A DNA stretch of 64,000 bases from Heterodontus francisci. Its lineage: Eukaryota. Numbering within the stretch: the stretch's first letter is position 1; the number at the start of each line of letters is the position of its first letter. This document shows, piece after piece, positions 1-64,000 of this stretch. The notes under the pieces were generated by a model, which saw only the letters and a program-made list of their open reading frames with translations, did no database searches and was not told the DNA's origin. The stretch covers positions 31,747,163 through 31,811,162 of the forward strand of contig NC_090393.1 of the NCBI RefSeq assembly GCF_036365525.1, read 5' to 3'. A program made the position numbers and the translations under genes.

Positions 1-1535
1 TAAAACTTCGGTGTCCACTTGGGAAAATCAACCGCCCACTGTAAACGTCCTGGCGGTCACCACTGACCAGACACTTAACTGGAACCACTTCATAAAAACT
101 GTGGTTAGAAGAGTAGAAGCTGGATATTCTGCAGCAAGTGACTCACCTCCTGACTCGCCAAACCCTTTCCACCATCTACAAGACACAAGCTAGCAATGTG
201 ATTGAATACTCTCTATTAGCTTTTATTAGTCCAGCTCTAAGAACACTGAAGTATGACACCATCCAGTGCAAAGCCCCCTCCATGACCAGCGCATCATCTC
301 TGCAGTGTGCACCATCTACAAAATGCACTGCAACAATTTACCATGGCTGCTTCGACGGCACCTCCCAAACCTGCATTCTCTACAACCCAGAAGAACAAGG
401 GCAGAAAGCGCATGGGAACACCACCTCCAAGTTTCCTTCCATGTCACACACCATCCTGACTTGAAAATATATTCCCAATCCTTCAATCGCCATTGAATAA
501 AAATCCTGGAACTTGCTACCAAACAGCACTGTCGAAATACCTTCACCGTATAAGAACATAAGAAATAGGAGCAGGAATAGGCCATTTGGCCCCTGAAGCC
601 TACCCCACCATTCAATAAGATCATGGCTGATTGGCCCCAGACCACAACTCCTCTTTCGAGCCAGCAGCTCATAACCCTCAACTCCCCGATATTTCAAAAA
701 TCTATCTACCTTCTCTTTAAATACTTTCAGCGATCTTGCCTTCACAACTCTCTGGGGTAGAGAATTCCAGACATTCACTACCCTCAGAGAAGAAATTCCT
801 TCACATCTCAGTTTTAAATGAGAGTCCCCTTATTCTGTAACTATGTCCCCTAGCTCGAGATTCCCCCACTAGTGGAAACTTCTCAACATCTACCTTGTCA
901 AACCCCCTCAGAATCTTGTGCATTTCAATAAGATCAGCCCTTATTCTTCTAAACTCTAATGAATAAAAGCCTAACCTGTTTAGCCATTCTTGATAAGTCA
1001 ACCTCTTCATCCCAGGAATCAGCCTAGTGAATCTCTTTTGAACTGCCTCCAACGTCAGTATATCCTTTCTTAAATACGAGGACCAAAACTGTACACAGCA
1101 CTCCAGGTGCGGCCTCATCAACACCCTGTACAGTTGTAACAGGACTTCCCTATTTTTTTAGCTCCAACCCCCTAGCAATAAAGGCCAAAATTCCATTTGC
1201 CTTCTTAATTACTTGCTGCATCTGCATGCTAACTTCTTATGTTTCATGCACAAGAACACCCAGATCCCTCTGTGCTATACTTTTTTGGTGTTTCTCTTCA
1301 TTTAAATAAGTCTGCCTTTTGATTCTTCCTACCAAAGTGCATGACCTCACACTTTCCTTCATTAAACTCCATCTGCCAAGTTTTTTCCCATTCACTCAAC
1401 CTATCTATATCCCCTTGCAGATGCATGGACTACAACAATTCAAAAAGGTGGCTCTCCACCACCTTTTCAAGGGCTTTAGGGATAGGCAATAAATCTGACC
1501 TTGCCAGTAACACCTACATCATGTGAATGAAAAAA
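1..1535 (+). mobile_element. 3' part of a CR1/L2-group LINE (same family as 44100-46900), split by the CR1 at 550-1422
   Basis: TIYKTQ..IEYS and AVCTIYKMHC motifs; tail ...ATGTGAATGAAAAA. Confidence 0.75.
550..1422 (-). mobile_element. CR1 LINE 3' fragment
   Basis: RPHLECCVQFWSSYLRKDILTLEAVQKRFTRLIPG; (TTCTTATG) tail. Confidence 0.88.
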
Positions 1536-2039
1536 ACTTAAATATGCTTAGTGCTATTAATTTCTCATTAGGAGAATCATCAAGTAGATGATTTTTCTCA
1601 GTGGATTGTAAAAAGAGAGAGGAATCAAATTCCATCAGAAAGCTCCTCCAATTGCAATGAGCACACTGGCTTGTGTTGGTAACCATGGAGGGTACTCTGG
1701 GGAAATGAATAGCCAGACCAATGTTCCCTTCTCAAAGACGTAATTTCGAGGCTAGAAGTCGTCAGGTATAAAATTCAGAATCATAAAATGTCAGTTCAAA
1801 GGGGTTATGAAAAACATTTCCAAATTTTGTCCAATTCATACTTTTTTCTACCTTGGCAGTTTTAACGATTAAGATTTTCAAACATTTGTTCCAAAATATA
1901 ATTCATAAAACCTCAGCAGTCCCCTGGACAGATACTAAAATCAAACACCGCCCCATCACCCTCTCCCCATCGTTATGCTGACATCGAACACTGTAAAAAG
2001 TCGCTGAGGATTTGACAGCAAGAATGAACGGTGAGGCCA

Positions 2040-2866
2040 GGAAGATCTGACAAAATTCACACGGATTGCGGTTGGAAAGCTTTTATATGTTTAGTTTAGA
2101 GATACAGCACTGAAACAGGCCCTTCGGCCCACCGAGTCTGTGCCGACCATCAACCACCCATTTATACTAATCCTACACTAATTCCATATTCCTACCACAT
2201 CCCCACATGTGTACAAGTCCGTGCGCAGTTCTGACGGCTTCTGTAAGAAACCAAAAAAGAAACCCAGGCCTAACACAGACCTCCTCGCTTTGCTGCTGTC
2301 CCCGGTAATAACACAATAAATAACACGCCTCACTTTCACACATGTGCTATAATGCAAATTTCAACATTGAAACCACCAGCACCATCAATAAACGCCCACT
2401 CGCATTTTCTCCACCTACGTCTCGTATTCCAGTAATAAAAGGATGTTTGAAGATGCAATTGGATTTTTACAAATTGCTTAAAAATTGCATCAAGCCTTTC
2501 CTTCATACTCTGTTCCCAAATATTATTTGCGCACAGTTACCGGCGACAGTAATTAGTGACCCGAATGATGGGGGGGGGGGGCACAGCTACATCGTTATAG
2601 GAACGACCGGCCACCACAACAACACGACGACTTTTAAAATACCAACGAGACAAATACCTTCATGACAATTCCTCTGACTCCGCGCCCGAAACTACAACAA
2701 CATGTCCGGCCTGCTAGTGCCAAAAGGCGAGAAGCTCCAATCTGGAATCCAGCAAACGGACACTCGCTCTCGCGCTGCCGCGGCTGCGCAGGACCAAGCG
2801 CCAAGAACCGCTCTGATTGACATTTGCATCAACCAATCGGCAGCGAAATGCAAAGCCGCACAGGAA
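2040..2866 (-). other. Diverged inverted duplicate of the promoter/exon 1/intron start at 59271-59960 (ATGAAG at 2663-2658, donor GT 2657-2656)
   Basis: Co-linear reverse-complement match along the whole block, e.g. GCATCAAGCCTTTCCTTCATACTCTGTTCCCAAATATTAT; carries an extra SINE at 2091-2206. Confidence 0.9.
2091..2206 (-). mobile_element. 5'-truncated V-SINE (HE1-like) with ATGT target duplication
   Basis: 3' part of the SINE at 12435; ATGT at 2087-2090 and 2207-2210; empty site in the paralogous block near 59910. Confidence 0.85.
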
Positions 2867-2961
2867 ACAAAAGAATTAGAGGGAAGGAGGGACTGCTGTA
2901 ATCGCTGAGGGGAGGAGATAAATGCAACAGAAAGGGCTAGTCCTGAAAGTACTTTGAGAGT

Positions 2962-3607
2962 CTTTTTGGGCCTCCTTATCTCGAGAGACAATGGATACGC
3001 GCCTGGAGGTGGTCAGTGGTTTGTGAAGCAGCGCCTGGAGTGGCTATAAAGGCCAATTCTGGAGTGACAGGCTCTTCCACAGGTGCTGCAGAGAAATTTG
3101 TTTGTTGGGGCTGTTGCACAGTTGGCTCTCCCCTTGCGCCTCTGTCTTTTTTCCTGCCAACTACTAAGTCTCTTCGACTCGCCACAATTTAGCCCTGTCT
3201 TTATGGCTGCCCGCCAGCTCTGGCGAATGCTGGCAACTGACTCCCACGACTTGTGATCAATGTCACACGATTTCATGTCGCGTTTGCAGACGTCTTTATA
3301 ACGGAGACATGGACGGCCGGTAGGTCTGATACCAGTGGCGAGCTCGCTGTACAATGTGTCTTTGGGGATCCTGCCATCTTCCATGCGGCTCACATGGCCA
3401 AGCCATCTCAAGCGCCGCTGACTCAGTAGTGTGTATAAGCTGGGGATGTTGGCCGCTTCAAGGACTTCTGTGTTGGAGATATAGTCCTGCCACCTGATGC
3501 CAAGTATTCTCCGAAGGCAGCGAAGATGGAATGAATTGAGACGTCGCTCTTGGCTGGCATACGTTGTCCAGGCCTCGCTGCCGTAGAGCAAGGTACTGAG
3601 GACACAG
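2962..3607 (-). mobile_element. RTE-clade LINE, 5'-truncated
   Basis: LLYGSEAW...RRLRWLGHVSRM...CSTCGRACHSRIGLYSH; TSD ACTTTGAGAGT at 2951-2961 and 3611-3621. Confidence 0.92.
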
Positions 3608-5004
3608 AGGACTTTGAGAGTATGCAGTGAAAAGTGGCAAACATTGACTACCCATGTAAATGATATTAGAAGGGTGGGAGAGAATTCAGTGGTAACTTTC
3701 AAAAGGGAATGGGATAATACGGAGAAAATTTGCAGGGAAAGAGGGACTAATTGGATAACTCAAAGAGCTGGCACAACCAGGATGGGTCAAATGGCCTCCT
3801 TCTGTGCTGTAAGGGTCTATATTATTGCATTATCTATTTTGTCTACCCTCCAGGATTGTCCTGGACTCTCCAGGAATAAAAGATTTATCTGGATGCTCTT
3901 GTGAGCAACCAGCAAGAAAAAAACCTCATTAGGACATAAACAAAAATGAAAAAATACATTTATTAGTTCTAAAAATATTGGAGATGGGGAAAACAGACTG
4001 GGTGGTTGGAGGCAGGAGGTCATGCGATGAAAACCTTCAGGAATAAATTAAACCTCCACTTGTTTGATGTATACGTATAGCCAGAGTTGGTGCCCCTAAT
4101 TGTGGCAAATGCTTGTGAAATGTATTTTTCAAAGGAACCAAAAGTCTGATGTGTGCCAGAATAAAGACTGCAGAAGCTTGGGCTGGGCAGCCTGAAAAAG
4201 GTGATCTTATTCTAACGGAGAAAATATGTGGCAAATATGTTATAAGTTAGAATGCGGTCCTTCCACTTCTGTGCAGACTAAGGTGAAATGAATTTCAGCA
4301 ATCCCACCATAAAACTACTGATAATTTGGCAAGCAAAAAGTCACACCTCCATTACTGGCCTATAATGGGATTTCCCAGAATTGGGTTGTTTTAGAATGAT
4401 TCCAAGACCAGTCCAAGCTCACTGATAGCATTTCCCATTTCAGGATCAACATTGGAATTCCATCTAATTAATGTTACTAGAATAGCCCAACAAGAACACC
4501 CTGCATAATATTTTCTATCAAAGTGCTATTCTCTGAACAAATAAACTTTTCCAAATGTTCTTTCCCATTTCATCCTTCATCTATTCGTGTTCTTTCTGAC
4601 CTCAGCATGCTCAAATCTGACTAATTGATAAAATTCAAAAATTTTCCTTTTATCAATAACATACTTAATCTCAAAAAGGCAACATACATACATAAAGTTG
4701 ACTGAAAGTGAATTTTGTGACTAAAGGGTATCACTGATGCTGAATATACTTAAAAGGAAATTTGTTTCTTGCTACAGCCATCCAAGCAAAAACACTTGGC
4801 AAAGTCAAAAGTACAATTGCAAAAAATTGATTGTGTATTATAATCTGTGGTGGTTTTGTACGAATCCTCAGATAACACTCATCTCTGCATGTCATTTGAG
4901 CAATCGGCATACAAAGAAGAACTTTGGCGTTCCCTTTTAATGGTAATGAATTCAAGCATGAAGAAGTCCCAAGGAATGGCTCTGGATTGTAGTCCTACAT
5001 AGTA

Positions 5005-5947
5005 GAGAGTCATTACAACACCGAAGGAAGCCATTCAGCCTATCAAGATCATGCTGGCACTCTATAGAGCAATCCAAGCAGCCCCATTTCCCCAATCTAT
5101 CCTCATAGCTCTGTAAGTATATTTCCATCAAGTACCCATCCAATTGCTCTTGAAATAATTCATCATGTCTGCTTCTACCACCCGTGTACGCAGCAAATTC
5201 CAGGTCATTTCCATTCGCTGCATAAAAATGTTCTTCCTCCCCAGATCTCTAGTTAACCTTCAATCTGTGTCTCCTAGTCCTTGTAACATCAATTAATGGG
5301 AACAGTTTTTCTTTGTCTATCTTATCTAAACTGTCATAATCTTGTACATAATCGCAATCAAATCTTCCCTCAATCTCCTTTGCTCCAAAGAGAACAACCC
5401 CAGCTTCTTCAACCTAACCTTGTAGCTAAAATCTCCCATCCCTGGAACCATTCTAGTAAATCTCCTTGGTACCCTCTCGAGGACCCTCATATCCTTCCAG
5501 AGGTGTGGTGACCAGAACTTGAGGCAATATTCTAGTTGTGGCCTAACCAGAGCTTTATACAGGGTCAGCGTAACTTCCCTGCTTTTGTACTCATATCCCT
5601 TATTTATGAAGCCCAAGCTCCGATATGCTTTGCTAACTACTCTCAATATGTCCTGCTATCTTCAAATATCTATGCACATGAACCCCCAGGTCCTTCTATC
5701 CCTGTACACTCTTCAGAACTGTGCCATTTAGTTTATATTGCCTCTGCCTATACCTTCTGCCAAAATGCATCACCTCTGCATTAAATTCCATTTGCCACTT
5801 GTCTACCTATTCTGCAAGCCGATCTAATGTCCTGCTGCAATCAATTGGTGTCATCCTCACTATCTTCCCCACCTCCACGTTTGGTACCATCAGCAGCAAA
5901 TTTTGAAATTTTACTCTGTATTCCAATATCCAAGCCATAATATATAT
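5005..5947 (-). mobile_element. CR1 LINE 3' fragment
   Basis: SKFAADGTK and LYKALVRPQLEYCLKFWSP motifs. Confidence 0.85.
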
Positions 5948-6273
5948 TGTTACGACCAGGTGAGAAGGGGTCTAGGCCTTCATCTGATCTTACCATAACA
6001 GGGTTTAATTTTAAAGAACACTGTGTTTTTAACTCCCCCTTGGTGAATCCTTGTTCACTACTTTCCAATTGTAAGGCAAAGAAACCAGCCAAACAGGTTT
6101 TCTTACATTTAAAGAAAAAAGGTTGAACTTTATTAAACTTAAACTCGAATTTGGTTAACTCTTACGGATATGCGATGCACCCACGCTAGCATGCATACAC
6201 GATACACACATGCAGATAGAGACAGAAAAGAGCAGAAGAAAATAAAGTGGAAAAGTTTGAGGCAATATCTGAA

Positions 6274-8077
6274 GGGGCGGCACAGTGGTTAGCACCGCAG
6301 CCTCACAGCTCCAGCAACCCGGGTTCAATTCTGGGTACTGCCTGTGTGGAGTTTGCAAGTTCTCCCTGTGTCTGCGTGGGTTTCCTCCGGGTGCTCCTGT
6401 TTCCTCCCACATGCCAAAGACTTGCAGGTTGATAGGTTAATTGGCCATTATAAATTGCACCTAGTGTAGGTGGTAGGGAAATATAGGGACAGGTAGGGAT
6501 GTGGTAGGGATATGGGATTAGTGTTCTTTCTTTTCTTTTGGGCCTCCTTATCTCGAGAGACAATGGATACGCGCCTGGAGGTGGTCAGTGGTTTGTGAAG
6601 CAGCGCCTGGAGTGGCTATAAAGGCCAATTCTAGAGTGACAGGCTCTTCCACAGGTGCTGCAGAGAAATTTGTTTGTCGGGGCTGTTGCACAGTTGGCTC
6701 TCCCCTTGCGCCTCTGTCTTTTTTCCTGCCAACTACTAAGTCTCTTCGACTCGCCACATTTTAGCACAGTCTTTATGGCTGCCCGCCAGCTCTGGCGAAC
6801 GCTGGCAACTGACTCCCACGACTTGTGATCAATGTCACAGGATTTCATGTCGCGTTTGCAGATGTCTTTAAAGCGGAGACGTGGACGGCCGGTGGGTCCG
6901 ATACCAGTGACGAGCTCGCTGTACAATGTGTCTTTGGGGATCCTGCCATCTTCCATGCGGCTCACATGGCCAAGCCATCTCAAGCGCCGCTGACTCAGTA
7001 GTGTGTACAAGCTGGGGATGTTGGCCGCCTCGAGGACTTCTGTGTTGGAGATACGGTCCTGCCACCTGATGCCAAGTATTCTCCGGAGGCAGCGAAGATG
7101 GAATGAATTGAGACGTCGCTCTTGGCTGGCATACGTTTGTCCAGGCCTCGCTGCCATAGAGCAAGGTACTGAGGACACAGGCCTGATACACTCGGACTTT
7201 TGTGTTCCGTGTCAGTGCGCCATTTTCCCACATTCTCTTGGCCAGTCTGGACATAGCAGTGGAAGCCTTACCCATGCGCTTGTTGATTTCTGCATCTAGA
7301 GACAGGTTACTGGTGATAGTTGAGCCTAGGTAGGTGAACTCTTGAACCACTTCCAGAGCGTGGTCGCCAATATTGATGGATGGAGCATTTCTGACATCCT
7401 GCCCCATGATGTTCGTTTTCTTGAGGCTGATGGTTAGGCCAAATTCATTGCAGGCAGCCGCAAACCTGTCGATGAGACTCTGCAGACACTCTTCAGTGCG
7501 AGATGTTAATGCAGCATCGTCAGCAAAGAGGAGTTCCCTGATGAGGACTTTCCGTACTTTGGACTTCACTCTTAGACGGGCAAGGTTGAACAACCTGCCC
7601 CCTGATCTTGTGTGGAGGAAATTGCCTTCTTCAGAGGACTTGAACGCATGTGAAAGCAGCAGGGAGAAGAAAATCCCAAAAAGTGTGGGTGCGAGAACAC
7701 AGCCCTGTTTCACGCCACTCAGGATAGGAAAGGGCTCTGATGAGGAGCCACCATGTTGAATTGTGCCTTTCATATTGTCATGGAATGAGGTGATGATACC
7801 TAGTAGCTTTGGTGGACATCCGATCTTTTCTAGTAGTCTGAAGAGACCACGTCTGCTGACGAGGTCAAAGGCTTTGGTGAGATCAATGAAAGCAATGTAG
7901 AGGGGCATCTGTTGTTCACGGCATTTCTCCTGTATCTGACGAAGGGAGAACAGCATGTCAACGGTCGATCTCTCTGCACGAAAGGATTAGTATAAGTGGG
8001 TGGTTGATGGTCGGCACAGACTCGGTGGGCCGAAGGGCCTGTTTCAGTGCTGTTTCTCTAAACTAAACTAAACTAAA
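6274..8077 (+). mobile_element. V-SINE (HE1-like), split by RTE (6274-6524 and 7983-8077)
   Basis: tRNA-like head GGCACAGTGGTTAGC...GGTTCAATTC, V-domain TGTGTGGAGTTTGCA...GCGTGGGTTTCCTCCGGGTGCTCC, (CTAAA)n tail. Confidence 0.88.
6525..7984 (-). mobile_element. RTE-clade LINE, 5'-truncated and frameshifted
   Basis: RT motifs FIDLTKAFD, GVKQGCVLAP, LLFADD; (AAAG)n tail. Confidence 0.93.
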
Positions 8078-8415
8078 GATGCTTTTGGTTCCTGTTCTCC
8101 GAGCTCGCTGTAGAGTCCTTGATTGTAGGTCAGTCTTGCTTTTCATTGCATATTTTGTTTCTAGTTGCATAAGGTCCACAAAAGGATTCTGCACCAGATA
8201 TCTCTTCGGACAATTGGGAGTGAACTCTGATCTGTTGGAGTCTCCAATTCCTCCAGGAGTTATTGGGTGCGGGGACTGCAGGAGTGAACTGTGCGGGGCC
8301 CATGTCTTGGGCTCTGTGTATTCTTCTTCTGACTGCCTCCCTCTTGGGCCCTCCTCGTTCTCAGGAGGTCCATGGCTGGTATTTGGCCTTTAAAGCAAGG
8401 GATTGGATTGGGACC

Positions 8416-9210
8416 CGCCGTCCATGGTTAACTAAAACAGTTAAAGATAGTATCAAACTTAAAGAAAAAGGCTATAATTGCGCAAAGATGGGAGATTGGT
8501 CAGAAGATTGGACAGAATATAAAAAACAGCAAAGAATGACTAAAAAGATTGATAAGGAAGGTAAAATTAGAGTACGAGAGAAAGCTAGCTAGAAATATAA
8601 AGACGGATAGTAAGGGTTTCGATAGATATTTAAAAAAGGAAAGAGATAACAAAGTGAGCATTGGTCCTGTAAAAAATTGAGTCTGGGAATTATTAATGGA
8701 TAAGGAGATGGCAGATAAATCAAACAGGTATTTTGCATCGGTCTTCACTATAGAGGATACAAGTAACATCCCAGTATTAGCTGTAAGTCAGGAAGTGGAA
8801 GGGAGGGAGGAACTCCAGAAAATTACAATCACCAGGGAAGTGGTACTGAACAAATTGTTGGAGCTACAGCCTGACAAGTCCCTGGATCCTGATGGACTTC
8901 ATCCTAGGGTGTTAAAAGAAGTGGCAAGTGAGATAGTTGATGCGTTAGTTTTAATTTTCCAAAATTCCCTAGATTCAGGGAAATTAGATTGGAAAATAGC
9001 AAATGTAACTCCTTTATTCAAAAAGGGAGGAAGACAGAAAGCAGGAAACTGCAGGCCAGTTGGCTTAACATCAGTCTTAGGGAAAATGTTAGAAGCTATT
9101 ATTAAAGACAGTATAGCAGGGCATTCAGAAAAATTCAAGGCAATTAGGCAGAGGCAACATGGTTTTGTGAAAGAGAAATCATGTTTAACCTATTTATTGG
9201 AGTTCTTTGA
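8416..9210 (+). mobile_element. CR1 LINE internal fragment
   Basis: YFASVFT, PDGLHPRVLKE, WKIANVTPLFKKG, QHGFVKEKSCLT. Confidence 0.88.
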
Positions 9211-9278
9211 GGGAGGGAAGCGGCGCGGCCTGAACTAGCGGCTGGGGGGGGAAGGGGGGGCGGGGAGGGTAGGGGGGG

Positions 9279-9804
9279 CTAATGATCTGGAGATGAACTC
9301 AAATCCCACCACAGTAGCTGGAGAAGTTAAATCTAATTAATTGAATCTGCAATATAAAGCTAGTATCAGTAACCGTGACTATGAAACTACCAGACTGTTG
9401 TAAAAACCCATCTGGTTTGCTGCAGTCCTTTAGGGAAAGACATCTGCCATCTCCACACTTAATCTAACTTATATGTGACTGCCCTCTGTAGCCTAGCAAG
9501 CCACTCAGTTGTATACAACAGCTTACCACCACCTTCTCAAGGACAATTACGGTTGGGTAATAAGTGCCGGTTTTGCCAGAGAGACACAAATGCTCTGAAT
9601 GAATAAAAAATATGTTTGGAATACTTCTATTATAATTAAATGACTTCCCAGTTATACTGAAAAATCAATCCTAAACCACTGGTGAAGCTGTGCAGTGACT
9701 AGAAAAACAAAAACTGATGCCTCTAATTATAAAGCAGCTAATCTTCATTTGTGGACTACTGGAATCCCCTAATTATACATTCTAAAAGTATTCATGCTAA
9801 TTCT
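9279..9804 (+). repeat. 526-bp direct copy of 12972-13497
   Basis: Identical by eye except 9569 G vs 13262 T; flanked by a 16-bp direct repeat. Confidence 0.95.
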
Positions 9805-10360
9805 CGGGGAGGGTAGGGGGAGCAGGGAACGAGCGGCCAGGGGAGTGACAGGGAGCAGCGAGGTCTGGAGGGAGCGGCTGGGGGGCGGAAACAGCCGGTG
9901 GGGAGGAGGGAGAGAAAGCGAGTTGCTGAGGGTGGAGAGCGGCCGGGGGCGGGAGCTAGCAGCTGCATTCGGGTGAAATCAGTCCTGGTCAGTCATATAA
10001 ACAAATCACAATAAACGGATTGGCAGCACATTTTATACTCTGCCCAATTTTCATTTCCATCGATCGGGGTGCCAATTCATTATCTTCCAATGGAAATTCA
10101 ATCATAAAATTCCTTTTGTATTTAATAAGATTACTGGAATATTAAATAGATCTGAGGTATACAGTTAGTATCCTATAACTACATTGTAGCATATTACTGG
10201 CCTTCCATCCAACTTAATGTAAAGTTAGTTTGCTCCAACAATCTCGCCATAAGCATTTCCTGTGATAAATTGAACAGCGCCATCTTTAGTCCTGGCAACA
10301 GCCTAATCCTCAGACACAAGTTCCAGTTGAAGAGCCTACATATGCGCATGTGCAAGTACT

Positions 10361-10374
10361 GCGCCACCTAGTGG
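10361..10374 (-). promoter_or_regulatory. CTCF-like motif CCACTAGGTGGCGC
   Basis: Close match to the CTCF core consensus CCASYAGRKGGCRS. Confidence 0.45.
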
Positions 10375-10556
10375 TTGCATTGTCAGAAAAAGCAGCCATT
10401 CAGAAAATTCCCCAAGTTGGCCAGCAGGCTGGTCACATGACCAACTGGTGCAACCACTTGTGTGTTTGAGGATTCTCTTGTCCTAGCAGACCCTGGAATG
10501 TCTCCTCCTACACACAATACCTGGTGATCAAAGTCCATTTTAGGATTAGTGGATAA

Positions 10557-11483
10557 GGTTTGCAGCTGCCTGCAATGAATTTGGCCTAACCATCAGCCTC
10601 AAGAAAACGAACATCATCGGGGAGGACGTCAGAAATGCTCCATCCATCAATATTGGCGACCACGCTCCGGAAGTGGTTCAAGAGTTCACCTACCTAGGCT
10701 CAACTATCACCAGTAACCTGTCTCTAGATGCAGAAATCAACAAGTGCATGGGAAAAGCTTCCACTGCTATGTCCAGACTGGCCAAGAGAGTGTGGGAAAA
10801 TGGCGCACTGACATGGAACACAAAAGTCCGAGTGTATCAAGCCTGTGTCCTCAGTACCTTGCTCTATGGCAGTGAGGCCTGGACAACGTATGTCAGCCAA
10901 GAGCGACGTCTCAATTCATTCCATCTTCGCTGCCTCCGGAGAATACTTGGCATCAGGTGGCAGGACTGTATCTCCAACACAGAAGTCCTCGAGGCGGCCA
11001 ACATCCCCAGCTTGTACACACTACTGAGTCAGCGGCGCTTGAGATGGCTTGGCCATGTGAGCGCATGGAAGATGGCAGGATCCCCAAAGACACATTGTAC
11101 AGCGAACTCGCCACTGGTATCAGACCCACCAGCCGTCCATGTCTCCGCTTTAAAGACGTCTGCGACATGAAGTCCTGTGACATTGATCACAAGTTGTGGG
11201 AGTCAGTTGCCAGCATTCGCCAGAGCTGGCGGGCAGCCATAAAGGCAGGGCTAAAGTGTGGCGAGTCGAAGAGACTTAGCAGTTGGCAGGAAAAAAGACA
11301 GAAGCGCAAGGGGACAGCCAACTGTGTAACAGCCCCAACAAACAAATTTTTCTGCAGCACCTGTGGAAGAGCCTGTCCCTCTAAAATTGGCCTTTATAGC
11401 CACTCCAGGCGCTGCTCCACACACCACTGACCAGCTCCAGGCGCTTACCCATTGTCTCTCGAGATAAGGAGACCAAAGAAGAA
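10557..11483 (+). mobile_element. RTE-clade LINE, 5'-truncated
   Basis: FTYLGSTI...LLYGSEAW; TSD GGATAAGG at 10551-10558 and 11484-11491. Confidence 0.92.
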
Positions 11484-11639
11484 GGATAAGGGAAGTGACC
11501 TCTCTTGTCCCTATTGGTATGCAAATATCCTCCAGCCAAGTGTCTGGCAGCCCTTGTAACAGGCCTTCTCCTTCCCAGCAACAATTTGAAATCTAATGTC
11601 CATATGGCGAAATTACTATCCCTCATGCTCGAGAGGTAT

Positions 11640-12830
11640 ATATATAAAAATCAAAAAAATAAAAAAAGCAGTGGTGCTTGCACTGAACCTTGGGTAAACC
11701 ATTGTCTACCATCCTCCTGTCTGAAAAAGAAACATTTACCACGACTTGCTGTTTTCTGTATTTAAGTCAATTTTTTTTTTCAATTGGACACTCCTATTCC
11801 ATGAGCCTCAATTTTGCTACCAATCTTTTATGTGGTACCTTATCAAATACTTTCTTAAAATCCACATACACAACATCCAGTGATGTCCCCTCATCAAGCT
11901 TCATTACTGTTACTTCATCATAAAATTCAATTAGTCAAGCACCATCTGCCTTTTATAAATCGTGCTGGCTCTCCTTAATTAACTCAAACCTCTCCAAGTG
12001 CCGTTGATTTTTTTTTTCCCTGATTGTTTCTAAAACATTACCCACCACTGATGTTAAACTGACTGGCCTGTAGTTACTAGGAATATCCTTATGCCCTTTC
12101 TCAAATGAGGGTGTCACATTTGCCACTTTCCAATCCTCTGGCACCTCTCCGTATTTAGAGAAGGTTGAAAGATTATGGCAAGTCCTTCCACTATCTCCAC
12201 CTCCATTTCCTTTAGCAACCTGGGATGCAAGCCATCCAGACCGGGCAACTTATCCACTCTAAGCATAGCCAACCTTTCCAGTGCATCTGCCTATCAATTT
12301 TCACCCCATCCATTACCTCTACCATCTCTGCTTCAACTAATATTTTGTCAGCATCCTCTTCCTTAGGTAACACCAATACAAAGTACTCATTAAATATTCT
12401 AGTCTTGCCCTGCACCTTGAAGCATGCATCACCCGGGGCGGCACAGTGGTTAGCACCGCAGCCTCACAGCTCCAGGGACCCGGGTTCGATTCTGGGTACT
12501 GCCTGTGTGGAGTTTGCAAGTTCTCCCTGTGTCTGCGTGGGTTTTCTCCGGGTGCTCCGGTTTCCTCCCACAAGCCAAAAGACTTGCAGGTTGATAGGTA
12601 AATTGGCCATTATAAATTGTCACTAGTATAGGTAGGTGGTAGGGAAATATAGGGACAGGTGGGGATGGTTGGTAGGAATATGGGATTAGTGTAGGATTAG
12701 TATAAATGGGTGGTTGATAGTCGGCACAGACTCGGTGGGCCGAAGGGCCTGTTTCAGTGCTGTATTTCTAATCTAATCACCCACTTTGTCCCTAATAGGC
12801 CCCACCCCACCTCTTGTATCCAGTTTAATA
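11640..12830 (-). mobile_element. Degenerate CR1 fragment, interrupted by a SINE
   Basis: PEDWKVANVTPSFEKG..NYRPVSLTSVVG. Confidence 0.8.
12435..12775 (+). mobile_element. Full-length V-SINE (HE1-like)
   Basis: A/B boxes (GGTTCGATTC), V-domain, CR1-like tail; TSD ATCACCC at 12428-12434 and 12776-12782. Confidence 0.9.
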
Positions 12831-12939
12831 TATGATCAATAGATTAGTAAAATATTGTTACACAACATTGTTACAATGGAGTCCATTTATTGTGAATTCT
12901 GGAACAGTGAACATTTTATAATTTGAAAAACTGTCAGTG

Positions 12940-13303
12940 CACAGCAGTGGTACAGTGGTTATGTTACTGGACTAATGATCTGGAGATGAACTCAAATCCC
13001 ACCACAGTAGCTGGAGAAGTTAAATCTAATTAATTGAATCTGCAATATAAAGCTAGTATCAGTAACCGTGACTATGAAACTACCAGACTGTTGTAAAAAC
13101 CCATCTGGTTTGCTGCAGTCCTTTAGGGAAAGACATCTGCCATCTCCACACTTAATCTAACTTATATGTGACTGCCCTCTGTAGCCTAGCAAGCCACTCA
13201 GTTGTATACAACAGCTTACCACCACCTTCTCAAGGACAATTACGGTTGGGTAATAAGTGCCTGTTTTGCCAGAGAGACACAAATGCTCTGAATGAATAAA
13301 AAA
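12940..13303 (+). mobile_element. tRNA-derived SINE sharing its tail with the 44100-46900 LINE family
   Basis: Homologous to 39187-39565; ends TGAATGAATAAAAAA. Confidence 0.75.
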
Positions 13304-13585
13304 TATGTTTGGAATACTTCTATTATAATTAAATGACTTCCCAGTTATACTGAAAAATCAATCCTAAACCACTGGTGAAGCTGTGCAGTGACTAGAAAAA
13401 CAAAAACTGATGCCTCTAATTATAAAGCAGCTAATCTTCATTTGTGGACTACTGGAATCCCCTAATTATACATTCTAAAAGTATTCATGCTAATTCTGGT
13501 ACCAAAAGGTCCCACCCCGTGTCCAACTCTTTAGCCAATAAGTTGCACTTTGTCAGCTAACACAGTGGTGTCAATACTCCATTAC

Positions 13586-13591
13586 TTTATT
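13586..13591 (-). promoter_or_regulatory. Candidate ANAPC5 polyadenylation signal AATAAA
   Basis: AATAAA on the minus strand about 150 nt downstream of the stop codon. Confidence 0.55.
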
Positions 13592-13737
13592 TAAAAACTT
13601 CAAATTGATATTTTCCAGTTTCAAAATCAAATCAAGAATACTTCATCAGTTAGCTTCTGCTGTATGATGCTTAATATTAAGGTTTATGGCAAAAGGGTTG
13701 CTTCGTATTAAGTTGTTGTATTAAAATGCATCATGTG

Positions 13738-13943
13738 CTATGAAAGAAGAGGCACTCCATAGGTTGGCAGCTCCTGCTGTAGCTGGCGGAACATCATGGC
13801 ACATTTATTTCTTTCTTTTGTCTTCCCTAGAGTGTTGAACAGCCTTGTCTGTAAGTAAAGGACTTCTCTGATCCGCTCACTGCAGTCTGCCTTTTCAAAA
13901 TATATCTTGGCTTCATTCAGATTTTCAATTGCTGAATCTAAAG
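13738..13943 (-). CDS. ANAPC5: ANAPC5 exon 17 coding part (206 nt including stop)
   Basis: ALDSAIENLNEAKIYFEKADCSERIREVLYLQTRLFNTLGKTKERNKCAMMFRQLQQELPTYGVPLLS-TAG. Confidence 0.95.
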
Positions 13944-16900
13944 CTTAAGAAACAAAGTTAGATTTTAGGAAACGTAACAAGCAACATCACTGGAAAGTCC
14001 AACAGCCATTATCAGCATAGTATTTATAATGAGCACATTTTAGTAATCCTCACAAAGATTAATTTAAGTATTAGAAATGGTGAAATATTGGTTTTAACAT
14101 TTTGATTAACTTCCTGGGATTTAAAGGATCTTTAAAGATATAATATAAAGCCTCCAACAATCTTTTAAATTCAAAGATTATTGTAAACTCAATTTGCCAC
14201 CTTCTTTAATATTACTAGATTCCTGAGCAGTAGAGTATTAAATTTACATAGCCAGAGGTCTCACAAAGAAAGAGGGAAAAAAAGGAACCTTTTCTTGACC
14301 TCTGGACATCTCAAAGCACTTTACAGCCAATGAAATACTTTAAAAAGAATAGTCACTGTTGTAATGCAAGGTAAAATGGCAGCCAATCGGCACAAAGCGA
14401 GATTCCGTACCAATGAAATGAATTATCAGATTATCTGTTTTATTGATGTTGGTTGGGATTCAGAGAACTCCCCTGCTTTTCAAGTAATGTCACAGCATCT
14501 TTTACATCCACCTGAGAGGACAGATGGGGCCTCAGTTTCAAGTATCATCTGACAGGGTTGATGAGGGGAATGCTGTTGACATGGTGCACATGGACTTTCA
14601 AAAGGCATTTGATACAGTGCTAACAGACTTGTGAGAAAATTTGTAGCTCATGGAATAAAAGGGATGGTAGCAATATGGGTACCAAATTGGCTGAGTGACA
14701 GGAAAGAGAGTAGTGGTTAATTGATGTTTTTCAGGCTGGAGGAAGGTATGTAGTGGAGCTCCCTGGGATCAGTGTTGGGACCCTTGCTTTTCCTGATATA
14801 CATTAATGACCTAGACCTTGGTATACAGGACACAATTTCAAAGTTTGCAGATGATATGAAACTTGGAAGCATTGTGAACTGTGAGGAGGATAGTGTAGAA
14901 CTTCAAAAGGACATGGACAAGTTGGTGGGATGTGCAGACAGGTAGCAGATGAAGTTCAATGCAGAGAAATGTGAAGTGATTCATTCTGATAGGAAGAACA
15001 TGGAGAGACAATATAGAATAAAGGGTATAATTCTAAAGGGGGTGCAAGAGCAGAGGGACATATACACCTACATGCATAAGTCATTGAAGGTGGCATGACA
15101 GGTTGAGAGAGTGGTTGATAAAGCATACAGTATCCTGGGCTTTATTAATAGGGTCAGAGAGCACAAGAGCAAGGAAGTTATGTTGAACTTGTATAAGACA
15201 CTAGTTCGGCCTCAGCTGGAGTAGTGTGTTCAATTCTGGGCGCTGCACTTGAGGAAAGAAGTGAGGGCATTGATAAGAGTACAGAAAAGATTCAATAGAA
15301 TGGTTCCAGGGATGAGGAACCTCAGTTATGATGATATATTGGAGAAGTTAGGACTGTTTTCCTTGGAGAAGAGAAGGCTGAGAGGTGATTCGATAGAGGT
15401 ATTCAAAATCAGGAGGGGTCTGGACAGAGTAGATAGAGAGAAACTGTTCCCACTCGTGAAAGGATAGAGAACGAGAGGGCGCAGATTTAAAGTATTTGGT
15501 AAGAGAAGCAAAAGTGGCATGAGGAAAAACTTTTTCATGCAGCGAGTGGTTAAGGTCTGAAATGCGCTGCCTGAGAATGTAGTGGAGGCAGGTTCAATTG
15601 AAGCAATCAAAAGAGAATTAGACAGTTATATGAAAAGGAAGAATGTGCAGAATGGGGAGAAGGTAGGGGAACGGAACTGAGGGAGTTGTTCTTTCAGAGA
15701 GCCGGTGCAGCCACAATGGGCCGAATGGCCTCTTTTGCGCTGTAACAATTCTGTGATTCTGTGAAATATGACATCTCAGTATTGCAAAGGAGTATCAGCT
15801 GAAATTATGTGGTCATATTTTTGAGTGGGGCTTGAGCCCATAACCTGACATAACGGTGAGAGTTCTATTACTGAGCCAAATCTTACAGAAACTTAGTCTG
15901 TACATGTACTGCACTGAAAATTCCAATTCGCAGAGATATTTCATGAGTTTAAAACCCATGGGAAAGGAGAACTTTCAAGTTCTACCATAAAATGCATTTT
16001 CTGAAAGAGTTCACCGATAAATACAAAAAGCAGTAGAAACTTTCTGATGTTTGAGTCATATTAATGCCAGAGAGAAAAGCAATTTAAAGGAAAAGGTCAA
16101 AAATATAACACAGAATTTGAAACATCAGCTAGGAAGGTGAGAATGTGGAACCCCCTACCACAGGGAGTAATTGAGGCAAAGAATATAGATGCCTATAAAG
16201 GGAACCTAGATAAGCATATGGAGAAGAGGAGAATAGAGGGTTTTGCTAATGGAACTAGATAAGGAAAAACGGGACGACGCTCAAGTGGAACATCAATGTC
16301 AGCATACACTGATTGAACTGAATGGCCCATTTCTGTACTGTATATTCTATGTAATTCTATGTTAAGCCTTCAGAGACTAGTTGTTCGTAGACATCCAAAA
16401 GGAATATTATAGCCAAGGACTTTTGAGGAAGGCTGGGAAGCGAGAGAAGACTTTGACTTATTACAGAGATAATTATATAAGCAAAGAGCAATATGTTATG
16501 GTCAAGGGGGGGCAGTGCAATTGTGTATTTAGAGACATATAAAATGTGAAGAGTTTAAATCTGTAAATTGAGATAAGCGATCAGACCTCTTCACCCAAAA
16601 ACTGTTTTCCAGATGTCAAATGTTTTACTTTTGTGGTTAATCTTTGTGTTTAGACACCAAACCAGTCCCTTCACTGACATTAGACAGCTACAAGTATTGC
16701 ACAGAACAGAAGATTTATTACATATTTAAAGTTCTACACCTGAAACAATTAATTGTCAAATGGATTGAGGAAATTTAGTTCTTTAAAAAAAAAGCTTAAA
16801 AACAAATATTGAGCTTCCAAATGGAACAGTGAATTTAAAACAAAATACTCAGCAGGTCAGGCAGTATCTGTGGAGCGAAAAACAGAGTTCACATTTCAGA

Positions 16901-19900
16901 TCTGTGAGACCTTTTGGAACAGTGAATTTATTTGGTAGCCCACACAGATGAGAAGATCCCAGATTTGATCTCTGGTCCTTGAATTAGCTGATCTCCACTA
17001 TAAGGCAGCAAAATGGATTAGAAGAAGTGAGGGTGGGGGGTAAAAAAAAAAAGAGTGGAAAAGCTGTAGCTTCTGTTCCTCATTAATATTGAGAAACCCT
17101 TGCTAAAAGTATGCAAGCGAGGATAAGATCACACCCTCCCATCATGGCCAAATAGCCTTTTAACACTCAATCAAGGTTCACACATGAATAGAATCATAGA
17201 ATGGTTACAGCATGGGAGGAGGCTATTTGGCCAGTCATGTTCATGCTGGCTCTCTGCAAGAACAACTCTGTTAGTCCCACTCACCTGCCTTTTCCCTGTA
17301 GCCCTACAAGTATTTTCTCTTCAGGTGCTTATCGAATTTCCTTTTGCAAGTCATGATTAAATCTGCCTCCATCACACTCTCAGGCAGTGCATTCCAGATC
17401 CTAACCACTCAATGCATAAAAAAAATTTTTCATCATGTCACCTATGATTCTTTTGCCAATCACTTTAAATCGGTGTCCTCTGGTTCTTGACCGTTTCGCA
17501 GATGGGTACAGTTTATCTACTCTGTCCAGACCCGTCATGATTTTGAACACCTCTATCAAATCTCCTCTCAACCTTCTCTTCTATAAAAAGAGAAACAACC
17601 CTATCTTCTCCAATCTTCTCTGCGTAACTGAAGTCCCTCATCCCTGGAATCATTCTCATCAATCCTTTCTGCACCCTCTCTCAATCCTTGGCATCATTCC
17701 TAAAGCGTGGTGCCCAGAATTAAACACAATACACCAGCTGAAGCCTAACCAGCGTTTTACAAAGGTTCATCATAAACTTCTTTGCTTTTAACCTGCCCTG
17801 CCACCTTCAACAAATATGTGCACATATACCCCCAGGTCTCTCTGTTCCTGCAACTCCTTTAGAATTGTGCCCTTTATTTTATTTTGCCTCTCTTCATTCT
17901 TCCTACCAAGTGCAATTTTCACACTTCTCTGGATCAAATTTCATCTGCCACGTAGCTGCCAATTTCACCAGCCTGTCTAATGTCGTCTAGAAGACTATCA
18001 TTATGACCATGACTGAAATACCGGGAGGGGGTTCAAGACTACGGGAAGTTAGAGAAGACCAATATTACAGCGGATAATGGAAATACAATCTTTACGAGAA
18101 ACACATTTGACTCGCAGTACACTGGAATGTGTGATAAAACAGCCTACTAGTCATGTTCTAGGTAAGGTGCTGTATGATTTAAAATATGCTGTGCCAACTA
18201 ATATTAAAGTGGGTTGTCTATTCACTGAATGTAAAAAAAAAACACTTATCGGAGAAATCTTCCATTTTTAAAAAGTGATAACCTGAGGAACTTGAAATTT
18301 CCTCTAATTACAGATCTTAATAACAAGTATATACAGTTGGACCTAATGGATTCTTAGCAAGATCTGAGAAAACTCACTCAGACAGTTTGTAAGCGTTACT
18401 GCAATCCATGCAGAAGTATACAGTGCAAATAAAAAAATTAAAAAAATTACCCTCAGCTTTTTCTTGAGTAGGGCAAGAGGCTGCAGAAGCAACTTGACAT
18501 TTTGCCAACAGCAGCATAGCACGCCCTCGGTCCAAGACTGTTCCATTAGCCAGAATGGATTCTATAGCCATATGCAGGACATTCAAAGCTTGTTCTGGAA
18601 TTCCAAGCAGCAGCTAGTAAAAAGATATAATTTGGTTGAGTTTTCTAAAGTGGAAGAAAAATGTTACAGCAAGAACTATTAGAAGTATAGCATCTGGCAT
18701 GCACTTCCTGTTTGTTGCACTCATTTCCTGTGTCGCAATATATACACTTACCTTTCAGTTCTCCTGATGCTCGGTGAAACTGCAGTTAAATTTAAGTTCT
18801 GTCTTCATTTTTACTTCCTAAGACAGTCAAGTAAGTTTATTTTATTATTCTATTTTGTTTCATTTTCCTCCTTCATCAAGCTTATTTTATATGTAAGTTA
18901 TTTAACATTTATTTTCTGCCATAGACCTCTTTTAGCCTACCATCCCAGAATCAGCTTTAAAAATATATATTTTAATCCCAAGCTAACTTTCCTACCAACT
19001 ATCTAAAAAGCAAGGGACAGATTTTCAGTTTCTGAATGCCTTACAAATTTGCTTCTCAAGTCTGCTGCTTCCTATTTAGCAGAACTGCCCTGAACATACT
19101 TTCTATCCTGGTTCTTCTCATATGTCTTCACCAGGACATCTATTTATTGGCTACAATCTACCCCATCCTTACCCTCTTCTTCTTGTACTGCAACTGTAAA
19201 ACAGTCCTATTTCTCTGGTTCTGCTTGGTTTTGTTGGGAGGGGGAATATTAAAATGAATCCCTATTACTTCCCCTTTGGACTTCTCACTCAGCTCCTGTA
19301 TACACTTGATCTTGACTCCCTGTGTAGAAACATAGGGCATAGTAACAGGAGTAGGCCATTCAGCCCATCGAGCCTGCTCCGCCATTCAATACGAACATGA
19401 CTGATCATCCACTTCAATGCCTTTTTCCCCATGCTATCCTCATATCCCCTTTATGTCATTTGTATTTAGAAATCTGTCAATCTCTGCTTTAGACATACTT
19501 CCACAGCCCTCTGGGGTAGAGAATTCCAAAGATTCACAACCCTCTGAGTAAAGAAATTTCTCCTCATCTCTGTCCTTAGTGGCTTCCCCCTTATTTGGAA
19601 ATTGTGTCCCCTGTTTCCAGACTCCCCAACCAGGGGAAGCATCTTACCTGCATCTACCCTGTCTATCACTTTAGGTATTTTGTAGGTTTCAATCAGATCA
19701 TCTCATTCTTCAAAACTCTAGAGAATACAGACTCAGTTTCCCCAATCTCTCTTCATAGGACAGTCCCACCATCCTGGGAAAAAGTCTGATGAACCTCCAT
19801 TGCGCTCCCTCTATGGCAATAATATCCTTCCTAAGGTAAGGGGCCCAAAACTGCACACAGTACTCCAGGTGCGGTCTAACCAAGGTTCTATACAATTGAA

Positions 19901-22900
19901 GCAAGACTACACTACTCCCGTACTTAAATCCTCTTGTGATAAAGGCCAACATACCATTAGCCTTCTTAATTGCATGCTGCACCTGCATGTTAGCTTTCAG
20001 TGACTTATTGACAAGGACACCCAGGTCCTTTTGTACATCTACACTTTCTAATCTCTTACCAATTAAGAAATACTCCGCACATCTATTCCTCCTACCAAAG
20101 TGGACAACCTCACATTTTTCCACATTCTGCCACATTCTTGCCCACTCACTAAGTCTTTCCAAATCTCCTTGAAGCCGCTTTGCATCTTCCTCACCGCACA
20201 CATTCCCACCTAGTTTTATATCATCTGCAAACTTGGAAACACTACATTTGGTCCCCACATCCAAATCATTGATATATATTGTGAACAGCTGGGGCCCCAA
20301 GTACTGATCCCTGCAGTACCCCCACTAGTCACAGCCTGCCAATGTGAGAATGACCTGTTTATTCCTACTCTCTGCTTTCTGCCTGTTAACCAATCCTTAA
20401 TCCATGCCATTATATTACCTCCTATCCCATGTACTTTAATTTTGCTAACCAACCTCGTGTGGGGGACTTCATCAAAAGCCTTCTGAAAATCCAAGTATAC
20501 CACGTCCACTGACTCCCCTTTATCAATTCTGTTAGTAACATCCTCAAAAAACTCCAACAGGTTCATCAAACACGATTTCCTATTCATAAATCCATGTTGA
20601 TTATGCCCAGATCATTATTATCCAAGTGTCCATTTATCACATCCTTTAGAATAGATTCTAGCATTTTCCCAACGACTGATGTAAGGCTAACAGGTCTGTA
20701 ATTCCCTGTTTTCTCTCTCCCTCCCTTCTTAAATAGTGTACAGTGCCATGGGAATATGAGCTAATATATATTGTTTCCATCTCAACAAACAGGAGTTGAT
20801 CAGAAATTGCTGCCATATTAGTTGCTGGGTCATGTTTAAATTTAAAGCAAAACCAAAATTCAAGTCCATTTAGGAAGATGCAAATCAGTAAAAGGTTGCT
20901 TTCAGGTGCTCCCATTTAGAAAAAAAAAGTGTGTCTTGGAAGAGAAATCATGAAAAAAATACATTAAACCATAAAAATGTGGATAAAACAATGTTAAAGG
21001 AAACAGTCAACTGCTTCTGTAAAAGAAATATTCATTTACATGCACATTAAACATCAAAATATAGATCACTTGCTTCAAACTTTAAAACAATTCCTACTAA
21101 GCAATTAAGTCAGCAATTTTAAATAGAAAAATTGAGTTATGTTACAGCCATCAGTATTAAAAACTAAAAATATTAACAAACTGTCTTCAAAACATTGGTC
21201 AGTAACAAATGTTGAAATGCAGTGCTAATACTGTATAAAATTCTACTTAATAAAATCACGTCTTTTATCGAAGACCAGGGTCTACGTTACAAAGTCTGTT
21301 TTCACTAAAATGGCCAGTCACATCATTGATATCCAGAAAAAATATATTTTTCTCCATTCCTTTCCTTTTTGAATAGGCGTCAGTAAATGATTGGTGGTAT
21401 ATTTTGGATGTTAAAAGAAGCACCTCAAATGTTGTAATGCATAAAGGGTCATTGACCCAAAACATGAACTTTTGTTTATTCCTCCACAGATGCTGCCAGA
21501 CCTGCTGAGTATTTCCAGCATTTTCAGTTTTTATTTCAGATTTCCAGCAACTGTAGCATTTTGCTTTTGTATCAGTCAGTGTTGGTGTTTATTTTTCAGA
21601 CGAGTGTTGGTTTTAAGAGAAAGAATGACTTGCATTTATACAGTGCCTTTCACGACCACCGGACATCTCAAAGCACTTTAAAGCCAATTAAGTACTTTTT
21701 GAAGCATAGTCATTGTTGTAATGCAGGAAACATGGCAGCCAGATTATGCACAGCAAACTCCCACAAACAGCAATGTGATATAATGAGCAGATAATCTGTT
21801 TCTGTGATGTTAATCGAGGGATAAATATTGGCCAGGACACTAGGGATATCGCCTCTGCACTTTTTCAAAATAATGCTATGGGATCTTTTGCATCCACCCA
21901 AGCAAGCAGATAGGGCCTCGGTTTAATGTCTCATCCGAAAGACGCCACCTCCAACAGTGCAGCGTTTCCTCAGTACTGCAGTCAGCCTTGATTTTTGTGC
22001 TCAAGCCCTGGAGTGGGACTTGAACCTGGAACCTTGTGACTCAGAGGAGAGAGTGCTAACAACTGAGCCACAGCTGACACTAATCCCATGTGCCTGCAGT
22101 ATCCCCATATCCCTTTATTTTTCTTTCGTTCCCTTTCCTTCAACCATCTTTCTAACCGAAACTTAAATGATTACATTATGTCCCTGCTTCAAATCATTTC
22201 ACAACCTCAAGTCTCTGTATTTAAAAAAAAAAGTTTCATCTCACTTTTCTAGGTCTTTTGCATTTAATCTTATATTTATGTCCTTTTGTCCTAGGTCCTC
22301 TGACCAACTGGAAGCAGTCTGTTTTGATCTATTCTGCTTTATCTCTTCATAATTTTAAACACCACCATCAAATCACCCCATAATTTCCTCTGTTCCAACA
22401 TAAATAGTACAAATTTTCCAAGTCTTTGTGTTTGTATCTTCTTCTACCAGGCAGCATCCTGGTGAATCAGTACCGTAAGTGCCCTGTTGCCGCAGCATCC
22501 TTCCTGCAGTGTGGAACACTGAACAACTGTGGTCTCACTAAGATTTTCCATACAGATTCACCATTACAGCTTAACTTTTATCATCTACATCAAATCAATA
22601 GTTAATTCATGGCCTTATCTATTTGAGGTGCAAAAGCAAAATACTACAGATGCTGGAAATCAGAAACAAAAACAGAAAATGCTGGAAATACTAAAGGTCA
22701 GGCAGCATCTGTGGAGAGAAAAACAGAGTTAACATTTCAGGGCTGTGTGAGCTTTCACCAGAACTGGACATCAACCTGAAACATTAACTCTGTTTCTCCC
22801 TCCACAGATGCTGCGAGACCTGCCAAGTATTTTCAGCACTTTCTGTTTTAATATCAACACAGACTGTTTGGACTGAAGACCCTGTTTATGTGTTGTAATT

Positions 22901-25900
22901 TGTATGTTGATGCACTCCTCTAGCATTGTGGTATTTAAATGGCATCTCTTCCTTTCCAAATTTAGTCTTGTTCCCACTAGACATTTTAATCTCTTCTCCC
23001 TGTAACTGATATTTAAATGTGGAAGCTTGGACTGAAATTCAGTAAGAAAATTTTTGAAATCACAGCACTGTATGAGCGAAGCAGAGCAACAGCGCACAGG
23101 AACTGCTGGTATAGTGGTAGGTTCCTATGACTATGGTGCTATTGGCTCTGCTGTAATTGGCAAAATTGCTTCAATGGGAGGGAATCGGGATGGAAGAAAT
23201 GGTCCTTATAGAGGTCTTCCCTACTTTTAGACCCAAGCAGGGACATACATTTCTTAACTCATACTGGAGTATATACAGTAAGCTTTGCAATTGGTTACAT
23301 TAACATTCGTAGCATAGCTCACCTGTGAAAACGCCAAATGTAAGATGGCTTCCGAGGTTAGATACTCCAAGTGATATTCACGGCTTAGAGCCAATGCTTT
23401 TAGGAGTAAAGGAACTGCCACTGCATGACATGAGGAACGCCAGAAAAGCTCAGCCTCCAAAATAAGAATTCTAAAAATAAATATTTAATAACACATTAGC
23501 AAAGTTTTATTTTTGGATTTTCTTTCCAGATGAAAATGATAATTTTAAGTTTTCCTTCTTTTTCAAATAGATCTCAGCTGAGTGACAGGCAACAAGCTTT
23601 CAGGCTTCTGAAAATGATGCGAGAAGTTGGTCGCTAGGATGTGCTTTTACATCTAAACTGCAGCCTACTTATTTCACCTCAATCTCTATACAAAGCACTT
23701 GACCTGCAGTACATTTGATTACCACCACATTGTGTCATCTTTATCTTAAATGTTGCCCTTCTTTGACTTGTGCTATGGGATTGCCTTTCAGGTTACTTTA
23801 TGTCTTATTTCACTTCTGCTTTTGTCAATATCCCTCAGCACTAGTCAACTCAAAAGGCAAGCAAGCAATTTGCCATAGCACTCTAATTTGATTAATGAGA
23901 GAATCTGGCCTTAGCATCTCCCAAAATCGTGATGTAGTACATACTACTGCGACAGAGCTAGAAAACTGGAGAAATCAGTTATAAAAACAGTAAGTGCTGA
24001 AAATACTCAGCAGATCTGACAGCATCAATGCAGAGAGAGAACAAAGTTAATGTTAGAGGTCTATGACCTTTCATCAGCCACATGGTTTATCCATCCCTTA
24101 TGACAAAGGCTTACCAAGTGATTCTGATTCTATATATTATCCTCAGAGTAACTGATCGTAACTATGAATATGGAAAAGTTGTGCTGGAGTATATTTAAGA
24201 TTAATTTTGTGGGAATGAAAAGTCACACTACCTGAGTACCTGGAGGTCCTGGGCTGTCTGTGAGACCAACACACAATAAGTTAAAATAGCTTTCTGCTGA
24301 GCACGGGTTTAAGGCAAACGTATCTCCACAGATCAGAAGGCTGACCTGTGTGTCTACCAGGTTGGGAATCAGAACACTTGTGTTTACGGTAATAAATCAT
24401 CAGAAGAGTTTGAGAGGACAATATAACCACTATAATAAAATTATTAGAAGAGGTTGAGAAGATTTAAGTGCCTGTTTGTTGGGTTCATGTTATTCTGATG
24501 TCACTTGATGTCATCTTTGATGCATGCTGCCACAAAATCATAGTACATGAAATGTAGAAGTCAAAAGGTAGAATTAGTATAAGAACTGTGAGTGGAGACT
24601 TTGTATGTTGTACTCATACTAGAATTATGAAGTGTGAATGTTGGATTGTGAGGTATGATACTAGATTGTGAGGCATGATATCTCAATAAAGACCTGAGCA
24701 CACATACTGGATTGTGAGGTATGATGTCTTAATAAAGACCTGATTCTGCATTGCTACAACTGAACGTGTGTATGTTCTGGTGTTTAAAGTAAGTAAATGG
24801 ATTAGAAGAAGAATCCAAAAGATTTCAGGAAATTCTTCTTGTCACAAAGACTGATCAACACATGGAATGGACTTCAAGGTAGAGTAGTCAAGGCAAAAAA
24901 TGCTGGAATCATTTAGGAAACAAATCAGATCCTACAACGGGGAACATTCCGAATGCAAGAACTAAGATAGGCCAAATGGCCTTCTTCATCCATAATTATC
25001 TGTAATCAGCGACATCTATAGCAAAGTCCTGATCAATTTTAGCCAGACTAGCAATTGCCAGGGCTCAAATGTTTAATGCAGTGAAAAACCAAACCATACA
25101 AATGCCCCATCACACACCTTCCCTATTGTTCTCTTCCCCCCCCCACCCCTGCTTCACTTGCTTAAAACCTATTACATTTCTAACTTTTGCCAGTTCTGAT
25201 GAAAGGTCCCAGACCTGAAACGTTAACGCTGCTTCTCTCCCCACAGATGCTGCCTGACCCGCTGCATATTTCCAGCACCTTCTGTTTTTTATTTCAGTAT
25301 TCAGCTGCTTTTCATGTTTGGTGCTAGTTTGTGTGCCTGTAACCCTTCGTAAATTGTGCATTAACAACTACTATCTTCCATATCAGATTTATATTTGTTT
25401 TATTAGTCAGTTTGATGTGTATCAGAATTTTGTGTTCAACTTAGATTTAGATTTAGAGATACAGCACTGAAACAGGCCCTTCGGCCCACCGAGTCTGTGC
25501 CGACCATCAACCACCCATTTATACTAATCCTACAGTAATCCTGCAGAGTCTCATCGACAGGTTTGCGTCTGCCTGCAATGAATTTGGCCTAACCATCAGC
25601 CTCAAGAAAACGAACATCATGGGGCAGGATGTCAGAAATGCTCCATCCATCAATATTGGCGACCACGCTCTGGAAGTGGTTCAAGAGTTCACCTACCTAG
25701 GCTCAACTATCACCAGTAACCTGTCTCTAGATGCAGAAATCAACAAGCGCATGGGTAAGGCTTCCACTGCTATGTCCAGACTGGCCAAGAGAGTGTGGGA
25801 AAATGGCGCACTGACACGGAACACAAAAGTCCGAGTGTATCAGGCCTGTGTCCTCAGTACCTTGCTCTACGGCAGCGAGGCCTGGACAACGTATGCCAGC

Positions 25901-28900
25901 CAAGAGCGACGTCTCAATTCATTCCATCTTCGCTGCCTTCGGAGAATAATTGGCATCAGGTGGCAGGACTATATCTCCAACACAGAAGTCCTTGAAGCGG
26001 CCAACACCCCCAGCTTATACACACTACTGAGTCAGCGGCGCTTGAGATGGCTTGGCCATGTGAGCCGCATGGAAGATGGCAGGATCCCCAAAGACACATT
26101 GTACAGCGAGCTCGCCACTGGTATCAGACCCACCGGCCGTCCATGTCTCCGTTATAAAGACGTCTGCAAACGCGACATGAAATCGTGTGACATTGATCAC
26201 AAGTCGTGGGAGTCAGTTGCCAGCATTCGCCAGAGCTGGCGGGCAGCCATAAAGACAGGGCTAAATTGTGGCGAGTCGAAGAGACTTAGTAGTTGGCAGG
26301 CAAAAAGACAGAGGCGCAAGGGGAGAGCCAACTGTGCAACAGCCCCAACAAACAAATTTCTCTGCAGCACCTGTGGAAGAGCCTGTCACTCCAGAATTGG
26401 CCTTTATAGCCACTCCAGGCGCTGCTTCACAAACCACTGACCACCTCCAGGCGCGTATCCATTGTCTCTCGAGATAAGGAGGCCCAAAAGAAAGAACAGT
26501 AATCCCATATTCCTACCACATCCCCACCTATCCCTATACTTCCCTATCAATAACCTATACTAGGGACAATTTATAATGGCCAATTTACCCATCAACTTGT
26601 AGTTGAAAATCTCATTTTCAGACTCCTTTAGATTGTTTACTTTGTATCCAAGTGTTACCATTTGTAATTGTAATACTGCTTCCAGCTTCTCACTTTTTTT
26701 TTTAAAGTACAAAATTAACCTTAAAGACAAGCTGTTCATTACAAATTGTGTACCTAATGATAATTTGAAAAGCTTTAGTTACAGTCATGAATTTTCACAA
26801 TAGGTACACAAAATTCTTCAGACTTAGCAAAAGAGAATGAATTATTTTATCACAATGAAATGTTACTCAAGCCTGCACTGTGGTGACACCTAAAGTTTAT
26901 CACTTAGAATCATTCACACATGCATTCATTCCCGACTTACTTTATCAACATTTCTGTAGACTTTTTTTTCTGACAATGGATCAACAACTTTTGTAGAAGT
27001 CTGTAGGATTCTGTGATCTGATTCTGTGCTTTCAACACAAGTGCTTTCCTTTAGGGACCATGAAAGAGAAACAAGTGAATGCTATAATATGGAGCCCTAT
27101 GACTCCTGATGTATCGATTAGAATACAGCGCATCTTAGATCTTAGTTAACACAACAAATTTCGTATGGTGTCGGTGAGTTGGAGAATACGGTATTTCATA
27201 ATTGTGTTATAATGCCATTTAACACACAATGGATTATCGGAGCCACTAATTTAGGGTGAATGATTGATTTTGTAATAATATTTGATGCATTCTGGGATAT
27301 TTAACCAGTATTTTAGCGATTAAATTCCACAATTCTAAATCAAAGGACACAATCACTGACCAATGCAAGCAATTGGACCGCTGGGTGGAGCACTACCTCG
27401 AACTGTACTCCAGGGAAAATGTTGTCACTGAGATCGCGCTCAATGCAGCCCAGTCTCTGACAGTCATGGACGAGCTGGACGTACAGCCAACAAAATCGGA
27501 ACTCAGTGATGCCATTGATTCTCTAGCCAACGGAAAAGCCCCTGGAAAGGACGGCATTACCCCTGAAATAATCAAGAGTGCCAAGCCTGTTATTCTTTCA
27601 GCACTCCACGAACTGCTTTACCTGTGCTGGGACAAGGGAGCAGTACCACAGGACATGCGTGATGCCAAGATCATCACCCTCTATAAGAACAAGAGTGACC
27701 ACGGTGACTGCAGCAACTACTGTGGAATCTCCCTGCTCAGCATAGTGGGGAAAGTCTTCGCTTGAGACGCTTTAAACAGGCTCCAGAAGCTGGCTGAGTG
27801 TGTCTACCGAGGCACAGTGTGGCTTTCGAGCAGAGAGATCGACCATTGACATGCTGCTTTCCCTTCGCCAGCTACAGGAGAAATGCCGCGAACAACAGAT
27901 GCCCCTCTACATTGCTTTCATTGATCTCACCAAAGCCTTTGACCTCGTCAACAGACGTGATCTCTTCAGATTACTAGAAAAGATCGGATGTCCACCAAAC
28001 GTATTAAGTATCATCACCTCATTCCATGACAATATGAAAGGCACAATTCAGCATAGCGGCGCCTCATCAGACCCCTTTCCCATCCTGAGTGGCGTGAAAC
28101 AGGGCTGTGTTCTTGCACCTACACTGTTTGGGATCTTCTTCTCCCTGCTGCTCTCACATGCGTTTAAGTCTTCAGAAGAAGGAATTTTCCTCCACACAAG
28201 ATCAGGTGGCAGGTTGTTCAACCTGGCTCGTCCAAAAGCAAATACCAAAGTACGGAAAATCCTCTTCAGGGAACTCCTCTTTGCTGACGATGCTGCTTTA
28301 ACATCTCAAACTGAAGAGCGTCTGCAGAGATTCATCGACAGGATTGCGGCTGCCTGCAACAAATTTGGCCTAACCATCAGCCTCAAGAAAACGAACATCA
28401 TGGGACAGGACGTCAGAAATGCTCCATCCATCAATATCGGCGACCATGCTCTGGAAGTGGTTCAAGAGTTCACCTACCTAGGCTCAACTATCACCAGTAA
28501 CCTGTCTCTCGATGCAGAAATCAACAAGCGCATGGGAAAGGCTTCCACTACTATGTCCATACTGGTCAAGAGTGAGAGAAAATGGCACACTGACACGGAA
28601 CACAAAAGTCCGAGTGTATCAAGCCTGTGTCCTCAGTACCTTGCTCTACAGCAGCGAGGCCTGGACAACGTATGTCAGCCACGAGCGATGTCTCAATTCA
28701 TTCCATCTTCGCTGCCTCCGGAGAATCCTTGGCATCAGGTGGCAGGACCATATCTCCAACACAGAAGTCCTCGAGGCGGCCAACATCCCCAGCATATACA
28801 CCCTACTGAGCCAGCGGCGCTTGAGATGGCTTGGCCATGTGAGCCGCATTGAAGATGGCAGGATCCCCAAGGACACATTGTACAGCGAGCTAGTCACTGG

Positions 28901-31900
28901 TATCAGACCCATCGGCCGTCCATGTCCCCGCTATAAAGACGTCTGCAAACGCGACATGAAGTTCTGTGACATCACAAGTCGTGGGAGTCAGTTGCCAGTG
29001 ATAGCCAGAGCTGACGGGCAGCCATAAAGGCGGGGCTAAAGTGTGGCGTGTCGGAGACTTAGCAGTTGCCAGGAAAAATGACAGAAGCGCAAGGGTAGAG
29101 CCAACTGTGTAACAGCCCCGACAACCAATTTTATCTGCAGCACCTGGGGAAGAGTCTGTCACTCTAGAATTGGCCTATATAGCCACTCCAGGCGCTGCTT
29201 CACAAACCACTGACCACCTCTAGGCGCTTACCCATTGTCTCGAGACAAGGAGGCCAAAGAAGGAAAAGAAGAAGGAATTTAAGGTGAATGATTGCATAAA
29301 TATTATTACAAAATCATTCTGGGATATTTAACCAGTGTTTTAGAAATTAAATTCCACAATTTCATCCAGTTTTTAATGAAAACTGTATACCAGTGGCCTC
29401 CATTAAATGTCACTTTATTTATATACTCAATTCCACCTTTTTTCTTAAAGCCCAGGATTCACAGCAAGATGGCAAGCATCAGGGTGGGCTGGAACAGATG
29501 AGCATCGGCTAGGAGTAATGTGTGGCAGTTTGGTGTTTCTAATAAACTTAAGCATACGATCCCGAACTTGCAGAATGAAAGTTGAGAGAGACATCTCTGA
29601 CAGGAGTTGGGCAATATTATGCGTACGTTCCAATATTTGTTTTACAGATTAGTTTGTAAATTATACTTTTTAAATCTGCATATAGCTTTCAGGGCAAGAG
29701 GAAAAATGGCAGATGATATTTTTTTCAAAAATTCTCCAGCAAATGGTTTGTTTGTTCACCTTCTTTCGAAGGAATTCCTATTAACATTAATATATTTTCA
29801 TTTCAGCAAATAAGGTAGAAGAAATTTAGTTGAGGTAGGACAAACATTTTAACCAGGACAGGCATTTGCATGAGTTATAATGTACCAGCAAAACATGATA
29901 GTCAACAGGAAATTCACACTTCAGTACATTTCCTGTGGGCAGCTTGCCAGTCAGAGGAATTAAAATAATAACCAATATGTTTAAATTCTAAGTATCTATT
30001 TATAAAAAGAGTAATAGTTTTTGAATTCAAGCAAAATAAAGTGAAAGCGGTGATAGACAAAGAAAAAGGCACTATTTGGCTCATTATCCATCACTTATGC
30101 TCTCAATTTAAAAAAGCAGTTGATAACAAAATGTGAAACTTTACCTGAAAAACTTGTTCTACAGATTATTTGCTTTTCTGTTTCAAAATGATTTGGAATC
30201 AAAGTTAGAAAACATATTACATTTATAATCACACAGAAATATAACGGATACCTACTAGGAAATTATGAACATGGCACATACCCAGGCTGGGATTGGAGCA
30301 AATTAGGATGGTTCTAAAGGACAAGCTTGATGAGCAGAAATGCATCAAAGCAGGGGGAGGGTGAAGGGGACAGAGCTGTGGCTTCCAGGCCAGGTTGGTC
30401 TGGGTAGAACTCAGATAGGTGGTGCAGTATGGTGGTGGTGACAGCAGTTGCATGGACAGGCCTGTTTTTAAAATAAAACAGATGGTCTGCATGACATTAC
30501 TCAGGGATGTACCAGGTGTACAGAAGTAGCTGGACCACAAGTATTGACATTGGCATTCTGGTGAAACAATAAGCCTCAGGCACCTCACGCAGGTTAAGCT
30601 TCAAACGATGAAATTTAAGTATAGGAACAAGAGAAGTCTGAAGGCAAGTCAAAAAAATGTAATTCCATTTTCATGTTATAAATTATATTTTTTTTAACCT
30701 GTCAAGTTGGAAGATTGAAGGAGAAACTGTTAAGGGGGAAACTTTTCAAGAAGTATTTTGAACTATTTAACTTTTGTTTCCTTTTATTGGTAGACATTGC
30801 ACACGGACTTTCTCTTGTGCAAAATATTTAGTGCTGAGCTATAATTCTAAGAAAGTTGCAAAGCTTTTGAATTGTAATATTCTATGAATATAAAATTTGA
30901 GCCAAAAACGTAGTAAGATGACTAAAATGGACAGTGTGATGGAGAGATTTCTAAATTCACTTGTAACAGCCCTTCAAAACACTCCCACAGGGGATGCTGA
31001 GACCAAGTGGGCCCACATCAGAGACGCCATCTATGAGTCAGCTTTGACCACCTACGGCAAACGTGCGAAGAGAAATGCAGACTGGTTTCAATCTCATAAT
31101 GAAGAGCTGGAACCTGTCATAGCCGCTAAGAGCACTGCACTGTTGAACTACAAGAAATCCCCCAGCGAGTTAACATCCGTAGCACTTAAAGCAGCCAGAA
31201 GCACTGCACAAAGAACAGCCAGGCGCTGCGCAAACGACTGCTGGCAACACCTATGCAGTCATATTCAGCTAGCCTCAGACACCGGAAACATCAGAGGAAA
31301 CTATGATGGCATTAAGAGCGCTTTTGGGCCAACCATCAAGAAGATTGCCCCCCTCAAATCTAAATCAGGGGACATAATCACTGTCCAACGCAAACAAATG
31401 GACCTCTGGGTTGAGCACTACCTAGAACTGTACTCCAGGGAGAATGTCATCACTGAGACTGCCTTCAATGCAGCCCAGCCTCTACCAGTCATGGATGAGC
31501 TGGACATACAGTCAACAAAATCGGAACTCAGTGATGCCATTGATTTCTCTAGCCAGCAGAAAAGCCCCTGGGAAGGACAGCATTACCCCTGAAATAATCA
31601 AGAGTGCCTAGCCTGCTATACTCTCAGCACTACATGAACTGCTATGCCTGTGCTGGGACGAGGGAGCAGTACCTCAGGACATGCGTGATGCCAATATCAT
31701 CACCCTCTATAAAAACAAAGGTGACTGCAACAACTACCGTGGAAACTCCCTGCTCAGCATAGTGGGGAAAGTCTTTGCTCGAGTCGCTCTAAACAGGCTC
31801 CAGAAGCTGGCCGTGCGCGTCTACCCTGAGGCACAGTGTGGCTTTCGTGCAGAAAGATCGACCGTTGACATGCTGTTCTCCCTTCGTCAAATACAGGAGA

Positions 31901-34900
31901 AATGCCGCAAACAACAAATGCCCCTCCACATTGCTTTCATTGATCTCACCAAAGCCTTTGACCTCGTCAGCAGACGTGGTCTCTTCAGACTACCAGAAAA
32001 GATTGGATGTCCACCAAAGCTACTAAGTATCATCACCTCATTCCATGACAATATGAAAGGCACAATTCAACATGGAGGCACCTCATCAGACCCCTTTCCT
32101 ATCCTGAGTGGCATGAAACAGGGCTGTGTTCTCGCACCCACACTTTTTGGGATTTTCTTCTCCCTGCTGCTTTCACATGCGTTCAAATCTTCTGAAGAAG
32201 GAATTTTCCTCCACACAAGATCAGGGGGCAGGTTGTTCAACCCTGCCCGTCTAAGAGCGAAGTCCAAAGTATGGAAAGTCCTCATCAGGGAACTCCTCTT
32301 TGCTGACGATGCTGCTTTAACATCTCACACTGAAGAGTGCCTACAGAGTCTCATCGACAGGTTTGCGGCTGCCTGCAATGAATTTGGCCTAACCATCAGC
32401 CTCAAGAAAACGAACATCATGGGGCAGGGCGTGTGGGAAAATGGCGCACTGACACGGAACACAAAAGTCCGAGTGTATCAAGCCTGTGTCCTCAGTACCT
32501 TGCTCTACGGCAGCGAGGCCTGGACAACGTATGTCAGCCAAGAGCGATGTTTCAATTCATTCCATCTTCGCTGCCTCCGGAGAATACTTGGCATCAGGTG
32601 GCAGGACCGTATCTCCAACACAGAAGTCCTCGAGGCGGCCAACATCCCCAGCTTGTTCACACTACTGAGTCAGCGGCGCTTGAGATGGCTTGGCCATGTG
32701 AGCCGCATGGAAGATGGCAGGATCCCCAAAGACACATTGTACAGCGAGCTCGCCACTGGTATCAGACCCACCGGCCGTCCATGTCTCCACTTTAAAGACG
32801 TCTGCAAACACGACATGATGTCCTGTGACATGATCACAAGTCGTGGGAGTCAGTTGCCAGCGTTCACCAGAGCTGGCGGGCAGCCATAAAGGCGGGGCTA
32901 AAGTGTGGCGAGTCGAAGAGACTTAGCAGTTGGCAGGAAAAAAGACAAAAGCGCAAGGGGAGAGCCAACTGTGTAACAGCCCCTACAAACAAATTTTTCT
33001 GCAACACCTGTGGAAGAGCCTGTCACTCTAAATTGGCCTTTATAGCCACTCCAGGCGCTGCTCCACAAACCACTGACCACCTCCAGGCGCTTACCCATTG
33101 TCTCTCGAGATAAGGAGGCCAAAGATGGAGAGATAGATACATAAATGGTGTGACATTACACCCGTGAATCAAAAAAGAAACTGCAGGACCAGTTCACTCG
33201 AACTGGGTGCATGTAGTCTATTAGCAGTCAGAGATACTAAAACTCAAGAGACTAACCTACTGACATTAAGGTTATGGAGCAGATGTTTTTCCAGTGGTAC
33301 CCCATCAGCACAACCCCCTCTTCAACACGCTGACCAAAAAAAAAAAAAGCTTACAAAATCCCTGTAAATACATTTTCAAAAACTAGCCATAAGTTTTTCT
33401 ATTTTTTTTTATTAAGGAAAGCAATTTTATTTAATAGTACAAAAAAAATGACCAGGTTTGTTTTTGTAATTCAAGAAAACTAATCAAATCAGCAAAACTC
33501 AGATTCGATTAAGTTCATCAGATCATTCAATTTACACAAATTCCATTCGAAATTGAGCTTCTTTAATTCATTTTTCCAAAAGCATCTAGTTATCCAATCT
33601 TTTTATTGTTGAAAGTAGAATATTTTGACATGAAACTAGTGACAGCTCTGTTATGGGAACAAGAGTAGGCTATTTAGCCACTCAAGTCTGTTGCGCCATT
33701 CAATGCGATCATAGCTGATCTGTGATCTAACATATAGACCCACCTTTGCCCCATATCTCTTAATACCTTTGGTGAACAAAAAACAATCAATCCCAGATTT
33801 AAAATTAACAATTGATCTAGCATCAACTGCTGTCTGCCGAGGATGTTTGGAACTCTCTGCCACTCTTTGTATGTAAAAAACATTTTTACTGAGAACTATT
33901 CCTTGCACTTACCTATACAGTCCTTCTGGTCCATTAAGTGCTGCTATTCCAGGAACAAGGGAGTCAGCTGTATGATACTTCCCATCATTCATTGCTCGAT
34001 TAAACTGTATATTTTGGTCAAATAGCATCCAGAGCTTTTAGGTACAGAAAAAATGATTATAAGCACTGAACTATGCAGAGCTGTAGATGAACAACTGCAC
34101 AACACTATTCTATGCATTTTTAGGTCCAAGATACCAATTAAAATCTTGAGGCGATTTATATGAATTTATAGTACATTGCAACACTCAGTAACCTACAATG
34201 AGATTTCCTGCAGTGTGTATTACAATTCAGGTTCTCTCCAAATACTAGTGTTCACGACCAAAAGGTAGTTTCTATAATAGGACTGATATCTCCACTGAAC
34301 GTAAATGTTTAACATGAATGAGATAAATGTGCTGAGGACCAAGAATTACCCCATTAACACAGCACAGTCACTGAAAACTATATGGACTGCCACCATTTTC
34401 TCAGCATTTCACAGGCATATTTTCAAGCTAGATCATTGCACAGAGACAGAAAAACACGGCATAAAAGTCTAGTGGTAAAATATTTGTCAAACTCAATGCA
34501 AAATCTGTGCCAAAATAATAAGTCTTGAATTTTCAAGAGTTCCTTTCAGTAAGTTGCAAACAGAATCTGAAGAATCATCACTCAGCAAAGAATTCCACAA
34601 ACTTTCTCTAGGTCAAATCCATTGAAATAGACAATGCGTAACAAAGAACTAAACTAGGGCTGCAACTGTTTGCTCTTTGAAACGCAAGCAGTCACACTGA
34701 AAAGAAACAAATAAATAGGCCAGGGCTTTTGTTCCTAATCATGAACCCATGCTAGAAGTGCATTCATGTGGATTCTAGGCATGGACAGGATCCAGCTCAG
34801 CTGTTATAACTCTTCCTTCAGCCTCCCTCTTTCCTTGAAAGGAGTTAAGGAACTCAGCAATGTAGCAGATCACAGTCACAGACTTACAACCCATCAAACT

Positions 34901-37900
34901 GGTGAAGTCAGTTGGTTCTCCAGTTCACTGTCTACTTCCACTGAATCCAATAGGAGGTCTGTAGAGATGGTTGAAACAGAAGCAGGAGCTTTTTATGGTC
35001 ACTGGAAACCCGGATGATTAACTTTCATACAGGTCATCTGTCTCGAGATTTTACAGAAACTGTAATTTAAATGCCAATCCAGCTGTCAGCAGCTTAAGGG
35101 CAACACTGTCTATACTTATAGCTCCCCTCATTCAAAGTAAATACACAAGTATCAATGTGTACAGTTGCTGTTGAGGCATTAACCCTTTCTTCCCAATAGC
35201 CAAACAGCAAAAAAATAAAGTAAGCACTTTTAGACAAGGAATTCTTTATGGACTCAGGGCAGTAAAAACATTGTACACCTGTTCTGAAGAATTGTTACAC
35301 CTTCTGTTAAATGACTGTAATCATTTACAAAATTAAACACCGTCACAAAAAGACGACATCACAATTATCTTCCGTATCAAACAATAAATGTTGGCACAAT
35401 TGTCAGCGTACCTTTGCATGCTGGCTGTGGGGAGGAAACCGATCTTTTAAATGCTTCAGGATTTCAGAAGCAGCCGAGTAGTGACCCTACAAGTCCAAAA
35501 ATACATGTCATTTATGTTGACAGTCACAATCAAGCATATATTTAATATTCAATTGTGTTAGCATTTCTGCTGCTTGGGTCCCTTTTAGGTACGTGAATCA
35601 AATGAAAAAAAAAAATTACATTTCTGTTGTTTTATATTAAATGGAGTTCGATACCCAGTTACTGATATTTTGTGAAGAAAATCATTTCAGGTGCTCTGCT
35701 TCAACTCAAGGTGGAGACTAATCATTATGATTGCCTTTTTAAAAACAAAGGTCATATGATGAATAGCCTTTTGATTAGTACACTTGAGTTGGTTTGGAAG
35801 GGATAACTAATCTGAGAAGTGTGAAAGAGCCAAATTAACAGCATGGAGACAAACTCGAAAGTGCCCAAAATTATGGCCATTTCCATTAATGCTAATTCAG
35901 CTCCCCCTCATGGTCAGGTTTAGTAACTGCTCTTAGCCAAGTAACCTACTGGTTAGCGAAGTCCAAAGTACGGAAAGTCCTCATCAGGGAACTCCTCTTT
36001 GCTGACGATGCTGCTTTAACATCTCACACTGAAGAGTGCCTGCAGAGTCTCATCGACAGATTTGCGGCTGCCTGCAATGAATTTGGCCTAACCATCAGCC
36101 TCAAGAAAACAAACATCATGGGGCAGGACGTCAGAAATGCTCCATCCATCAATATTGGCGACCACGCTCTGGAAGTGGTTCAAGAGTTCACCTACCTAGA
36201 CTCAACTATCACCAGTAACCTGTCTCTAGATGCAGAAATCAACAAGTGCATGGGAAAGGCTTCCACTGCTATGTCCAGACTGGTCAAGAGAGTGTGGGAA
36301 AATGGCGCACTGACATGGAACACAAAAGTCCGAGTGTATCAAGCCTGTGTCCTCAGTACCTTGCTCTATGGCAGCGAGGCCTGGACAACGTATGTCAGCC
36401 AAGAGCGACGTCTCAATTCTTTCCATCTTCGCTGCCTCTGGAAAATACTTGGCATCAGGTGGCAGGACCGTATCTCCAACACAGAAGTCCTCGAGGCGGC
36501 CAACATCCCCAGCATATACACCCTAAGCCACCGGTGCTTGAGATGGCTTGGCCATGTGAGCCGCATGGAAGATGGCAGGATCCCCAAAGACACATTGTAC
36601 AGCGAGCTCACCACTGGTATCAGACCCATTGGCAGTCCATGTCTCCGCTTTAAAGACGTCTGCAAACGCGACATGAAATCCTGTGACATTGGTCACAAGT
36701 CGTGGGAGTCAGTTGCCAGCGTTCGCCAGAGCTGGCGGACAGCCATAAAGGCGGGGCTAAAGTGTGGTAAGTCGAAGAGACTTAGCAGTTGGCAGGAAAA
36801 AAGACAGAGGCGCAAGGGGAGAGCCAATTGTGTAACAGCCCCGACAATCAAATTTTTCTGCAGCACCTGTGGAAGAGCCTGTCACTCTAGAATTGGCCTA
36901 TATAGCCACTCCAGGCGCTGCTCCACACACTACTGACCATCTCCAGGCACTTACCCATTGTCTCTTGAGATAAGGAGGCCAAAGAAGAGGCCATTATAGA
37001 CCCAGAAAAACACATACCCTGTGCAGCTTGACCCAATTCCACATTAAGGTCTTGAAACAGACATTAGGCCCTTGATTTTAGCAACTGACAGACTTCTGGG
37101 AACGGATGGTAAATTGGGAGATTGTACCCAGAAATTAGCCCTCCACAAAATATTTTACGCCCAATAGATAGGTGCAATATCCTCCCTCTCCGGGGAGCTT
37201 ACTCTTTTAAGAAAACTCAGTGACCACAAAATTACTACTTTAACCATGTGACATTATACTGTAATTAGGAAATTGGAAAAATATGATCACAACACTTTTA
37301 GGAAAAATTCTTCAAACAATATTCTTGTGAACTATCTAGCTGAAATTGAGCAAGACAGGCAAGAAAGTGAGAGATTTGACTGCTGGTTTGTGCTTAATAA
37401 ACTGATCTCAGCTTAGACGCAGTAGGGGCACTTTGATTGGCCTCAGTGTACCTTGGGCCAGGGGGGAAAAAGCCCAGATACCTGGTCCTAATCACTATAG
37501 TGAGCTCTGCTGAAGTATGCATGTGAAGATAGGTTTGAGCACAACCATAATGTCCCTTGTGGTAAGAATGGCCACTTGGGCAAGGTAGAGCTGTAGCTCT
37601 ACTCATAGAGCTGTAGCTCATCAAGGTGGCAATGCCTGCAGGAGAAAAGGTTAGACAAAACAAAAGATGGAAAAAAAAAACACAAATCCAACTCACCTGT
37701 TCTGCATGAAGTTCTGCCAGGTGACACAGTACTACAGCCATTGCCTCAGTGTTATTTTGATGGATATCCATGTTTACAGACTCCAGACTGTGCATGTACA
37801 AAAGAAGCTGTGTTTGCTGTAGAGCCATTGTGCTACAATGATAAAAAAGTGAAACACTAAACATTAGCGCTGTGAATTATTTATTAGAAATCATGACAAA

Positions 37901-40900
37901 CATTCTTGAAAGTTTCATTTCGCAGGTAAATCTAAATCGGTGACACTGAGGAATATAGTACAATGCAACACCAGAACTAGGTTGCAAGCCGGGCACCAAC
38001 CCTCTTCTGGGGTATCACCACTGGACTCAAAAAGGGGAGGGAAAAGAATAGTGTTCAGTAAGTAGAGTCCACGTTTTACGATGATCTCCCCTCTCCTTCC
38101 TCCTGACAAATTAGGTTGCTGATGCTCACTAGAGAATAATATCCACTTGAATATGGTACCAGAGTACAGAGACTCATTCTCACAAATTCTCACTCTTTGT
38201 TAATGATAGAAAGGCACTGAACAGAAGTCAGATTCTTTCATAATCTTTGAGGGAAGAAGATTTTATTTTAGCTATTTTTGAAAAGCGGTCACTATATGCT
38301 TTTGGAAACAACCTAGCAGAAATTAATAGAATTGGACATGGCCTAGATATAGCTCACTATTTGCCCTTCTCAATTGTGGAATGATGCAAGATATATTGGA
38401 AACATTAATACACATTTAATTTACTCCTGGGCCAAAATATCCACAATATTCGATGCACCAATTAATAAAAATAATACACTATTATGTACCTTTGTCCATA
38501 CATTTTCCAAATTGCAGTTTTCTGTGCTATGCTTACATCAATAAGCTCTGAAAGTCCATGTTTCCAATGCAACATATCAGAGTCCTTCATGGCATCCATT
38601 AACTTGTTTGCTGGCCTTCCAGAAAAGGTTCTTTGTTGTACCAGTGATTGGATGCCCAGAGAAGCCAGATACTACAAAACAAGAAAAGTTAGTTATCAAC
38701 ACAATGGGAGTATCTTTTTTGGTGTTTTTGTGATGTGGTAAACAACAATAAGACAGCATTTATTGCCAATGCCTAGCTGGCCTGAAGGGATAAATAGAGC
38801 TGGAGTCACATGTAGGCCAGACCAAATAGGGGTGGCAGATTCCCTTCCCTGAAGGACATCAGTGAACCAGTTAGGTTTTGCTAACCTACAATGATCAGAT
38901 TTTGAAATTGAAGGTTTAATGGTAGTGTATGTGCTCATGACTTCTGGGTTTGCTAGTCCAATACAAAAACCACTGCATGATTATACTGCAGCAATACTTC
39001 AAATTTAACTTTAGCTACCTTAATTGAACTGTATGTCAGTTTACTATATAAAGGATTGTAAATACTTTATAAAAACACATTTCTGATTATAGTTTAAGGT
39101 AGAAAATTGTGCTATTTTTATTGTTTAAGAGGCGGGTTAAGCATAAACTTTATTAAAATATTGCTTAAATAGCATCTAGTTTATTGGGGAGGCAGTGGTG
39201 TAGTGGTCATGTCACTGGACTAGTAATCCAGAGCCCAGGCTCTAGGAACATGGGTTTGAATCCCACCATGGCAGATGGTGAAATCTGAATTTAATTAAAT
39301 TAATACAAGTGAATTAAAGAAGAGCTAGTCTAATGGTGACCATGAAACCACTGTCGATTGTTGTAAAAACCCATCTGGTTCACTAGTGTCCTTTAGGGAA
39401 GGAAATCTGCCGTCCTTACCTGGTCTGGCCTACATGTGACTCCAGGCCCACACCAATGTGGTTGACTCTTAAATGCCCTCGCAAGCCACTCAGTTCAAGG
39501 GCAATTAGGGATGTGCAACAAATGCTGGCCTAGCCAGTGATGTCCACATCCCACAAACAAATAGACAAAAGGAAAATTACTCACAGGTAAGCCAAGCTGC
39601 CCAGCCTTTTTAACAGAATGTTCAACGAGAACTGCATTATCAGATCCCTTCATCTGCTCCAGTATGTAAAGCCAACTCTAGAAACAAAGCGACAATAGGC
39701 GTGATCAAACTTACAATGTACATTAAAAAGTAAAATATCAAAATTCAGAGTTGTTTTTCCATAACATCCATCAGTAGAAATGCAATACTAAGCATTGAAA
39801 AAGATGGAGACTACATTACAGACTACAGAAAAACAATTACTTTGTCTTCTCCCCCACCAACCACCCCCCCCACCCCGCCCCTTACCAAGCAGTGCTGTAA
39901 ACAAACATGGTCGCTGGATTCTTGTGCAATGCGAATAGCTTCCTGTAATGCAAACTGGGCCTGCTCACTACAGAAATAAAGATATAAAAGTCAGGTTGTC
40001 AAGCAGCACATACTACTTAGAAGCATTAATTGTACTCTATGTCCCAATTATATTAGAGAAGCACTTCATGAAGTAGTTCTCCAGTGTTAATTAGCTCCCA
40101 ATCCCCCTGCTGTTGAAATTAGTATTTGTGTAGTTGCTTTTTAACAGTAGCCATAGCAACTGAAAAAAAAAAATCACATTCTCTTAATTGCTCGATAAGG
40201 ATTATACAGGCCAACTTTAGAATAACCACATCTCTCTCGATACAGACATGATCAGGAGTGCTTCAACCACTCAACCTTCCTCTTTCAGCAATGTTTTTTG
40301 GCTACAACTACTAGGAATGTTTAAAGTTGAGGTGAGGTGGTGGTGCTGCTGCTGCTACTATCAGAGACACTACTGAAAAATCGCCTACTTTGGTGCTGCT
40401 CCCTTCCTCCAATAGCCATGTACATGCTAGATACCCATTAAATAAATAAAGACTGGCACCAAAGATATGAAATCTTCGTTTTGCAAAGAAATTAATGTGT
40501 TCTTCTGTAGCACTCTAGAACAAGCACTCAATATTTAGAGCCAAAAATGTTACCTACTGGTGGCCAAATCTACAGTTTAAAGCAGCAAGATTGAGAGCAG
40601 CATATCGTAAACTTCGTCCAAATCCATCCTCTCCACTGCTTTTGCTGTCGCTGCCAGTAAGAATCAACCGATCAAAATAGTGAAGGAGGCTGTGCATAGC
40701 ACTGAAGTAGTCTTGTACACGAAGGCTATTTAGGTAGCTCAAATAATGCTGAAATCACATAATATATTAAAACATTATAACTTACTTTAAAATAATGAAT
40801 TTGTAAAAATATTGGATAGATCGCACGCTAATTTTCCAAGTTATTTTACACTGTATATTTAATTCATTGTTGCACAATTTATCAGGCTCATTTCACACAA

Positions 40901-43900
40901 TCACGTTCTGGTCAGAGAGCAGGGTGCAGTAAGGGCAGTCGTTGAATTAAAATATGACAGCAACAGACAAAAGTTATTTCATCAGTTCAAATGAATGCAA
41001 TAGTGGTTGTAGGGCACTGGGGATGGGGTAGAGGAGAAATGTGGAACTGATTCAACTTATCTGAAAATTTATAGTACTGGAAACAAAGGAATTACCAACC
41101 ATTTTTGGAGAGGTGGGAAAAGCAAGCAAGCTATTCATGGCTTGTAAACTGAAATTGCTTCAGGAGTACAGAAATACATTAAATTATTACCCCTTACTCT
41201 ATAGATCAAATATTAGAATGTGACACCTACAGCATTTTGAAAATATTTTCACCATTGCATGTTCATTCACCAGTAACATACTGTTACAGCCTTTCAAAAG
41301 ATCCTTTGTCAACATTTACCTAGTTAAAGCAGCATTGGTAATGACTGATGGATTTTTTTTTTTAACCTCTACCAATGGTTTAGTTATCAGAAGTAGAATT
41401 TCAAGCAGACACAATAAAAATTCTAATACTTACAGCCTCTGAAAAATCGGGATTAAATTTGAGTAAGTTATTCAGTTCTTTCTGTAGAGCAGCTGGTGAA
41501 AGAGCCTCGTTTTCATTGTTTTTCAACAGTGATGCCTACAAAATTTAAAGTCCATATTTGTCATTTCATCCAAGCAAAGCTGATAAACTAGCCAATAGTG
41601 ACACCATAGCATTAGCTAATTGTTTTAAATGCACACGGAGCAGGATTTAATTCTATACTTATAAAAGATTATCATCTCGCTGAGGGAATGACCATCAGCT
41701 TGTACTAAAGATGAACTTATATTCTGCATTGGTTAAAAGCAATCTAAACTGGTCTACTTCATCTGCTTCAAAGTCAATATTAAATATTTAATTGATATCC
41801 CATATATGGTTAAATAACTCCTTAGAAAGACAGCATATTTCTGGGTTTGTGTTGACTGGGATTCTATGTTTTACTAGTTTCATACCCATACAAAAAATAT
41901 GGAAACCACTACTGCAAGATTAATCTTACTTGCTGAAGGTACCCACATCAAACCTAAATCACATTCCACAAGGCACTTTTCTCCAACCACTACCATCCAA
42001 GCAACTTACTATGTGACTGAGAGTCAACAGCAGATAAAAAGAGTGTCAGCCTTTTTAAAAACTTAAATTTACTTTTCTACATATTATCTTTTCCATCTCT
42101 TCTAAAAGCTAGCTTTAGAAACTGCTTACCTCCTATCTTATTCATCCATTTTGGAGGAGAAAGCAACATTTTTAAAGAAGGGTTAAGGGTAAATCCAGTG
42201 ACTATTTTTGTCAGAACAGAATGCAATCAACATGGAAGGATTATAAATGTAAGCAGGTCAACCTCTAACAGACTTTTTCCATGTCAAAAAAACAGCAAGA
42301 GACTCCTGGCCAGTAGACTGATCATCAGCCCTGACATCAACAGCAGATCCAGACAAGTAATACTTTGCAAGTGCAATAAAAACAGGTAATGGTTCTATAG
42401 TTGTGAAACGATAGCCCCTCTCATGACAGTGAATAGGTGCATTACCCAGTATGGTACTGAGCCACACAGACCAGGGAGATCCAAGGATTGATTCCTGGCC
42501 TGTGCCACCTGTGAGACACGCAGCACAGCTATTTGCACCTGTGAATATTTATCACAGCAAACAGTTGGTACTTTAAAACAAAAAGGAATAAAGGCAGCCA
42601 TACTATACCTGTTGAGCAAGGAAAAATTCTGCCTGTTTCTGGGATAGAGGTCCTCTGTCAATAACTTCATCATCCCTGTCAAACAATATTGTAGCATCAA
42701 TCATTTAATTTTAAGAGCTCTTTATTTGTTACATATGTAACAAAGCTGAGCTTTATTAGTTAATTTACTGCTTGCCCTTCACCAATCCTAGCTGAAGTTC
42801 ATATTCCTGTAGTGGCAAGGAAATAGACTGAAAGACGGGTATGGGGCAACTAAAAATGTAATCCCTATAACTTATTTCATCAGAATGTGACAGAACATTG
42901 AAATTACAAATTTCAGAATAGGAAAATCAGATGTTTAATTGCTATTAGGTTTGCATTGATACAATATCAGTGGTTCAACAAAATAGATAAGTTCACTGAT
43001 ACTGAACTAATTAAATGTGAGACAACATTCTTGTCCTCTGCTCACATCAGTTGCTACTTATCTGTATAACCATGGAATTTTTAAGGGTAATGCAAAGTTA
43101 CAGAACCAAGATCAATGAAAATTGGGGAGTCCGGATAGGTAAAAGTTACAGCCACATGATCAGGGCACATGGGGTAACATAATTGGTCCAAGAAACAGCT
43201 GCAGGGCAAAAAGAAACACACAGGAGCAGCAGTAGGAGCTTAAGAGAGTTTAGCCCAGTCCAGCGAAGGTATGTTGAAGGATGAGTGAAGCAAGAACAGA
43301 GTCATCAGACATGGAAAATCCAACAATACTTTCCTTCCTTGCTAGACTGCACTAGTGATTTTCAGGGAGTGACCTGCTGCAGTTCCGTTACCAACAGAAA
43401 GAAAAGAGTTAGGAGTTCATACTGGAATGACGGACACTCTGGATCTGTCCAACCCTGGCAAATCACGCTACTGGCTGGGAAATACAATTCTTTTTATGTA
43501 ATGTGTATGTTTTTAAACCAGGTCAATTGCCATATTGATCAGCTTTAAAAAAGAAAATGCACCAACAAGAGGCCACATTAGAGCAACCTGGGATTGTTAC
43601 CAAGTACAATTATTCAGTGAAGAAATTTAAATTATTAGGAAACCTATTTCCTACACCCATTAAGTTAGAAACAAATTGAACTAAAAGATCAACAGACCAC
43701 TGCAAGTCCTGTCTAAGAGTCACGTTCAAACGGAGGCTTTGCATGTATGGGATTCACCCACAGTATGCCAATTAATGTAATCTGTTTGTTGTCAATATAT
43801 CTACAATAATATACCTGGTACTGATAACCTTGGGTCCCTCATGCCTCACTAAAAATTAGCACAGGTAAAATGACCTTTTAAGGGGAACAAAGAACACACT

Positions 43901-46900
43901 TCAATCTACAGAAAAAATGTTTTCCAGCAATCTTGGTTGTTTGTTCCTCCTTCTCCTTTGTAAACTGTTTTTTAGGAAGGTTACTGTTGGCTAAGCAGAG
44001 GAATTATAGTCAAAAAAACCTTGTGCAAAAATTTACAGAACACAAGCAGGATGTTGTGGGATAGCTTAGCCAGCTAGTCTGCATGATGCAGATTTTTTTC
44101 CTTCTTTCATTCATTCATGGGAAGTGCATGTCGCTGGCAGGGCCTGCATTTGTTGCCCATGCCAAATTGCCCGAGAAGGTGGTAATGAACTGCTTCAGGT
44201 CATTCTGGTGTAGGTACATCCACAGTGCTGTTAAGTAGGGAGTTCCAGGATTTTGACCCAGTGACGATGAAGGAATGGTGATATATTTCCAAGTCGGGCT
44301 GGTGTGTAATGGAGGGGAACTTGCCCTTGTTCTTCTAGGTGGCAGAGATCATGAGTTTGGAAGGTGATGTCGAAGGAGGCTTGGCAAGTTGCTGCAGTGC
44401 ATCTTATAAACTGTGCACACTACAAGCTTGGTTGGCAGGTGGTGGAGGGAGTGAATGTTTAACGTGGTGATTGGGGTGCCAATCAAGCAGGCTGCTTTGT
44501 CCTGGATGATGTCGAGCTTCTTGAGTGCTATTGGCGCTGCATTCATCCAGGGAACTGGAAAGTATTCCATCACACTCCTGACTTGTGCCTTGTAGATGGT
44601 GAAAAGGCTTTTGGGAGTCAGAAGGGAAGTTACTCACCCCAGAATTCCCAGGCTCTGATCTGCTCTCGTAGCCACAGTATTTATATGGCTGGTCCACTGT
44701 GACCCCCAAGAATGCTAATAGAAAGTTTTTCAGTGAATGTCAAGGCAAGGTGGTCGGATTCTTTCTTGGTCATTGCCTGGCACTTATGTGGCACAAAATG
44801 TTACTTGCCACCATCAGCCTAAGCCTGAATGTTATCCAGATCTTGCTGCATGCAGGCACGGACTGCTTCATTCTCTGCACAGTTCCATTTGCAACTAAAA
44901 TTGTGCAATCATCAGCAAACATCCTCAATTCTGACTTTATGTTGGAGGGAAGGTCACTGATGAAGAAGCTGAAGATGGTTGGGCCTAGGACACTGCCCTG
45001 AGAAACTCCTGCACGATGTCTTGGGGCTATGATAATTGGCCTCCAACAACCACAACCATCTTCCTTTGTGCTAAGTATGACTCCAGCCAGAGAAGAGTTT
45101 TTGCCCGATTCCCATTGACTTCAATTTTGCCAGGGCTCCATGATGCCACACTCGCTCAAATGCTGCTTTGATTTCATGGGCAGTTACTCTCACATCATCT
45201 CTGGAATTCAGCTCTTTTGTCCATGTTTGGTTGTAATGAGTCTGGAGCTGAGTGGTCCTGGTAGAACCAAAACAGGGCATCAGTGAGCAGGTTGTTGGTG
45301 AGCAAGTGCCATTTGATAGCACTGTTGATGACATCTTCCATAACTTTGTTGTTAATTGAGAATAGACAGATGGACAGTAATTGACTGGATTGGATTGGTC
45401 CTGCTTTTTGTAGTTGGGGCGTACCTGGGTAATTTTCCACTTTATTAGCTAGATGCCAGTGTTGTAGAAGTACAACTAGTTGTGGAGCACAGACCTTCAG
45501 CACCATAGTCGGGATGCTGTCAGGGCCCATTGCCTTTTCTGTATCTAGTGTACTCAGCCATTTCTTGATATCACGGGAAGTGAATCGAATTGGCTGAAGA
45601 CTGGCATCTGTGATAGTTGGAATAGGAGGGAGCCAAGATGGATCATCTACTCGGCACTTCTTTCTGAAGATGGTAGCAAGTGCTTCAGTTTTGTCTTTTG
45701 CATTCATGCTGGGCTCTGCCATCAGTGAGGATGGGGATGTTCAAAGCCATTAGTTGTTTAATTGTTCAGCACCATTCACAACAGGCTGTGGTAGGACTGC
45801 AGAGGTTTGATCTGGTCCATTGGTTGTGGTATCACTTCTGTTTATAGCATGCTGCTTCTGCTGTTTAGCATGCTTGTTGTACAGTGTTATAGCTTCACTA
45901 GGTTTGGAACGCTATTTTTAGGTACACCATGTGCTGCCCCTGACATGCTCTTCTACACTCCCCATTGAAGCAGGATTGATCTCCTGACTTGATGGTAATG
46001 GTAGAATGAGAGACAATGTCAGGCTATGAGGTTACAGAATGTGGTGGAATACAATTCTACTGCTGTTGACAGCCCACAGCACCTTTGAGCTGCTAGATCT
46101 ATTCTGAAATGTATTCCATTTAGGATGGTAGTAGTGCCACACAACATGATGGAGGGTGTCCTCAGTGTGAAGATGGGACTTCCTCTCCACAAGCACTGTG
46201 CTGTGGTCACTCCTACCAGCACTGTCATGGATAGATGAATGTGCAATAAGTAGATTGTGGAGGATGAGGTCAAGTAGGTTTTTCCCCCTCTTGTTGATTC
46301 ACTCACCACCTGTTGTAGGCCCTGCCTGGTAGCTATGTTCTTCAGGACTCACCCAGCTCACTCAGTAGTGGTGCTACCGAGCCACTCTTGGTGATTGACA
46401 TTGAAGTTGTCCACCTAGAGAACATTCTGTGCCCTTACGACCCTCAGCAATGTTTCTTGCAAGTGTGTTCAACATGGAGGAGGTTTAATTCATCAGCTGA
46501 AGGAGGGCAGTTGGTGGTGATCAGCAGGAGGTTTCCTTGCCCATGTTTGATATGATGCTGTAATATTTGGAGACAATGCTGAGAACTCCAGGGCCACTCC
46601 CTCCCCACTGCATATCACTGTGCTGTCACCTCTGGTGGGTCTGTCTGTCTGTGGGAGAGGACATATTCAGGGATGGTGATGGAGGAGCCTGGGATATTGA
46701 CTGAAAGGTATGATTGTGTGAGTATCACTTTGTCATGCTGTTGCTTGACTAATCTGTCAATTTTGACAGAAGTCCCCAGATGGTAGTGAGGAGGACTTTG
46801 CGGGGCAGACAGGGCTGGATATGTCCAGTGCCTCGATCGATGTCAGGTAGTTCATCAAGTTTCATTCTTATTAGACTTTTTCATAGCAGTTAGATACAAC

Positions 46901-49900
46901 AGAGTGGCTTGCTATGTCATTTCAGAGGGCAGTTAAAAGTCAACCACAGTCAAGCCAGGATAGGTAAAGGCAGATTACCTTCCCCAAGGACATTAACAAA
47001 CAAGATGGGTTTTATATGGGTAGATATGAGATGTCAACCAACTCTTCAAAAATTAGGAGTGATCCAAATCACTGAAATATGCAATCCACAATATCAGCAC
47101 AAGCTACGAAGATCTGCAATCAGCACAAGTAGAATCTTTCTTTGTTAGAATGGATTAGTGAGAACTGTGGTGCTTATGGGGCACAGACTACAGTGGATGA
47201 TCAATATATTATTGATTTAAGAAAACATGCACAGAGAGTTTATCAAATAATGTACCATCTAAATTTAAAAAGAAAAAAATCTTTTATTTTTATGGTCCTG
47301 CAGAAGATTGCCTTTTTAGGTATCCAAATTAACTGGCAGCTGAAAAAAACAGAGCTCATTTCAAATATAGTTCCATGCTTAATCCCTTCATGGATATCAA
47401 TCAGGAGGCACCTAAACCAAGAAGGTTCACTCATGATCAAGGTATTGCTATATCAACCAGCTGCTATTGAATCTTCCTGGTTCAGACAACTCCTGACCAG
47501 CCTCCAGGACTGAAAGAATACCAGTTAGCAATATTTTCAATTATCCACTTCATAACGGCCTTGCAACCATCATCAATTAAGCAGCTCAACAAGACTGTAG
47601 AGAATTGAACGTTAGGTATTTGCAGAACTAGAAAGTACAATTCAAAATATTCTAACCAAGTTGGAGCAATTGAGAAGAGGGAAAAAAAAACTTAATATGA
47701 GGAATGCTTCTCATTGAGAGTAGTTTCCTCACCTATGTCTTTATTCTCCTTTAAGCAATGAGAGATATGTTAATAGTACCTGATGAATCTTACCTTAATG
47801 GAAATTCTAATTCCTCTTTTTCCATCTTTCCTTCTAGATCTAAAGAGGTTAATTCCATATCTGTATCTTCTCTTTCTACAGTTGTTGAAGACATCTTTTC
47901 ATAGTTTTGATAATACTGCTGTAAAGCTGTGTAAAGCTTATAAACCTGACTGAAGGACAGCTTGTTGTAAGCCAAGATCATGTGCCGCAAGAACAGACCT
48001 ACAGGAACATTAAAAATTAGTTATCCAACTGACTTCAGTCTATTTTCAAACTGTTGTCCTGGACACAAGTTAATTAGTACAAAACATAATCAGTAAAACT
48101 GTTCATTCTAAATTAAGTTTTGTTAGAAATTTACAATCTGGCAGTGAGCTTTGGCCCAGAGGTAGCATTCACACCACCAAATTGGAAGGTTATGGGTTCA
48201 AGGTCCAATCAAGCTAGCCCCAACAAGCAGAGACAAGAGCTCCAGTGTCCAAATACTGAGTTAGCATCTAACCAGATGACGGAGTTCTGGTCCCCTGCTC
48301 GCGCTAATACTGGATCGACATCCAGCTGGGTACTCAGTCACTTCTCTCCAGGTAGGGATTTGAGGGTCAAGTTATCAACCTGTCCATGTTTCTAAAAGGG
48401 GAATTTGTTACAATCTAGAGCAAAAAGAAATAGGGTACTTCATGTGCCATTATATAAGGAAGCAACAACTTTCCCTACTGCAAAACTACCTTTTTTTTTT
48501 TGAATAAGAGGAATATTTCAAACAACAGTTAAAACATTGTCTTTTGACAATTATTTACTCTTTTTCCTCTTCAAAATCCTCCAAGAGGTTAGTGGCTTTC
48601 TTTTGTTTAAAAAAAAAAAGAGGGGAGAGGTCACGGGGTAAAGTATAAAATGGGAAAAACAAAAAACATAGGCATTGTGCAAATAAAATGTCTACACTCA
48701 ATATCTGTGACAATGTTCCAAACATAATTTCTCTTACTTGTAAATCAATGTCCACCAGTACACACAAAATGCATTGAGAAAACTGAGGAACTATGGTAAT
48801 GTGTGATTCAAGGCAAAGGAGAATTTTTGACTGTGTGAAACAGCTGGAGCTATGGACAGATGAGTAGAATTGCTGTGAACCCAATAGTTCAGGTTAATAC
48901 ATTAGCTGCTCCAGCAATGGTTAATCTTGCCAGAAGCACAATGGACAGCTGGGAAATCTCAAGTCATCCACCAATTTCCATTATCCACCGGAGGGATTCT
49001 CTCCACAATGCAGAGATTTGAAATCGAAAATGAATATCAAGCTGCCATTTTTTCACCTGCTGCCAATGAATTTGGATATCTAAAAAGGCAATGTTCTGTA
49101 GGACCATAAAAATAAAACTTTAGGATCTTTATCTTTTAAATTTAGATGGTATCTTATTTGATGAAAAACACACTGCATATTTTTTTTAATAAAAATCAAT
49201 GAGACATTGATCAAACACTATAGTCGGTGCCCCATAAGCATCACAGTTCTCACTGATCCATTTTGCAAAATGAAAGGTTCTACTCGTGATGATTGCAGAT
49301 CTTTGTAACTTATGCAGGGTTTGATTTGAGATCCACAATGGCAGATATTTGAAACTGAATATCAATAACCTGAAGGTACATGAAAACAATTCCCAGCTAT
49401 AAATTACACAATCAAAAATATATAGTTGTGCAGATTGCATACTAGTGACCACAGGGATAATAAATATTTCATGGTCAAATATTAAAAATTCATACCTATA
49501 ACACTAGTCTTGTGAACTGCTGGTTCTGTCCCACTGAAAACATTCTGTAGGGAATAGAAGAAGTTTTCCATATCTTTCAACTCCCCTTCAGCCATCAACT
49601 TCACTCTTAAAAAGATAAATTGCAAAATTATACTATTCAAATCTATCTTTTAGAAGAGAAAAATAAACTAATGAATCTCTTGTTTTATTTCAATGCAATT
49701 ACAATAAGCTTCAATGTGATTTTTTAAATGAGTAATGAAATTGTTCTTCCTATCTCCCGATGAGCACATTATCCTGCTCGTTCTAATTTGGAGTCCGTAG
49801 CATATCCCTAATCCCTAACTTGGATTTATTTTTGTATTTGAGCTAATAAATGTGAATAGTTTCGTTTGTAGCTTTCCCTCCCCACAGGATCAAATACATT

Positions 49901-51460
49901 TATCTCCCACATCCTCGTAATATATAGAGTTAAACCACCACCTTTCCATCCATATTATTTTGCAAAGACACTACCACAAAATGTTGAACTAATTTCCACC
50001 CTCTGGATTTAGACACTTTTCTCTGGTTCCCACCATATCATTGCTCTCCAAGTCCACAATATCCTGCAGTTAATGCAACTTGTTTTGAGGCTTCTAACAT
50101 TAGTGCCCAACTTTTACAGTCAGTGGCAAAATGACAGTGTTCACCGCTGACCTCAAAAGACAGTTGCCCACAAAAATCTAGTATGCTTTAAGGCATGGAT
50201 TTCACCTTTCCCAACTTTAATTTAGTTGGTCATTTGGTAGTACAGAACTTGAGTATTGCTTAAAATAGACATGTCGAAGCTTTTCATCTTGCACTCATCA
50301 GGACAATCCACAAGAATACCAATGAATACCAATTCTTACGGATTGTCCTGATGAGTACAAGACGAAAAGCTTCAACATGTCTCTATTTTTAGCAATACTC
50401 AAGTTAATTTAATTCAGATGTCAGCGAGAGACGATCTCTAGCATCCAACAACAGTGAAATTGTCAATCAAGCTAAGCAGCCAACCCCATTCAAGAATTCT
50501 CAGACAGCAAACTACGAAGTAACAGGTAGGTTTAATATTATACTTCTTAATAATTTTATAGAAAGCAAAATAAAGATTGGGACATGCACGTAGGATTAAG
50601 ATAGAAGCTGAAATATAAATACATTTTAAAATATTGTACTTTTAAAAAAAAATCTAAATTATCATGAAATGGGGAAATTTGACATTCCAGAATTATAAAA
50701 TTAGTTTTTCAGGGCCAGAGAGATTTTTCAGCAGAAACTATGATGTAGTATGTTATTAAAAAATCTGTTACATCTCATGCAACAAGGCATAACTTTTTCA
50801 AGAGTTTTTACAGTGAGAATGATTGTGTCAAAAGTGAAAGTTCAAGTCAATTTAGTAATTTCTGGATGCTTTCTATCTGTGAGAACAGCACACCCTTTGA
50901 AGAAGCAACCAAGCACTGATAGCAACTTCTGGAATTCCACATTTAACTGCACATGTGCAGATGCCAGCAGTTGCTGTCAGCTTCACAGAGTAATGACGCC
51001 AAACACTTTCAGTTTTCCTGTCATTGCAACCACAAATTTCTGGGCCGTTATTATAGATTTTCTTACCTCGTACTGACAGCACTTGCTAGTTTGGGGCAGC
51101 ATTCTCCAATAGTCTTAAGCAACTGAAGTAATGTCATGTCTGGACCCTGTAACAAAGTATTAATATATATATAGAATTTCAGAAAAGAAACAGAGAGTAC
51201 ATCAATAGACTTCAAACAAATGCATCATCAGGAAGTAGTATCCTCACCTGCAGCAATGGTAAATTCAATTTGTTCATTTGGAGACGTCTAGTTTCAACTT
51301 CTGGGGTCCCTTGTCCTTTACAAGTGGCCATTTCGTGTAACAAAACCAGGATTGAGATTTTGTGCGGGGTAACCCAGTCTTTGATACCAAAAATATTTGC
51401 ATGAACTACACCGTTAGCCATCATAGGATTGAAAAACATACTCTCGTGAACGCTAGCCAT
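13738..51460 (-). CDS. ANAPC5: Anaphase-promoting complex subunit 5, 17 coding exons, 760 aa
   Basis: Spliced translation MASVHESMFFNPMMANGVVHANIFGIKDWVTPHKI...ELPTYGVPLLS* matches vertebrate APC5 as recalled. All 16 introns are GT-AG, phases are consistent, and exon lengths sum to 2283 nt. Confidence 0.97.
14285..15880 (-). mobile_element. Deu-SINE-like element split by CR1 (14285-14550, 15765-15880)
   Basis: Homologous to 21625-22080. Confidence 0.7.
14551..15763 (+). mobile_element. CR1 LINE 3' fragment
   Basis: DFQKAFD, KFADDMKL and VRPQLE motifs; (ATTCTGTG) tail. Confidence 0.88.
17190..18000 (-). mobile_element. CR1 LINE 3' fragment
   Basis: Reverse-complement homology to the other CR1 3' ends. 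Confidence 0.8.
18451..18613 (-). CDS. ANAPC5: ANAPC5 exon 16 (163 nt)
   Basis: LLLGIPEQALNVLHMAIESILANGTVLDRGRAMLLLAKCQVASAASCPTQEKAE|GTAAT. Confidence 0.95.
19325..20735 (-). mobile_element. CR1 LINE RT/3' fragment
   Basis: VYLDFQKAFD, SKFADDIKL, LVRPHLEYCVQFW. Confidence 0.9.
21625..22080 (-). mobile_element. Deu-SINE-like (SacSINE1/AmnSINE1-related) SINE
   Basis: Minus strand has a tRNA head GGCTCAGTTG...GGTTCCAGGTTCAAGTCCC and the Deu-like core GTCTTTCGGATGAGACATTAAACCGAGGCCC...AAAAGATCCCATAGCA. Confidence 0.75.
22630..22855. mobile_element. Inverted pair of Penelope-derived terminal repeats (older copy)
   Basis: GCAGCATCTGTGGAG...GAGTTAACATTTCAGG followed by its reverse complement. 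Confidence 0.7.
23323..23470 (-). CDS. ANAPC5: ANAPC5 exon 15 (148 nt)
   Basis: ILILEAELFWRSSCHAVAVPLLLKALALSREYHLEYLTSEAILHLAFSQ|GTGAG. Confidence 0.95.
25105..25300 (+). mobile_element. Penelope-derived terminal repeat with hammerhead-like core
   Basis: AGTT-CTGATGA-A-AGGTC-CCA-GACCT-GAAA-CG-TT-AAC at 25192-25227. Confidence 0.7.
25441..26598 (-). mobile_element. V-SINE 3' part split by RTE (25441-25541, 26496-26598)
   Basis: Same family as 12435-12775. Confidence 0.85.
25542..26495 (+). mobile_element. RTE-clade LINE, 5'-truncated, young
   Basis: Uninterrupted 273-aa C-terminal ORF; TSD ACAGTAATCC at 25532-25541 and 26496-26505. Confidence 0.93.
26941..27048 (-). CDS. ANAPC5: ANAPC5 exon 14 (108 nt)
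   Basis: KALVLKAQNQITESYRLLQKLLIHCQKKKSTEMLI(K)|GTAAG. Confidence 0.94.
27335..29275 (+). mobile_element. RTE-clade LINE, 5'-truncated and frameshifted
   Basis: KAPGKDGI, QCGFR, LLFADD; flanked by an about 86-bp direct repeat. Confidence 0.93.
30949..33123 (+). mobile_element. RTE-clade LINE, 5'-truncated with an internal deletion
   Basis: Linker plus RT; MGQ is joined to VWENG, losing the FTYLGS segment; TSD GATGGAGAGAT at 30938-30948 and 33124-33134. Confidence 0.93.
33650..33890 (-). mobile_element. CR1 3' end fragment
   Basis: Homologous to the 3' UTR at 550-800. Confidence 0.65.
33913..34034 (-). CDS. ANAPC5: ANAPC5 exon 13 (122 nt)
   Basis: LWMLFDQNIQFNRAMNDGKYHTADSLVPGIAALNGPEGLY(R)|GTAAG. 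Confidence 0.94.
35412..35486 (-). CDS. ANAPC5: ANAPC5 exon 12 (75 nt)
   Basis: GHYSAASEILKHLKDRFPPHSQHAK|GTACG. Confidence 0.94.
35955..36989 (+). mobile_element. RTE-clade LINE, 5'-truncated
   Basis: LLFADD through the C-terminal CxxC..H motif and the GGCCAAAGAAGA tail. Confidence 0.92.
37697..37832 (-). CDS. ANAPC5: ANAPC5 exon 11 (136 nt)
   Basis: TMALQQTQLLLYMHSLESVNMDIHQNNTEAMAVVLCHLAELHAEQ|GTGAG. Confidence 0.95.
38490..38671 (-). CDS. ANAPC5: ANAPC5 exon 10 (182 nt)
   Basis: YLASLGIQSLVQQRTFSGRPANKLMDAMKDSDMLHWKHGLSELIDVSIAQKTAIWKMYGQ. Confidence 0.95.
39187..39565 (+). mobile_element. tRNA-derived SINE with a CR1/L2-group LINE tail (an inverted partial copy lies at about 38755-38970)
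   Basis: Head GGCAGTGGTGTAGTGG...GGTTTGAATCCC; tail GGGCAATTAGGGATG..CAAATGCTGGCC matches the LINE 3' end at 44100-44190. Confidence 0.8.
39585..39677 (-). CDS. ANAPC5: ANAPC5 exon 9 (93 nt)
   Basis: SWLYILEQMKGSDNAVLVEHSVKKAGQLGLP|GTGAG. Confidence 0.94.
39886..39967 (-). CDS. ANAPC5: ANAPC5 exon 8 (82 nt)
   Basis: EQAQFALQEAIRIAQESSDHVCLQHCL|GTAAG. Confidence 0.95.
40558..40748 (-). CDS. ANAPC5: ANAPC5 exon 7 (191 nt)
   Basis: HYLSYLNSLRVQDYFSAMHSLLHYFDRLIL...YAALNLAALNCRFGH; the phase requires donor CA|GTAGGT. Confidence 0.93.
41434..41535 (-). CDS. ANAPC5: ANAPC5 exon 6 (102 nt)
   Basis: ASLLKNNENEALSPAALQKELNNLLKFNPDFSEA|GTAAG. Confidence 0.95.
42609..42675 (-). CDS. ANAPC5: ANAPC5 exon 5 (67 nt)
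   Basis: DDEVIDRGPLSQKQAEFFLAQQ|GTATAG. Confidence 0.93.
44100..46900 (-). mobile_element. Degenerate CR1/L2-group LINE (endonuclease-RT region and 3' tail)
   Basis: KAMGPDSIP, IKAAFERVWH, MEYFPVPWM; (ATGA)n tail. Confidence 0.85.
47095..47330 (+). repeat. Unclassified old repeat, inverted partner of 49070-49316
   Basis: AGATCTGCAATCA...GTGAGAACTGTGGTGCTTATGGG...CCATCTAAATTTAAAA...GCCTTTTTAGGTATCCAAATT matches the reverse complement of 49070-49316. Confidence 0.8.
47794..47998 (-). CDS. ANAPC5: ANAPC5 exon 4 (205 nt)
   Basis: GLFLRHMILAYNKLSFSQVYKLYTALQQY...EELEFPL(R)|GTAAG. Confidence 0.95.
49070..49316 (-). repeat. Unclassified old repeat, inverted partner of 47095-47330
   Basis: Reverse-complement match to 47095-47330. 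Confidence 0.8.
49496..49605 (-). CDS. ANAPC5: ANAPC5 exon 3 (110 nt)
   Basis: VKLMAEGELKDMENFFYSLQNVFSGTEPAVHKTSVI(G)|GTATG. Confidence 0.94.
50246..50405. repeat. 160-bp imperfect palindrome, each arm carrying a minimal hammerhead-like motif (Penelope-type)
   Basis: AACTTGAGTATTGCT...AGCAATACTCAAGTT; CTGATGA...GAAA-AGCT-TC on both strands. Confidence 0.8.
50460..51050 (+). repeat. AT-rich non-autonomous (MITE-like) repeat; inverted homolog at about 55030-55500
   Basis: AAATAAAGATTGGGACAT..GGATTAAGATAGAAGCTGAAATAT and AAAATTAGTTTTTCAGGG occur reverse-complemented at 55240-55390. Confidence 0.65.
51067..51146 (-). CDS. ANAPC5: ANAPC5 exon 2 (80 nt)
   Basis: ACAG|GPDMTLLQLLKTIGECCPKLASAVST(R)|GTAAG. 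Confidence 0.93.
51248..51460 (-). CDS. ANAPC5: ANAPC5 coding exon 1 (213 nt)
   Basis: MASVHESMFFNPMM...LNLPLLQ, donor CAG|GTGAG. Confidence 0.95.
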
Positions 51461-51599
51461 GATAATGAGCAGTCAAGTGGTGAAATTAAATACCAGAGCT
51501 AAAATCTCAAGTGAAGAAAAGCAACTAAACCCAACTGAACTTCTCCAATGCAGACAAAAACACTGTGAATATCCTAGTGACCACAATCACACTAGGCCT

Positions 51600-51880
51600 G
51601 ATGGAAACGGCGTTGCACATACAAGGGTTTCGATTTGCTAAAGACGTTTCCTTTTAGCAGAGTCATTCCTACAACGAAGCATCAACTTACGACAGATACA
51701 AGATACATTTTCCTTAGTTTTAATCTGTAATTTGCAGTATTCAGAAATTCGGACAAATCTGCAGAGCGACGAATCAACCACCTCCAACCGGCGGCAGGCT
51801 CACCAATCAATGTACGATCGAAGCATCCGCTCGATGCGCTCTAGTCACAGTTTGTTGGGTCTGAAAGCATCGAAATCAGG
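51600..51880 (-). promoter_or_regulatory. Probable ANAPC5 promoter / non-coding first exon
   Basis: Locally CpG-rich in a CpG-poor background, with a CCAAT near 51803. A candidate donor GTAAGT at 51690 and a polypyrimidine TTTTAG acceptor at 51499 lie just upstream of the ATG. Confidence 0.5.
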
Positions 51881-51924
51881 AGTCAGACTGGGCAAGGAAG
51901 AGTGAGATAGATTACTAACCCATT

Positions 51925-52690
51925 TAAACACATAGGACGTCCCAAAGCGCATTGCAGCCAACTAAATACTTTTGGAGTGCAGTCACTGTTGTGGGAAAAT
52001 CAGCAGATAATTGCACACAGCAAGCTCCCACAAACAGCAATGTGATAATGACCTGGTTTTTTTTGTTGATCGCGATAAATATTGGTCTGGACACCAGGGA
52101 TAACTCCACTGCTCTTTGAAATAGTACCATGGGATCTTTTACATCCACCTAAGAGGGTAGACCAGGCCTCAGTTTAACGGCGCAGTGGTTAGCACCGCAG
52201 CCTCACGGCTCCAGCGACCCGGGTTCAATTCTGGGTACTGCCCGTGTGGAGTTTGCAAGTTCTCCCTGTGTCTGCGTGGGTTTTCTCCGGGTGCTCCGGT
52301 TTCCTCCCACAAACCAAAAGACTTGCAGGTTGGTAGGTAAATTGGCCATTATAAATTGCCCCTAGCATAGGTAGGTGGTAGGGAAATATAGAGATAGGTG
52401 GGGATGTGGTAGGAATATGGGATTAGTGTAGGATTAGTATATATGGGTGGTTGATGGTCGGCACAGACTCGGTGGGCCGAAGGGCCTGTTTCAGTGCTGT
52501 ATCTCTAAACTAAACTAAACTAAAAAACTAAACATCTCATCTGAAAGACAACCCTTACGACAGTGCAGGACACCCTCTGTACTGCACTGGAATGTTAGCC
52601 TTGATTTTTGTGCTCAAGTCCAAGTCCTGGAGTGGAATTTGAACCTACAACCTGCAGACTTAGAGGCAAGAGAGCTACCAACTGAGCCTT
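51925..52690 (-). mobile_element. Deu-SINE-like SINE interrupted by a V-SINE
   Basis: Homologous to 21625-22080. Confidence 0.75.
52179..52531 (+). mobile_element. V-SINE (HE1-like)
   Basis: Near-identical to 12435-12775; (CTAAA)n tail. Confidence 0.9.
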
Positions 52691-53500
52691 ATATAGTGTG
52701 TTTAATGTAGTAAAACATCTGAACGCGCTTCATAGGAGTGTTATCAAACAACATTTGACACAGAGTCACATAAGGAAATATTTGGGCAATGACCAAAAGC
52801 TTGGATAAAGAGATAGGTTTTAAGGAGCGTCTTAAAGGAGGAAAGAGAGGTAGAGAGGAAGAGATTTAGGGAGAGAGTTCCAGAACTTAGGGCCCAGATA
52901 GCTAAAGGCACAGCTACCAATGGTGAAGCAATTAAAATCTGATGAAAGGTCAACAGACCTAAAACGTTAACTCTGCTTTTCTCTCCACAGATGCTACCAG
53001 ACCTGCTGAGTATTTCCAGCACTTTCTGTTTTTATTTCAATTAAAATCAGGGGTGCTCAAGAGGCCAGAATTGGAGGAGCTTAGATATTTTGAAGGGTGT
53101 GGGGCTGGAGGAGATTACAGACATAGAGAGAGGGGAGACCATGCATGAATTTGAAAACAAGGGTGAGAATTTTAAAGTTGAGGTATTCCTCAACCAGAAA
53201 CCAGTGTAGGTCAATGAGGACAGGGGTGATGAGTGAACAGAACTTGGTCCCAGTTAGGACATGGACATGAGAGTTTTGGATGACCTCAAGTTTACTAAGG
53301 GTACAATGTGGGGGCTGGCCAGGAGTGCATTGGAATTGTCATCTAGAGGTAATAAAGGCATGGATGAGGATTTCAGCAACAGATGAGCTGAAGCAGGGGC
53401 GGAGTTGGATGATGTTATGGAGGTGGAAATAGTGATGCTGTGGATATGTGATCAGAAGGTCACCTTGGAGTCAAATATGACACCAAGGTTGTGAACAAAA
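52690..53500 (-). mobile_element. L2 LINE 3' fragment with an inserted Penelope-type repeat (52939-53037, TSD CAATTAAAATC)
   Basis: L2-type 3' end (CCTTTAAGACGCTCCTTAAAACCTATCTCTTT..CAAGCTTTTGGTCA on the minus strand). Confidence 0.7.
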
Positions 53501-53859
53501 TGTCCAGAATAAAGTTTATTTTTCAATCTTTCCTTCAACTATCATGAGTTGACTGACTTTTAGGGATACTTTTCTTTTTCTCAAATTTATGATGAGCTTT
53601 TTTTTGTGCGTGTGTGCTATCGATGTAGCCACATGTGATTGCTCTTGTTCGGCCTCATGAAGCACTCAAGTCTGGATCCTGCAACTCTTGTTAGTTTACT
53701 TAGTGGTATTAATAAAACATGGATACTCAACAAAGACATACTTCATAAAAAAGTATCTACATGTGCTGGCAGTGATTGCTTAAAACAACCTTTACCTATA
53801 ATGGATATATCAATGGCCTGCATGACAGAAAAAACAGTTACTTGACAGCTAAAGCATGT

Positions 53860-55950
53860 TCAAGATGGCGACAGAGTATGCTCTAACACCACCCCTGGGT
53901 TCTCGACATCCACCACTCAAATGCTTCAGAAAGGGATTGAGTGAGTCTGAAAAAACGATGCCCTTTCGATGAAGTTAGACCAAGAGATGGAACTAGTGCA
54001 GGGAGTGACATTTCTCACAGTGATTGGCGAAAAACAGTGTGGCTTCTTCTCCATATGACTGGACTGGGCCGAAGCTAGAGACAGAGACAAGATGGTGCAA
54101 CTGTGTAAGAACAGTCCCTTTGAGAGTTACAAGTTCAACAGGAGATTGTGAAGCATACAACCAGTATTGTATGGCACTGCAAAAACTCCCTGAAGGCTGT
54201 GATTTCCACTCTATTACACTAGATAAGTTACTACGACATCAGCTTGTGTGTGGAATGGTGTGAGAGAGACTGCTTTGAGAGACTAGCCTAACCTTTTTGA
54301 AGATGGACAACATTTTTCATATATCTGAAAGCTTGGTGGTGCAACTAGAAGACATCAGGGATTTGAACGGACAGAGTCTGAGTCCCATTCGGAAAGCCTA
54401 GGAGACCCCAAGGCACAGCAGTGACAAGCATTGGGACAACACCAGAGGCTTCCCAAAGATTTGAGAGTGCAGGAACTGCGAGAAGAGACATGACTTCCAC
54501 AGAAGAGAGCTGTGTTTCTGCTTATGGGAAAACGTGCAGGAACAAATTTCCAACAAAAGCAACCATTTCGCAGTGAAATGCCGTGGAAAAGAATGATAGA
54601 AATACAGCTAGAGCAATACATGAACCAAGCACAGAAGAAGTTTTTGTCAGTGAGGATAGTGCTATTGGTTTGTATAACTCAGTTTGTTACACTTAAACGC
54701 GAGTCAGGCAACTACCTAAGATTCCAAACAGCTCTGGTGCACAATATAATGTGATTCAGCTTCACTTAATATTAAAAGGCTACTCGTTATTTCAAGCTAT
54801 CAAAGGATGAACGATTCAAGACAGAAATCGTAGTTTATGGTGGTTCAAGGCTCCCCATTAAAGACCAAATATGAATCCAAGTCCAACATGGTGATTTTAG
54901 ATGTAAGCTGGACTGTAAGCCCATCGATAGAGCAACAATATGCCCTCTACTTGGTAGAAAGGCCTGCCTGGACATGAACATCATTAAGTATAACTGACAG
55001 CAACTTCTAGCATCCACACAGCAGAGTTAAACATGGAAATCTGGAAGTTGCTATCAGTGATACGCTGCTCCTGAGTGTGTGCTGTTGCAGTCTTTGCAGA
55101 TGCCATCAGCACAGAACCACAAATCAACTTTTTACACACTATTCTCACTGTAAAACACATTGAAAATGTTAAGCTTTATTGAATGAGGTGTAACAGATTT
55201 TAATGTGTGCTAAGTCATAAGTACTGCTGAACATCTCTGACCCTGAAAAACTAATTTTAAAAGGGTGGAGTGTCATTCCTTTTATTTCATGATAAAATTT
55301 CATAGATTTTTAAAACAAAAGTTTTTTTTAAAGTTTATGATATTTCAGCTTTTATCTTAATTCCATGTGTATGTCCCAATCTTTATTTCGCTGTCTGTAA
55401 AATGATTACATGATTAAAAGGGATACCAAGTGCAGTTTACTTCCTTGTTTGCTGTCAGTGAAAATTCTTCAATCTGATTGCCTGCTCCGCCTGCTTGGTA
55501 ACTTCACTGTTCCTCAATGCCAGAGATCCCCCACAGATGGTGCCAGAAAGAAACTGACTCTACAATAGGGGAAATCAATGTGGCAGAGTTCACTAAATCT
55601 TTATGGCATCGTTCTTCGAGGTCAGCAGTGAATGCCAGCCCTTCTGAGCCAGTTAAACTAATAGAATACTCTATACTGGTGCACCCATATAAATGTTCAA
55701 CAACCACAAACTACTGATCAAAGAGTGTTAGCACAGAAACACCCTCAAATCTTCAGTGATGGTGGAGGACAAGTTGATGGAGATTACCGAATCAGGCTCA
55801 ACAAGGCAGTAGATCCAGTAGAACATGTCCCGCATCAAGTACCATTGACATTAAGGGATAAGCTGAAGGAAATTCTGGATGGTCTGGTCAGACTGGACAT
55901 CATCTCTCTTGTAACAAAGCTGACCTCATGGATCATCTCAATGTAATTCT
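53860..55950 (+). mobile_element. Degenerate Gypsy-type gag/pol remnant, interrupted by the MITE-like repeat
   Basis: Gag-like LQKLPEGCDF...LLRHQLVCG; pol-like YRIRLNKAVDPVEHVPHQVPLTLRDKLKEILDGLVRLDIISLVTKLTSWIISM. Confidence 0.75.
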
Positions 55951-56384
55951 CACTAACCTGCTGACCGCCCAATTACTTTTCCTGACTTTCACGTTAACTG
56001 AAATAAGTAAATGATTCCCAGTTCTTAGTCGGTAAACATGCATGATCACCCCATCACCACCTATCCCCACCCTTCTCAATCACCCAGCCCCTCTGTGCTT
56101 GCAAACTAACACCCAGCTCCAAACTTAATTTCCTTTCAAGTCTTTGAACATGTTGTCACCTCCCAAATCATAGTATAATGGTACAGTGCAGAAGGAGACC
56201 ATACAGCCAGCATACCTGTGCCTTTGAAAGATCTACCCAATTAATTCCATTCCTCTGCTCTCTCCCTACAGCTCCACAATTTTTTCCCTTTCACGTCCTT
56301 GTCTTTCCCACAACTCCATGTCTGAATCTCTCCAATCCAGATTCCACCACATCACAACACTGAAACAGCACTAACAAAAGTACA

Positions 56385-56858
56385 TATGAACATACAAATT
56401 AGGAGCAGGAGTAGGCCACTCAGCTCCTCCTCGAGCCTGCTCCGCCATTCAATAAGGTCATGGCTGATCTGATTGTAATCTCGATTCCACATTCCCGATA
56501 ACCTTTCACCCCCTTGTTTATCAAGAATCTATCTACCTATCTATCTATTTAAAGACTCTGCTTCCACTGCCTTTAGAAGAGTTCCAAAGACTCATGACTC
56601 TCGGAGAGAAAAAATTTCTCCCCATCTCTGCTTTAAATGGGTGACCCCTTATTTTTAAATAGTGACCCTTAGTTCTAGATTCTCCCACAATGGGAAACAT
56701 CCTTTCCACATCCACCCTGTCAAAACCCCTCAGGATCTTATCTGTTTCAATCAAGTCACCTCTTACTCTCTTAAACTCCAGTGGATACAAGCCTAGCCTG
56801 TCCAACCTTTCCTCATAAGACAACCTGCCCATTCCAGGTATTAGTCTAGTAAACCTTC
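56385..56858 (-). mobile_element. CR1 3' fragment inside an L2-like remnant (about 56300-57030)
   Basis: LSYEERLDRLGLYPLEFKRVRGDLIE. Confidence 0.85.
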
Positions 56859-58199
56859 ACAAATTACATCCTTTCTGACTGTAACCATGGCACATTATCC
56901 CTCCTTATCATCTTTGCAGCCTTTGGCATAGTTGACCACACCATCCTCCTCCAACATTTTTTCTCTGTTGTCCAGCTGAGTGGAACTGCCCTCACTTGGT
57001 TTCATTTTCACCTACCCAATTGCAGCAAGAGCCTATCCAGAAGTAAATTCTATATATTATTGTGTTTAATATTCAATTAATCTTTATACATGTAATTGTT
57101 TGTTTAGCATCTTTGTTTACATATGGTTCAGAAAAAAACTTGCAGCAATGAACAGAGTGAGCAAGTTGCATTGGAAGCAAGTAGGTACCACTGGATTCTA
57201 GCATTTAACAGTTTTTTTGCATTACAATTGTTTTGAAAATGGTGCTAAGGTTTGGCTGAACCTTTGCAAATTTAGTTGTATCTGCTTGATATTTTGTATA
57301 CCGGGTTGCAAATGTGTATATGTTAGATAAAAATTAACACACCAGTATGATACAGAACTGGAATTTTTGGTTTACTAAAAGTAAATTTCTCAGTGTCATG
57401 GAATGTACAAGCCCTCAACCAAAACCATACAAGTTGATGAAGATGGCACCTTTTCCATAAGCCATCAAGTTCTATCGCATGCTTTGCTTAATCAATGGCT
57501 GAGGCATGTTTATGTTTTTTTTAGACAAGATAACATATTTAGTTTTCTCCTTTTTGTATTTGAAGGTTAGTGCATGTTCACTGGCCTTTGGTGCAGTTAG
57601 ATGATTGTTTATAAGTTTGTTGTGAAGAGGCAGTGTGGCGGGTTACATTATTGTATATGGTAAATAGTCACTTTAAATCCTTACTCTAATTTTCAATGTT
57701 GTCAAGATTAAAAAGTAATGGCAATAAAAGGTTAGTTGAGACAGTTTAAAAGGAATCTGTTATTAGACATATATATATATATATGCATGTAACTTATTGT
57801 GCAATTGATGATCCATAAAATGCTTCAGAAACAATCTACAACATAGAAATCATTCTGTTCTATACAGTTTGAAATAATATAGAAACGTTTGAACTTTTAA
57901 CTAGTTTTATTCAGTTTCATGTTAAGCTAATGAACTGAAACATTTAATTTTAATGACACAAGCTACTTAGATTTTGTAGCACTCTGTATTAGAAACATTT
58001 TTGCTTACAGAAATTGTAGTGCTCATTTCTAAGATAATTAATAATTCAGGTAAGTTAATAATGTCATCAAATCATAATAAATAGACACAAGCCTTATTTT
58101 TGTGCGATGGGGAGATCTCCAACTTGATAGCAGTTTGCTGCATAGGTTTCCATAGAAATAAATTTGATCTGCCATGAAACTCAGCTTCCCCTAATATTT

Positions 58200-58340
58200 A
58201 GATAGCTGAAGAAGGGTCTCTGACCTGAAACGTTAACTCTGCTTCTCTTTGCACAGATGCTGCCAGACCTGCTGCGTATTTCCAGCATTTCTTGTTTTTA
58301 TTTTAGATTTCCAGCATCTGCAGTATTTTGCTTTTATTCC
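58200..58340 (+). mobile_element. Penelope-derived terminal repeat with hammerhead-like core
   Basis: CTGAAGA-A-GGGTC-TCT-GACCT-GAAA-CG-TT-AACT; flanked by CTAATATTT repeats. Confidence 0.7.
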
Positions 58341-58759
58341 TCTAATATTTGTTAGGGATGCATGTTAAGTAAACATCTAATGTGTTTTTAGTCTCAAGGA
58401 TATAGCTGTATTACTGCTTTCACTCTGGCAGTCTCCTGAATCTAATTTCAGGATAAAACTATACTTTTACACTCACTACGTGTATTATAGAATCTGAGTA
58501 AAATTCTCAATTTGGGTCTGTTATTTGGGTGCCAATTTCAGCATTTTGTATCTAGATGTCAGTTATAGAATAGATAGTGGTGAAATATATTTTTCTAATT
58601 AATTTTTGGTCTTTGACCATTTTTATATTTGCTCTAGAACACATCATTTAATAAGCAGGAAAATGTTAAAATGCTTTATTGAATGAGACAACACAGTTTG
58701 TGAGGCTGTGGAATTCGCTACCAGAGTTTGATAGTGTCGTTTCTGGCTTGTGTCCAGAA

Positions 58760-59240
58760 CCAGAAAAAGTCATAAACTTTACTTCTAACTTCCACCTTTC
58801 CATGGTCCATCTCCAAATCTTTTCGCAGTTCCGAAGAAGGGTCACTGACCCGAAACGTTAACTCTGCTTCTCTTTCCACTGATGCTGCCAGACCTGCTGA
58901 GTGATTCCAGCATTTCTTGTTTTGGTTCTTTTCTTCCTTTACTTGACTGCGCTATTCCATTTCTGGAAATATGCTGTCAACCAATATATGCTATAAGCTC
59001 ACTGACTCTCACTTCCGGTAAGAACTCTGCTCCAATCTCCCAGTTTCTCCATTTCCATTACATCCGTTCTGATGATGCCACCAACCAAAACAGGGCTTCC
59101 GATATGTCTTCCTTTTTCTTCAACCAAGGATTCCTCTCCACCATCATTGACAAGATTGTGTCCATCCCATTCCTTGCATTTTTGCTCACACCCCTTCCTC
59201 TCTTTCCCAGAACCATCATAAGATTCTCCTGGCGCACACC
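58760..59240 (+). mobile_element. Degenerate Penelope-like RT/linker remnant with an inserted terminal repeat (58826-58925)
   Basis: FTSNFH and KNSAPISQFLHFHYIRSDDATNQNRASDMSSFFFNQGF resemble the Penelope IP.SQFLR.RRICS...F..RG linker. Confidence 0.6.
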
Positions 59241-59270
59241 CTCCTCCCTACCCTTACATGACCGTTCATC

Positions 59271-59458
59271 ACTTCCTGTGTACATCTCGCTGAGGATTGG
59301 TTGATGCGAATGTCAATCAGGCCGGTGCTGGGTCCGGCGCAGCCGCGGCAGCGCGAGAGTGAGTGTCCGTTTGCTGGGCTCGAGACTCTTCTCGCCCTTT
59401 GGTACCAGCAGGCCGGACATGTTGCTGTAGTTTCGGGCGCGGAGTCGGAGGAATTGTC
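59271..59458 (+). promoter_or_regulatory. CpG-rich promoter and 5' UTR of a plus-strand gene (probably RNF34)
   Basis: ATTGG and CAATCA boxes at 59296-59320 and dense CpG, followed by ATGAAG|GTATTT. Confidence 0.65.
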
Positions 59459-59464
59459 ATGAAG
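59459..59464 (+). CDS. RNF34: First coding exon (Met-Lys) of probable RING finger protein 34; exon 2 not found in window
   Basis: GTCATGAAG|GTATTT. In human, RNF34 is the head-to-head neighbour of ANAPC5 and begins MK-AGATSMW, with MK on exon 1 as recalled. The call rests on synteny plus only two codons. Confidence 0.55.
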
Positions 59465-60939
59465 GTATTTGTCTCGTTGGTATTTTAAAAGCTGCTTTGT
59501 TGTGGTGGTGGTCGGTCGTTCCTGTAACGATGTAGCCGCCCCACGATCGGGTCACTAATTACTGTCGCCAGTAACTGTGCGCAGATAATATTTGGGAACA
59601 GAGTATGAAGGAAAGGCTTGATGCAGTTTTTAAGTAGTTTGGAGAAATCCAATAGCACCTTCAAACATCCTTTTATTGCTGGCATTAGCAGAATTGGTCG
59701 AGAAAATGCGAGTGGGCGTTTACGGATGGTGGTGGTTCTATTTTGAAATTTGCATTACAGCACAAGTGTGAAAGTGAGGCGTGTTATTTATTGTGTCATT
59801 ACCAGGGACAGCAGCAAAGGGAGGAGGGGGTGTCCTTACTGTCTGTGTTAGGCCTGGGTTTCTTTCTGGTTTCTTACAGAAGCTGTGAGGACTGCGCAGG
59901 GACTTGTACACATATAAAAGCTTTCCAACCGCAATCCGTGGGGATTTTGTCAGATCTTCCCGGGTTAGTATTTACTGTGCGTGATGTCTGAAACTGAATT
60001 TGTACGGGCATAAGGAAGAGGAGAGTGAGGGATGCTACTACCCAATTCTGGAATATCTGGTGATCAGTAATTACCAGCATTTATGTCTTTGTAAAAAAAA
60101 AATGACTAACAACCTTTGTTATTTGATAGTGCTCATGACATGACATTCAAAATAATATATTAATTCTGGTGTTTTCACCCAATGTTTAAGTCGATGCAAT
60201 GAGAAAAAATTTCAAGCCCATGACAACACCATTGACATTTTAGTACAATACATTTATAAGGGACCTGTTAAAGTTTTGAGTGTCTATTCTACTTAATTGA
60301 AATTTGAGTGGCAATATTGCTATCGTTTAAATCTTGCAATTAATGGAAAACATTTGTTTTAAATGTAAGTATTGTATCAATATAACCTATATGGTATCAT
60401 CTGTGTGTATTATTTAGGTTGTATTGGCGTTCCCAAATTGTTTATTACTACACCCCAGGCCTGCCTTACTCTGAGAATCTACAAAAGCGAAAGTAATCTT
60501 CACTAGTAGTGGAAGTGGGCTGACAATTTTCAATGAGCCCATTTCGCACTACTAGTGAAAATCAATCTCACTTCATGTATTTTCACATAAAACAAGAGGA
60601 TATTTTTGGCTAACATAATAATAATTTGCATTTACATAGTACCTTTAACGTAATGAAATGTCCCAAGGTATTTCAGAAGAGTAATTAGACAAAAATTGAG
60701 ACCAAGTCAAAGGACACATTAGGTCACGTGACACAAAGTTTGGTCCAAGAGGTAGGTTGTAAATGTGTTAAAGAAGGAGGAAGGGTTAAGAAGAGAATTC
60801 CAGAGCTTGGGGCCCACTAATAAGTCTACCTTAAGCCATACAATACTACTTTCTGTCATTAACAACATAAATAGCACAGTGCCAGCACTATACAACTGAA
60901 TAAACCTGAACATAAGTGAATACACAATGACTTATCTCA

Positions 60940-62330
60940 GCATGTAGAATGAGCTGTTTGCTAATTCGTCATTTTTGTAATCTCAGATTTATTTTGGAGA
61001 GTTTCAACTGTAAATCAGCTTCTACGTTCAAACAGCTTCAATACTTTTTGATATAAGTAGATGAAGAAAATCCCATTTCATACGGATAGAATGATGCAAA
61101 GTCGACAAGCCATTTCAGCAGCTTTTTGGGACAACTCGGAAACCTTTCGAATTGAGAGCTGCAACTAATCAAGAGGCATAACTTTCAAATTGTCTCAAAA
61201 CTGAGTCACCAGCACCATTCATCAAATTCTGTTTTAGACTTCCAGCAATCTTGGCCTTTCTACAAAGTCCTCTGCAATTGGATTTCAAACCTAAGCAAAA
61301 TCCTACAATTCATTTATTCCTTTCAGTAAAATATTTGCTGAATTTTGTGCAAAGCTGAGACAAATGCTCCACAAATACATTTTTAACTTCTAAGACTGAC
61401 TTTTCACTGTTCACAATGACAGAAGACAATGTAGGGAACATCACATTGTCTTGCAACAAACAGCTACTCTATACTAAAATATTTTTGGCAAAGCTCTACA
61501 TTTTCCATGGGTAATGAAAATGTTAGTTTTTTCAAAGAAAAGCTAAGTTATTTGAGTCTGTCAAATATATCAGCCAAATAACCCAGTAAAGTCTGGAAGC
61601 ACTGTTTGAAAAATGATGGTGAAATGTTAATTCTGAGTCGATTGAAAACGTGTGGTTCTCCTCCCTGCGTTTTCAGAGTCTTGCCAAAACTTTACCACAA
61701 GATAGTCAGCTATCTTCACCTATCCTTTCAGTTGAAAGAGCTTCTGTTTGATAAACTTTGAAAAAAATCTTTATCATTTTATCATTTTGGACTGGATGTT
61801 TGGTCTCCAATGGACATTTTAGTTTATATAATATATAAAAGCAAAATACTGCAGATGCTGGAAATCTGAAATAAAAACAAGAAATGCTGGAAATACTCAG
61901 CAGGTCTGGCAGCATCTGTGGAGAGAGAAGCAGAGTTAACATTTCAGGTCAGTGACCTTTCATCAGAACATTTTAGTTTGCTTGATTTCTTGCTATCTTG
62001 AGCAAGAATTAAAAAAACTCCTTTCCATCAGTTATCGAACACCAAATGTTGCATTCATGTCAGTTGTATATCATGCTGGAGCTAGGGGTGCTGGGGTGTT
62101 TGGAACACTAATTTGAAATGGCAGATCAATGCAGTATCAGTTCATGCAAGGATCATTTATTTTTGTAGCAAATTGAAAAGGCGCTGCTTATCTGGTGGAT
62201 ATCTGCAGCTGCTACCCAGGAAACCTAACTCCAACTTCCTGCTTTAATATGGTAGATGGGCAATCAAAAGTCTGAAGTACTATAAATTTTAAAGAAACTG
62301 AGTAAATCTAAATACAAAGAAAACACCAGA
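60940..62330 (-). mobile_element. Fossil hAT (Charlie/Buster-type) transposase, not visible in the ORF track
   Basis: Minus-strand decayed motifs in the expected order: ITDG (about 62030), *LSCGKVLARL (about 61700; cf. WLSRGKVL), GYLADIFDRL (about 61570), FASFYPYEMGFSSSTYIKKY*SCLNVEADLQLKLSKI (about 61000-61100; dimerisation domain). Confidence 0.75.
61836..61969 (-). mobile_element. Penelope-derived terminal repeat with hammerhead-like core
   Basis: Minus strand GTT-CTGATGA-A-AGGTC-ACT-GACCT-GAAA-TG-TT-AAC. Confidence 0.7.
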
Positions 62331-62589
62331 AACAGTTCTGATTGGATCAACTTCTGCTTGTAGGAATCAGTGAAATTTCAAACATCCTGTACTGAGATTG
62401 CCCTATGCATGGCTATATTGATGTATGCTTTTTATTCAAAGTTTTTCTTAAATTTATTCAGTTTCTTTAAAATTTAAAGAAATTCTGACTTGAATGCATA
62501 TCCTCTGGCTACATAAATTTGCAACAGTGGATCTTCTTGGCCAACATGTCGTCTTTGCCTTTTCAGTGAAAGGCCAATTCATGTTTTTT

Positions 62590-62786
62590 AATAAAAACAA
62601 GAAATGCTGGAACCACTCAGCAGGTCTGGCAGCATCTGTGAAAAGAGAAGCAGAGTTAACGTTTCGGGTCAGTGACCCTTCATCGGAACCCGATGAAGGG
62701 TCACTGACCCGAAATGTTAACTCTGCTTCTCTTTTCACAGATGCTGCCAGACCTGCTGAGTGGTTCCAGCATTTCTTGTTTTTATT
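62590..62786. repeat. Near-perfect palindrome (97-bp arms, 3-nt loop) of the Penelope-derived repeat
   Basis: Arms at 62590-62686 and 62690-62786 with one mismatch. Confidence 0.95.
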
Positions 62787-63599
62787 TCAGATTTCCAGCA
62801 TCCGCAGTATTTTGCTTTTATTTTCATGTTTTTAATTGGTGTTTGTTGAGAAAAGATACCAAGACCCCCTCTGCTGTTCCTTGAAGAGGCCCATGGAATC
62901 TTTTACATCCACTTCAACAGGCAGATACAGCTTTAGTTTAATGCCTTATCTGAAAGACAGCATTTCTTCAGCGCAGGATTGATGTCACAGCCTAGATTAT
63001 GTCCTAAAGACCTGATGTGGGTCTACATCTCAAATGTTCATAAATTCAAAACATTTTAAAAATATCTTGAAGGATATTCTAAAATTATGAAAGGACTCTT
63101 CCCTGTTACATTATGAAGATTAGGGAGTAACTACCAGGACTTCTCCAAGCTCAGCAAAAATAATCTGGGCCCCTGCTGCACCACAGCATCCCAACCCCCC
63201 TCCCCCCTTGCCGGATAATGTGCTGGGTTGAATCCAATGGGCTACATCAGGATGCTGTTTGGGTTGGGCAGCTGGCTGGTTCAATTTAAATGAGACCTTA
63301 CAATAGCTCCAGCCTTAGAACAGTTGGTGACTGGTGCCCTCTGCCTCTTGTCCAAACAGAGTTAAAATCAAGCCTTGTGTTTTTTTTCCCTCTTTGTTTA
63401 AACATTAAGTGCTGATGATCTCATTTGGGAAAGCAGGCTGAGAGGGGTAAATAAAAGCATTAATGGATCATGAATAGTTTTGAGAATGGGGATGGGAGTT
63501 TCTTGAAGTGCATGCGTGGTGGGGATGGAGGTAGCTCTTGTCACCTTCTCGGACCATATCAGGAGCCATTGTGGGGTATAACCCTTGTCGAGAGCCTCG

Positions 63600-63785
63600 C
63601 ACCTCCTTTAAGTCATTCTTTCAGCTCTATATCTTTGACTAAGCTTTTAGTCACCTGTTCTAATCTCTCCTTATGTGGCTCAGTGACAAATTTTGTTTGC
63701 TAATGCTCCTGTGAAGTGTCTTGGGACATTTTACTATGTCTGCTGGCATATCTACTGGCACTATATAAATGCAAGTTGTGGTTGC
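63600..63785 (+). mobile_element. L2 3' end fragment (another on the minus strand at about 60620-60820)
   Basis: CTTTGACTAAGCTTTTAGTCACCTG...CCTGTGAAGTGTCTTGGGACATTTTAC..TATATAAATGCAAGTTG. Confidence 0.65.
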
Positions 63786-64000
63786 ATACTTTAACACAAT
63801 GTTGTCCAGTAGATATTGCTGACCAGCTACAGATGTGGTTGCGGCACACTGTTGTAGCCACAGGCACTAATTTTAACAATATATGATTGTACTTCATGTG
63901 TATATTTACTGAACAAACATCTACCATCACTCAATGACCTAAGGAAGTGAAGCACTTGCAATGATCAAAAAATACTTGCAAACGCTGCTTTTTGCCTTCG

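Follow-up and report, generated by a model that had tools for sequence, protein, structure and literature searches.

The promoter of NBPF1 was reportedly recruited from EVI5, and alien promoter capture is said to have taken place in Drosophila. In these cases, as at the shark locus considered here, the promoter would come from an unrelated gene; unlike in them, a two-codon coding exon moves along with the shark promoter and could supply a start codon. The promoters of the primate LRRC37 family were duplicated from BPTF and DND1 (PMC3371713, in excerpt), and they resemble the shark block in that the duplicated promoter of an unrelated gene gives rise to an alternative promoter with its first exon. 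The LRRC37 recipient is a young, expanding family residing in segmental duplications (PMC3371713, in excerpt), and most promoter captures described so far involve gene families that are young or expanding, whereas the likely recipient in the shark would be a conserved single-copy kinase upstream of AMPK, lying two genes away and served by a 0.7-kb inverted copy with a putative promoter. A further precedent is provided by inversions 2h and 2q of Drosophila mojavensis, which arose by staggered breaks and carry inverted duplications, so that single-copy DNA is found in inverted duplicate on both sides of a segment, as in the shark (PMC3355041, in excerpt). The staggered-break model, as outlined in that source, distributes the original flanks over the two copies; in contrast, the decoding described below would place both the ANAPC5 side and the RNF34 side at the right copy of the shark pair. 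The kind of event is known and its occurrence at this locus would be new; no paper on this shark locus was present among the matches listed in literature searches.

The locus was analysed as a 64-kb stretch of DNA (the window) containing ANAPC5, whose exons share 646 of 751 8-mers with the Heterodontus francisci protein (next best protein, 505 of 753). The main elements are as follows.

2037..2850, minus strand: left copy of the module, comprising promoter, first exon and 5' part of the intron, likely derived (self-BLAST, alignment)
13741..51460, minus strand: ANAPC5 coding span, ATG at 51460 (best match, Heterodontus francisci protein)
about 51500..51950, minus strand: CpG-rich region with CCAAT upstream of ANAPC5, observed/expected CpG 0.9 (base composition)
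59283..59963, plus strand: right copy of the module, likely the original, belonging to RNF34 (self-BLAST, alignment)

An earlier note had described an inverted, diverged and co-linear pair flanking ANAPC5, and self-BLAST of the window bears this out. Positions 2207-2850 align in inverse orientation with 59913-59283 (84.4% counting gaps) and positions 2037-2093 with 59963-59907 (93%); alignment of the two blocks gives 603 identical letters in 666 gap-free columns (90.5%). Both ends are sharp. Homology halts on the intron side at 2037/59963, essentially where it had been claimed to, and on the promoter side at 2850/59283 instead of 2866/59271; beyond these limits, four of four flank comparisons stayed within the shuffle range. 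The roughly 500 bp of common intron were also correctly described (59465-59963 in the right copy). Since homology ends 500 bp into the intron, promoter and first exon were duplicated without the gene body. Exon (90.2%) and intron (90.7%) have diverged equally (Fisher p = 0.88), and this comparison reveals no sign of exon-specific constraint. The longest identical run, of 44 bases, spans the ATG and the donor, and the 22-mer covering the ATGAAG start/donor, correctly assigned to both copies, has exactly two occurrences in the window when as many as three mismatches are allowed; two matches were obtained in 0 of 100 shuffles. A metagenome scan for this 22-mer and an Rfam search each yielded 0 matches. 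The inverted duplicates thus placed at both ends of the ANAPC5 segment are single-copy each, as counted in the window.

The claim of CCAAT boxes holds in part, as the shared upstream part of each copy retains one perfect CCAAT (2837 and 59296), while the second box is a TCAAT variant. An upstream ORF, MLL*, is kept in both first exons (2703 and 59419), 40 bases ahead of the Met-Lys start. The earlier description of the left copy had overlooked a 120-bp SINE fragment, which entered this copy after the duplication. A LINE fragment outside the block is very young and possibly polymorphic, being 99.4% identical to 25846-26489 and bordered by an 11-bp target-site duplication.

2089..2206, strand not assigned: SINE fragment, 120 bp, inside the left copy, 98% identical to 52398-52515
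2833..2837, minus strand: CCAAT box of the left copy, reported as ATTGG on the transcribed strand
2962..3607, strand not assigned: fragment from the 3' part of a young LINE, with target-site duplication, some 110 bp upstream of the left copy

The CpG density noted for both copies is likewise evident, with observed/expected values of 1.04 in the left and 0.88 in the right block against 0.09-0.65 in the other 1-kb bins of the window. CpG decay relative to other changes gives a ratio of 2.7 for the block pair, and 22 of 23 repeat pairs give a higher one (range 2.0-14.5); these pairs, which are not independent of each other, are what remains of 30 after removal of two near-identical and five saturated pairs. 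Such low decay suggests that both copies stay unmethylated, in agreement with what had been proposed for the left copy from its kept CpGs, though as an indication rather than proof. With regard to ANAPC5, the right copy lies 7.8 kb upstream of the ATG and faces away from it. The head-to-head arrangement anticipated for this pair therefore stands as a divergent orientation, but at 7.8 kb not as a tight shared promoter, and the CpG-rich region at 51500..51950 is likely ANAPC5's own promoter. The left copy lies 10.9 kb beyond the ANAPC5 stop codon, on the ANAPC5 strand.

RNA evidence was drawn from four runs of 19 listed, which were searched with the right copy at 80% likeness. Runs X7 and X14 represent one sample of organism A, and runs X8 and X5 represent organism B. 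The features defined by the resulting contigs are the following.

2651..2657, minus strand: left splice donor, used, GT at 2657-2656; next exon beyond the window (contigs)
2658..2778, minus strand: left first exon, part represented in transcripts, with ATG at 2663-2661 and AAG at 2660-2658 (left-type contigs in four of four runs)
59348..59464, plus strand: right first exon, part represented in transcripts, with ATG at 59459-59461 and the GT of the donor at 59465-59466 (contigs)
60987..61016, plus strand: beginning of a minor exon joined to the right donor, with a stop eight codons on, MKIYFGEFQL* (three of four runs, both organisms)

All four runs, and hence both organisms, contain one contig that carries the letters of the right copy and one that carries those of the left, each reaching the donor and then continuing; the left-letter contigs extend 600-943 letters past it. 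The left-type contig measures 754 nt in X14 and 1045 nt in X5, and the right-major contig of X5 measures 1981 nt. The two copies are therefore both transcribed and spliced at the ATGAAG|GT donor, and they are joined to two different acceptor exons. Positions 2657 and 59465, which had been given as the donors, are the first bases of the introns, and both donors are in use. The left assignment is supported by several details. In X7 and X14, the left type shows five differences where the alignment predicts five, and both listed letters are left letters; the left-type contig of X8 carries the 4-bp insertion of the left copy, and the upstream loose end in X5 is left-copy sequence. The loose end of a further contig maps to 60987 in the window, behind an AG acceptor, and this splice of the right donor establishes that the runs contain spliced RNA. 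Contigs with the minor exon measure 583-901 nt, and the exon may mark an isoform that acts as a decoy or terminates prematurely. A 364-nt contig of X7 spans the right promoter, reaching about 99 nt past 59200, and reflects either an upstream start or a divergent transcript. Contig depth, a rough and poor proxy for expression, gives left/right-major ratios of 0.26, 0.25, 0.53 and 0.26, and 0.04-0.07 of right-major for the cryptic product joined to 60987. Start sites are invisible in contigs, and the left transcripts are also compatible with read-through from ANAPC5.

These data bear on several earlier proposals. A left copy that is a dead scar is excluded by a left donor spliced into its own exon in four of four runs. 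The idea that the segment might flip and swap promoters has found no evidence in these runs, the right-type exon end being joined to the 60987 exon in both organisms; moreover, a short, 90% identical and interrupted repeat is a poor substrate for recombination. That the block is an interspersed repeat, with the left-type contigs derived from a third copy, seems scarcely credible. The copy count covers the 64-kb window and the RNA runs, which leaves this reading some room, but the window holds just two copies, each run yielded three to five contigs of two types only, and the contig difference counts match the left copy. The high-copy repeat that the earlier note had named as the case against its reading was thus not encountered.

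To identify the exons that follow the two donors, the loose ends of the left and right-major contigs are available as one merged 30-letter line. Its agreement of 0.65 for two contigs corresponds to nine of 30 letters in common, the level of unrelated DNA. A co-duplicated gene would share about 27 of 30 letters, so that the next exons are unrelated and the left copy does not head a co-duplicated second RNF34, an option that the earlier note had left standing. A related possibility is that the left copy heads an older RNF34-like paralogue whose 5' block was kept alike by gene conversion. We consider this very improbable. Uniform 90% identity and sharp ends would also suit a conversion tract, and a merged line consisting of the left contig alone would agree with the RNF34 motif introduced below at Thr, Met and Cys positions; however, the next exons agree at the unrelated level, the flanks lack homology, and shared motif positions are expected from any blend containing RNF34.

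The merged line comprises 11 A, 9 C, 6 G and 4 T and is A/C-rich, as alphabetical tie-breaking predicts. The peptide AGATSMWASCC, which the earlier note gives and which we take to be an RNF34 exon-2 motif, fits as one component of this line in the expected frame if alphabetical ties are assumed. Under the same rule, chance fits numbered 18 among 20000 shuffled motifs, 19 among 20000 shuffled versions of the line and 5 among 23269 real 11-mers. The loose end of the right contig in X7 is only 28 letters long, and the last two letters of the line come from the left contig alone. The X7 agreement of 0.67 equals eight of 28 letters in common, which places one mismatch in the last two letters, and the left contig has G where the second cysteine of the motif requires T. 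Consequently, the RNF34-like exon would follow the right copy. Agreement arithmetic excludes a merged line made of the right contig alone, and if the line were the left contig alone, the left contig would still not carry the motif. These considerations suggest that RNF34 follows the right copy, as in the ancestral layout, in a decoding that hangs on one base, the assumed tie rule and a motif taken over from the earlier note. The module likely belongs to the RNF34 5' end, as had been supposed; the decoded fit lends this indirect support, with the same provisos as to motif and tie rule. RNF34 motifs were absent from all six frames of the window, and CAMKK2 proteins gave no real match to it (0 of 3).

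The layout decoded in this way equals the human gene order, which makes an inversion unnecessary. The alternative, a staggered-break inversion of the ANAPC5 segment in which RNF34 truly begins at the left copy, the right copy being a by-product that now faces the former 3' neighbour, appears improbable, if less so than a paralogue. In its favour, inverted single-copy duplicates around a segment are the described signature of such inversions (PMC3355041, in excerpt), the block ends are suitably sharp, and the left/right assignment of RNF34 that speaks against it depends on a single base. It predicts RNF34 on the left, however, and the left contig departs from the motif whichever of the two tie rules compatible with the agreement values is applied. 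Capture of the promoter, the remaining option of the earlier note, is favoured here, given that both donors are spliced to unrelated exons, with CAMKK2 as the suggested partner.

CAMKK2 is proposed on the basis of gene order and of isoforms. The human order is CAMKK2, ANAPC5, RNF34 according to an excerpt of PMC11867633, as the earlier note had stated. The hamster sequence EGW07459.1, named APC5, is a fused APC5-CAMKK2 gene model with 19 codons from the APC5-like part to MSSCV; the fusion is probably a mis-annotation, and it indicates that CAMKK2 lies downstream of ANAPC5 on the same strand. In 12 of 12 cartilaginous fishes compared, the two genes lie on contigs of equal length, which shows a common chromosome but does not imply adjacency. 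If gene order is kept, the left copy faces CAMKK2. Accession-number order was discarded as a proxy for gene order, because the numbers of the two genes neighbour each other in some species but are widely separated in others.

Among 64 cartilaginous-fish CAMKK2 isoforms, 57 begin with MSSCV and seven are short. Two of these (XP_072351234.1 and XP_078083601.1, from Scyliorhinus and Mustelus) place MK directly on the DCVQLNQY kinase exon, at a phase 0 junction like that of the left-copy donor. The exon of RNF34 itself, being on the wrong strand, could not supply MK to CAMKK2, whereas the inverted copy is suitably oriented. The other five short isoforms have different N-termini, which indicates that alternative starts at the kinase exon are common, and the MK of the short isoforms could also come from an intron ending in ATGAAG. 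Several candidates for the left partner were rejected. The DCVQ kinase exon did not fit the merged line; MSSCV at offset 18 was fitted by 3205 of 5000 shuffles and clashes with the RNF34 motif at three codons. The first 31 letters of the left partner leave no room for the MSSCV start if the RNF34 motif is accepted as well, the residual pattern for the left partner exon had no match in the window, and a best-identity scan of the merged line against proteins from the CAMKK2 search gave nothing convincing. The simplest fit would be that the left partner is the untranslated start of the CAMKK2 first coding exon. Gene order and the MK isoforms together make CAMKK2 the likely partner of the left copy.

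The main rival to this assignment holds that the left copy is an active promoter for a non-coding or cryptic-exon transcript and does not serve CAMKK2. It must be taken seriously, as the right copy, too, splices to a cryptic exon, the left partner fits no CAMKK2 coding start tested, and none of three Heterodontus CAMKK2 models starts with MK. It is nevertheless unlikely, since the left product reaches a quarter to half of the right-major depth, well above the cryptic right product, and is present in both organisms, and since MK-CAMKK2 models exist in two other sharks.

On the preferred reading, an inverted 0.7-kb module of the RNF34 5' end was probably copied past ANAPC5 and now acts as promoter and leader exon of CAMKK2. 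The event is best classed as promoter/first-exon capture through a partial duplication, which may be old and common to different shark orders; we infer that RNF34 is on the right, that copying ran from right to left and that CAMKK2 is the partner. The right-copy module, consisting of a CpG-rich promoter, the Met-Lys exon and its donor, would have been copied in inverted orientation beyond ANAPC5, with template switch or break-repair insertion assumed as the route. The left copy is spliced to a downstream exon distinct from that of the right copy, and CAMKK2 is the gene expected to come next on its strand. When spliced to the CAMKK2 first coding exon, the leader is predicted to form 5' UTR; with that exon skipped, translation would begin at the phase-0 Met-Lys and yield a short kinase without the N-terminal regulatory region.

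Such a kinase would be an isoform without the first 173 residues of CaMKK2. In the hamster CAMKK2 sequence, the DCVQ exon begins at residue 157. For rat CaMKK2, deletion of residues 129-151 lowers calcium-independent activity from 60-70% to 10%, and the regulatory sites of the human enzyme include Ser100 and Ser129/133/137 (PMC9570080, in excerpt). If the MK models of the two other sharks use the same exon, the event is ancient and a naturally N-terminally truncated CaMKK2 exists. Both the donor and its copy remain active at a distance of 57 kb, so any divergence between them in tissue use should be directly readable from RNA.

The age of the pair was estimated from a K2P distance of 0.10 +/- 0.013. 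With the epaulette shark mutation rate of 7e-10 per generation, this corresponds to about 73 million generations in each lineage (36-363 million across the interval given in the excerpted source, PMC10587355), or, crudely and with an assumed generation time of 5-10 years, to at least 180 million years. This shows that 90% identity in sharks need not mean a young duplication. The shark orders split in the Early-Middle Jurassic (10.64898/2026.02.13.705779, in excerpt), with which an origin of the pair before that split is compatible. The most far-reaching version of the proposal is correspondingly tentative, and we would not expect it to hold in full. It states that CAMKK2 captured the RNF34 promoter and two-codon exon before the galeomorph orders split and has kept them for more than 150 million years, the exon being a leader for full-length CaMKK2 and, with the first coding exon skipped, supplying the start codon of a 403-aa kinase. 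This kinase would be without the N-terminal stretch to which mammalian CaMKK2 owes its calcium-independent activity, and a single small duplication would have changed the regulation of the enzyme as well as its sites of expression.

The remainder of the window is rich in repeats, its self-repeated share being 37%. At least eight fragments of one LINE family, with 89-99% identity, are found between 6400 and 37000. Just past the ANAPC5 stop codon and near the likely ANAPC5 3' UTR, positions 9276-9804 and 12969-13497 form a 529-bp direct repeat of 99.6% identity, which is either a recent duplication or an assembly artefact.
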